Positions 1 to 31,750 of a stretch of DNA of 31,750 nt are shown one piece after another. The position numbers and the translations under genes were made by a program. A model generated the notes under the pieces. The model was given only the letters and a program-made list of their open reading frames with translations, ran no database searches and was not told where the DNA came from. Source of the stretch: Elusimicrobiota bacterium (lineage in GTDB: Bacteria; Elusimicrobiota; Elusimicrobia; UBA1565); the NCBI GenBank assembly GCA_043819795.1, contig JBDREN010000133.1, positions 1 to 31,750 on the forward strand, written 5' to 3'. How positions within the stretch are numbered: the first letter of the stretch is position 1; each line of letters opens with the position of its first letter.

Positions 1-64
1 CTCGCGCTACTGTCGGCCCGCCTTCCGGAACGGAAGCGCGGGTCGGCTGAAGCGATTGTTATGT
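1..64 (-). repeat. attC: attC site of cassette 3 (truncated by window edge)
   Basis: Inverse core ACATAAC (minus strand, 64-58) contains the TAA stop of ORF 59-478 and is complementary to GTTATGT at the cassette start (500-494). Bases 1-54 are identical to 1158-1211 of the cassette 1 attC. Confidence 0.9.
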
Positions 65-478
65 GCCACGATTGTTTATGGATGAAAATCGTAACTGCAA
101 AACCCTCGCTGTCACTGCCCCGATAACCCCCGCAACAGCAAGGGCCCCTGGCGCAGCTCGAAATGCAAATAGCGCAAAACATGCGCCAGCAAGATACAGC
201 ACCCATGCTACGAGAGATCGTTGCCGGGGAGCCATCATAGTCCCCAAGAGAACAACAAGAATTGCGGCCACACCTGCCCCGATGAGGACTGGCAGCTTGT
301 TGACCCAAGGCACATCGCACATGCCTGAAATCACCGTTCCGCCGGGACACCAAGATGTCAGCGAATTGAATATTCCTATAGCCAGGAACAAAGCAATATA
401 AAATCCGATTACGGCACTCGGTAAAATGAGAATCCATCGAACTCCTGCGATTACCGTTGCCGTTTTGCTTTGTCTCAT
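59..478 (-). CDS. Integron cassette 3: hypothetical membrane protein (~4 TM helices)
   Basis: 139-aa ORF filling the cassette between attC sites; four hydrophobic stretches; stop lies in the inverse core. Confidence 0.85.
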   Translation of the reverse strand: MRQSKTATVIAGVRWILILPSAVIGFYIALFLAIGIFNSLTSWCPGGTVISGMCDVPWVNKLPVLIGAGVAAILVVLLGTMMAPRQRSLVAWVLYLAGACFALFAFRAAPGALAVAGVIGAVTARVLQLRFSSINNRGT

Positions 479-493
479 GATGCGTTTATGTGC

Positions 494-567
494 ACATAAC
501 GCTTACGCTCAGCCGCGCGCGCTCTATACACCCTGAGGCGCGCGGCGGCTGAAGCGCTTAGTTAGCA
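494..567 (-). repeat. attC: attC site of cassette 2 (74 bp)
   Basis: Inverse core TGCTAAC (567-561) ... core GTTATGT (500-494); internal imperfect palindrome CGCTCAGCCG...CGGCTGAAGCG. The inverse core matches GTTAGCA at the cassette 2 start. Confidence 0.9.
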
Positions 568-1127
568 GGCCGGTATCCATACACTCTCAAGTCTTCCGAG
601 CCGTCCCTCTTAATTAATCCCTCCTCTTGCAGTGGCTCCGGAGCATTGATTTTGTCCGCCGTGTATTGTGACATTCGAATGACAGATCCGTCCGTATCCT
701 TCATCTTGAATAGGTGATCAGCAATTAATACCGCCGCCCCAACGATTTGAAACTGCTTCGTCGGACCGAAAAAGTCGCCTCCCATGCTTCCTGTGCCGAG
801 AACTATCCTTACCTCCATCATAACATCCGCGTCGTTCCCTGAAGGCGGCGCAAGCGACTTCAGAATTGCACACGCGGCGTCGAACGCTGCCTGCGCGTGG
901 CTGGGGTCGTCGCCTGCCCCCTGCCAAAACGCCACGACCGTATCACCGTCAAATCGAACAATCCTCCCAGAATGTTGCTCGATCGCCGCAGAAACTCTCT
1001 CGAGATAAGTCTTCAAGCTCCCCAATGATTCCTGAGGAGGAAGAATCTCAGTCATAGCGACGCTGTTAACGATTCCACTACGGAAAACCGTGCCTTCGCC
1101 TGTGAACTTCTCAATCTTGCCTTTCAT
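558..1127 (-). CDS. Integron cassette 2: class III adenylate/guanylate cyclase-like domain protein, catalytically degenerate
   Basis: Motifs AIEQHSGRIVRFDGDTVVAFW, HAQAAFDAA, VRIVLGTG, IVGAAVLIADHL and IRMSQYT follow the class III cyclase fold; the first Asp and the Asn/Arg pair are replaced. Confidence 0.8.
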   Translation of the reverse strand: MKGKIEKFTGEGTVFRSGIVNSVAMTEILPPQESLGSLKTYLERVSAAIEQHSGRIVRFDGDTVVAFWQGAGDDPSHAQAAFDAACAILKSLAPPSGNDADVMMEVRIVLGTGSMGGDFFGPTKQFQIVGAAVLIADHLFKMKDTDGSVIRMSQYTADKINAPEPLQEEGLIKRDGSEDLRVYGYRPAN

Positions 1128-1133
1128 GGGTCC

Positions 1134-1221
1134 TGCTAACGGATGTCGGTCAGCCGCCTCGCGCTACTGTCGGCCCGCCTTCCGGAACGGAAGCGCGGGT
1201 CGGCTGAAGCGCGGGTTAGGC
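1134..1221 (-). repeat. attC: attC site of cassette 1 (88 bp)
   Basis: Inverse core GCCTAAC (1221-1215, holds the TAA stop) ... core GTTAGCA (1140-1134); inner TCAGCCG/CGGCTGA palindrome. Confidence 0.92.
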
Positions 1222-1671
1222 GTCACCCAGTCCAGTGATATCCCGGCACTCATCTGGCGGAAAGTCCTTCGCTTCCGCATCGGCTAGGACGGGAGGATGC
1301 CCCGGCGGATGAACAGGCTTCCCGGCAGTGCCTCCCGACCCCTGCCCGCTCCCTGCGCCATAGAATTTGTCAACAGCGCGAAGCAGTTGTGATCGCGGTG
1401 CAACAAAGGGTTCAACATCAAGACCGGATATGCGCTTCAATTCGTTGATCAGCCTCGCGTCTTGGGGGGAAACCATCGCGATGGCCAGAGTATTGCCGTC
1501 ACGGAAGAGCGGAAACACCTCATGTTCGCGTGCGAACTGTGCTGGGACGATATCACGCAGGTTCTGATTTTCCTCCGCTTTCAGCACCTGGTTCTGCGCT
1601 GAAGCATATGGAATCCCCAGCTGTTTGCTGAGCGCAGAAGCAGACGACTCCTCGTTCATCCCGTCATTCAT
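1216..1671 (-). CDS. Integron cassette 1: stand-alone GspE/PilB N-terminal (T2SSE_N/MshEN-family) domain protein
   Basis: LSKQLGIPY...IVPAQFAREHEVFPLFRDGNTLAIAMVSPQD...LKRISGLDVEPFVA...LLRAVDKFYG is the typical pattern; AGGAGG RBS; no ATPase domain. Confidence 0.85.
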   Translation of the reverse strand: MNDGMNEESSASALSKQLGIPYASAQNQVLKAEENQNLRDIVPAQFAREHEVFPLFRDGNTLAIAMVSPQDARLINELKRISGLDVEPFVAPRSQLLRAVDKFYGAGSGQGSGGTAGKPVHPPGHPPVLADAEAKDFPPDECRDITGLGDA

Positions 1672-1712
1672 CGGACCTCCTCCTGCATGATACTATTCCA
1701 CATTCATTGGAC

Positions 1713-1745
1713 GCCTAACGTATGAGTCTATTGACCAGTATAGGG
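1713..1745 (-). other. attI: attI site (crossover G|TT at 1719/1718)
   Basis: Minus-strand GTTAGGCGTC at 1719-1710 is the exact complement of GACGCCTAAC at the end of cassette 1. No attC hairpin precedes it, and it lies between the intI stop and the first cassette. The outer boundary is approximate. Confidence 0.8.
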
Positions 1746-1765
1746 CCAGTTCGGGAAATTGGCGA
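1737..1765 (-). promoter_or_regulatory. Candidate cassette promoter Pc
   Basis: TCGCCA-N17-TATACT on the minus strand, pointing into attI and the cassettes. Confidence 0.55.
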
Positions 1766-1851
1766 GGGGAAATTTCTGGCGGCGGCGGCGGACTTTCTTG
1801 TGGTGGCCGGTCCCCGGGATTCTGGCATACGCTGCATGGCTGGTCAGTGTA

Positions 1852-3183
1852 TCACGCCTGGCCCGTTTCCGCTTCCGGCCCGAGCCCGATCCGGTCGGCC
1901 GGGCTCTTGACGCCGCGGCCGCCCCGATTGAGGACATGGGTGTAGACCATGGTGGTGCTCACGTCGCTGTGCCCGAGCAGCTCCTGGACGGTCCGGATGT
2001 CGTGGCCGTCCTCCAGCAGATGGGTGGCGAAGGAATGTCTGAGCGTGTGGCAGCTCGCCGGCTTGGCTATGCCCGCCCGGACGCGCGCTTCCTTAAAAGC
2101 GCGCTGCAGGACCGACTCGTTGAGGTGGTGCCTGCGGCGTTCCCCGGAGATCCTGTCGGTGTAGTGGCTCGTCGCCGGGAAGACCCATTGCCAGCCCCAT
2201 TCTTGGGAGGCGTTGGGGTATTTCCGCGCGAGGGCGTCGGGCAGGGTGACGCGTCCCAGGCCCCTGGCGACGTCCTTGCCGTGCTGCCGCCGGACCGCCT
2301 CCAGGTGCCGCTCGAGCGGCTCCCGCGCCCCCGCGGGCAGCATGGTGTGGCGGTCCTTATTGCCCTTGCCGGCCCGGACCATCAGCTGATTCTGCCCGAA
2401 ATCCACGTCCTTCACGCGTAGGCTACAGCATTCGAGCAGGCGCAGGCCGGCCCCGTACAGGAGGGTCGCCATCAGGCGAGGGGTCCCGGTCATGCGGCCC
2501 ACCACGCGTCTTACCTCGTCGCGGCTGAGGACGATCGGGAGCCTTCGGGGCCTTTTTGCCCGGACCATGCCCTCCATGAGGCCGATCTTCCTGCCCAGGA
2601 CTTGCTCATAGAGGAACAGCAGCGCGTTCAGGGCCTGGTTCTGGGTGGAGGCGCTGACGCCCGCGTCGCTGGCGAGCCCGGAGAGGAACCGTTTGATCTC
2701 GGCTTCGTCCAGGGACTCCGGCTTCGCATCGCCTTGGCGCCGGAGGAACCGGTCGGCCCAGCTGACATAGGCTTTTTCCGTCCTGGGGCTGTAATGCCGG
2801 GCGCGGACGGCCCGGCGGAGCCTCTCCAGCAGGCGCGTTCGCGAAGAGGGGGGGCTCGGCGCGGGGAGGGCCGTCCGCGGGGCTCCCGGTGCCCGAAGCG
2901 CCGGGTCCAGATCGACGGGTTCTCCTGAGAAAAGGCGGAGCAGGTGGGCGACCATCCGTCCGCCGCCGGGCACGGTCCAGTGCATCTGCTCGGGATGCCA
3001 CCAGCGGCCGGCCACGGTCCTGATCTTCTCCAAGTGTCCGGGAGAATAGGGCAGTTGCACGATGATCCGGCCCTCCTCGCCCGGCTGTAGCCTGATCCGG
3101 CGGGGCGGCCTCAACGCCGCCTGCCGTTGGGCGGAGGCCCGCTCGATTTTCCGGCTTTCTCCGGCCGCTCTTGGCGTTTCCAT
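1852..3183 (-). CDS. intI: Integron integrase with N-terminal extension
   Basis: [39 protein letters not shown], IntI-specific insert [23 protein letters not shown]...[31 protein letters not shown]. The ATG at 3183 has an AGGGGG RBS. Confidence 0.97.
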
Positions 3184-3278
3184 GGCTGTACCCCCTACCA
3201 GCCATACGAGCGGGAGGCCGGTTGAGTTCCCTCCCGGCACCGGCCCGCGCCCGTCCTCTCCGGCACTTCTTGGACGAT

Positions 3279-3319
3279 TACTAGACTAGTATTATATCAA
3301 AAACCCGTTATTCCGGCAG
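3279..3319 (-). promoter_or_regulatory. Candidate intI promoter (extended -10 TGaTATAAT) with overlapping palindrome TACTAG-A-CTAGTA
   Basis: TATAAT at 3296-3291 preceded by TG; weak -35 CTGCCG 17 bp upstream; perfect 13-bp palindrome at 3279-3291. Confidence 0.6.
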
Positions 3320-3421
3320 CGCAGCAAGGGCGCCGTTCTTGGCCGAGGGGGGTGATTTTTCAAGGCCCTTAGGGGTGATTTTTCGCGGCCCCTGAGCCCC
3401 CCGACCAGGTCCCGCCGTCGC

Positions 3422-3529
3422 GCTTGTGAATCGTGGGGGCTGGCCTCCGGCCAGTCCCAGCGGCGGGGGAATCGGTGTGCAACGCGGGCGTTGTGCACGG
3501 AATCCCCGGCCGCGGCGCGATTCACAAGC
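3422..3529. repeat. ~108-bp structured palindromic element, copy 1
   Basis: Terminal IR GCTTGTGAATCG/CGATTCACAAGC with internal hairpins; related copy at 10472-10579. Confidence 0.8.
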
Positions 3530-3580
3530 CGGGCCCCGGGCGGTCGCGGCAGGCCCGACTTTCCGGGAGATCCAGCGCCG

Positions 3581-4523
3581 TTGGCCGCGCATTCCGGGGC
3601 TTGCGGATCCGGCCCGACGCGCTTGAGCGGGGCGCGGGCGGGGCCGCGATGGCGGGCCGGCCGGACGATCTCCAGCCTGGATTCCGCGCGGACTTCGCCC
3701 GCGGAATCGGGCTGGAGGCCGGCCGGATTCGCGGAGGTCCCGGGCCTTTGCGGACCGGTCTCGGAGCGAATCTTGGCCCGGTTCGTCTCATTGTTGGGCC
3801 CATAGCTCCAGCCTCATTTTCGTCGCCGGCCCATCCGGCCTCTTCTTGCTCGTTTCTGCTGGCTTTACCAGGAACTCTCCCACCCGCTTCGATCCATCCA
3901 GCAATGGATTCGCGTCCCAACCCCTCTCCCGCTACGAACTGTCTGGTGGGTGGTGTGCGGTAGAGGGGTTGGGACGGCAGCGGGTGGGAAATGGGGGATG
4001 GACTTGGGGGAAACTGCGGGAGAAACTCGGGCGCTCCGAGGCCCGGGATCCATTCCACGATCGGGCTTGGCCGCGCATCCGGGGGCCTGCGGATGCGGCC
4101 CGACGCGCTTGAGCGGGGCCCGGGCGGGGCCGCGATGGCGGGCTGGCCGGACGATCTTCAGCCGGGATTTCGCGCGGCCTTTGCCCGCGGAATCGGGCGG
4201 GAGGCCGGGCGGATTCGCGGAGGTCCCGGGCCTGTGCGGACCGGTCTCGGGGCGGGTCTTGGCCCGGTTCGACTCATCGCCGGCCCCGTAGCTCCAGCGT
4301 CATTTTTCGAACCCGGGCGACGGCCTTCTGAGCAATCGGATATCATGGCTATTGTTGAACATCTCCCACCCGCCTCGATCCGGCCAGCGCCGGATTCGTG
4401 TCCCAACCACTCTCCCGCTACGAACGGTGTGGTGGGGGGGGGGCGGGAGAGGGGGTGGGGCCGCGGCGGGTGGGAAATGAGGGATGGACTTGGTGGGAAC
4501 TGGGGGGAAACTCGGGCGCTCTG
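3581..4523. repeat. Imperfect tandem duplication, ~486-bp period (3581-~4038 and 4067-~4523)
   Basis: Both copies start TTGGCCGCGCAT..., share long blocks (GGCCCGACGCGCTTGAGCGGGGC, GGATTCGCGGAGGTCCCGGGCCT, TCTCCCGCTACGAAC) and end GAAACTCGGGCGCTC. Confidence 0.9.
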
Positions 4524-5442
4524 CGGCACGGTTTCTATCCCGCGGTCGGACTGAGCCGGGCGCGGAAATCGCCCTTGACGCGGGGACTTCTCAGCCCGCA
4601 GCGGCCGGCAGACAGGCCCCTCTCCTGGCCGAAATCCGGGATGAAGCCTGCGGGAAATCCCGCGGCCCCGCTGCGATGTGGCGCGTGTGGGTGCGGGGCT
4701 GCCGGGCTGTCTCCGGGCTCCGGACCGCGGCTTGGCGCGCGCAGAATTGCCTCTCCCAAGTATATCTTGGAGCGGCGGCGAGCAGGGTGATCGCTGGGAA
4801 ACTGCCGCGGAATTCCCGCTTCGGATCGGCTCAGGGGCCATCTTAATGCCGGATATGGATGTTAGCTCGCGTGTTAGCCGGAGCTACCTTCCAAGCTAAC
4901 GCCCGGGACGCCAGAGGTCCGTGACAATGTGGCGCGATTCCCAGCGCTTTTCTCGTCCACCTCTCACCCTGCGATGCAGGGTTCGCGCCCCGACCCCGCC
5001 CCCGCAACGACTGCATGCGAGGCCGGGGTCGGGGCGGTGGTGGACGAGACAGAGGGGGAATCATTCTGGGGGTTTGGAGTGGAAAAAAACGACAAAGGAC
5101 AACGGCAACTGGACCTCAATCTAGATGAATGCGAGCTGAAACTTGACCGACTGTATGAATGCCGCGGCGCCCTTGGGCGGGGGCGATCAACCGCTCGCAG
5201 CGGCATCGCCCACCATGCGTTGCGCAGCCCGAACTCTCGACATCTTCCGCGCAATTCTTTCCGGTATTGGCGGCTCCATGACCTCCAGCCAGGGGGGGCT
5301 GCAAGGTCAAGGGCGCGGGATCGGCGGGCGGCAATTCAGCGGGATGATCCTGAAACGAGGCGCGATATCTCCCAGGTGGCCGGCACACTTTTCGAAATCT
5401 CAGAGCGAATCTACTCAGCTGAAACCCAAATCCGGCAATTCG

Positions 5443-5448
5443 TATAAT
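5443..5448 (+). promoter_or_regulatory. -10 box TATAAT, probably giving a leaderless transcript
   Basis: TATAAT 6 nt before ATG 5455, no RBS; CTGAAA 18 bp upstream. Confidence 0.6.
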
Positions 5449-5454
5449 CCATCC

Positions 5455-6231
5455 ATGAGCCATCACGAACACTTCCCGACCCCAGAAGAGCTCTCCTCGG
5501 CGCCGATTTGCGACCGTGCGGACTCGCTGAAGTTCTACTCTGACGAGAGCGCCAAGCGCCGGAAGAAAGGCGAGCCGGGCCCGTTGCGCATGCTGATGCC
5601 GGCGGCCCGGTTCGCGGAGCTTGTGGACGCCTTGGCAGATTTCAAGCCGAGTCCGCGGCTGCTTGACGCCTGGGCTTCCCTGGGATTGATCTCGCCGCCG
5701 CTGGAGCGGGAGGGCCGCAAGGACCTCTTCGTATATCCCGACCACTTCGAGCAGGCGGCCGTGGTCCTGACCCTCCGCTACTGCTACCACCTGCCCTTGA
5801 AGGCCATCCGGGATTTGCTGGCGCACTTCCCGCATGACCTGTTCCACGTGGTAACGTCCCGGAAACTGTCCGCCGATGAGCTGTTGGACGCGGCCAAGAT
5901 GCTCCCCGGCGGTTTCGAGCTGAAGGATATCTTCATGGCCCGGGCCTGCGACGCGATGCTCGGCGATCTCCTGCCCGCGGACGAGGCACTGCAGGCGGCG
6001 GCCGAGGAGGGGGGGCGGCTGCGGAAGCTGGAGGAGGAGCGCATCCTCTCCCGGCTTGATGAGATCAAGGCCTGGGTGACGGCCGGCGGCCGGCAGAAGT
6101 TCGTCCAGCGCGAGGCCGCCAGGGACTTCCAAGACTTGGCCTGGCGGCAGCGCTTGGCCGTCCGGGTCCGGAAGAAGCTGCTGGCCCGCCAAGCCCGGAT
6201 CATACGCGACGCGGCCGCGAAGGGGGGCTGA
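5455..6231 (+). CDS. MerR-like helix-turn-helix DNA-binding protein
   Basis: SPRLLDAWASLGLISPP...YPDHFEQAAVVLTLRYCYHLPLKAIRDLL resembles a MerR-type winged HTH. GC3-rich codons begin near 5455, so the ORF-track start at 5143 is unlikely. Confidence 0.65.
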   Translation: MSHHEHFPTPEELSSAPICDRADSLKFYSDESAKRRKKGEPGPLRMLMPAARFAELVDALADFKPSPRLLDAWASLGLISPPLEREGRKDLFVYPDHFEQAAVVLTLRYCYHLPLKAIRDLLAHFPHDLFHVVTSRKLSADELLDAAKMLPGGFELKDIFMARACDAMLGDLLPADEALQAAAEEGGRLRKLEEERILSRLDEIKAWVTAGGRQKFVQREAARDFQDLAWRQRLAVRVRKKLLARQARIIRDAAAKGG

Positions 6232-6287
6232 GCTTGCCGATGTCCCCGGCCCGACTCTCCGGCACCGGAGGCGGTGGATAGCCCCGA

Positions 6288-6494
6288 ATGGAGCGCCTCC
6301 TGACCGTCGATCAGCTCGCCGACCGGCTTCAAGTGAAGCCGCGGACGATCTATCAATGGGTCCACGAGCGCTATATCCCGACGGTCAAGCTCGGGAGCCT
6401 GGTCCGGTTCAGCCCGGCCCGGGTCTCGGAATGGCTGGAGAAGCGGGAAGTGCCGGGACGGGTAAGACGGAGCCTGGCGGTCGATATCGAATAG
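6288..6494 (+). CDS. Excisionase-family HTH protein (Xis/HTH_17)
   Basis: LLTVDQLADRLQVKPRTIYQWVHERYIPTVKLGSLVRF; 68 aa; next to an integrase. Confidence 0.9.
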   Translation: MERLLTVDQLADRLQVKPRTIYQWVHERYIPTVKLGSLVRFSPARVSEWLEKREVPGRVRRSLAVDIE

Positions 6495-6549
6495 GGCGGG
6501 ACACCCCCGCCTGCCGGATAGTCCCGGCCTCCCAACCTTTCGGCCGGGA
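6495..6549. terminator. Two GC hairpins between convergent xis and int
   Basis: GGCGGG/CCCGCC and TCCCGGCC/GGCCGGGA; no clear U-tract. Confidence 0.35.
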
Positions 6550-6551
6550 GA

Positions 6552-7577
6552 TCAGAACCGCAGCCTTTCAACGGCTGATTTCAAGAAGTCCGGCGCCAGG
6601 TGCGCGTAGATCTCGGTCGTCTTGATATCCGCGTGGCCGAGGAGCTTGGCAACGGTATAGAGGTCCGCTCCCCGCATCACGAGGTGGCTCGCGAAGGTAT
6701 GGCGCAGGGCGTGGAGATGGCCGGGGATCTTCAGCTCTTTGAGCAGGGCCTTGAACTGGTGGGTCAGGTGGTCGGCGCAGAGGGGCCCGCCGTTTCCGTG
6801 CGTGAAGATGAAGCCCGGGGTTTTGGCGGAGGCTTTCCTCATGGACTTGAAGGCCTGGAGCGCGGCGGCGTTCAGCGGGATGTGACGGACCTCGTAGTCC
6901 TTGGGGCGCCAGCCCTCCTTGGCCTGGACGATGAGTAGCCGGCGGCCGAGGTCCACGTCGTCCCAGGTAAGGTGCAGCAGCTCCTCGCGGCGCAGGCCGG
7001 TGTTGACCAGGATCTGGACCATGGCCTTGAGCTGGCCTTGGGCGGCATTGAGAATCCGGGACACCTCCTTCTTCGCGAAGAACCGGGCCTGGCGCTTGGG
7101 CTCCTTGAACTTCTTGACGGCCTGGGCCGGGCTCTTGGGGAGGAATCCCCACTCCACGCCTCGGTTGAAGAGGGCCTTGATGATGGCCAGCTCCCGGTTG
7201 ACCGTGGAGGGCTTGGCCCCTTCCTCGCGGCGGTGGTTCTTGAACTTCTCGATCTGGAAGTTGGTGATGTTCTTGAGGCGGTCGGAGCCGATGAACTCCC
7301 TGAACTTGGCCAGGACCTTGACGTTCAAGAGATGCGACTCGGTGGTGGCGTGGGCCTTGGAGTGCTTGAGATACTCCGCTATGAGGTGCTCCAGCCGCTT
7401 GTCGGACTGGGTGAAGCCGATCTCGCGGCGCTCGATCTTGACCCGGACGTCGGAGAGGGCCAGCTCGGCCAGGCGCTTGGAGCGGCCGAGCTTCTTGCGG
7501 ACCCGGCGGCCCTCCACCGCGTAGTCCATGTACCAGGACAAACCCTTCTTGCCTTTGCGCTGATAGATGCGGGCCAT
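6552..7577 (-). CDS. Phage-type tyrosine recombinase/integrase
   Basis: N-terminal arm-binding-like WYMDYAVEGRRVRKK; TGLRREE, HALRHTFASHL, LLGHADIKTTEIYAHL catalytic motifs intact. Confidence 0.95.
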   Translation of the reverse strand: MARIYQRKGKKGLSWYMDYAVEGRRVRKKLGRSKRLAELALSDVRVKIERREIGFTQSDKRLEHLIAEYLKHSKAHATTESHLLNVKVLAKFREFIGSDRLKNITNFQIEKFKNHRREEGAKPSTVNRELAIIKALFNRGVEWGFLPKSPAQAVKKFKEPKRQARFFAKKEVSRILNAAQGQLKAMVQILVNTGLRREELLHLTWDDVDLGRRLLIVQAKEGWRPKDYEVRHIPLNAAALQAFKSMRKASAKTPGFIFTHGNGGPLCADHLTHQFKALLKELKIPGHLHALRHTFASHLVMRGADLYTVAKLLGHADIKTTEIYAHLAPDFLKSAVERLRF

Positions 7578-7721
7578 CTGTCTTCTACCCCTGTTTCACC
7601 GTGGAAGGCCGACTCCTGAGCGCGTCGCCGCCTCCGCCCTTGCCGGGCCTCCCTCCGCGATATGGGCGGGTCTCGATGTGCGGCGAGGCGCCCGCTGCCC
7701 CGCGGGGCTCCTCCATTATGG

Positions 7722-8584
7722 GTCGAGTAGGGCGATGGCGCATCCACACGGAGTACTGGTCAATTTGACTCACCTTGCAACCGTGAGCCGCGCATTGTCG
7801 TTTAAGCGCCTGCGCCAGGGCGCCCAGGTCCGCTGATGTTTCCATCGCCCCCTCTAAGATTCCGTACGTCGGGTTTTCCCCGATACGGCTCCAAACTCAG
7901 GCTCACCCGATCAGACAAGCCCTTCCCCTCGCGGGTTTGACCTGTCCTTCGTCCGCCTACCCACGCACACCGCGCATACTACTGCCCGTGTGTTAGCTCC
8001 CCTCAAGGAGGAGCACTCGGGCACGCCCATGCGCTCTCGACAGACACCTGAGTCCAGGGGCCCTTGGCTCCGGTCCGGGTTATGCTATCCCGGTCCATCC
8101 ACGCTTACTACGGCCCCATCCGCCAGTCTCGGACGCTCCCCGCGACTTCCCGCATTACGGTTATACGTGGGGTCTTCTTGTCGCCGAGACCTTCCCTACT
8201 TTCATCGTCATGCTTTGAGTACGTGCCGCTCCCCCTACACCGACGGACCCGCTGCTTCTCGCCTGTTGCTGTTACCGCAGCGGTCACAGGCTCCCGCGAT
8301 TTGTGAGCGCGTCGCCGTCCGCAATCCCTGCCTCTACCAGCAATTCCCGGCAGGAGTGCCATTTCGATGCTGCAGGATTCGCTTTATGCTACGGCTCGCA
8401 CCTCCGCCTCGCACCCTTGGCTGGTTACGACCCTATTCAGGGCCTTCGAGGTACTTTGTCATCTCCGCTTTTGGCCGTCGGGATCGCTCCCAATGGTTGG
8501 AGACCAGGCTTGATGGCCGAACAGGCAATCTACCATCATCAGAACTTCCATCCGACTAGCAACGACGACTGAGTGAGGCTGCAC
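7722..8584 (-). mobile_element. ORF-less group II intron (IIB-like), 863 nt
   Basis: 5' end GTGCAG (8584); D5 GAGCCGTATCGGGGAAAACCCGACGTACGGAATC (7891-7858, AGC triad); D6 stem with bulged A at 7728 and 3' end ...CTACTCGAC (7722); short D4 closed by ACTCAGG/CCTGAGT; EBS1 CACAAA (8305-8300) and EBS2 AATGGCAC (8363-8356) complementary to the 5' exon. Confidence 0.93.
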
Positions 8585-8645
8585 CACAAAAATGGCACAA
8601 ATTTCGGAGCCCGTTTCGGCGCTCCAGCCGCTGCCAGCGGCCGCC

Positions 8646-10196
8646 TTACTTGGATCTCCCCGGAGGCGGGATGCGCAGACCCGGCGGGCCCTCCCCGTCC
8701 GGTCCGGACGCCTTCTGAACGCCCGGAGGCCCCTCGCCGTCTTGCCCCTTGCCGGGCACGCAGCCGTCGTCGATCACCCCGTCGCAGTCGTTGTCGAGCC
8801 CGTCATAGCACGTCTCTTCCGCGCCGGGATGGACCGCCGGGGCCGAATCGTCGCAGTCGTCGACGCACGCGAACGAGCCGTCGCCGTCCGCGTCATCGAT
8901 CGCGCCGCAGCCGCAGACGGCCGGCGCGATCTTCCCGGCGTCGGCCGGGCACTGGTCGAAGCAGTCCGGCGTCAGGTCGCCGTCCGAGTCGGCGTCCGCC
9001 GCGCCGCAGCCGCAGGCCCCGGCCCGCGTCTTGCCCGGGTCGCCGGGGCAGTCGTCGATGCAGTCCGGCGCCGCGTCCCCGTCCGAGTCGGTGTCCGCCA
9101 CGCCGCAGCCGCAGGCTCCCGGCTCGGTCTTGGCGGGGTCGTCCGGACACAGGTCGCTGCAGTCCTCCGCCGCATCAGTCACGCCGACGGTGACGGAATC
9201 CGGCCGGGAATCGAACTCGCCGTCACTGACGACGAGCTGATAGTAGTGGACGCCGATATCGGCCTCGGTGTAGCTCAAGGCTGGAGCGGCCTCGGCGGCG
9301 ATCTTCTCTTCCTCCTCCAGGACGCCGTCATTGTCCAGGTCCTCATACCACGCATACGCGAGAGACTCTCCCTCCGGGTCATAAGAAGCGGCTCCGTCGA
9401 GGACGGCACCCTCGTTCCAAGCGGCGAGCAGATCGGACCCGGCGTCCGCGACCGGCGCCCTGTTCGGAGACGCGCTTTCCGCCATTTCCTCCGCCGCCCT
9501 CGCAACGTTCGAAAGCCTAACCTCGTCCATCACTCCGTGGAAATACCTGGCCCCATATCCATCATATCCTATGAGCAAAGAGGTCCAGGAGCTCAAGTTA
9601 TAATCAAGCGGAGCAGAAAAGCTCCTGTCCAATACCCCGTCTATGTACGACAGCACCTGCTTTCCTGAGCCGTCATACACGACGGCAATATGCGTCCATA
9701 CGTCCTCGCTGACCCACCCGCTTGAGGGGAAATGGGAGAAACCTCCCCCCTCTTTAATCAAATAGAGAGAGGGCCTCCTGTCGCTGACGAGAAGCCACTG
9801 GTACGCATGGTTATCATGTCTTCCCACTAAACCCGGCCAAGTGGCGGTGGGCTTCCGGTTGATCCAGACCTCAATCGTGAAACTGCCGTTGATGCCGAAA
9901 TCCAGGCTGGGGTCATGCGGAACCTCGACCTTGTCGTTGACCCCATCGAATGCGAGCGCGGAGCCGAACATGCCGGTCGTCCAGGTCGCCCCGAGGATCG
10001 TCCCATGGTTCCCGTTCGGGCTCTCGTCATGGGCGATATTTCCCGATTCCTCGTCGAAGTGCCATAGCCCGACGGTATGCTCATCGACACTCAGCCGGGC
10101 CGCCCTCGCCTCGACACAAAAGGCCGTGGCCGCCGCAATCAAGAACACGGCCGCCGCCGAACACCTCACAACTGCACGGACCCGAACGTTCTCCAT
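8646..10196 (-). CDS. Secreted protein: signal peptide, LamG-like jellyroll, PKD-like domain, thrombospondin type 3-like and MopE-like Asp/Cys repeats
   Basis: VGLWHFDE...FTIEVWI...WTHIAVVYDG...FHGVMDEVRLSN; NRAPVADAGSD...LDGAASYDPEG; repeats DxDGDxxPDCxDxCP; DCDD...HPGAEETCYDGLDNDCDGVID. GGAGGAG RBS before ATG 10196. Confidence 0.9.
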   Translation of the reverse strand: MENVRVRAVVRCSAAAVFLIAAATAFCVEARAARLSVDEHTVGLWHFDEESGNIAHDESPNGNHGTILGATWTTGMFGSALAFDGVNDKVEVPHDPSLDFGINGSFTIEVWINRKPTATWPGLVGRHDNHAYQWLLVSDRRPSLYLIKEGGGFSHFPSSGWVSEDVWTHIAVVYDGSGKQVLSYIDGVLDRSFSAPLDYNLSSWTSLLIGYDGYGARYFHGVMDEVRLSNVARAAEEMAESASPNRAPVADAGSDLLAAWNEGAVLDGAASYDPEGESLAYAWYEDLDNDGVLEEEEKIAAEAAPALSYTEADIGVHYYQLVVSDGEFDSRPDSVTVGVTDAAEDCSDLCPDDPAKTEPGACGCGVADTDSDGDAAPDCIDDCPGDPGKTRAGACGCGAADADSDGDLTPDCFDQCPADAGKIAPAVCGCGAIDDADGDGSFACVDDCDDSAPAVHPGAEETCYDGLDNDCDGVIDDGCVPGKGQDGEGPPGVQKASGPDGEGPPGLRIPPPGRSK

Positions 10197-10293
10197 ATTC
10201 TCCTCCTCTCCGCCCATCCTTGACGCCAGCCCTGCCGCTGAACGTACCCCCACTCCCCCTGAGAAATCCTCCTCCCCATCCTCGCTACTACGT

Positions 10294-10323
10294 ACTATAC
10301 CCCCCCCTCAGCTGACAAATCAA
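10294..10323 (-). promoter_or_regulatory. Candidate sigma70 promoter of the LamG gene
   Basis: TTGATT-N18-TATAGT. Confidence 0.45.
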
Positions 10324-10471
10324 GGACAAACCGCCGACATCGCAACAAAAAAACTGATTGCCGAATAAGGGGTTTTTCCTTTGTCAGCACTCAGGGCTGA
10401 GTCGGCCAGGCCGACGGATTCCGAAATCGCTCCGGTTGCCGCATAATCAGCGCCTACTGCATCTCCGATTG

Positions 10472-10579
10472 GTTGTGAATCGAGGGGGCTGGCCGTAGGC
10501 CAGTCCAGCGATTGGGGAGCGTGTGGGCAACGCCCCGGCGTTGTCCAGGGGATCCCCATGAGCGGCCGCGATTCACAAC
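10472..10579. repeat. ~108-bp structured palindromic element, copy 2
   Basis: Terminal IR GTTGTGAATCG/CGATTCACAAC; same internal hairpins as 3422-3529. Confidence 0.8.
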
Positions 10580-10648
10580 GTATCGAGGCCGGGGTACCGC
10601 TCAGCTTCCCACGTCTTCCTGCAAGAGACCCTTCGCGGGCTCTGAGGC

Positions 10649-11824
10649 TCAGACGAGGCCAGCCAGGAACCTGTCCGCGGAGACCACGCGGATGCCGTCA
10701 ATCAGCTTGTCGACCCCCGGCTTTCTGAGGACCTGGTAGAGGAAGGGGATTGCGAGCCTGTCCTTGAAGTACTTCAGCGAGGCCGCAGGCTGCTCCTCAC
10801 CCAGCTTGGCTTCCGCGGCGAACCACGGCTTCCCGCCCGCCACCATGAGGAAGTCCACCTCCCTCTTGCTCCTGTCCCGCAGGAAGCGGAGGTCTATCTT
10901 GTATCCCTCGCGGTCGTGGAGGCGATGCGCGAGCTTGAGCAGGTGGGATGCGACCAAGTTCTCGAATCGGGCGGCCTCATCGCCGACCTCGGACCAGTCC
11001 CAGAGGTAGAGTTTCGGCTCCTTCCTCACGGCCCGGAACCGGCCCTTGGCGTGCGGATAGATCCTGAACTGATAGTAGAATGACTCCAAGATGCCCAGCC
11101 ATCTCGAGACCGCCTGGTGGCTGACGGACAGATCCTCCCTGAGCGAGTTCGTCGAGAGAAGCGAGCCCACTTTGCCGGGCAGCATGTCGCTCAAAAGCCT
11201 CATGCTGTCGAGGTCCCTGATCGCCCCCACATCCCTGATGTCTTCCCTGAAAAGCCTCTCGACCTTCTCGTTGTGCCAGCGGCGCAAGGCCCTGGGGCTC
11301 TGCCTCATGAGCGGCTCCGGGAATCCTCCGAACCGCTCCAGCGCGGCCAAGTCCCGGGCCGCGCCCTTGCCGGCCACGTGCAGCTCCTTGATGGGCTCGA
11401 CAGCGTTCCTCTTGCCCAGAAGCTCGGCCAGCGAGAACGGGTGCAGTCTGTGGTAGTGGTATCTCCCTTGGAGCGAGTCCCCCCCTCTCCTGTAGACGTC
11501 AAGGCGGGAGCTTCCGGTGACCAGGAACTTGAATCTGTCCTTGAGCTTGTCGTATTCGCCCTTGATGAGCCTCTTCCAGCCCTTGTGCTTGTGGACCTCA
11601 TCGAGGATGATGAGGTCGGCCCCGCCGGGCCATTCGGACGACATGATCTTGCGCCGGTCGGCCCTGTTGTCCCAGTTGTAGTAGGCGGCCTGCTTGAAAT
11701 GCCCGGCCACGAGTCCGGTGGCGAGCGTGGTCTTGCCGACCTGGCGCGGCCCACCGATAAAGGCCATCTTCTCCCGGAGATCCTCCAGGATATCCCGCGT
11801 CAAGTACCTGTCCTTCAGGGCCAT
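10649..11824 (-). CDS. AAA_14 ATPase with DUF4143 and C-terminal PD-(D/E)xK-like domain
   Basis: Walker A GPRQVGKTT, Walker B ILDEVHK, VTGSS, SLQGR, GGFPE, KEPKLYLWD, FENLV, REVDFL...EAK. Start moved to 11824 because ATG 11851 directly abuts the -10 box. Confidence 0.92.
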   Translation of the reverse strand: MALKDRYLTRDILEDLREKMAFIGGPRQVGKTTLATGLVAGHFKQAAYYNWDNRADRRKIMSSEWPGGADLIILDEVHKHKGWKRLIKGEYDKLKDRFKFLVTGSSRLDVYRRGGDSLQGRYHYHRLHPFSLAELLGKRNAVEPIKELHVAGKGAARDLAALERFGGFPEPLMRQSPRALRRWHNEKVERLFREDIRDVGAIRDLDSMRLLSDMLPGKVGSLLSTNSLREDLSVSHQAVSRWLGILESFYYQFRIYPHAKGRFRAVRKEPKLYLWDWSEVGDEAARFENLVASHLLKLAHRLHDREGYKIDLRFLRDRSKREVDFLMVAGGKPWFAAEAKLGEEQPAASLKYFKDRLAIPFLYQVLRKPGVDKLIDGIRVVSADRFLAGLV

Positions 11825-11851
11825 TTCCAATCCCCCGTTTCCAACCGTCAT

Positions 11852-11880
11852 AGTATAGGGCGAGAAATCGGATATGTCAA
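11852..11880 (-). promoter_or_regulatory. Near-consensus sigma70 promoter
   Basis: TTGACA-N17-TATACT; inverted repeat AAGGTTAA/TTAACCTT just upstream (11891-11922). Confidence 0.85.
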
Positions 11881-11951
11881 CTTTAATGCTAAGGTTAACT
11901 TTGTCACGCCTAATTTAACCTTCAGGAAAAACGGCTGCGCAAGGGGGCACG

Positions 11952-11996
11952 AGAAACGGAAACCGGGATTCTCCCTTCGAGAACCCCGGTTTCCGT
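11952..11996 (-). terminator. Hairpin downstream of tRNA-Glu, probable terminator
   Basis: ACGGAAACCGGG...CCCGGTTTCCGT long stem followed by a short pyrimidine run on the minus strand. Confidence 0.6.
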
Positions 11997-12018
11997 CGAG
12001 GATTCGCCTCTTATTTGG

Positions 12019-12037
12019 TCCGGGTACCAGTGGCGCG
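12019..12037 (-). repeat. 19-bp duplicate of the tRNA-Glu 3' end and trailer
   Basis: TCCGGGTACCAGTGGCGCG occurs at 12019-12037 and 12083-12101. Confidence 0.85.
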
Positions 12038-12094
12038 CACCAAGCCTGTAATTCAAAGGACCGGCACTCGCCCGTAGTTCGCTCCGGGTACCAG

Positions 12095-12168
12095 TGGCGC
12101 GTACGGGATTTGAACCCGTGATCTCCGCCTTGAGAGGGCGGCGTCCTAGGCCACTAGACGAACGCGCC
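12095..12168 (-). tRNA. tRNA-Glu (anticodon CTC), CCA not encoded
   Basis: GGCGCGT/ACGCGCC acceptor stem, CCGCC-CTCTCAA-GGCGG anticodon arm, GGTTCAAATCC T arm. Confidence 0.97.
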
Positions 12169-12218
12169 ACTCGTACCCGGCGACAGTCCACAGACGCCTG
12201 CCGGTCCTTCCAAAGGCG

Positions 12219-12240
12219 ATTGTAGCAATTTTGATAGAAT
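12219..12240. promoter_or_regulatory. Divergent extended -10 promoters (tRNA-Glu and lipoprotein)
   Basis: Minus TGcTACAAT (12227-12219); plus TGaTAGAAT (12232-12240), 6 nt before ATG 12247. Confidence 0.6.
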
Positions 12241-12246
12241 GGGGCC

Positions 12247-12690
12247 ATGCTCGAGATACGCCGGATAATGGCCTTGAGCACGGCCGCGGCGTTTCTCGGC
12301 TGCTCGGCCATGTTCCAGACGGTACAGCCTCGCTGGCCGGCTCTCCCCGACGCCCATTTCATGCACGTCGGCGACTACCTGCAGGTGACGGGGACGGGCA
12401 CGGCCGCGAAGCCGGTCTCGAGCGAGACCCAGCGCCGCTCCGAGAGCCGCGACGCCGCCCTGCTCGACGCCTGGGAGCGCCTGGGCGGATACCTGGAGGT
12501 CCTCATCGTGCGGGGGAAGGGCACCGTCGGGGACATGAGCCGGGGCTCCGATGAGTTCCGGGGGGAGCTCGACCGCCTCGTCTACTCGGCAAAGGTCGTC
12601 TCCACGCAATGGGAGCAGGGAACGGCCATCGTGATCATCCGCCTCGACAAGGGCCGCGTCAACAAGACGCTGGGCACGGACTACCGATGA
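12247..12690 (+). CDS. Putative lipoprotein (LPP20-like)
   Basis: Lipobox FLGC; VTGTGTA...RDAALLDAWERL pattern; ATGA overlap with the next gene. Confidence 0.7.
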   Translation: MLEIRRIMALSTAAAFLGCSAMFQTVQPRWPALPDAHFMHVGDYLQVTGTGTAAKPVSSETQRRSESRDAALLDAWERLGGYLEVLIVRGKGTVGDMSRGSDEFRGELDRLVYSAKVVSTQWEQGTAIVIIRLDKGRVNKTLGTDYR

Positions 12691-14558
12691 CCGGCGACCG
12701 CGCCGGAATAGCGCCGCTCATCCCGCGCGAGCTGTTCTTCGGGAACCCGGAGAAGGCCGCCCCCAAGCTCTCGCCGGACGGGCGCCGCCTCGCCTACCTG
12801 GCCCCCGACGAGGGAGTCCTCAACGTCTGGCTGGCGGACTCGGCCGAGCCCGGCGCGCCCGCCAAGCCGCTCACGAGCGACCGCGACCGCGGCATCCGCG
12901 CCTACTTCTGGGCGGAGGACAAGCGCAGCCTCGTCTACATGCAGGACGCCGACGGCGACGAGAACTGGCACATGTACCAGGTGGACATCGAGACCTCCGA
13001 GGTCCGTGACCTCACCCCCTTCAAGGGAGCCCAGGCCGCGGTCCTGGCCACGGACCCGAAGTTCCCCCACGAGATCCTCGCCGAGATCAACACGCGCGAC
13101 AAGCGCCTCCACGACATATACCGCATCGACCTGCGCTCAGGCGAGGCGGCGCTGGAGGTCGAGAACCCGGGGGACGTGAGCGGATGGGTGGCCGACAGCC
13201 GGCTGCGCGTCCGGGCCTGCCACGCCCAGCTGCCGGACGGCGGGACCGAGCTGCGCGTGCGCGACGGCGAAGGCTCCCCCTGGCGCACCCTGGCGGCCTG
13301 GGGGCCCGACGAGACGGGCGGCGCCCACGACTTCGCCCCGGGCGACGAGGCGCTCTACGTCGAGACGAGCCTCGGCAGCGATACCACGCGCCTCGTCGAG
13401 ATGGCCCTGGCCGACGGCTCCGAACGCGAGATATTCCGCCACCCCGAGGCGGACATCGGCCCGACCCTCTTCCATCCGACGACCTACGCGATCCAGGCCG
13501 TCGGCTACGAAGTCGACCGCCTCGACTGGAAGGTGATCGACCCTTCCCTGGCCGAGGATTTCTCGGCCCTGCGGGCGGCCTGCGACGGGGACTTCCAGAT
13601 CGTCAGCCGCGACGACGAGGACCGGCGCTGGATCGTCTTCTACGACAGCGACCGGCGGCCGCCATGCTACTTCCTCTATGACCGGTCCCGAAAGGAGGCC
13701 ACGTTTCTTTTCTCGGCGCGCCCCGCCCTGGAGGGCCGCGCGCTCGGCGCGACCGAGCCCGTGACGATCCGGGCGCGTGACGGCCTTACCTTGCGCGGCT
13801 ACCTCACGCTGCCTCCCGGCCGGGAGCCCAAAAGCCTCCCCACGGTCCTCCGCGTCCACGGAGGCCCCTGGGCGCGCGACTTCTGGGGCTACCACCCCGA
13901 GACGCTCTGGCTGGCCGACCGAGGCTACGCCGTGCTGCGCGTCAACTTCCGCGGGTCGACGGGCTACGGGAAGAGCTTTCTGCACGCGGGCGACCGCGAA
14001 TGGGGCGCGAAGATGCAGGACGACCTCACCGACGCGGTCCGGTGGGCGGTCGGCCGGGGCCTGGCGGACCCCGGTCGCGTCGCCATCTACGGCGGCTCCT
14101 ACGGCGGCTACGCCGCGCTCGCGGGCGCGGCATTCACGCCCGAGGTCTACGCCTGCGCGGTGGACATCGTCGGCCCCTCGAACATCGTGAGCCTCATCAA
14201 GTCCATTCCCCCCTACTGGGAGCTCATGCGGCGCGTCTTCGACCACCGGGTGGGCAACGTGGACACCGAGGCGGAGTTCCTCAAGTCCCGCTCCCCCCTC
14301 TTCTCGGCCGACAGCATCGCCATCCCGATGCTGATCGCCCAGGGAGCCAACGACCCCCGCACCCCGCGGGCGGAGAGCGAGCGGATCGTATCGGCCCTGC
14401 GCGTCAAGGGAAAGGAGGTCGAGTACCTCGTATTCAACGACGAAGGCCACGGCTTCGCGCGGCCCGAGAACCGGCTCCGCTTCTACGCGCGCGCCGAGGC
14501 CTTCCTCGCCCGCCACCTCGGCGGCGGCTGCCTCGAAGAGAAGCCGCAGGCCGCCTGA
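12687..14558 (+). CDS. S9 family peptidase (dipeptidyl aminopeptidase/acylaminoacyl peptidase)
   Basis: LIPRELFFGNP start, beta-propeller, VHGGPWARD, NFRGSTGYG, catalytic GGSYGG, GANDPR, DEGHGF. Confidence 0.96.
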   Translation: MTGDRAGIAPLIPRELFFGNPEKAAPKLSPDGRRLAYLAPDEGVLNVWLADSAEPGAPAKPLTSDRDRGIRAYFWAEDKRSLVYMQDADGDENWHMYQVDIETSEVRDLTPFKGAQAAVLATDPKFPHEILAEINTRDKRLHDIYRIDLRSGEAALEVENPGDVSGWVADSRLRVRACHAQLPDGGTELRVRDGEGSPWRTLAAWGPDETGGAHDFAPGDEALYVETSLGSDTTRLVEMALADGSEREIFRHPEADIGPTLFHPTTYAIQAVGYEVDRLDWKVIDPSLAEDFSALRAACDGDFQIVSRDDEDRRWIVFYDSDRRPPCYFLYDRSRKEATFLFSARPALEGRALGATEPVTIRARDGLTLRGYLTLPPGREPKSLPTVLRVHGGPWARDFWGYHPETLWLADRGYAVLRVNFRGSTGYGKSFLHAGDREWGAKMQDDLTDAVRWAVGRGLADPGRVAIYGGSYGGYAALAGAAFTPEVYACAVDIVGPSNIVSLIKSIPPYWELMRRVFDHRVGNVDTEAEFLKSRSPLFSADSIAIPMLIAQGANDPRTPRAESERIVSALRVKGKEVEYLVFNDEGHGFARPENRLRFYARAEAFLARHLGGGCLEEKPQAA

Positions 14559-14629
14559 TTACGGAACCTTTACCTTCCTGAAACACGCCGAAAACAGCGG
14601 CGCCGCATCCTTTGTTCGAGGCCTCGTCG

Positions 14630-15196
14630 ATGCCGCGCCGCTCAACCGTGCTGCTGCTCGCCGCCGTCTGTTTCGGCAGACCCCCCGCCGCCGAGCCCCG
14701 GGGATTCGGTTCCGGGGAGGGGGTCTGCCCGCCGGGCTCCTACGCCGTACGCGCCGCCGACCCGCGGCGGCCCGCCGTCTGCGTGCCCGAGCAGGCGTAT
14801 GCCGACGCCGCCGGGCTTGGCGCCTGCGCGGACTTCAACGTCCTGTTCGGGCGATTCCACCGCGGCTGGGTCCGGGAATACGGCTCCGCGGCCGAACGGA
14901 ACCGCTCCATCGAAGAGCGGATTCTCCGGCACATCAAGGACCAAAAGGCGCTGAGCAGGAAGCTCCAACGGCAGGCGTTCCGGGCCCGGCAGATGGCCGT
15001 CCGGAGGACGCTGGGGGAGCAGGCGCGGGGGGTCGACCGGGACATCCGCGACAGCACGCGCCGCCTGCGGGAACTCGAGCGCGCGCACCGGAGCAAGGAA
15101 GAAGGCTGGAAGCGGCGCTACAAGCGGGAGGCGCAAGAGCTCCTGCAAGCAAGGCCCGCGGCCTGCGCGGTGTCGGTCACCGCCTCAACGAGATAG
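14630..15196 (+). CDS. Hypothetical exported protein with Cys-rich N-terminus and coiled coil
   Basis: Signal-like MPRRSTVLLLAAVCFG; CPPGSY...VCVP; charged helical C-terminus; GC3-rich codons. Confidence 0.6.
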   Translation: MPRRSTVLLLAAVCFGRPPAAEPRGFGSGEGVCPPGSYAVRAADPRRPAVCVPEQAYADAAGLGACADFNVLFGRFHRGWVREYGSAAERNRSIEERILRHIKDQKALSRKLQRQAFRARQMAVRRTLGEQARGVDRDIRDSTRRLRELERAHRSKEEGWKRRYKREAQELLQARPAACAVSVTASTR

Positions 15197-15225
15197 CGCA
15201 TCAAGCGAGCTGCGCTTGATGCGCT
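15195..15225. terminator. Perfect 13-bp hairpin at the stop codon between convergent genes
   Basis: AGCGCATCAAGCG-agctg-CGCTTGATGCGCT. Confidence 0.55.
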
Positions 15226-15328
15226 TACGCCTCTACCTTATCAAGAGGCCTCGCCCGCCTTCGGCGGGCGATTCCTTCATAACTCAGCGGTATAAGCGAC
15301 CGGTCGGCGCTCCGCGCGACCGGCGCCG

Positions 15329-16195
15329 TCAATGAGGGCGGCCTTTGATGCGGAGGGCGCGCGGAAAGCCGTCGTCTCTGCGGACGCGGGGATCGCGGGG
15401 CTCGGCGCCCTTCTCGGCCAGCAGGATCAAGCGCTCCGAGTCCACCCCATAGGATCTGCCGTCGTAGCCTCCCCAGACGTTCTGGAACGCCAGGCCCGCC
15501 TCGCCGAGCAGCCGGATGAGCTCGGTCAGCGAATACACGCGGATGGACTCTCCTTTTTTGTAGATGTGCCTGCGGCCGCGCGAGACGAAGCCGCCGACGT
15601 CGAGGCGCCCGGTCCTGAGCTCGAAAGCCCGGCGGTGCGCCCACTGCCTGCGCACCAGCCACTCCCGGTTGAGAAAATCCAGCAGCAGCTTTCCCCCGGG
15701 CCTCAGGGACTTCCTGACTTCCTGGAGGCAGCGGAGATCCTCGCGCTCGCTGGGATGGCCGCCCACGACGTTCCGGAGGTTGATGACGGCGCTGAACTCG
15801 GCCTCGTACGGGATCCGGCGCATGTCGCCGACCACGAAATGCACGGTAAGACGCTCGATGCGGCCCCTCGCCCGCGCCGGCGCGAGCGACTCGGCCGAGT
15901 CGTCCATGCCGACGATGCGGTACCTGCGCCGGGCCAGCTCGAGCGTCTGGCTGCCCGCCCCGCAGCCCAAGTCCAGGATGCGGGAGCGGAACTTGAGGCC
16001 GAGCAGCCTCTCGATCCCGTCGACCTGCCTGCGGACGCGGGCGTCTATGCGCAGCAGGGGCGTGGACTCGAAGAGCCTCTTCCTCCGGCCGCCCGGCCGC
16101 GGATGCAGCTCTAACGAAAGCGGATCGGCGCGGCGCCCGGCCGGCGCGGCCGCGGAAGCCTGGATCGGGAGGAAACGCGCCGGGTGCGGGCCCAC
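15329..16195 (-). CDS. Class I SAM-dependent methyltransferase
   Basis: ILDLGCGAG, VGMD, GDMRRIP, LRPGGKLLLD, IRVYSLTEL. Start uncertain. Confidence 0.88.
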   Translation of the reverse strand: MGPHPARFLPIQASAAAPAGRRADPLSLELHPRPGGRRKRLFESTPLLRIDARVRRQVDGIERLLGLKFRSRILDLGCGAGSQTLELARRRYRIVGMDDSAESLAPARARGRIERLTVHFVVGDMRRIPYEAEFSAVINLRNVVGGHPSEREDLRCLQEVRKSLRPGGKLLLDFLNREWLVRRQWAHRRAFELRTGRLDVGGFVSRGRRHIYKKGESIRVYSLTELIRLLGEAGLAFQNVWGGYDGRSYGVDSERLILLAEKGAEPRDPRVRRDDGFPRALRIKGRPH

Positions 16196-16198
16196 GCC

Positions 16199-17359
16199 TC
16201 AGCCCTCCGCCTCTTCGACGGCGGCCCGCTCGTCGCCCGCCCGAATCTTCTCGATGCGCGCGACCGCCTGGTCGAGTTTCTTGTAGCTCGGGCCGGTGAT
16301 CTCGGCGTAGGTCTGGCTCGCCTTATCGAGCCTCTCCCCGAGCTGGACGAAGCGCTCCTTGAACTTCTCGTAGGCCTGCCGGAACGCCGCGATCGAGCGG
16401 ACGACCTCCTCCGTGGCCTTGGTGAAGTGGAAGTTCTCGAAGGCCTGGCGGATGACCGCCAGCACGGCGTAGAGGCTGAACGGCGAGGTCAGGACCACCT
16501 TCTTGGCCAGCGCCTCGTCGAGTATCTCCGGCATGCTCTCGAGCACGAAGCCGTAGATCTGCTCGTTCGGGATGAACAGCAGGACGTAGTCGAGGGTCCG
16601 CTCGTCCGGGTTGATGTAGTCCCGCTTGGTGATCTCCTTGACGCGCCCTTTCACGTCCTTCAGGAAATCCGTCTTGAAGCGCGCCCGCTCCTCGTCGGAG
16701 CCGGCGTTCACCATGCGCAGGTAGTTATCGAGGGGGAACTTCACGTCCATGTTGAACTTGTGCCCGTCGGGAAGGCGGAATGTGAAATCCGGGCGGCTCG
16801 CCACGGTGTCCTGGGCGCGGTTCTTGACGTACTGCACGTTCTCCACCAAGCCGGCGGCCCTGAGGATGTCCTCGGCCATGCGCTCGCCCCACTGGCCGCG
16901 GGTCCTCGAGTTGGAGAGCACGGAATAGAGGCGGTCGGTGGTCGTCTGCAGCTGCTCGGTCGTCCGGGTCGCCTTGCGCAGCTGCTCCTCGATCGACCCG
17001 TACTTCCGGGTCCGGTCGGACTCGAACTCCCGCATCAGGGACTCGTAGCTCTTCAGCCGGTCCTGCAGCTGGCCCACGCTCGTCTCGACCGCCCGTCGCT
17101 GCTGATCGAGCTCCGACGAGGCCTTCACCTGCTCGGTCTCCAGGCGGCTCTGAGCGAGCTTCAAGAACTGCTCGCTCGCTTTATCGAACACCTCGGCCGA
17201 GACGGCCGCGAACTGGCCCTTGAGATCCTCCTTCCGCTGCCGCGCCTCGGCGTCCGCGTTCTTGCGCACCGAGAAGACGACCGCGTAGACGGCGAGGGCC
17301 CCCAGGAGGGCCCCCGCGAGAACGGCGGCGAGCACCGCGAGCGCCATCGCGGGGCTCAC
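16199..17359 (-). CDS. rmuC: DNA recombination protein RmuC
   Basis: N-terminal TM anchor, coiled coil, RGQWGE, RPDFTFRLP, DVKFPL, YINP, VLLFIPNE, LTSP. The GTG start overlaps the upstream TGA (alternative ATG at 17347). Confidence 0.93.
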   Translation of the reverse strand: MSPAMALAVLAAVLAGALLGALAVYAVVFSVRKNADAEARQRKEDLKGQFAAVSAEVFDKASEQFLKLAQSRLETEQVKASSELDQQRRAVETSVGQLQDRLKSYESLMREFESDRTRKYGSIEEQLRKATRTTEQLQTTTDRLYSVLSNSRTRGQWGERMAEDILRAAGLVENVQYVKNRAQDTVASRPDFTFRLPDGHKFNMDVKFPLDNYLRMVNAGSDEERARFKTDFLKDVKGRVKEITKRDYINPDERTLDYVLLFIPNEQIYGFVLESMPEILDEALAKKVVLTSPFSLYAVLAVIRQAFENFHFTKATEEVVRSIAAFRQAYEKFKERFVQLGERLDKASQTYAEITGPSYKKLDQAVARIEKIRAGDERAAVEEAEG

Positions 17360-17889
17360 CGGGCGCCCCCCCGCCGGTTCCGCCCGGCCTTCCTGAGGAG
17401 GGCCTCCACGTCGGCGAACGTCAGCCGGTCCCCCTTGCAGATCTTGCCCGCGTCGAGATAGAGCTTGAGCTTGGCGAGGCAGTCCTCCCAGCCCTCCTGA
17501 TAGCGGCGCAGCAGCCGCTCGCGGGAGGGCGCCGACGAGAACCCGGCGTGGACGAGCGTGACCTGCGCCCCGCGCCCCTTGCCTTCGATGAAGAAGCTGA
17601 CCAGCGCCGGGACGCCGCGCGTCCGGGAGCCGTCGTCCAGGATCCAAGCCACCTTGCGGCCCGGATCGAGGTCGACGAAGACCCCTCTGGCCTCGATGCC
17701 GTCGCAGCGCCGCCCGGCGGGCCATACCATGCGCATGCGCCCCATATTGCGCGCGTCGGTCTCGGCGCGCTCCAGCCACCATACGCAGAGCTCGCGGGCC
17801 GAGGTGAGGGCCCGGTACACCTGTTCCGGCTTGGCCTTCAACGAAGCGGAAAAGCGGATATCGCTGGCGGGGAAGCTCCGGCGCGGCAT
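17356..17889 (-). CDS. SRPBCC/AHSA1 (START-like) domain protein
   Basis: AKPEQVYRALTSARELCVWW...VTLVHAGF...GWEDCLAKLKLYL; preceded by TGcTAGAAT 6 nt upstream of the ATG. Confidence 0.88.
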   Translation of the reverse strand: MPRRSFPASDIRFSASLKAKPEQVYRALTSARELCVWWLERAETDARNMGRMRMVWPAGRRCDGIEARGVFVDLDPGRKVAWILDDGSRTRGVPALVSFFIEGKGRGAQVTLVHAGFSSAPSRERLLRRYQEGWEDCLAKLKLYLDAGKICKGDRLTFADVEALLRKAGRNRRGGAR

Positions 17890-18048
17890 AGTGGGATTCT
17901 AGCAAATGCGAGGCGCTCTGAAAGAGACTAATCCTCGTCGGGGAGGATGGGTCCTAAGGCCCACCGCAAGACGCCCCTTCGACCCTGGTGGCGGGCCCGG
18001 ATGCCGGGCACATTATCCCTAATAGGGAAGAATATCGTGCGTTTCTCC

Positions 18049-21000
18049 ATGAAACAGACCCTGGCGGCGCTAATCGCCGCGGCCCTTGTCACGGCGGCCC
18101 CCGGTGTCGAGCCCTGCCGCCTGCTGGCCGCCTCGCTCGGCGCGATCAAAGCTCCCGTCGGCCCGGGCACGCCGGCCTCGGTGGGAGCGGGAGCCGCGAG
18201 CCTCTCCTCCGCGAGCGGCGCGCGAGACCTCGCCGGCGCCGCCGTTGAATCCGGCCTTCACTCCATCCTACCGGCAACGGCCGGACCCGCCCCCGAGGTC
18301 CGGATCCGCGGCGGCGCGCTTGGCGCCGCTTCCGCCGGGCCGATTTCCCCGGTCCGCCCGGAACTCCGGCCGGGACGGCAGGCCTCCGCGGAACAGGCGG
18401 CTCCGGGCGCCGGGGCGGACGCCCCGCGCTCCCGCGCTCTCACACGCGCGGCGGCCAGCCGGATATCCGCTCTCAGCCGGAACCCCGCCATGCGAAGGAT
18501 CCGCTCCGGCCGGGACGCGTTCGGCGCGCTGACGCAGATCTTCCACGGCGGCGGGAATCCCGCCGCCGGGCCCTCCCCCACGGCCGTGGCGCCGGGCGCT
18601 CAAAGCCGGAGGCTCGGCCTCGGCCACGCGAGTCCGCTCCGGAGGCCCGGGCGCTTCGCGAGGAGCGCCGCGGGCGAAGCCCCGGACGTCGAGCCGGCGG
18701 TCGAGACCCGAAAGGAGCGCGGCGATGGACAGGCGCCGGGCGCCGGGCGCCCGGGGACGCTGCGCCGCGCCGCCGCGGCGGCCCTCCAGCCGGTCGGCCA
18801 GCTGGCCAAAAGCATCTACGATGCCGCGCTGCCGCCGCTCGTCCGGGCGCTCACGACCGGCTCGTCGAAAGGCCCCGAGGGCCGGGCTCTAGAAAAGCTC
18901 GCCGCCAACCTGAAGAGCCTCGGCGAGAAGGCCTACAAGAAGCGCGCCGTGTCCCGGCCCGCGGACGATGACCGGCCGACCGTCGCGATCCTCGCGCCGC
19001 CATCGGTCTACAAGCTCGCCATCGCGCGCGAGGGCGGCCGCCAGTCGCCCGGCGACGTGCACCTGGCGCTCGACCCGTCGTGGCTGATCCAGGAGAGCCT
19101 CCCGGACGGACGCACGCGCCTGCTTTTGACCAAGGGACTCTACTTCGACGCGGACGGACAGGCCTGGGTGGCCGAGTACAAGAAGCCTCGCCCCGTCCGC
19201 TACTTCGCCAACTTCCATACCCCCGGCGCCAACGACCGCGACGACGGCGTCCCGCTCGAGCGCGACCTGGACGCCCCCATGTCGAGCTCCACCGAGCTCG
19301 AGTCGGTGACCAACGACAAGCTCCTCACCCGCATGCTGATGTCCGCGAAAGGGATCGCCGTGCCCGCCACGCTCGCTTTCCTGATGGCGGGACACCCCCT
19401 GGCGGGGGAAGCCGCGGACCCGTCCCGCGCGGAGCCCGCCGCCGAGGTCTCGGTCACCCGCCTGCCGGAGGACCAGGCCGCGGTCCGCCGCCGGGTCGAG
19501 GCCTTCCTTGAGAGCTACGACGGCGCGGAGGTCGTGGTCAAGCCCTCCGGCCCCAGGTGGCACTCGGGCTACGGCGTAAAGTTCTTCGACCGCGGCCAGG
19601 TCGAAGAGATCGTGCGCCACGTCATAAACCTTTCCCGTGACGCGCGCATGACCCCCGACGGAGCCGTGCTCCTGGACGAGCGCCTGAGCCCGCCGGCGAT
19701 CTCCTTCAGGACCGCCCGGCCCGACGGCCGTGCGCCCCCCTCCGAGACGCGACAGCGCCTCCAGGGCCCGGCGATCGGGCTGGGAGGCGAGCTCCGGCTC
19801 GACTTCCTGACCCGCGCGGAGATCGAACGCGACGATCATCCCAAGACCAGGAAGGACTGGAACATCCGGGTCCTCGCCGCGCGAACGCCTTGGGACGGCG
19901 GCGCGACGACCGGGATATTCGGCAGGGCGGGGACCTGGGGCATCCCGACCACGGCCGAGCCGCAGGATCCCGAGGACGCGGCCGTCATCCTCAAATACGA
20001 GGACATCGTCCGCGCCCTGCGACAGCAGCACGGCCTTCTCCGGACGGAAGAGGAGGTCCGGGCCTTCACCGAGGAGCTCGAGGCCCTCGGGCCCAAGGTC
20101 CTGGAGTCCATCTGGGAGAACGAGGCCCGAAGGACGCCCGCGCCCGGAGCTCCGAGCAAGGCCCAGACCGACTACATCGGCCTCGACGTCATGGTCCGCT
20201 ACCGCGACGGCAGGCTCACGCCGATGGTCATCGAGGTCAACGACCACGACGCGGGCGGCCAGATGCAGTTCGACCGCTTCTATCCGGAAAGGGCGGGCGA
20301 GCATTCCCGCGCCTGGGTCGCGACGATGCTCGCCCGGGCGCGGCGCGACGCCCTGCGAGGCAAGCGCATCGCGATCGTGGGCGCCGGCTATCCGGGCAAG
20401 CGCTTCGTCTTCGAGCGGGCCAGGGAGCTGGGGGTCAAGATCGTGCTCATCGACCGGCCGGGCTCCTGGGCCGCGGACCTCGTCGACGAGTACATCGCGG
20501 TGGACACCCTCCATCCGGAGAACGCGCTGGCCGAAAGCCTCGAGGAGCTCGAGAAAAGAGGGCTCGGCGCCGCCCTCGACGGCATCACCTCCTTCTGGGA
20601 GGACGACGTCCCGCTGACGGCCGATCTCTCGGAGAGGCTCGGGCTGCCCCACTTCCCGCACTGGTCGGCCGTCGTCGCCCGCGACAAGTCCGCCACCCGG
20701 AATCTCATGAAGAAGGCCGGCCTGCCAACGCCGCGCTACGCCTATGTCGGCTCCGCCGAGGACCTGGAGAAGGCCTTGGACAAGGTCGGCTTCCCCGCGG
20801 TACTCAAGCCGGCCTCGGGCGCCGAGGCCCGGTTCGTCACCGAGGTCCGCTCCAAGCCGGAAGCGCGCGAGGCGTGGGCCGCCCTCCGAGGCCGGATCGC
20901 CGAGCTCTCCAAGACCGACGGGGCGTTCTCGCAGGAGGCGGGCTTCGTCCTTGAGCAGTTCCTCGACGGCGACGAGGTCGACGTGGACCTCGTGATGCGC

Positions 21001-21600
21001 GGCGGCAAGCCGGTCTTCTCCTCGGTCACCGACAACTGGCCGACCCGCCGCCCCCACTTCCTGGCCACGGGCTCGAGCCTGCCCAGCCACCTGCCCGAGG
21101 AGTCCCGGCGGCGGCTGGCGGAGTTGGCGGTGAAGACGGCGCGCGTCCTGGGCCTCGACGACGGGGTATTCCACATCGAGGCGAAGATGACCGCCGACGG
21201 GCCGCGCATCATCGAGGTCAACGCCCGGATGGGCGGGGCCTACGTGGCGGATTGGGTGAGGACGGTCTGGGGCGTGGACCTGGTCGAGGAGACCCTCATG
21301 ACCGCGGCCCGGGTCCCGGGAGCCCCCTATAGGTCGCCCCGTCCCCTGACCCACCTGGAAGGCGAGTTCCTCATCCCCGAGCGCTCCGGCGTGCTCGCCG
21401 CGCTGGAGGGAACGGATGCCGTCGAGTCCGACCCGGGCCTCCACGCCTTGCGCCGCTACAAACGACCGGGCGAGGTTGTCCGTGTGCCGCCGGACGGCAA
21501 CGACCGCGTGGGCATGCTGAGCGCGCGCGGCAAGGACGCCAAGGAGGCGGCCGGCGTCCTGGCGCGGCTCAAGAAGAAGTTGAGGATGCTCGTCCGCTGA
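18049..21600 (+). CDS. Double ATP-grasp protein resembling carnosine synthase 1 (CARNS1), with signal-like N-terminus and low-complexity linker
   Basis: Grasp 1: DKLLTR...VVVKPSG...IGLDVM...IEVN. Grasp 2: RDKSATR, FPAVLKPASG, LEQFLDGDEVDVD, VFHIEAK, IIEVNARMGG. Start MKQTLAALIAAALVTA chosen from the signal-peptide pattern. Confidence 0.88.
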   Translation: MKQTLAALIAAALVTAAPGVEPCRLLAASLGAIKAPVGPGTPASVGAGAASLSSASGARDLAGAAVESGLHSILPATAGPAPEVRIRGGALGAASAGPISPVRPELRPGRQASAEQAAPGAGADAPRSRALTRAAASRISALSRNPAMRRIRSGRDAFGALTQIFHGGGNPAAGPSPTAVAPGAQSRRLGLGHASPLRRPGRFARSAAGEAPDVEPAVETRKERGDGQAPGAGRPGTLRRAAAAALQPVGQLAKSIYDAALPPLVRALTTGSSKGPEGRALEKLAANLKSLGEKAYKKRAVSRPADDDRPTVAILAPPSVYKLAIAREGGRQSPGDVHLALDPSWLIQESLPDGRTRLLLTKGLYFDADGQAWVAEYKKPRPVRYFANFHTPGANDRDDGVPLERDLDAPMSSSTELESVTNDKLLTRMLMSAKGIAVPATLAFLMAGHPLAGEAADPSRAEPAAEVSVTRLPEDQAAVRRRVEAFLESYDGAEVVVKPSGPRWHSGYGVKFFDRGQVEEIVRHVINLSRDARMTPDGAVLLDERLSPPAISFRTARPDGRAPPSETRQRLQGPAIGLGGELRLDFLTRAEIERDDHPKTRKDWNIRVLAARTPWDGGATTGIFGRAGTWGIPTTAEPQDPEDAAVILKYEDIVRALRQQHGLLRTEEEVRAFTEELEALGPKVLESIWENEARRTPAPGAPSKAQTDYIGLDVMVRYRDGRLTPMVIEVNDHDAGGQMQFDRFYPERAGEHSRAWVATMLARARRDALRGKRIAIVGAGYPGKRFVFERARELGVKIVLIDRPGSWAADLVDEYIAVDTLHPENALAESLEELEKRGLGAALDGITSFWEDDVPLTADLSERLGLPHFPHWSAVVARDKSATRNLMKKAGLPTPRYAYVGSAEDLEKALDKVGFPAVLKPASGAEARFVTEVRSKPEAREAWAALRGRIAELSKTDGAFSQEAGFVLEQFLDGDEVDVDLVMRGGKPVFSSVTDNWPTRRPHFLATGSSLPSHLPEESRRRLAELAVKTARVLGLDDGVFHIEAKMTADGPRIIEVNARMGGAYVADWVRTVWGVDLVEETLMTAARVPGAPYRSPRPLTHLEGEFLIPERSGVLAALEGTDAVESDPGLHALRRYKRPGEVVRVPPDGNDRVGMLSARGKDAKEAAGVLARLKKKLRMLVR

Positions 21601-21622
21601 GGGTCAGCCAGGACCTCCCAGG

Positions 21623-22276
21623 TTAGCGGACCGGCTCGCCGGCCGGGCCGTCCTTGATCACCCGGAACGTGTTGACGAGGTGGTTGAAGCGGTCCAGGTA
21701 CTTGCCGTACCCTCCCCGCGTCGCCGGGTAGATCATCACGTAGAAGCCGCTGTCCATCGGCAGCACCACGTAGGCGTGCTGCCTCAGCACGACCACCTTG
21801 TCGCCGTCGCGCTCCAGCGACACCCCGAACCGGGTGTCCGGCGGGACCTCGACCGGCGACACCACGACGAAGTGGCTGCCCTCCCACCCCGAGACGGCGA
21901 CCCGGTGCACGGGCTGCTCGAGATAGCGGTCGGGGCCGTACACCTCGCGCAGGGTCTCGCGGATGTAGTCCTCGTGGGAGAAGAAGATGTCGCTCCGGCC
22001 GTGAGGCAGCCGATGGTACTTATTGTAGGCGTACCAGCGGATGTTCAGCGTCGGCACCCCGCGGAAGAAGTCCGGCTCGAAAGGCCCGACGAAGGTGTAG
22101 CCGTAATGGACGCTCCCCGACTCGTCGAGGTAGACGCTCCATCCCCATGGGACCTGGGCGACGAAATCCCCGAACTCGGAGGAGTAGCGGACGTATTTCG
22201 GGGGATTGCAGGCGGAGACGAATAGGATGCCGGCCACGACTGCGCACCCCGCAAAAGCCAGCAAATGACGTTTCAT
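21623..22276 (-). CDS. Putative lipoprotein of unknown function (possibly PsbP/DcrB-like fold)
   Basis: Lipobox VSAC; F-x-A-x-VPxGW start and C-terminal FNHLVNTFRV. Confidence 0.75.
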   Translation of the reverse strand: MKRHLLAFAGCAVVAGILFVSACNPPKYVRYSSEFGDFVAQVPWGWSVYLDESGSVHYGYTFVGPFEPDFFRGVPTLNIRWYAYNKYHRLPHGRSDIFFSHEDYIRETLREVYGPDRYLEQPVHRVAVSGWEGSHFVVVSPVEVPPDTRFGVSLERDGDKVVVLRQHAYVVLPMDSGFYVMIYPATRGGYGKYLDRFNHLVNTFRVIKDGPAGEPVR

Positions 22277-22308
22277 AGTGCGCGAAGCGGCTCGACGCCG
22301 CCGAACGG

Positions 22309-22337
22309 ATTATAACAGGGAAACCCCGGATTGTCCA
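22309..22337 (-). promoter_or_regulatory. sigma70 promoter of the lipoprotein gene
   Basis: TGGACA-N17-TATAAT with extended TG. Confidence 0.75.
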
Positions 22338-22360
22338 TAAAGAGCGACGGAAACGAAAAC

Positions 22361-22432
22361 AGCCGACGGGGAGATTCGAACTCCCGACCTACCGCTTACA
22401 AGGCGGTTGCTCTACCACTGAGCTACGTCGGC
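22361..22432 (-). tRNA. tRNA-Thr (anticodon TGT), CCA not encoded
   Basis: GCCGACG/CGTCGGC acceptor stem, AGCTCAGTGGTAGAGC D arm, ACCGC-CTTGTAA-GCGGT anticodon arm, GTTCGAATC T loop. Confidence 0.97.
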
Positions 22433-23669
22433 GTAACGCTATATTTTGGCTGATTTCTCCAGTTAAATCTAGTGGCACCATTTCGGAACGTTCTTGCCGT
22501 TTCGTGCCAAGTGTCCAAAAAGTGTCCACTTTAGGTCCATTTAAATCCACTTCCGCACCAACCGGTCCCGCTGCGCACAAGCGGTCCATGGCCCGGCCGT
22601 ACTTCTCGACCGCCTGCCTTTTGTGGTCCGGCGACAGGTGTCCGTAGCGCTTGTCCACCATCTCGGCCGTGGTGTGGCCCACCACTTCCGCGACCGTCTT
22701 GAGCCCCACGCCGCTCATGAGCATGTAGGAGATCGCCGTGTGCCGCAGGTCATGGAACCGGAAGTCCGTGATCCCAACCAGGCGCAGGCCCCGCATGAAG
22801 GCCGTGCGCACGTCGCGCAGCTTGCCTCCTTGCCGGCTGTTCATGAAGACGTAGTCGCCCTTGCGCGGCATCGAGGACAGAAGCTCCCTGGCCCGCGCGG
22901 GCAAGGCCACCTGGTCCGGCTCCTTCTTCTTCGTGTGCGTGAAATAGGCGAAGCCGTTCTCCAAGTCCACGTCCTGCCAGCGCAGGCCGAGGATCTCGCC
23001 GCGCCTGCGGCCCGTATAGATCGCGAAGGTCACGACCTCCCGAACAGGAGAGCCAAGCCATGAGAGGAGCTTCCGTATCTCATCGGGCTTCAGGTACCGC
23101 TTTCGGATGAACTCGCGCTCATCAAAGAGCTTGAGGCCAACAAGGGGCCGCGTAGAGATCACCTTCCAGTCCGCTGCCTTGTTGAGGATGCGCCGAAGGC
23201 AGGAGACCTCCCGGTTCGCCTGTCCCTTGGACACGGTGCGGAAGGTGTTGCCGGCCCACTCTTTGATCCGCCGCCTGCGCCGGTCGGGAGAGGCATGCGC
23301 CTTCCCGCGGAAGGGATGCTGCTTGGGCTCCCTGATCCTGGCGGCCATGTAGCGCTCCACCTTGGCCAGGTCGATCTCATAGAGCCTGCACCGCCCGAAC
23401 GTCCGGCTCAGGCGCTTCACGTAGCCGACCTCGTGCTTCCAGCTCCGCAGCCGGCTCTTGGACCACTCCAGGTACCTCTGCGCGAACGAGGCGAAGGTCT
23501 CCCGGCTCCTCTTGCGCACGTCCAGGAACCTCCCCTCCGCGATCTGGAGCCTGCGCTTGGCGAGCACGGCGCGGGCCAGCTTCTTGCTCGGCCCGACCTT
23601 CTCGCGCACGCGCCTGCCGTTGACCCGGTAGTCGATGAACCAGTTCTCGTCCTTGCGGTAAAGGCTCAT
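22389..23669 (-). CDS. Phage-type tyrosine integrase whose ORF ends inside tRNA-Thr
   Basis: [59 protein letters not shown] stop at 22391-22389. Confidence 0.93.
   Translation of the reverse strand: MSLYRKDENWFIDYRVNGRRVREKVGPSKKLARAVLAKRRLQIAEGRFLDVRKRSRETFASFAQRYLEWSKSRLRSWKHEVGYVKRLSRTFGRCRLYEIDLAKVERYMAARIREPKQHPFRGKAHASPDRRRRRIKEWAGNTFRTVSKGQANREVSCLRRILNKAADWKVISTRPLVGLKLFDEREFIRKRYLKPDEIRKLLSWLGSPVREVVTFAIYTGRRRGEILGLRWQDVDLENGFAYFTHTKKKEPDQVALPARARELLSSMPRKGDYVFMNSRQGGKLRDVRTAFMRGLRLVGITDFRFHDLRHTAISYMLMSGVGLKTVAEVVGHTTAEMVDKRYGHLSPDHKRQAVEKYGRAMDRLCAAGPVGAEVDLNGPKVDTFWTLGTKRQERSEMVPLDLTGEISQNIALRRRSSVVEQPPCKR
22509..22528. repeat. Tandem AAGTGTCCA x2 (11-bp period), candidate integrase arm-type sites
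   Basis: Copies at 22509-22517 and 22520-22528, in an AT-rich tract about 80 bp from the tRNA 5' end. Confidence 0.6.
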
Positions 23670-23675
23670 GCCACC

Positions 23676-24083
23676 TCAGACCAGCAGCTTCCTAGCCCAA
23701 TCATAGAATCTCCTGGTGATCTTGGCCAGCTCCTGCGCCTCGCGCTCGGTGAACTCCCGCGCCTCATAGGCGGCCACGTTCTTGAAGGAGAGGATCTTGG
23801 CCAGGGACTTGGCCTTGGACGCGGCCCCCTCGCCCTTGACGTGCAATTCCAGCAGCCCGGCCGCGTCCAGATGAGACTCGCCGGAGGAACGCACGCCCGC
23901 GTAGTAGACGACCAGCGCGTCCGCCGCCGATATCGCGCTATGGACGGCGTTGAGGCCCGCCGCGTCCCGGTCGCCGGCGGCCAGCGCGCTCTCCATGGAT
24001 TTCAGGAACTGCCGGGACTTGTTCGCGTAGACCGTCCAGCGGTCCCTGGACACGTCCACTGTCTTGCGCCTCTTGGCGATCAT
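23676..24083 (-). CDS. HEPN domain protein (toxin-like)
   Basis: AAGLNAVHSAISAADAL...GESH...KNVAAYE helical HEPN pattern; ATGA overlap with the MNT gene. Confidence 0.85.
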   Translation of the reverse strand: MIAKRRKTVDVSRDRWTVYANKSRQFLKSMESALAAGDRDAAGLNAVHSAISAADALVVYYAGVRSSGESHLDAAGLLELHVKGEGAASKAKSLAKILSFKNVAAYEAREFTEREAQELAKITRRFYDWARKLLV

Positions 24084-24706
24084 GAGACGAGCTCCTCGAA
24101 CTCCCGGCCGTAGACCAGCTTGCCCTCCTGGAGGATGCTATCGGTGAGCGGCAGCTTCCGGCCGCGCTTCTTGCGGATCTCGGCCAGAGTCTGCACGTAC
24201 GGGGACAGGGGGATATTGAACTTCTTAAAAAGCGCCGAGCGCAGCTTCTCGACGAACGGCTCGACGGCCTTCGCGCCCTTCCCGTCCACCACGACCACGA
24301 GCAGGTCAAGGTCGCTGCCGGCCTTCTCTTCCCCCCTCGCCCTACTGCCGAACAAGATGATCGACAGGATGCTCCTGCGCGTGGCCGGCGTCACTAGGGT
24401 CTCCTTGGTCAGCCGGGTGACCTCCTCCTCGATCTCCCCCTCCGCCTGGAACAGAGGAGCGAAGACGCGCTCGACCAGATAGCTCTCCGGGTTGATCTTA
24501 TAGAGATGGACATGGGAGACGCGCCTGAAATGCACCAGGCCCCTGGCGTAGAGCCGCTTCAGGGCGTCATGGCACGCGGGCGGGCTCAAGCCCACCTTCC
24601 GGGCGATCTCCCGGCCGCTCCAATCGGTCCGGCTCTGCCAAAGGAACCTCAGCACGCGAATCTCCGATTCGCGGGAGAAAAGCTCCGACACCAAGGGCTT
24701 GGCCAT
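24080..24706 (-). CDS. HTH + minimal nucleotidyltransferase (MNT antitoxin-like)
   Basis: wHTH SGREIARKVGLSPPACHDALKRL; ILFGSRARGEEKAGSDLDLLVV (GS-x10-DxD). Confidence 0.9.
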   Translation of the reverse strand: MAKPLVSELFSRESEIRVLRFLWQSRTDWSGREIARKVGLSPPACHDALKRLYARGLVHFRRVSHVHLYKINPESYLVERVFAPLFQAEGEIEEEVTRLTKETLVTPATRRSILSIILFGSRARGEEKAGSDLDLLVVVVDGKGAKAVEPFVEKLRSALFKKFNIPLSPYVQTLAEIRKKRGRKLPLTDSILQEGKLVYGREFEELVS

Positions 24707-24748
24707 GCCGTCTCTACAATATGACAATCGTTAAGAGAATCTAACATA

Positions 24749-24777
24749 AGGATAACAGGCCTCCGGCCGATATTCAA
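24749..24777 (-). promoter_or_regulatory. Candidate promoter of the MNT-HEPN-int operon
   Basis: TTGAAT-N17-TATCCT with extended TG; AT-rich leader. Confidence 0.55.
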
Positions 24778-24821
24778 GCCCCAGGCAGCTTTCCCCAGTC
24801 CATCCGCAGACGCTGACCGTA

Positions 24822-25865
24822 TCACGGTGTCTTCCAGTGAGTCAAGCTGGAGCTCGCCCCTCTTATCGCATCAAGCGACTCAAGGTACTTGCCGGTCCCC
24901 AGCGCCACACAGCTCAGCGGATCAGCGGCTCGGTATACGGGTAATTCTGTCTCTTGCCTGATCAAATCCGGAAGCCCGCGGAGCAACGAACCACCGCCCG
25001 CCAACACCATCCCTCGATCCACCAGATCCGCAGCCAACTCAGCTGGAGTCTCCTCCAGACAGTTCTTGATTACATCCAATATGATTTGCATCGCCTCCAT
25101 CAAGGCCTGCCGCACCTCCTCTGAAGTGATTAAGACCGTCTTGGGGAGTCCAGCTGCCTGATCGCGACCTTTCACCTCTATGGTCTTCTCTTCCTTCAAA
25201 GGGAAGACCGAACCGATCTGCATCTTGACGTCCTCCGCGGTCGTCTCGCCTATGAGCAGGTTATACTTCCGGCGAAAGTGCTGGACAATCGCCTCATCCA
25301 TTTCGTCGCCAGCAACATTGACGGACTTTGAAACGACCATCCCTCCGAGCGAAATGACAGCCACCTCCGTAGTTCCACCGCCGATGTCTACGATCATGTT
25401 CGCATGAGGCTCAGAAACCGGGAGATCTGCGCCGATCGCAGCCGCCATAGGCTCCTCAATCAGAAACACCTCGCGGGCCCCCGCCTGCTCGGCCGATTCC
25501 CTCACAGCACGCTTCTCGACTTCCGTAATACTGGAAGGAACCCCGATCACGATCCGGGGGTGTAGCAGACTCCGTCGATTATGCACCTTCCGGATAAAGT
25601 ACTTGATCATCTCCTGTGTCACGTCGAAGCTGGCGATGACTCCATCCTTCAGGGGCCGAACCGCAATAATTGACGCTGGAGTCCGGCCCAGCATTCTTTT
25701 CGCCTCCTCTCCAATAGCCAATACCCTGCGCGTTTCCTTTTCGATGGCCAAGACAGAGGACTCGCACAGCATGATCCCATGGTTCTTGACATAGACAATC
25801 GTATTCGACGTGCCCAAGTCGATGCTGATGTCATTGGAAAAAAGGCCGAATATGTAATCAAGCAT
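24822..25865 (-). CDS. mreB: Rod shape-determining protein MreB (no mreC/mreD downstream)
   Basis: [61 protein letters not shown]. Confidence 0.97.
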
Positions 25866-26012
25866 GTCGGTTTCCCATACCGGCCGACACCCCGCCACGG
25901 CAGGAGAGCCGGATTTGCCGCCCCTTCCATGTCAGCTGCTGGCCTATCATCATTCCTGCCGGCTCATTGTCCCGGGATTCTCTCCATCTCTTATGTCTGG
26001 TTTCCTTGAGGT

Positions 26013-26400
26013 TCACCATCTTAACCGATATTGGCCGGGTAGTCGGCCACGGAGCCCGGATAGAGATCCCCGTCCGGCTCCCCCCTGCCACTCGTAGCCA
26101 CCGCTGTTCCACTTGCTGAAATGCCATGTATCTACCCAGAGCCAGAGGCCCCCCTCAGTCTCCCTGACCGTCTTCTCCCACTCGGCCTCCATGGGGAGGC
26201 GCTTGCCCGCCCATTTCGCGAGGGCGTAGGCGTCGTACCGGTCGACCCCGACCACCGGATGATCGTCCTTGCGGAACGTCTCCTCGTCGGACCTCTGCAG
26301 CTTCGCCATCCCCGTATTCTTCAGGAACGCCTTCCTGAAGGGCTTCCAGAAGCGCGGGGGGTGGTCCTTGCCTGGGGCTGGTCCGGGCTTCTCACGGCCT
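26013..26400 (-). pseudogene. Fragment of a formylglycine-generating enzyme (SUMF1/FGE-sulfatase) domain gene
   Basis: [10 protein letters not shown]...[32 protein letters not shown]; apparent frameshift at the C6 run 26080-26085; both ends missing (no GNVWEW). Confidence 0.75.
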
Positions 26401-26636
26401 CGTCGGAAAAGTCACTCGGGATCCTCGTGCTGCATGAGGCTCTCGTAGGCCTCGTTGTAGCAGGCGGTTTCCCCCGGACAGGCGGAGCCCATTTAGGGCG
26501 AGCTATTGGTTGGGACCATGAAAATTCATTTTCAGGCAGCAGGACTCATGGTTGACATATGCCGGAGTGCTTCGTATCAAGCCTCATGTGACTGTCTTGG
26601 CATCAAGAGAAATCCTGCTGCCCTCCGCATGATACA

Positions 26637-26912
26637 TCATCCGGTCTTCCCCGGAGACGGCGCAACCTCCAGTATCTTGAAGGTTTTACATCCAGCGCGC
26701 AGCTGCACCTTTACCGACTCGCCAGCTCTGCTTCCCATGATCCCCGCCACAAGCGGGCAGCCCATCGAGAACTTGCCGGAAGATGGGTCTGCGATGTCAG
26801 GAGGGACGATCGTGAAAGTCAGCACCTCCTCCGTCTCCGCGTCTTGGATCGAAACGCCACTCCAAACGCCCACAGTGGGCGCTTTGCTATCGGGCTCCGG
26901 AGTTCTCATCAT
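26637..26912 (-). CDS. Stand-alone GreA/GreB C-terminal domain protein
   Basis: TFTIVPPDIADPSSGKFSMGCPLVAGIMGSRAGESVKV...KILEV; AGGAGG RBS. Confidence 0.75.
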   Translation of the reverse strand: MMRTPEPDSKAPTVGVWSGVSIQDAETEEVLTFTIVPPDIADPSSGKFSMGCPLVAGIMGSRAGESVKVQLRAGCKTFKILEVAPSPGKTG

Positions 26913-27125
26913 GCCGCATGGCCTCCTGCTTCATGTTCCGCAACACCCAGCGTGCCGACGCAACACCGGAGTCGGATGAATTGCTCCCGCTGAAGCGCCC
27001 GCGAGCAGGCATTTCAACCGGTGCCCTATGAATGTGCATGGGGCGCCGCTGGGGGACTCCACGTGCCGCTATCGCCCACATTTGGGGCCATGTTGCCCTT
27101 CCAGACAAACGCGCCCCAGTTGATC

Positions 27126-27395
27126 TTATCCCCGCCTCTCCAGACTGACCTTCAATATTCGGGACTTGGCCGGCCCGTCACGGAGCCATACCGCCGCCTC
27201 ATCTCCGACTCTTCGGCCCATCAGGCCTGCAGCCAGCGGGCATTGGTCCGATATGCGTCCCCCGGTCGGGCCCGCAGTCTCGGGCGAGGACAACTCGTAC
27301 GCGAAGGTTTCTCGTGTCGCCACCTTCTCGATGATGATTCGACAGCCCTTCCCCGCAATACTACTCTCGCGGTCCTGGTGATTGCCTCCCGCCAT
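27126..27395 (-). CDS. Second stand-alone GreA/GreB C-terminal domain protein
   Basis: YELSSPETAGPTGGRISDQCPLAAGLMGRRVGDEA...RILKVS. Confidence 0.7.
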   Translation of the reverse strand: MAGGNHQDRESSIAGKGCRIIIEKVATRETFAYELSSPETAGPTGGRISDQCPLAAGLMGRRVGDEAAVWLRDGPAKSRILKVSLERRG

Positions 27396-27508
27396 GTCTT
27401 ATTAAATGCGGGCGATGGCCGTTTTGATGAGAGGCGCCTCCTTACGCGGCGAACATGATCCGGCCTGGAGCTCGGCGCGTGCTCTGAGGCATTTGCGACA
27501 GACATCAA

Positions 27509-28765
27509 TCAGGGGAAAACCCCTCTAAGCCGAATCGCCGAGTCGAGTTTTCTAAGGGCGATCATGTATGCGGCCATGCGCAGGCTGACCTTCTCCTCTT
27601 GCGCCAAATTCCATACTTGGTCGAAGCTCCTGGTCATGATCTTGGCCAAATGCCCGTTCACTTGGTCCAACTCCCAGAACAAGACCTGGATATTCTGCAC
27701 CCATTCAAGGTACGAGATAATGACACCCCCGCTGTTCGCGAGGATATCCGGGACGATAACGACTCCTTTGTCTTGAAGGATATTGTCCGCCTCGGGCGTA
27801 GTGGGCGCATTCGCCCCTTCGAGGACGTACTTCGCGCGGACCTTCCCGGCGGTATGCCTCGTAAGCTGACTCTCAAGCGCCGCGGGAACAAGCATGTCCG
27901 CATCGCAAGACAACAACTCATCATTCGTGATCGAGTCCGCGCCGTTCATTCTATATCCCTCGAGCAGATGATTGTCGGATGTCCTGACATATTTATTGAT
28001 GCTCGCTATATCCAACCCCCTGGGATTGTACAGCCCTGCGCTGACATCACCCACGGCGACCACCTTGCAGCCGGCCTCGGCCAGCAGGGTCGCGGCCACG
28101 GAGCCCACATTCCCGTATCCCTGCACTGCCACACGGACATCGGACGGCGCGCGCCCCTGCTTCCGGAGCAGCTCCATGGCTGACAACATAACGCCTCTTC
28201 CCGTCGCCTCTTCCCGTCCGAGCGAGCCCCCGAGGTCCAGCGGCTTGCCTGTCACTATCTCCAGATTCGTCCGGCTCTCGAACATGCTTATCGTGTCCAT
28301 GATCCATCCCATGGTTTCGGGTCCGGTATTGATGTCCGGAGCTGGAATGTCGCGGCGGGCTCCGAGAATCGGCATAATCATCACAGTATAGCGCCTCGTC
28401 AGCCTACGCAACTCATTCTTGGACAACTCCCAGGGGACGCATCGAATGGCTCCCTTGGCTCCTCCATAGGGCACGTCCACCACGGCGCACTTCAGCGTCA
28501 TCAATAGCGCAAGCGCCTTCACCTCATCGATGGTCACGTCGGGATGGTATCGGATCCCTCCTTTGCACGGCCCTCGAGCGCTCGAATGCTGGACCCGATG
28601 CCCGGTGAATATCCTTACGTGTCCGTCATCCATGACGACCGGCACGGAAACAGTGAGCTCCCTCTCCGGTCGACTCAGCAGAACCGATGAGTCCGAGTCG
28701 ATCCCAGCCCTTTTCGCCGCGTCATTCATCACGCTGAGTGCTTCGTCATACAGGCTATTCGACAT
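27509..28765 (-). CDS. gdhA: Glutamate dehydrogenase (Glu/Leu/Phe/Val dehydrogenase family)
   Basis: RGPCKGGIRYHP, GGAKG, DIPAPDINT, VTGKP, GREEATGRG, QGYGNVG, EGANAPTT, PDILANSGGV; AAGGAG RBS. Confidence 0.96.
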   Translation of the reverse strand: MSNSLYDEALSVMNDAAKRAGIDSDSSVLLSRPERELTVSVPVVMDDGHVRIFTGHRVQHSSARGPCKGGIRYHPDVTIDEVKALALLMTLKCAVVDVPYGGAKGAIRCVPWELSKNELRRLTRRYTVMIMPILGARRDIPAPDINTGPETMGWIMDTISMFESRTNLEIVTGKPLDLGGSLGREEATGRGVMLSAMELLRKQGRAPSDVRVAVQGYGNVGSVAATLLAEAGCKVVAVGDVSAGLYNPRGLDIASINKYVRTSDNHLLEGYRMNGADSITNDELLSCDADMLVPAALESQLTRHTAGKVRAKYVLEGANAPTTPEADNILQDKGVVIVPDILANSGGVIISYLEWVQNIQVLFWELDQVNGHLAKIMTRSFDQVWNLAQEEKVSLRMAAYMIALRKLDSAIRLRGVFP

Positions 28766-28780
28766 TGTCGTTCTCCTTTC

Positions 28781-29182
28781 CTATTTAAAAAACAGCGGAT
28801 ACGATTCGTAGAAAGCCTTCAATTCCAACTCGAGATCATCGAACTGGAAAAGCGGTGTCTTGCAGCCATTGCGCGAACAGACCAGAATCAGCCCCCCCTC
28901 TTCCCGCTCAACGGGAATCAGAGGCGCCTTGCAGGTCGCGCATTTCCTGGAATCTTTCAGCTCTTTATTGCAGTAGGGGCAATGGAATCGTGCGATTTTG
29001 CCCGCCGTGAGTTCGATGGAGCTGACCGTCACACAGCTCTCATAGACGCTGCTAAGATGCAAATCGCCCCTTTTGCGGCCATTGGAAATCTTCACTCGAA
29101 TCGATGATCTCGAATTGATCTTCATGCTCTCATCGAGCAATGAGCGTCCGCAAAACATGCACTTGGCGTTAAGCTCCACCAT
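28781..29182 (-). CDS. Cys-rich putative metal-binding protein of unknown function
   Basis: CMFC, CPYC, CATC, CSRNGC pairs; start uncertain (ORF open to 29239). Confidence 0.75.
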   Translation of the reverse strand: MVELNAKCMFCGRSLLDESMKINSRSSIRVKISNGRKRGDLHLSSVYESCVTVSSIELTAGKIARFHCPYCNKELKDSRKCATCKAPLIPVEREEGGLILVCSRNGCKTPLFQFDDLELELKAFYESYPLFFK

Positions 29183-29371
29183 TACCCCTGCCTCCCTGTC
29201 GGCGCTGAGCTCACTTGCCGAAGAGACTTCGCTCGGCACTAAGAGTATATGCCGGGGTTCTCGCAGACGGTATCAGGCGCACCCGATAGCATTGTGGGGC
29301 GGGCCCGCTTCGTTTGTAGGCGATAGCTGACAGAGACTGCGTCGGGGGTTGCGGGTACGGCGGACTGGCGA

Positions 29372-30007
29372 TTATGGAGCGAGCCGGTTCTCGATGACGT
29401 ATCGCGTCAGGTCGGCGTTGCAGGTCAAACGCATCTTCTCCAGGATTCGGGCGCGATAGGTGGTGATGGTCTTCGGACTCAGGCAAAGTTCTTCTCCGAT
29501 CTGCTTCGGCGTCTTGCCGGAGGCGATCAAGAGCATCACTTCATATTCCCGGTCGGAGAGTCTTTCGTGGGGCGGCTTGTCGTGTTCTCCCCGCAGTTCC
29601 AGGGCCAGTTTTTCCGCGACCGTCGGACTGATGTACTTTCTGCCACGCGCCACCACCCTTATGGCCGCGATCAGCTCAGTCAACAGGCTCTCCTTGGTAA
29701 GGTAGCCGCAGGCGCCCGCCTTTAAGGCCCGCAAAGCATACTCCTCTTCGCGATGCATACTCAGCATCAGCACACGGAGCTTCGGCTTGCGCGCATTCAA
29801 CTGCCTGAGTATATCCAGGCCGTTCCGGCCCGGCAGGGCTATGTCCAGCAAAACGACATCGTAGTTATTCTTCCACGCCTTGCTCAGCGCTTCCTGTCCA
29901 TCACCGGTTTCGTCCACGACCTTGAGGTCGGTGGTTTCCGCTATGAGTTCTTTTATGCCCTTTCGAACGATCGGATGGTCGTCTGCGACCAGTATGCGGA
30001 TCATCAT
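29372..30007 (-). CDS. NarL/LuxR-family response regulator
   Basis: ILVADDHPIVR, LLDIALPG, GYLTK, LSDREYEV...LSPKTITTYRARILEK; TGATG overlap with the kinase stop. Confidence 0.96.
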   Translation of the reverse strand: MMIRILVADDHPIVRKGIKELIAETTDLKVVDETGDGQEALSKAWKNNYDVVLLDIALPGRNGLDILRQLNARKPKLRVLMLSMHREEEYALRALKAGACGYLTKESLLTELIAAIRVVARGRKYISPTVAEKLALELRGEHDKPPHERLSDREYEVMLLIASGKTPKQIGEELCLSPKTITTYRARILEKMRLTCNADLTRYVIENRLAP

Positions 30008-31182
30008 CAAATTCCTATGTCCTGAATAGGCATCTTCACCGTAACGGCGCACCCCCGTCCAGGAGCCGTCTCGATTTGGAGCTGACCGCCCCAGTACTGC
30101 ATCCTCTCCCGGATGCTTTGAATACCGAAACTTCTGTGATTTGACGCTTTATCAATCGCAAATCCCCTCCCATTGTCCTTCACGGAAAGTAGAAGAAGTC
30201 CGCCATTCCTCTTTAGGCTCACATCGACCTTCGTCGCGTGAGCGTGTCGCATGATATTGGAGAGTATCCCCTGAAGTATGCGGAACAGGCCGGTGGAACG
30301 CTCCTGATCGAGGCCAAAGCGCCTCGCCCGAAGATCGACGCTGCAGCTTATCCCGGAATGCTGCTCGAATTCCTTCATATGCCGCTTGATGGATGCGGCA
30401 AGTCCGAGATGCTCAAGCAATGGCGGCCTAAGCCTCGATACGATGCCATGCACGCTGTCCAAAGCCGAATCCACAAGCTTGCATATCAGCTTCACCTTGT
30501 CACGAAAGGCATCTTCACGGCTCTGCTCCGAAGGACTCCGTTTCCCCGCGACCAACTTCAGGGCTGCCAGTATCTGTCCAAGGCCGTCATGTACCTCACT
30601 GGCTATGCGGGCCCTTTCTTCATCCTTGGCCGACTCCACGTGTCCGAAGAGCTCGCGGAGCCTGCGATTGGAGACCCTGAGTCGCTCCTCCACGCCCGCT
30701 CGTTCCGCGATCTTCCCGATTCGCTTCGCTATGGCATCAATCAGGCTCCTCTCAGCCAAAAGGAATGGGCCCTCGTCACGACGCGGCATCTTTCTTGTAT
30801 AGATGATTTCCACGAAACCCTTGATCTCATCGTGGACCGTGATATCGCTCCGCTGCCGGTCGCAGCACCTTGCAGGTTTCTTCGACTTGAATTCGCACCC
30901 ATCGAACATGACGCGAGCGCGGGCAGCCTCCGGATACAGCCACGCGGAAGGCATCACGCCGGCTATCATTTGGATGGTCTCAGAGAGCGGTGCGTTCTTG
31001 TCACGAATATTCGCGATCTCGTATATGCATCTCAGTTCCTTTTCTCTCTCTCTGAGATCCTTGGTGCGTTTGTCCAGATCCCGCCGTATCTGCCTCTCTC
31101 TGGCTGATATTTCCTTCATCGCGGCAAGCCGTCGACGGAGTCTCTGGACTTCTCGTGGAGTCTTCTGGTGACCTGTTCGCAT
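30007..31182 (-). CDS. Cytoplasmic HisKA_3 (NarX-like) sensor histidine kinase
   Basis: ERARIASEVHDGLGQ, LRPPLL, SNIMRHA, DNGRGF, SFGIQSIRER, PGRG; no TM segment; start uncertain. Confidence 0.9.
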   Translation of the reverse strand: MRTGHQKTPREVQRLRRRLAAMKEISARERQIRRDLDKRTKDLREREKELRCIYEIANIRDKNAPLSETIQMIAGVMPSAWLYPEAARARVMFDGCEFKSKKPARCCDRQRSDITVHDEIKGFVEIIYTRKMPRRDEGPFLLAERSLIDAIAKRIGKIAERAGVEERLRVSNRRLRELFGHVESAKDEERARIASEVHDGLGQILAALKLVAGKRSPSEQSREDAFRDKVKLICKLVDSALDSVHGIVSRLRPPLLEHLGLAASIKRHMKEFEQHSGISCSVDLRARRFGLDQERSTGLFRILQGILSNIMRHAHATKVDVSLKRNGGLLLLSVKDNGRGFAIDKASNHRSFGIQSIRERMQYWGGQLQIETAPGRGCAVTVKMPIQDIGI

Positions 31183-31598
31183 CAATAGCAGAATGGCCAG
31201 ACAATCCTTCGACTGGAATCTACTCCACATATTGTAGCTCTTTACAGGATAGCAGGACAGGCGGGAGTGGCATAAACGGTCGGGATATACTCGCCGAAGT
31301 ATGGTCGAGAATGCCATTTACAGGTATAAGACGATCATCGGACGGGAAGTGCGGGCCCGGAGCTTGGCTGCTCAGAGAGTGGAGATGCGTATCGGCTGCA
31401 GGATCCTCAACACGATGGCCAGGCTCGGAATGCCGGTAAAGTCACCTCGCAACATGATCAACCTGGGGTAGACGCGCATATCTTTGCTCAGTTGGGAGCC
31501 ATGCACCAATACCCATATTTGCCGGCAGTCGTCTGAGTTTGTCCCGAAAGTCAAGCCTGGTACCGCTGTCCGCTGTTGATGCCGCCGCCAGCTGTCTC

Positions 31599-31750
31599 TC
31601 AGCCCTGGTGGAACACCATCCCGTAGTGGGTGTCGTAGCCGAGGCGGCGGACCACCGCCACCTCGCCCTTGACCTTCATGCCGGTCTTGGGCTCCGGGAT
31701 GTCGAGCTGGCCCAGCACCCGGACCCCGTTCTCGAGCTCCACGATGCCCA
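31599..31750 (-). CDS. C-terminal part of a DUF35-type OB-fold (Zn-ribbon/OB) protein, truncated by window edge
   Basis: Manual translation: GIVELENGVRVLGQLDIPEPKTGMKVKGEVAVVRRLGYDTHYGMVFHQG*. Not in the ORF track. Confidence 0.8.
   Translation of the reverse strand, partial: GIVELENGVRVLGQLDIPEPKTGMKVKGEVAVVRRLGYDTHYGMVFHQG

Follow-up and report, generated by a model that had tools for sequence, protein, structure and literature searches.

A group II intron that encodes no protein interrupts what is very probably an arm-type site of an integrase, and its exon-binding sites (EBSs) appear to be what brought it there. The favored reading, given a probability of about three in four, is that this intron is a nonautonomous group II retroelement whose EBSs are tuned to a tandem arm-type repeat present at both ends of tRNA-integrated islands. 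It lies in contig C133 of genome G000, the source assembly of an Elusimicrobiota bacterium (4.99 Mb in 241 contigs), and the whole stretch of 31,750 nucleotides that was analyzed is called the window. The core idea of the original prediction, that EBS1 and EBS2 read a putative arm-type repeat and that the intron homes to it, holds up as far as sequence comparison can carry it. The junctions behind it come from one fragmented assembly. The intron and its exons comprise the following features.

7722-8584, minus strand: ORF-less group II intron of 863 nt, IIB-type (EBS1/EBS2/EBS3), with a long domain VI.
8300-8305, minus strand: EBS1, CACAAA, pairing with IBS1 at -6 to -1, with covariation in the family alignment.
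8356-8361, minus strand: EBS2, UGGCAC, directly 3' of a conserved CGAAA, pairing with -14 to -9 (the first repeat copy).
8238, minus strand: probable EBS3, a G that pairs with the +1 C of the 3' exon, with covariation in relatives.
7858-7891, minus strand: domain V from the fold, its AGC triad and AC bulge read from the sequence.
7725-7854, minus strand: extended domain VI of about 130 nt from the fold, with a bulged A 7 nt from the 3' end.
8585-8601, minus strand: 5' exon, made of the first arm-repeat copy (IBS2) and the start of the second (IBS1), in an attR-type upstream context.
7715-7721, minus strand: 3' exon, made of the rest of the second repeat copy and a CATAAT -10-like hexamer (7720-7715), in an attL-type context.

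The element at 8584-7722 is a real group II intron, ORF-less and of the IIB type; its coordinates and the lack of an ORF for a reverse transcriptase (RT) agree with what had been predicted. Read on the minus strand, it begins with GUGCAG and ends with CUCGAC. The 3' end (...GAC) fits the AY-end criterion of group II introns. The 5' end is one off the GUGYG consensus, and the relatives were themselves selected on a GUGCAG start; the EBS1 pairing of these relatives backs GUGCAG as the 5' end. A family profile that was built to include the window sequence matches all of 8584-7722 (E 3.7e-117). The standard Rfam model RF00029 does not report the window intron, probably because of the long domain VI, and no D1-D4 match reaches the gathering score; sub-threshold D1D4-6 and D1D4-7 matches are found at 8524-8404 and 8371-8237. 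There is no RT or maturase ORF in domain IV. The longest stop-free sense frame has 91 codons and lies in domain I-II, and the three ORFs that overlap the intron have no Pfam matches. The short domain IV is seen again, with one difference, in an independent groundwater run (X1). The intron is nonautonomous, as it has no RT ORF. The folding z-score of the whole intron (-1.58) is weak and carries no weight as evidence, and a single-sequence structure prediction (pLDDT 40) was set aside as too poor.

The targeting argument starts with the pairing between intron and exons. EBS1 (8305-8300) was predicted to lie in the loop of a CGCG/CGCG stem, and the fold agrees. Pairing was scored in the window intron and 22 relatives (795-851 nt long and 51-64% identical, among the matches listed). 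Both ends could be defined in 23 relatives under rules that admit short introns only; the family alignment leaves out L075 for its wrong 5' end, and five loci have no recognizable 3' end. The covariation that the original prediction had looked for is seen in this set at the EBS1 and EBS2 columns. At EBS1, all 23 introns form at least five of six Watson-Crick pairs with their own exon, with a mean of 5.74 versus 3.69 +/- 0.18 in shuffled pairings (n = 23). The EBS2 column, which in the family pairs at about -14 to -9, has a mean of 4.78 versus 4.01 +/- 0.13 (n = 23). The EBS3 base pairs with +1 in 19/20 relatives matched by motif; in the window intron and its two closest relatives among the matches listed, the motif did not match and EBS3 was placed by eye. 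The proposal that pairing runs over 14 contiguous nucleotides has to be given up: the real pairing consists of about 6 + 6 nt in two blocks, plus EBS3. The longer helix fails because the AA of 'AATGGCAC' is part of the family-wide CGAAA scaffold and because the junction on contig C158 has AA at -8/-7, which is unable to pair. Because the first copy of the repeat supplies IBS2 and the second supplies IBS1, the sole target is the tandem pair.

The other copies in the genome point to the same target. Besides the full copy in the window, G000 holds an intron 5' end at the end of contig C158, a 119-nt 5' fragment in C5, and intron 3' ends at the ends of contigs C8 and C9. In a tabulation of flanks of the kind that the original prediction proposed, 3/3 5' junctions and 3/3 3' junctions lie at the arm repeat: the 5' exons of C133, C5, and C158 all end in TGTGCCA-NN-TTTGTG, and the 3' exons of C133, C8, and C9 all start with CCA. 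Every junction thus falls between TGTG and CCA in the second copy of TRTGCCA-N4-TRTGCCA. The 14-nt 5' target occurs three times in the 4.99 Mb and is occupied each time, leaving no empty perfect target in G000, where IBS1 plus the +1 base occurs 119 times. The nearest empty sites are on C17, with a mismatch to EBS1, and on C154, with a degenerate second copy. The C158 junction is 92 nt after a tRNA-Ala(CGC) gene, and tRNA 3' fragments lie downstream of the 3' ends at C9 (tRNA-Ala) and C8 (tRNA-Asp). No integrase was found within the 4 kb examined near the C5 copy. The last 133 nt of the intron are identical in three copies, which, along with near-identical contigs in three sequencing runs (X1-X3), suggests recent mobility.

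Other islands of this genome carry repeats of the same period. Several tRNA-Gly island ends on C5, C52, C164, and C182 have a period-11 repeat of their own (TCGACAA x2), and the truncated C5 intron copy adjoins such a tRNA-Gly island array. No intron copy was found in G000 at this different repeat or at the repeat of the second integrase in the window. The integrases and associated features of the window are as follows.

6552-7577, minus strand: tyrosine integrase of 341 aa, lambda-Int-like (phrog_1, E 5.7e-72).
6288-6494, plus strand: excisionase-like HTH_17 gene, convergent with the integrase (PF12728, E 2e-13; phrog_66 excisionase).
22509-22528, plus strand: period-11 repeat AAGTGTCCA x2 of the second integrase, before tRNA-Thr; intron-free and not the intron's target.

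That the TRTGCCA repeat is an arm-type site is very probable from the company that it keeps: it is found at both island ends, it is associated with orthologous and viral integrases, the integrase has a lambda-Int-like fold, and an excisionase gene is its neighbor. Orthologues of the 6552-7577 integrase are present in 69 of 301 genomes of the class (E<=1e-40). Intron-free alleles with an intact repeat had been predicted beside integrases, and they exist: an intact TRTGCCA-N4-TRTGCCA lies within 1.5 kb upstream in 11 of 22 orthologue loci (50-68% identity), each after a tRNA, and upstream of none of six distant integrases. In five relatives the motif occurs 12 times, compared to once for the control. 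Eleven of these matches are at attL (on the tRNA side) or at attR (before the tRNA 3' fragment), and the remaining one is an attR-like arm without a clear tRNA fragment. The order at attL is tRNA, hairpin, repeat, and then usually the integrase; at attR it is repeat, short repeated boxes, and tRNA 3' fragment. The same motif is at both attL and attR ends in G009, G087, G090, and G185. Empty perfect targets number 20 in 12 of 110 relatives (control 0). In viral contigs there are at least 120 matches to the exact target, and among the 80 that were fetched, a tyrosine integrase is within 2 kb in 54 loci (40/63 distinct contexts), compared to 3/80 loci (2/42 contexts) for a control pattern.

The integrase itself is of the expected kind. 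Its best Foldseek match is full-length lambda Int (1z1b; 355 columns, E 4.8e-13), and residues 3-50 of the predicted structure form three strands and a helix (pLDDT 80-92), which points to a predicted N-terminal domain of the arm-binding type; Pfam gives no arm-domain match for residues 1-60. Viral relatives of the integrase (22 distant loci, 23-36% identity) were used as profile seeds only. A second integrase in the window (22389-23669), 27% identical to the first, had been credited with a repeat of the same geometry. The period of 11 is right, and the pair at 22509-22528 is matched by 0/100 shuffles; the motif is a different one and lies at the 3' end of the gene, 77 nt before tRNA-Thr.

Several other observations were made on the mobile elements of this genome. 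The ORF of the second integrase reads into tRNA-Thr (22361-23669), and its 3' end carries TGGACAC repeated with a period of 11; the distant integrases L170-L175 have similar 3' repeats. The first 3,240 nt of the window (1-3240) are integron-like. They hold an integrase at 1852-3240 (PF00589, Phage_int_SAM_4), which we take to be IntI-like, and attC-like repeats at 1-69, 535-559, and 1158-1226 that separate single ORFs. Between the integron and the excisionase gene, 3581-4561 is a direct repeat with a period of about 480 nt and 85-90% identity, noncoding in appearance. At 12004-12104, a duplicated tRNA-Glu(CTC) 3' end is followed by an attL-like hairpin with no arm repeat or integrase; this is a decayed island end. 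Another tRNA-Glu 3' fragment lies on contig C153, downstream of a group II intron 3' remnant. At least eight copies of one att-like end are found on contigs C211, C23, C80, C77, and C235; this end has a tRNA-like 3' fragment, preceded by conserved sequence of about 190 nt.

How far the arm-site habit extends beyond this genome is a separate question. A domain V pattern scan of GTDB genomes gave at least 123 stretches (L024-L146), 80 of them with full flanks; among the matches listed, just 7 of 87 domain V matches have an RT motif in the 1.6 kb upstream. An ORF-less family of about 800-860 nt with a GUGCAG start is seen, among those matches, in Acidobacteriota, Alphaproteobacteria, Planctomycetota, and others. 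Its targets are diverse, and several of those listed are domain V/VI of other introns. In a related genome, for example, an ORF-less family intron (L463/L011, G229:C60) lies inside domain V of an intron that encodes an RT. In the Verrucomicrobiia locus L041, the 3' flank of an intron remnant has 15 nt in common with window positions 8602-8617, by the arm repeat, possibly by chance.

Near-identical intron sequence is present in three runs (X1-X3), from groundwater, a biofilm, and groundwater RNA, and a relative of about 91% identity is present in a marine run (X4). Three of the four contigs reach IBS1 and stop matching at -7; the X2 contig has 230 further letters beyond IBS1, unlike the window flank. 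The RNA run X3 covers 8193-8561 of the intron, and no spliced or intron-skipping joint was found in the contigs of the four runs. The marine relative has three substitutions in or beside EBS2, which predict an IBS2 of GTGCTC. It was considered whether this relative targets a tandem TGTGCTC arm, and the idea is not supported: an integrase is near 2/42 contexts of that motif, and this same set is the control.

The original prediction expected copies at arm repeats in other genomes and metagenomes, and none was found. The junction pattern has no true match besides G000 in 400 genomes of the phylum (one match is by chance), and no arm-inserted intron was found in 100 genomes of the order. A metagenome scan gave no matches to the intron 5' end and 23 matches, none an intron, to the junction of arm and intron. 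Viral scans gave no matches to domain V or to the domain I-II motif and four matches, all by chance, to the junction pattern; the collections used for the metagenome and viral scans may omit near-identical records. The intron has no match in a plasmid BLAST. None of the 22 full-length relatives, including the closest two (63-64%), uses the arm-repeat target, among the matches listed.

These results bear on what is claimed for the lineage. EBS-guided targeting of the arm repeat in this genome stands, and a wide lineage that is specialized on arm sites does not: such a lasting lineage is not established, because no second genome has an arm insertion, the family has other targets, and the EBS2 of the X4 relative has changed. 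One could consider instead that the EBS loops of a common ORF-less family have recently drifted onto a multicopy island motif, an opportunistic and shallow retargeting with no lasting specialization. This fits the proposed mechanism and rivals the lineage claim only, and it comes close to even odds. The many unrelated targets of family members among the matches listed, several of them in domain V/VI of other introns, favor it, as do the different EBS2 of X4 and the lack of a second genome. Set against it, X4 has no listed EBS1 change and its contig ends in the same IBS1, and the pool of targets across phages is very large. Also, such repeats fragment short-read assemblies and go missing from metagenome-assembled genomes, so absence elsewhere is weak evidence.

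Assembly is a concern in the window as well. Removal of the intron rebuilds, as predicted, a perfect 10-nt repeat of period 11, with one copy intact (8592-8601) and the other split (7718-7721 and 8585-8590), 141 nt upstream of the integrase start at 7577. Such repeats occur at 1.4e-5 of genome positions, so the rebuilt one is not due to chance. The coordinates and the distance of about 140 nt are correct; the two flanks probably come from two different att ends. In the assembly, 36 pairs of contig ends share exactly 141 nt. It was therefore built with k = 141, and its graph cannot span an 863-nt repeat present in many copies. The left flank of the window intron has the attR signature, and the right flank has the attL signature and then the integrase. 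The closest orthologues of that integrase (62-68%) follow tRNA-Ala(CGC), as contig C158 does. The window junction is thus probably a hybrid, its left half derived from attR and its right half from attL, and C158 is probably the natural upstream flank of the integrase at 6552-7577. The likely true arrangement is tRNA-Ala, arm, intron, and integrase, with more copies at attR ends, and the "perfect" repeat of the window may never have existed as such. That the junction is instead a true single insertion site, or an in vivo recombinant between two intron copies, seems rather unlikely. The contig does run through the junction without a break, the rebuilt repeat is perfect over 10 nt, and the start of the C158 intron differs from the window copy at 6/97 nt; yet these differences sit in the final 97 nt of a contig, where read errors could account for them, and the att signatures of the flanks, the position of the orthologues, and the 141-nt contig ends all speak for the hybrid. 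The conclusion on targeting stands either way, since both halves are the same motif in the same register.

Retrohoming by reverse splicing is guided by EBSs. The intron, which is on the same strand as the tRNA and the integrase, would be transcribed by read-through from tRNA or cargo genes. It would then splice and retrohome by ordinary reverse splicing, with an RT lent in trans. In the available text of PMC8643678 and PMC12584367, ORF-less introns are described as able to use an RT in trans. The best RT candidate would be a three-copy RT intron (G000:C95:67965-69212, C108:43-141, and C122:17851-17949; family members L002, L461, L464, and L465), whose relatives bear a weak resemblance to the window ribozyme (E 1e-5 to 1e-7); the assembly yielded no RT-encoding sibling that is near-identical to the window intron. 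This RT intron family ends in ...ACCAAT, and the end and the next base form ATG at 7/7 3' junctions, apparently the start codons of genes. The ATG junctions recall the IIB1 clade that targets start and stop codons, as far as it is described in the available text of PMC12584367.

Insertion would destroy one arm copy at each island end. At attR, it would move the other arm copy 863 bp from the core. At attL, it would drive apart the -35 and -10 elements of the likely integrase promoter: the repeat there occupies the 17 nt from a -35-like to a -10-like hexamer, and the intron insertion point is one base before the -10-like hexamer. At this fixed register, 3-5/6 positions of the hexamer are present in 13 attL arms versus 1-2/6 in four attR arms. 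A promoter and terminator scan of 7500-8900 found nothing. A similar layout is known from KplE1/HK620, in which the tRNA is followed by attL arm sites over the intS promoter and then the integrase; in the available text of PMC2951348, the order of tRNA, attL and arm sites over the promoter, and integrase is predicted for 61.5% of tRNA-associated integrases. KplE1/HK620, as described there, has no intron and another arm sequence and integrase, and arm binding is shown in that system and inferred here.

Splicing cannot repair this damage, since it affects the DNA itself, ahead of the integrase gene. With an arm copy lost or displaced and the promoter split, an occupied island should therefore excise poorly, though both impaired excision and impaired integrase expression are inferences. 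Does the intron then ride its island or ground it? Harmless hitchhiking, in which the island still excises with its intron by means of the arm copy that is left or of another arm pair, is improbable. One copy of each repeat pair does stay intact, as do the integrase ORF and the excisionase gene, and near-identical introns in separate samples imply some means of transfer. However, attL-type and attR-type arms are both hit, the surviving copy at attR is displaced by 863 bp, and no viral contig with the insertion was found. Grounding is the more likely outcome, as both arm types are hit and splicing does not restore the DNA site. It is very improbable that the repeat serves the integrase gene only as an operator or promoter element, and that the intron targets a promoter, since the repeat that fills the 17-nt spacer at attL is found again at attR ends, where promoter hexamers are absent and no integrase follows, and since dual use of arm and promoter is documented for KplE1 in the available text of PMC2951348.

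A close parallel is with the IIC-attC introns. IIC introns recognize hairpins and are not known to have an EBS2. Members that target attC (e.g., S.ma.I2) insert, like the intron described here, into the DNA site of a tyrosine-recombinase system. Their target is the integron crossover site, whereas here it is an arm-type accessory repeat of tRNA islands; and unlike them, this intron is of the IIB type, with an AGC triad and no ORF, and reads its target by sequence pairing of EBS1 and EBS2. An IIC-attC identity was rejected on the grounds that EBS2 is present and covaries and that the junctions are in island arm repeats, the attC-like repeats of the window (1-1226) being without a copy. Insertion after a terminator, as in IIC introns, is not supported either: the terminator scan of 7500-8900 is empty, though the 5' exon is closely preceded by a GC hairpin. 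The intron works like any homing IIB-type intron, and its target logic is like that of the IIC-attC introns.

Other comparisons come from published work. The ORF-less IIB introns of Thermosynechococcus elongatus and Trichodesmium, in the available text of PMC8643678 and PMC12584367, have several near-identical copies at homing sites and RT introns elsewhere, as here; compared to those trans-mobilized introns, this one has no close RT-encoding sibling, and its target is one functional motif of a mobile element. Waldern et al. (PMC7306698) report that introns are found preferentially within or close to other mobile elements, which they may repress, and this is similar to the present case. Their survey is at the level of gene neighborhoods, and its main text never uses the words integrase, recombinase, or attachment; the intron described here has entered the cis-acting recombination site itself. 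The available text of PMC4424553 lists homing sites, terminators, and attC as the target specificities of group II introns and describes ORF-less introns as rare in bacteria. In the literature covered, which included few subscription papers, no paper was found that places a group II intron in an integrase arm site, and the integrase arm repeat as a group II intron target seems undescribed.

A stronger form of the claim is that a protein-less lineage has specialized on the arm and promoter motif of phages and tRNA islands and acts as a hyperparasite, permanently grounding prophages and islands by splitting the promoter and both arms. This is doubtful; if true, bacterial group II introns would have a fourth kind of target, and islands could be domesticated under the guidance of an RNA. 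The element belongs to an ORF-less family that is large among the matches listed and that the standard Rfam model missed here. Homing into arm repeats would give such an intron a multicopy, nonessential target that recurs across unrelated phages and islands. It would also offer a concrete mechanism, open to testing, by which a mobile element shuts down another one in its DNA, beyond the repair that splicing offers, and it bears on how islands and prophages lose their mobility.

What the first reader, a model, noticed from the sequence alone, without database searches (positions are those of the whole stretch)
18049..21600. Bacterial full-length carnosine synthase (CARNS1)-like protein behind a signal peptide
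Seen: two tandem ATP-grasp domains (~18976-20350 and ~20359-21600). Recalled from human CARNS1 (from memory, needs alignment): LLVSKAVSF..PRRATYF vs LLLTKGLYF..PRPVRYF; EDRLLTR..GVAVPATLAF vs NDKLLTR..GIAVPATLAF; TDFLGVDF..LTPVALELN vs TDYIGLDV..LTPMVIEVN; GKQLLVVGAG..KKFVWEAAR vs GKRIAIVGAG..KRFVFERAR; LDGCFSYWDD vs LDGITSFWED. The resemblance spans both domains in order, whereas typical bacterial L-amino-acid ligases have one grasp domain. CARNS1 is known mainly as an animal enzyme. Inference: a bacterial relative (origin or HGT) making carnosine-like dipeptides.
Basis: partly seen in the sequence, partly recalled or inferred. Interest (0 to 1): 0.8.

Follow-up and report, generated by a model that had tools for sequence, protein, structure and literature searches.

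The report
Bacterial cousin of carnosine synthase
An uncultured bacterium encodes a full-length relative of the animal carnosine-making enzyme that keeps the catalytic residues of both its joining sites, so it likely builds a short peptide other than carnosine, and it shows that this enzyme family reaches well beyond animals.

Summary
Observation confirmed. The ORF at 18049-21600 (1,183 aa) has an export-type leader, a low-complexity linker and two ATP-grasp modules collinear with CARNS1. The N-module alone retrieves named CARNS1 proteins (octopus E 3e-35, bat 4e-21) but no NCBIfam family or PDB chain. It belongs to an Elusimicrobiota clade (31 of 401 genomes sampled), often MFS-fused; this scan noted the fused form before on other DNA (e1-4365206).

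Interpretation partly supported. In both domain trees this clade lies outside the group holding eukaryotic, cyanobacterial and planctomycete CARNS-like proteins, and AU tests reject grouping it with animals or eukaryotes. Both active sites keep their catalytic residues, whereas the vertebrate N-site has decayed, so a two-step ligase making a tripeptide-like product is likely. Carnosine is unlikely: a pocket Glu of CARNS1 is Ala here, and no panD was found in the genome. The cyanobacterial and planctomycete sister proteins sit beside a dedicated panD (5 of 12 loci), making them better beta-alanyl candidates. The leader type fronts many proteins of this genome, so export is unproven. No paper on bacterial members turned up in the searches; JGI already auto-labels some 'carnosine synthase'.

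The parts
18049..21600 (+). CDS, 1,183 aa tandem ATP-grasp ligase of the CARNS1-related Elusimicrobiota clade (P0001); single copy in the genome
18049..18129 (+). Signal-peptide-like leader (aa 1-27: basic start, hydrophobic core, conserved Pro-Gly motif); a lineage-wide leader type; cleavage site inferred
   Evidence: heuristic; a profile built from 23 homologue leaders of other sources hits 24 own ORFs at >=12 bits vs 0 reversed
18130..18852 (+). Ala/Pro/Ser/Gly-rich low-complexity linker (aa 28-268), no Pfam match, no transmembrane helix; relatives carry an MFS permease at this position
18853..18969 (+). Short segment before the N-module that still aligns with CARNS1 (aa 269-307)
   Evidence: the same segment of relatives aligns
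18970..20355 (+). N-terminal ATP-grasp module (aa 308-769), RimK/YheCD-like class by features; K424, K498, R607, R612, D708, D713, E729, N731 all kept
20356..21597 (+). C-terminal L-amino-acid-ligase-type ATP-grasp module (ATPgrasp_N, ATP-grasp_4, LAL_C2 above cut-off); K880, K920, E976, D995, H1042, E1044, E1056, N1058, R1060, G1063 kept; A1006 where CARNS1, BacD and BL00235 have Glu
17356..17889 (-). Divergent neighbour: AHSA1/START-like protein; the same neighbour lies upstream in Elusimicrobiota loci L046 and L054 (synteny marker, no functional link shown)
16199..17359 (-). RmuC-family gene (start approximate); also conserved beside the MFS-fused relative in L054
21623..22276 (-). Convergent neighbour: lipoprotein-like ORF without Pfam match; a similar gene follows the relative in L059

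Best explanation
The gene encodes two ATP-grasp modules homologous in order to carnosine synthase, both with their catalytic residues, and it likely works as a two-step, ribosome-free ligase that builds a tripeptide-like amide other than carnosine. Inferred steps: the C-module (L-amino-acid-ligase type, the half that stays intact in vertebrate CARNS1) would phosphorylate a small acyl donor with ATP and join it to an amino acid. The N-module (RimK/YheCD-like) would then activate the new C-terminal carboxyl and add a further residue. The donor is probably not beta-alanine or GABA held as in CARNS1, because the conserved pocket Glu is Ala. The enzyme most likely acts on the cytoplasmic side, with the product handed to an MFS permease that is fused in many relatives and missing from this gene. 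The gene is a vertically kept member of an Elusimicrobiota clade that is sister to, not derived from, the eukaryote/cyanobacteria/planctomycete group.
For: Shown: collinear homology. N-site residues in 65 clade members: K424 63, K498 64, R607 60, D713 63, E729 60, N731 61. C-site: K880 65, K920 63, E1044 62, E1056 60 (Asp 5), R1060 60. In 4 of 4 mammals R607 is Cys and H733/D734 are lost; none of 6 other vertebrate-type rows keeps E729. Three cyanobacterial proteins keep the N-site but have lost the C-site, and three such loci scanned have an M14 carboxypeptidase upstream. N-module-only proteins exist, so the N-site is a working unit of its own. Atlas features place it with YheCD/RimK clusters at 0.93-0.94. 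An MFS is fused in 33 of 104 clade proteins, nine of which start directly with the MFS and have no leader. Trees and AU tests; synteny. From papers (passages): ATP-grasp acyl-phosphate mechanism (PMC3249071); the Glu/Glu/Arg/Gly roles in RhiC (PMC13579937); a natural beta-Ala-Orn-Orn tripeptide in clams (PMC13256729), and bivalve family members with an intact-looking N-site.
Against: The order of the two steps rests on class analogy and could be reversed. No biosynthetic neighbour lies beside this gene. The leader looks like a Sec signal and the protein has no transmembrane helix after it, which taken at face value puts the enzyme outside the cytoplasm. This copy has no fused MFS; the nearest MFS in the genome (C36) is only 31% identical to the fused type, against 54% for the ligase core. 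The role given to the pocket Glu (amine binding) is recalled; the BacD paper was not held. No link between the clam tripeptide and CARNS-like enzymes was seen in a paper.
Confidence: 0.5

Rival explanations
1. It is a functional carnosine-type synthase that joins beta-alanine or GABA to His, Lys or Orn at the C-site.
For: C-module 33% identical to bat CARNS1, 186 bits. Sister-group bacterial proteins lie directly after panD in 5 of 12 loci, a second, divergent panD copy in 4 of 5 genomes. CARNS1 is promiscuous for the amine partner (PMC6920838, passage).
Against: The panD link is in the other clade. No panD, PanC or PLP decarboxylase was found in this 90%-complete genome, and panD in only 1 of 29 carrier genomes. 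The pocket Glu is Ala in 55 of 65 clade members but Glu in 39 of 43 of the CARNS group; H1042 is His in 65 of 65 versus mostly Asn. Other beta-alanine routes (uracil reduction, uptake) were not tested.
Confidence: 0.15
2. The leader is a real export signal and the ligase works outside its own cytoplasm, in a periplasm supplied with ATP or inside a prey or host cell.
For: A leader directly on the two modules without MFS in 36 of 104 clade proteins. The same leader fronts typical secreted hydrolases in this genome (S8, M16, M48 peptidases, phospholipase D, amylases). Two weak ATP/ADP-translocase (TLC) matches in the genome (E 1e-7, 6e-4).
Against: The leader also fronts an ABC exporter half with its ATPase domain, MFS permeases and MscS, whose N-termini are normally cytoplasmic (general knowledge), so it is not a simple localisation mark. 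Nine relatives have MFS plus ligase and no leader. TLC-like hits do not track the gene: 13 of 29 carriers versus 12 of 20 non-carriers.
Confidence: 0.15
3. The N-module is a RimK/TTL-like enzyme that adds residues to the C-terminus of a protein or envelope peptide, and the C-module only supplies a building block.
For: Distant N-only relatives match YheCD and TTL profiles; atlas neighbours are YheCD/RimK. N-only or N-intact forms lie beside exopeptidases: M14 in cyanobacteria, M28 in 4 of 16 named Elusimicrobiota loci (related genomes, not independent).
Against: No conserved target gene nearby. The fixed fusion to a dipeptide-type ligase and to an MFS suits a small diffusible product. The window N-module itself has no profile hit above cut-off.
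Confidence: 0.15
4. The gene is a recent transfer from an animal or protist, or the direct bacterial source of animal CARNS1.
For: Named eukaryotic CARNS1 proteins are among the best hits outside the clade.
Against: AU tests reject Elusimicrobiota plus animals and plus eukaryotes for both modules. The clade is old and diverse (N-module 38-65% identity within, 21-33% to eukaryotes), common in one order (27 of 59 genomes), syntenic, and has GC3 of 0.92-0.94 in a 67% GC genome.
Confidence: 0.03

Closest known systems
Carnosine synthase 1 (CARNS1/ATPGD1, EC 6.3.2.11) and its invertebrate/protist homologues
   Same: Two ATP-grasp modules in the same order with a conserved junction helix; about 27% (N) and 32% (C) identity to mammals; C-site catalytic residues kept.
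   Different: N-site intact (decayed in vertebrates); C-site pocket differs (Ala for Glu at 1006, His for Asn at 1042, Trp/Lys for Gly at 997, a LAL_C2 tail); export-type leader and linker; frequent MFS fusion; separate clade in both trees.
L-amino-acid ligases BL00235 (PDB 3vot), BacD/YwfE (3vmm), RizA/RhiM (4wd3)
   Same: C-module architecture (ATPgrasp_N + ATP-grasp_4 + LAL_C2); best PDB hits, E 3e-29 to 2e-12; His/Glu/Glu/Arg/Gly of the active site kept.
   Different: Single-module enzymes; they keep the Glu that is Ala here; no N-module, no leader.
RimK / YheC-D / TTL-class ATP-grasp ligases
   Same: N-module has the Lys..Lys..Arg..Asp..Glu-x-Asn layout; nearest atlas clusters by features; distant N-only relatives hit YheCD/TTL.
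   Different: No profile hit above cut-off for the window N-module and no PDB hit from a 22-sequence profile; fused to a LAL-type module.
MFS + cNMP-binding + ATP-grasp fusion proteins (P0077-P0080; related C-modules in Actinomycetota loci)
   Same: MFS fusion; C-module motifs shared with this clade (Trp after Asn, His-x-Glu); near it in the C-tree.
   Different: No N-module; carry a cNMP domain; keep the pocket Glu; uncharacterised as far as seen.

Membership tests
CARNS1 / carnosine synthase | Two ATP-grasp modules collinear with CARNS1 | tested here: met
CARNS1 / carnosine synthase | N-module specifically homologous to the CARNS1 N-module rather than to RimK or cyanophycin grasps | tested here: met
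   named CARNS1 at E 3e-35 to 9e-10; 0 NCBIfam families at E<=0.1; 0 PDB chains
CARNS1 / carnosine synthase | C-site ATP/metal/carboxylate residues | tested here: met
   K880, K920, E1044, E1056, N1058, R1060
CARNS1 / carnosine synthase | CARNS-type pocket signature (Gly997, Glu1006, Asn1042, Phe1064 equivalents) | tested here: not met
   window has Trp, Ala, His, Ala; Glu in 39 of 43 CARNS-group rows, Ala in 55 of 65 clade rows
CARNS1 / carnosine synthase | Falls inside the clade that holds animal CARNS1 | tested here: not met
   separated by branches of SH-aLRT 99-100 in both domain trees; AU p 3.8e-8 to 0.0016
CARNS1 / carnosine synthase | ATP-dependent beta-Ala/GABA + His ligation | not testable with these tools
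   needs an assay; context here is against it
L-amino-acid ligase (BacD/BL00235 type) | ATPgrasp_N, ATP-grasp_4 and LAL_C2 above Pfam cut-offs | tested here: met
   51.6, 71.1 and 56.5 bits, C-module only
L-amino-acid ligase (BacD/BL00235 type) | Glu of the FxET-type motif (amine-binding role recalled, BacD Glu273) | tested here: not met
   aligns to A1006 in both PDB alignments
L-amino-acid ligase (BacD/BL00235 type) | Reaches an NCBIfam equivalog cut-off (BacD, DdaF) | tested here: not met
   57 of 850 and 36 of 840 bits
RimK/YheCD/TTL class (N-module) | Profile match above cut-off | tested here: inconclusive
   only ATPgrasp_ST at E 0.005, below cut-off; atlas features 0.93-0.94; no structure obtained
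Sec-exported protein | Cleavable signal peptide that translocates the enzyme | tested here: inconclusive
   layout fits by heuristic, but the same leader fronts an ABC ATPase fusion and MFS proteins

The most novel reading that the evidence does not exclude
The two-site ligase is older than animals, and vertebrate carnosine synthase is a half-dead remnant of it. This bacterial sister lineage keeps both sites and tags the enzyme with a lineage-wide export leader so that it builds an undescribed tripeptide-like metabolite outside its own cytoplasm, in an ATP-fed periplasm or inside a prey cell.
Probability: 0.15. Interest if true: 0.85.

Novelty: new variant of a known kind. Interest (0 to 1): 0.52.

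Why it matters
CARNS1 gave no hit in the PDB search, and its N-terminal half has lost catalytic residues in vertebrates. Bacterial relatives with both sites intact are easy to express and would show what that half does. The cyanobacterial and planctomycete members with a dedicated panD give a direct test of beta-alanyl peptide synthesis in bacteria and a possible biocatalyst. The Elusimicrobiota clade gives an outgroup with a changed pocket, probably making a new metabolite. It also adds a case to the puzzle of ATP-dependent enzymes behind export-type leaders in this phylum.

Tried and rejected
Drozak 2010 and Shomura 2012 were not held; statements on them are recalled. Viral contigs: 52 pattern matches, none a relative. 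Sequencing runs: no RNA holder listed, and only small shares (0.05-0.11) of DNA words in 4 runs, which I did not lay. The promoter scan gave nothing for this gene; one sigma-70-like site drives the opposite-strand lipoprotein gene. TLC translocase as an ATP supply: weak hits, no association with the gene. The C36 leader+MFS gene as a split-off partner: 31% identity only, not shown to be orthologous. Mobile-element origin was rejected for the gene itself: it lies in the roughly 70% GC segment between the two tRNAs, with neighbours conserved in relatives. 'Widely annotated in bacteria' was rejected: not found with these queries in 400 other genomes of the cyanobacterial class or 300 other Planctomycetota, nor in families f4 (0/118), f16 (0/89) or f5 (0/47) of the own phylum. 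Literature searches listed no paper on bacterial CARNS1 homologues; most subscription journals are not covered and no supplements were read.
Full report
OBSERVATION. The window holds one open frame at 18049-21600 (+), 1,183 aa. Pfam sees only the last third: ATPgrasp_N, ATP-grasp_4 and LAL_C2 over aa 788-1180. The stretch aa 308-769 matches no NCBIfam family at E<=0.1, and all PDB hits fall in the C-module (best BL00235, E 3e-29). Searched alone against 1.84 billion representatives, aa 308-769 found 187 proteins at E<=0.001. Of the 150 listed I looked up 28 by cluster, plus two. Named ones include CARNS1 of octopus (E 3e-35), bat (4e-21), bowfin, a toad and a snail, plus Ancyromonas, Petalomonas, Microcoleus and a planctomycete. 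Pairwise alignments run in order through both modules and the junction. Fifty shuffles of the N-module reach at most 25.8 bits, against 72-176 bits for the real sequence.

FAMILY AND RANGE. The closest 70-odd relatives are 34-60% identical; those with an organism name are Elusimicrobia, bar one partial record labelled Polyangiaceae, and several carry JGI's automatic label 'carnosine synthase'. In the window's phylum 31 of 401 genomes match (own included; one is a weak 65-aa hit, and some are N-module-only). They are concentrated in the own order (27 of 59) and were not found in three large families (0/118, 0/89, 0/47). The gene is single-copy in the genome. Its neighbours recur beside relatives: AHSA1 upstream in L046 and L054, RmuC in L054, a lipoprotein-like gene downstream in L059. 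This indicates vertical inheritance. A second bacterial set of two-module proteins occurs in a few cyanobacteria and Schlesneria. It is rare: not found with these queries in 400 and 300 other sampled genomes.

PHYLOGENY. I built separate trees. The C-module tree had 82 rows (quick search, LG+C20; the careful search did not finish; one row dropped for low coverage). The N-module tree had 91 rows (quick, LG+G4). In both, the Elusimicrobiota-type sequences lie outside a group of eukaryotic, cyanobacterial and planctomycete two-module proteins, separated by branches of SH-aLRT 99-100. On reduced sets (42 and 46 rows), AU tests reject joining them with animals (p 3.8e-8 and 6.2e-5) or with eukaryotes (1.1e-5 and 0.0016). 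Caveats: quick trees, a simple model for the tests, uneven composition, row sets chosen after I had seen the first trees, and group labels of unnamed rows that are my inference. So the protein is a sister-lineage homologue, neither a transfer from animals nor their direct source. Whether the cyanobacterial and planctomycete groups came from eukaryotes is open; the planctomycete group sits among eukaryotes in the N-tree only.

ACTIVE SITES. I aligned 108 two-module cores, 65 of them from this clade, chosen by hit rank and coverage and mostly unnamed. The N-site keeps K424, K498, R607, D713, E729 and N731 in 60-64 of 65 rows. Protists, invertebrates and bacteria largely keep them too. Mammals have Cys for R607 and lose H733/D734 (4 of 4), and none of 6 other vertebrate-type rows keeps E729. 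The C-site keeps both lysines and the Glu/Glu/Asn/Arg/Gly set whose counterparts bind Mg and the donor carboxyl in RhiC (PMC13579937, passages; the residue mapping is mine). The pocket differs, though. Position 1006 is Ala in 55 of 65 clade rows but Glu in 39 of 43 CARNS-group rows and in BacD and BL00235. Position 1042 is His in 65 of 65 versus mostly Asn, and 997 is Lys or Trp versus mostly Gly. That the Glu binds the donor's amine is recalled; I could not read the BacD paper. Three cyanobacterial proteins show the mirror image of vertebrates, an intact N-site and a decayed C-site, and N-only proteins exist. Each module is therefore a working unit.

SUBSTRATE CONTEXT. One search gave 12 non-Elusimicrobiota two-module loci. 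The upstream gene is panD in 5 (three cyanobacteria, two Schlesneria), an ectoine-synthase-like cupin in 2, and an M14 carboxypeptidase in 4 (three scanned, L039 by likeness, one with an ORF between); one locus lacks upstream DNA. In 4 of those 5 genomes the adjacent panD is a second, more divergent copy. This supports beta-alanyl ligation in the sister group, in two phyla. It does not carry over to this gene. PanD, PanC and PLP decarboxylase were not found in the own genome (90.3% complete), and panD was found in 1 of 29 carrier genomes. Other beta-alanine routes were not tested.

LEADER AND LOCATION. Of 104 clade proteins, 36 are leader + N + C as here, 11 are leader + MFS + N + C, and 17 are MFS + N + C without a scored leader (nine start directly at the MFS, others are partial). 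The rest are fragments, N-only forms or leaders missed by the heuristic. A profile made from 23 homologue leaders hits 24 ORFs of this genome at >=12 bits versus 0 reversed controls; a looser composition filter found 27. I scanned 26 and 10 of these. They front secreted-type hydrolases, but also MFS permeases, MscS, CAAX proteases, an HD protein, nucleotidyltransferase-like domains and an ABC exporter half. The leader is thus a lineage-wide feature, not special to this enzyme, and does not settle location. After an MFS the ligase would face the cytoplasm (inference from usual MFS topology). Earlier notes on this genome propose ATP export by a TLC carrier. I found two weak TLC hits but no association with this gene (13 of 29 carriers, 12 of 20 non-carriers).

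MECHANISM (0.5). Shown: homology, residue conservation, architecture, context. Inferred: the C-module forms an acyl phosphate of a small donor and makes the first amide; the N-module activates that product's carboxyl and adds another residue; an MFS moves the product. A natural model product is the clam tripeptide beta-Ala-Orn-Orn (PMC13256729, passage), though no paper I saw ties it to this family. As I recall, the original CARNS1 paper discussed the duplicated architecture, but it was not held. The donor here is probably not beta-alanine. Rivals: a carnosine-type dipeptide synthase (0.15), an exported enzyme (0.15), a protein-tailing ligase (0.15), a recent eukaryotic transfer (0.03).

COMPARISON AND NOVELTY. 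It works like CARNS1 or an L-amino-acid ligase at the C-site, but fails two membership tests for CARNS1 (pocket signature, clade), so I file it as a CARNS1-related variant, not a carnosine synthase. Searches listed no paper on bacterial members. Papers seen: passages only of PMC3249071, PMC6920838, PMC6271292, PMC9486568, PMC13579937, PMC13256729 and bioRxiv 10.1101/2023.11.21.568195; the rest as search listings; no supplements. Automatic annotation already names some members, and this scan described the MFS-fused form on another genome (e1-4365206). I saw only a few lines of that note, so I cannot tell which of my points it already made; those lines do not mention the trees, the pocket change or the panD link.

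VERDICT. Real, not animal-derived, biochemically untested; a new variant of a known kind; interest 0.52.

Noticed in passing
L031:5371-8574, L032:5350-8574, L033:1139-3781, L042:899-4016, L049:243-2893: panD directly upstream of two-module CARNS-like genes in cyanobacteria and Schlesneria, a second divergent copy in 4 of 5 genomes. L031 and L032 also hold D-Ala-D-Ala-ligase-like grasps and an NRPS-like gene (scanned in L032). Best candidates for bacterial beta-alanyl peptide synthesis.
   Followed up: partly
L037, L038, L039, L041 (match at 6001 or 3354): Cyanobacterial-type variant with an intact N-site and a decayed, shortened C-site, downstream of an M14 carboxypeptidase; L038 is followed by cyanophycin synthetase on the other strand. 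L037's record is titled Rhizobium but groups with cyanobacteria.
   Followed up: partly
L034:5470-8574, L035:1314-8574: Microcoleus CARNS-like gene follows an ectoine-synthase-like cupin; nearby are a weak arginine-deiminase-fold (amidinotransferase-like) gene, Ddl-like grasps and an ECF sigma factor.
   Followed up: no
G000 genome-wide; L098-L134: A conserved signal-like leader plus Ala/Pro/Ser/Gly linker fronts at least 24-27 proteins, including MFS, MscS, an ABC exporter half, peptidases, phospholipase D and amylases; its function is unexplained.
   Followed up: partly
L124:7133-9604 (G000:C36): Stand-alone leader + MFS of the subtype fused to the ligase in L054 and P0091 (31% identity).
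   Followed up: partly
P0069, P0102, P0114, P0095, P0084: The N-module or the whole pair also occurs fused to an IQCH-like ATP-grasp, a peptidyl-tRNA hydrolase, a CAAX protease plus sigma factor, and inside a 5,940-aa protein.
   Followed up: no
P0120, P0127: N-module-only proteins in a slime mould (Ceratiomyxa) and in Petalomonas; the slime-mould one branches near the Elusimicrobiota clade, not with eukaryotic two-module proteins.
   Followed up: partly
P0077-P0080: MFS + cyclic-nucleotide-binding + ATP-grasp fusions whose ligase is close to this clade's C-module; no description seen.
   Followed up: partly
window 22361-23669 (-): A tyrosine-integrase ORF runs into tRNA-Thr (22361-22432) and stops inside it; GC falls to 0.55-0.61 beyond 24 kb.
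   Followed up: no
window 1-12168: Two more integrases (1852-3240, 6552-7577), an AAA_14/DUF4143 gene, a laminin-G/MopE protein and cyclase-like and MshEN ORFs on the 3' side of tRNA-Glu (12094-12168, -): a likely integrated region.
   Followed up: no
L057, L062, L063, L094: A leader-bearing M28 peptidase lies next to the ligase gene in 4 of 16 named Elusimicrobiota loci; an M20 amidohydrolase in L058 (and a like gene in L061).
   Followed up: partly
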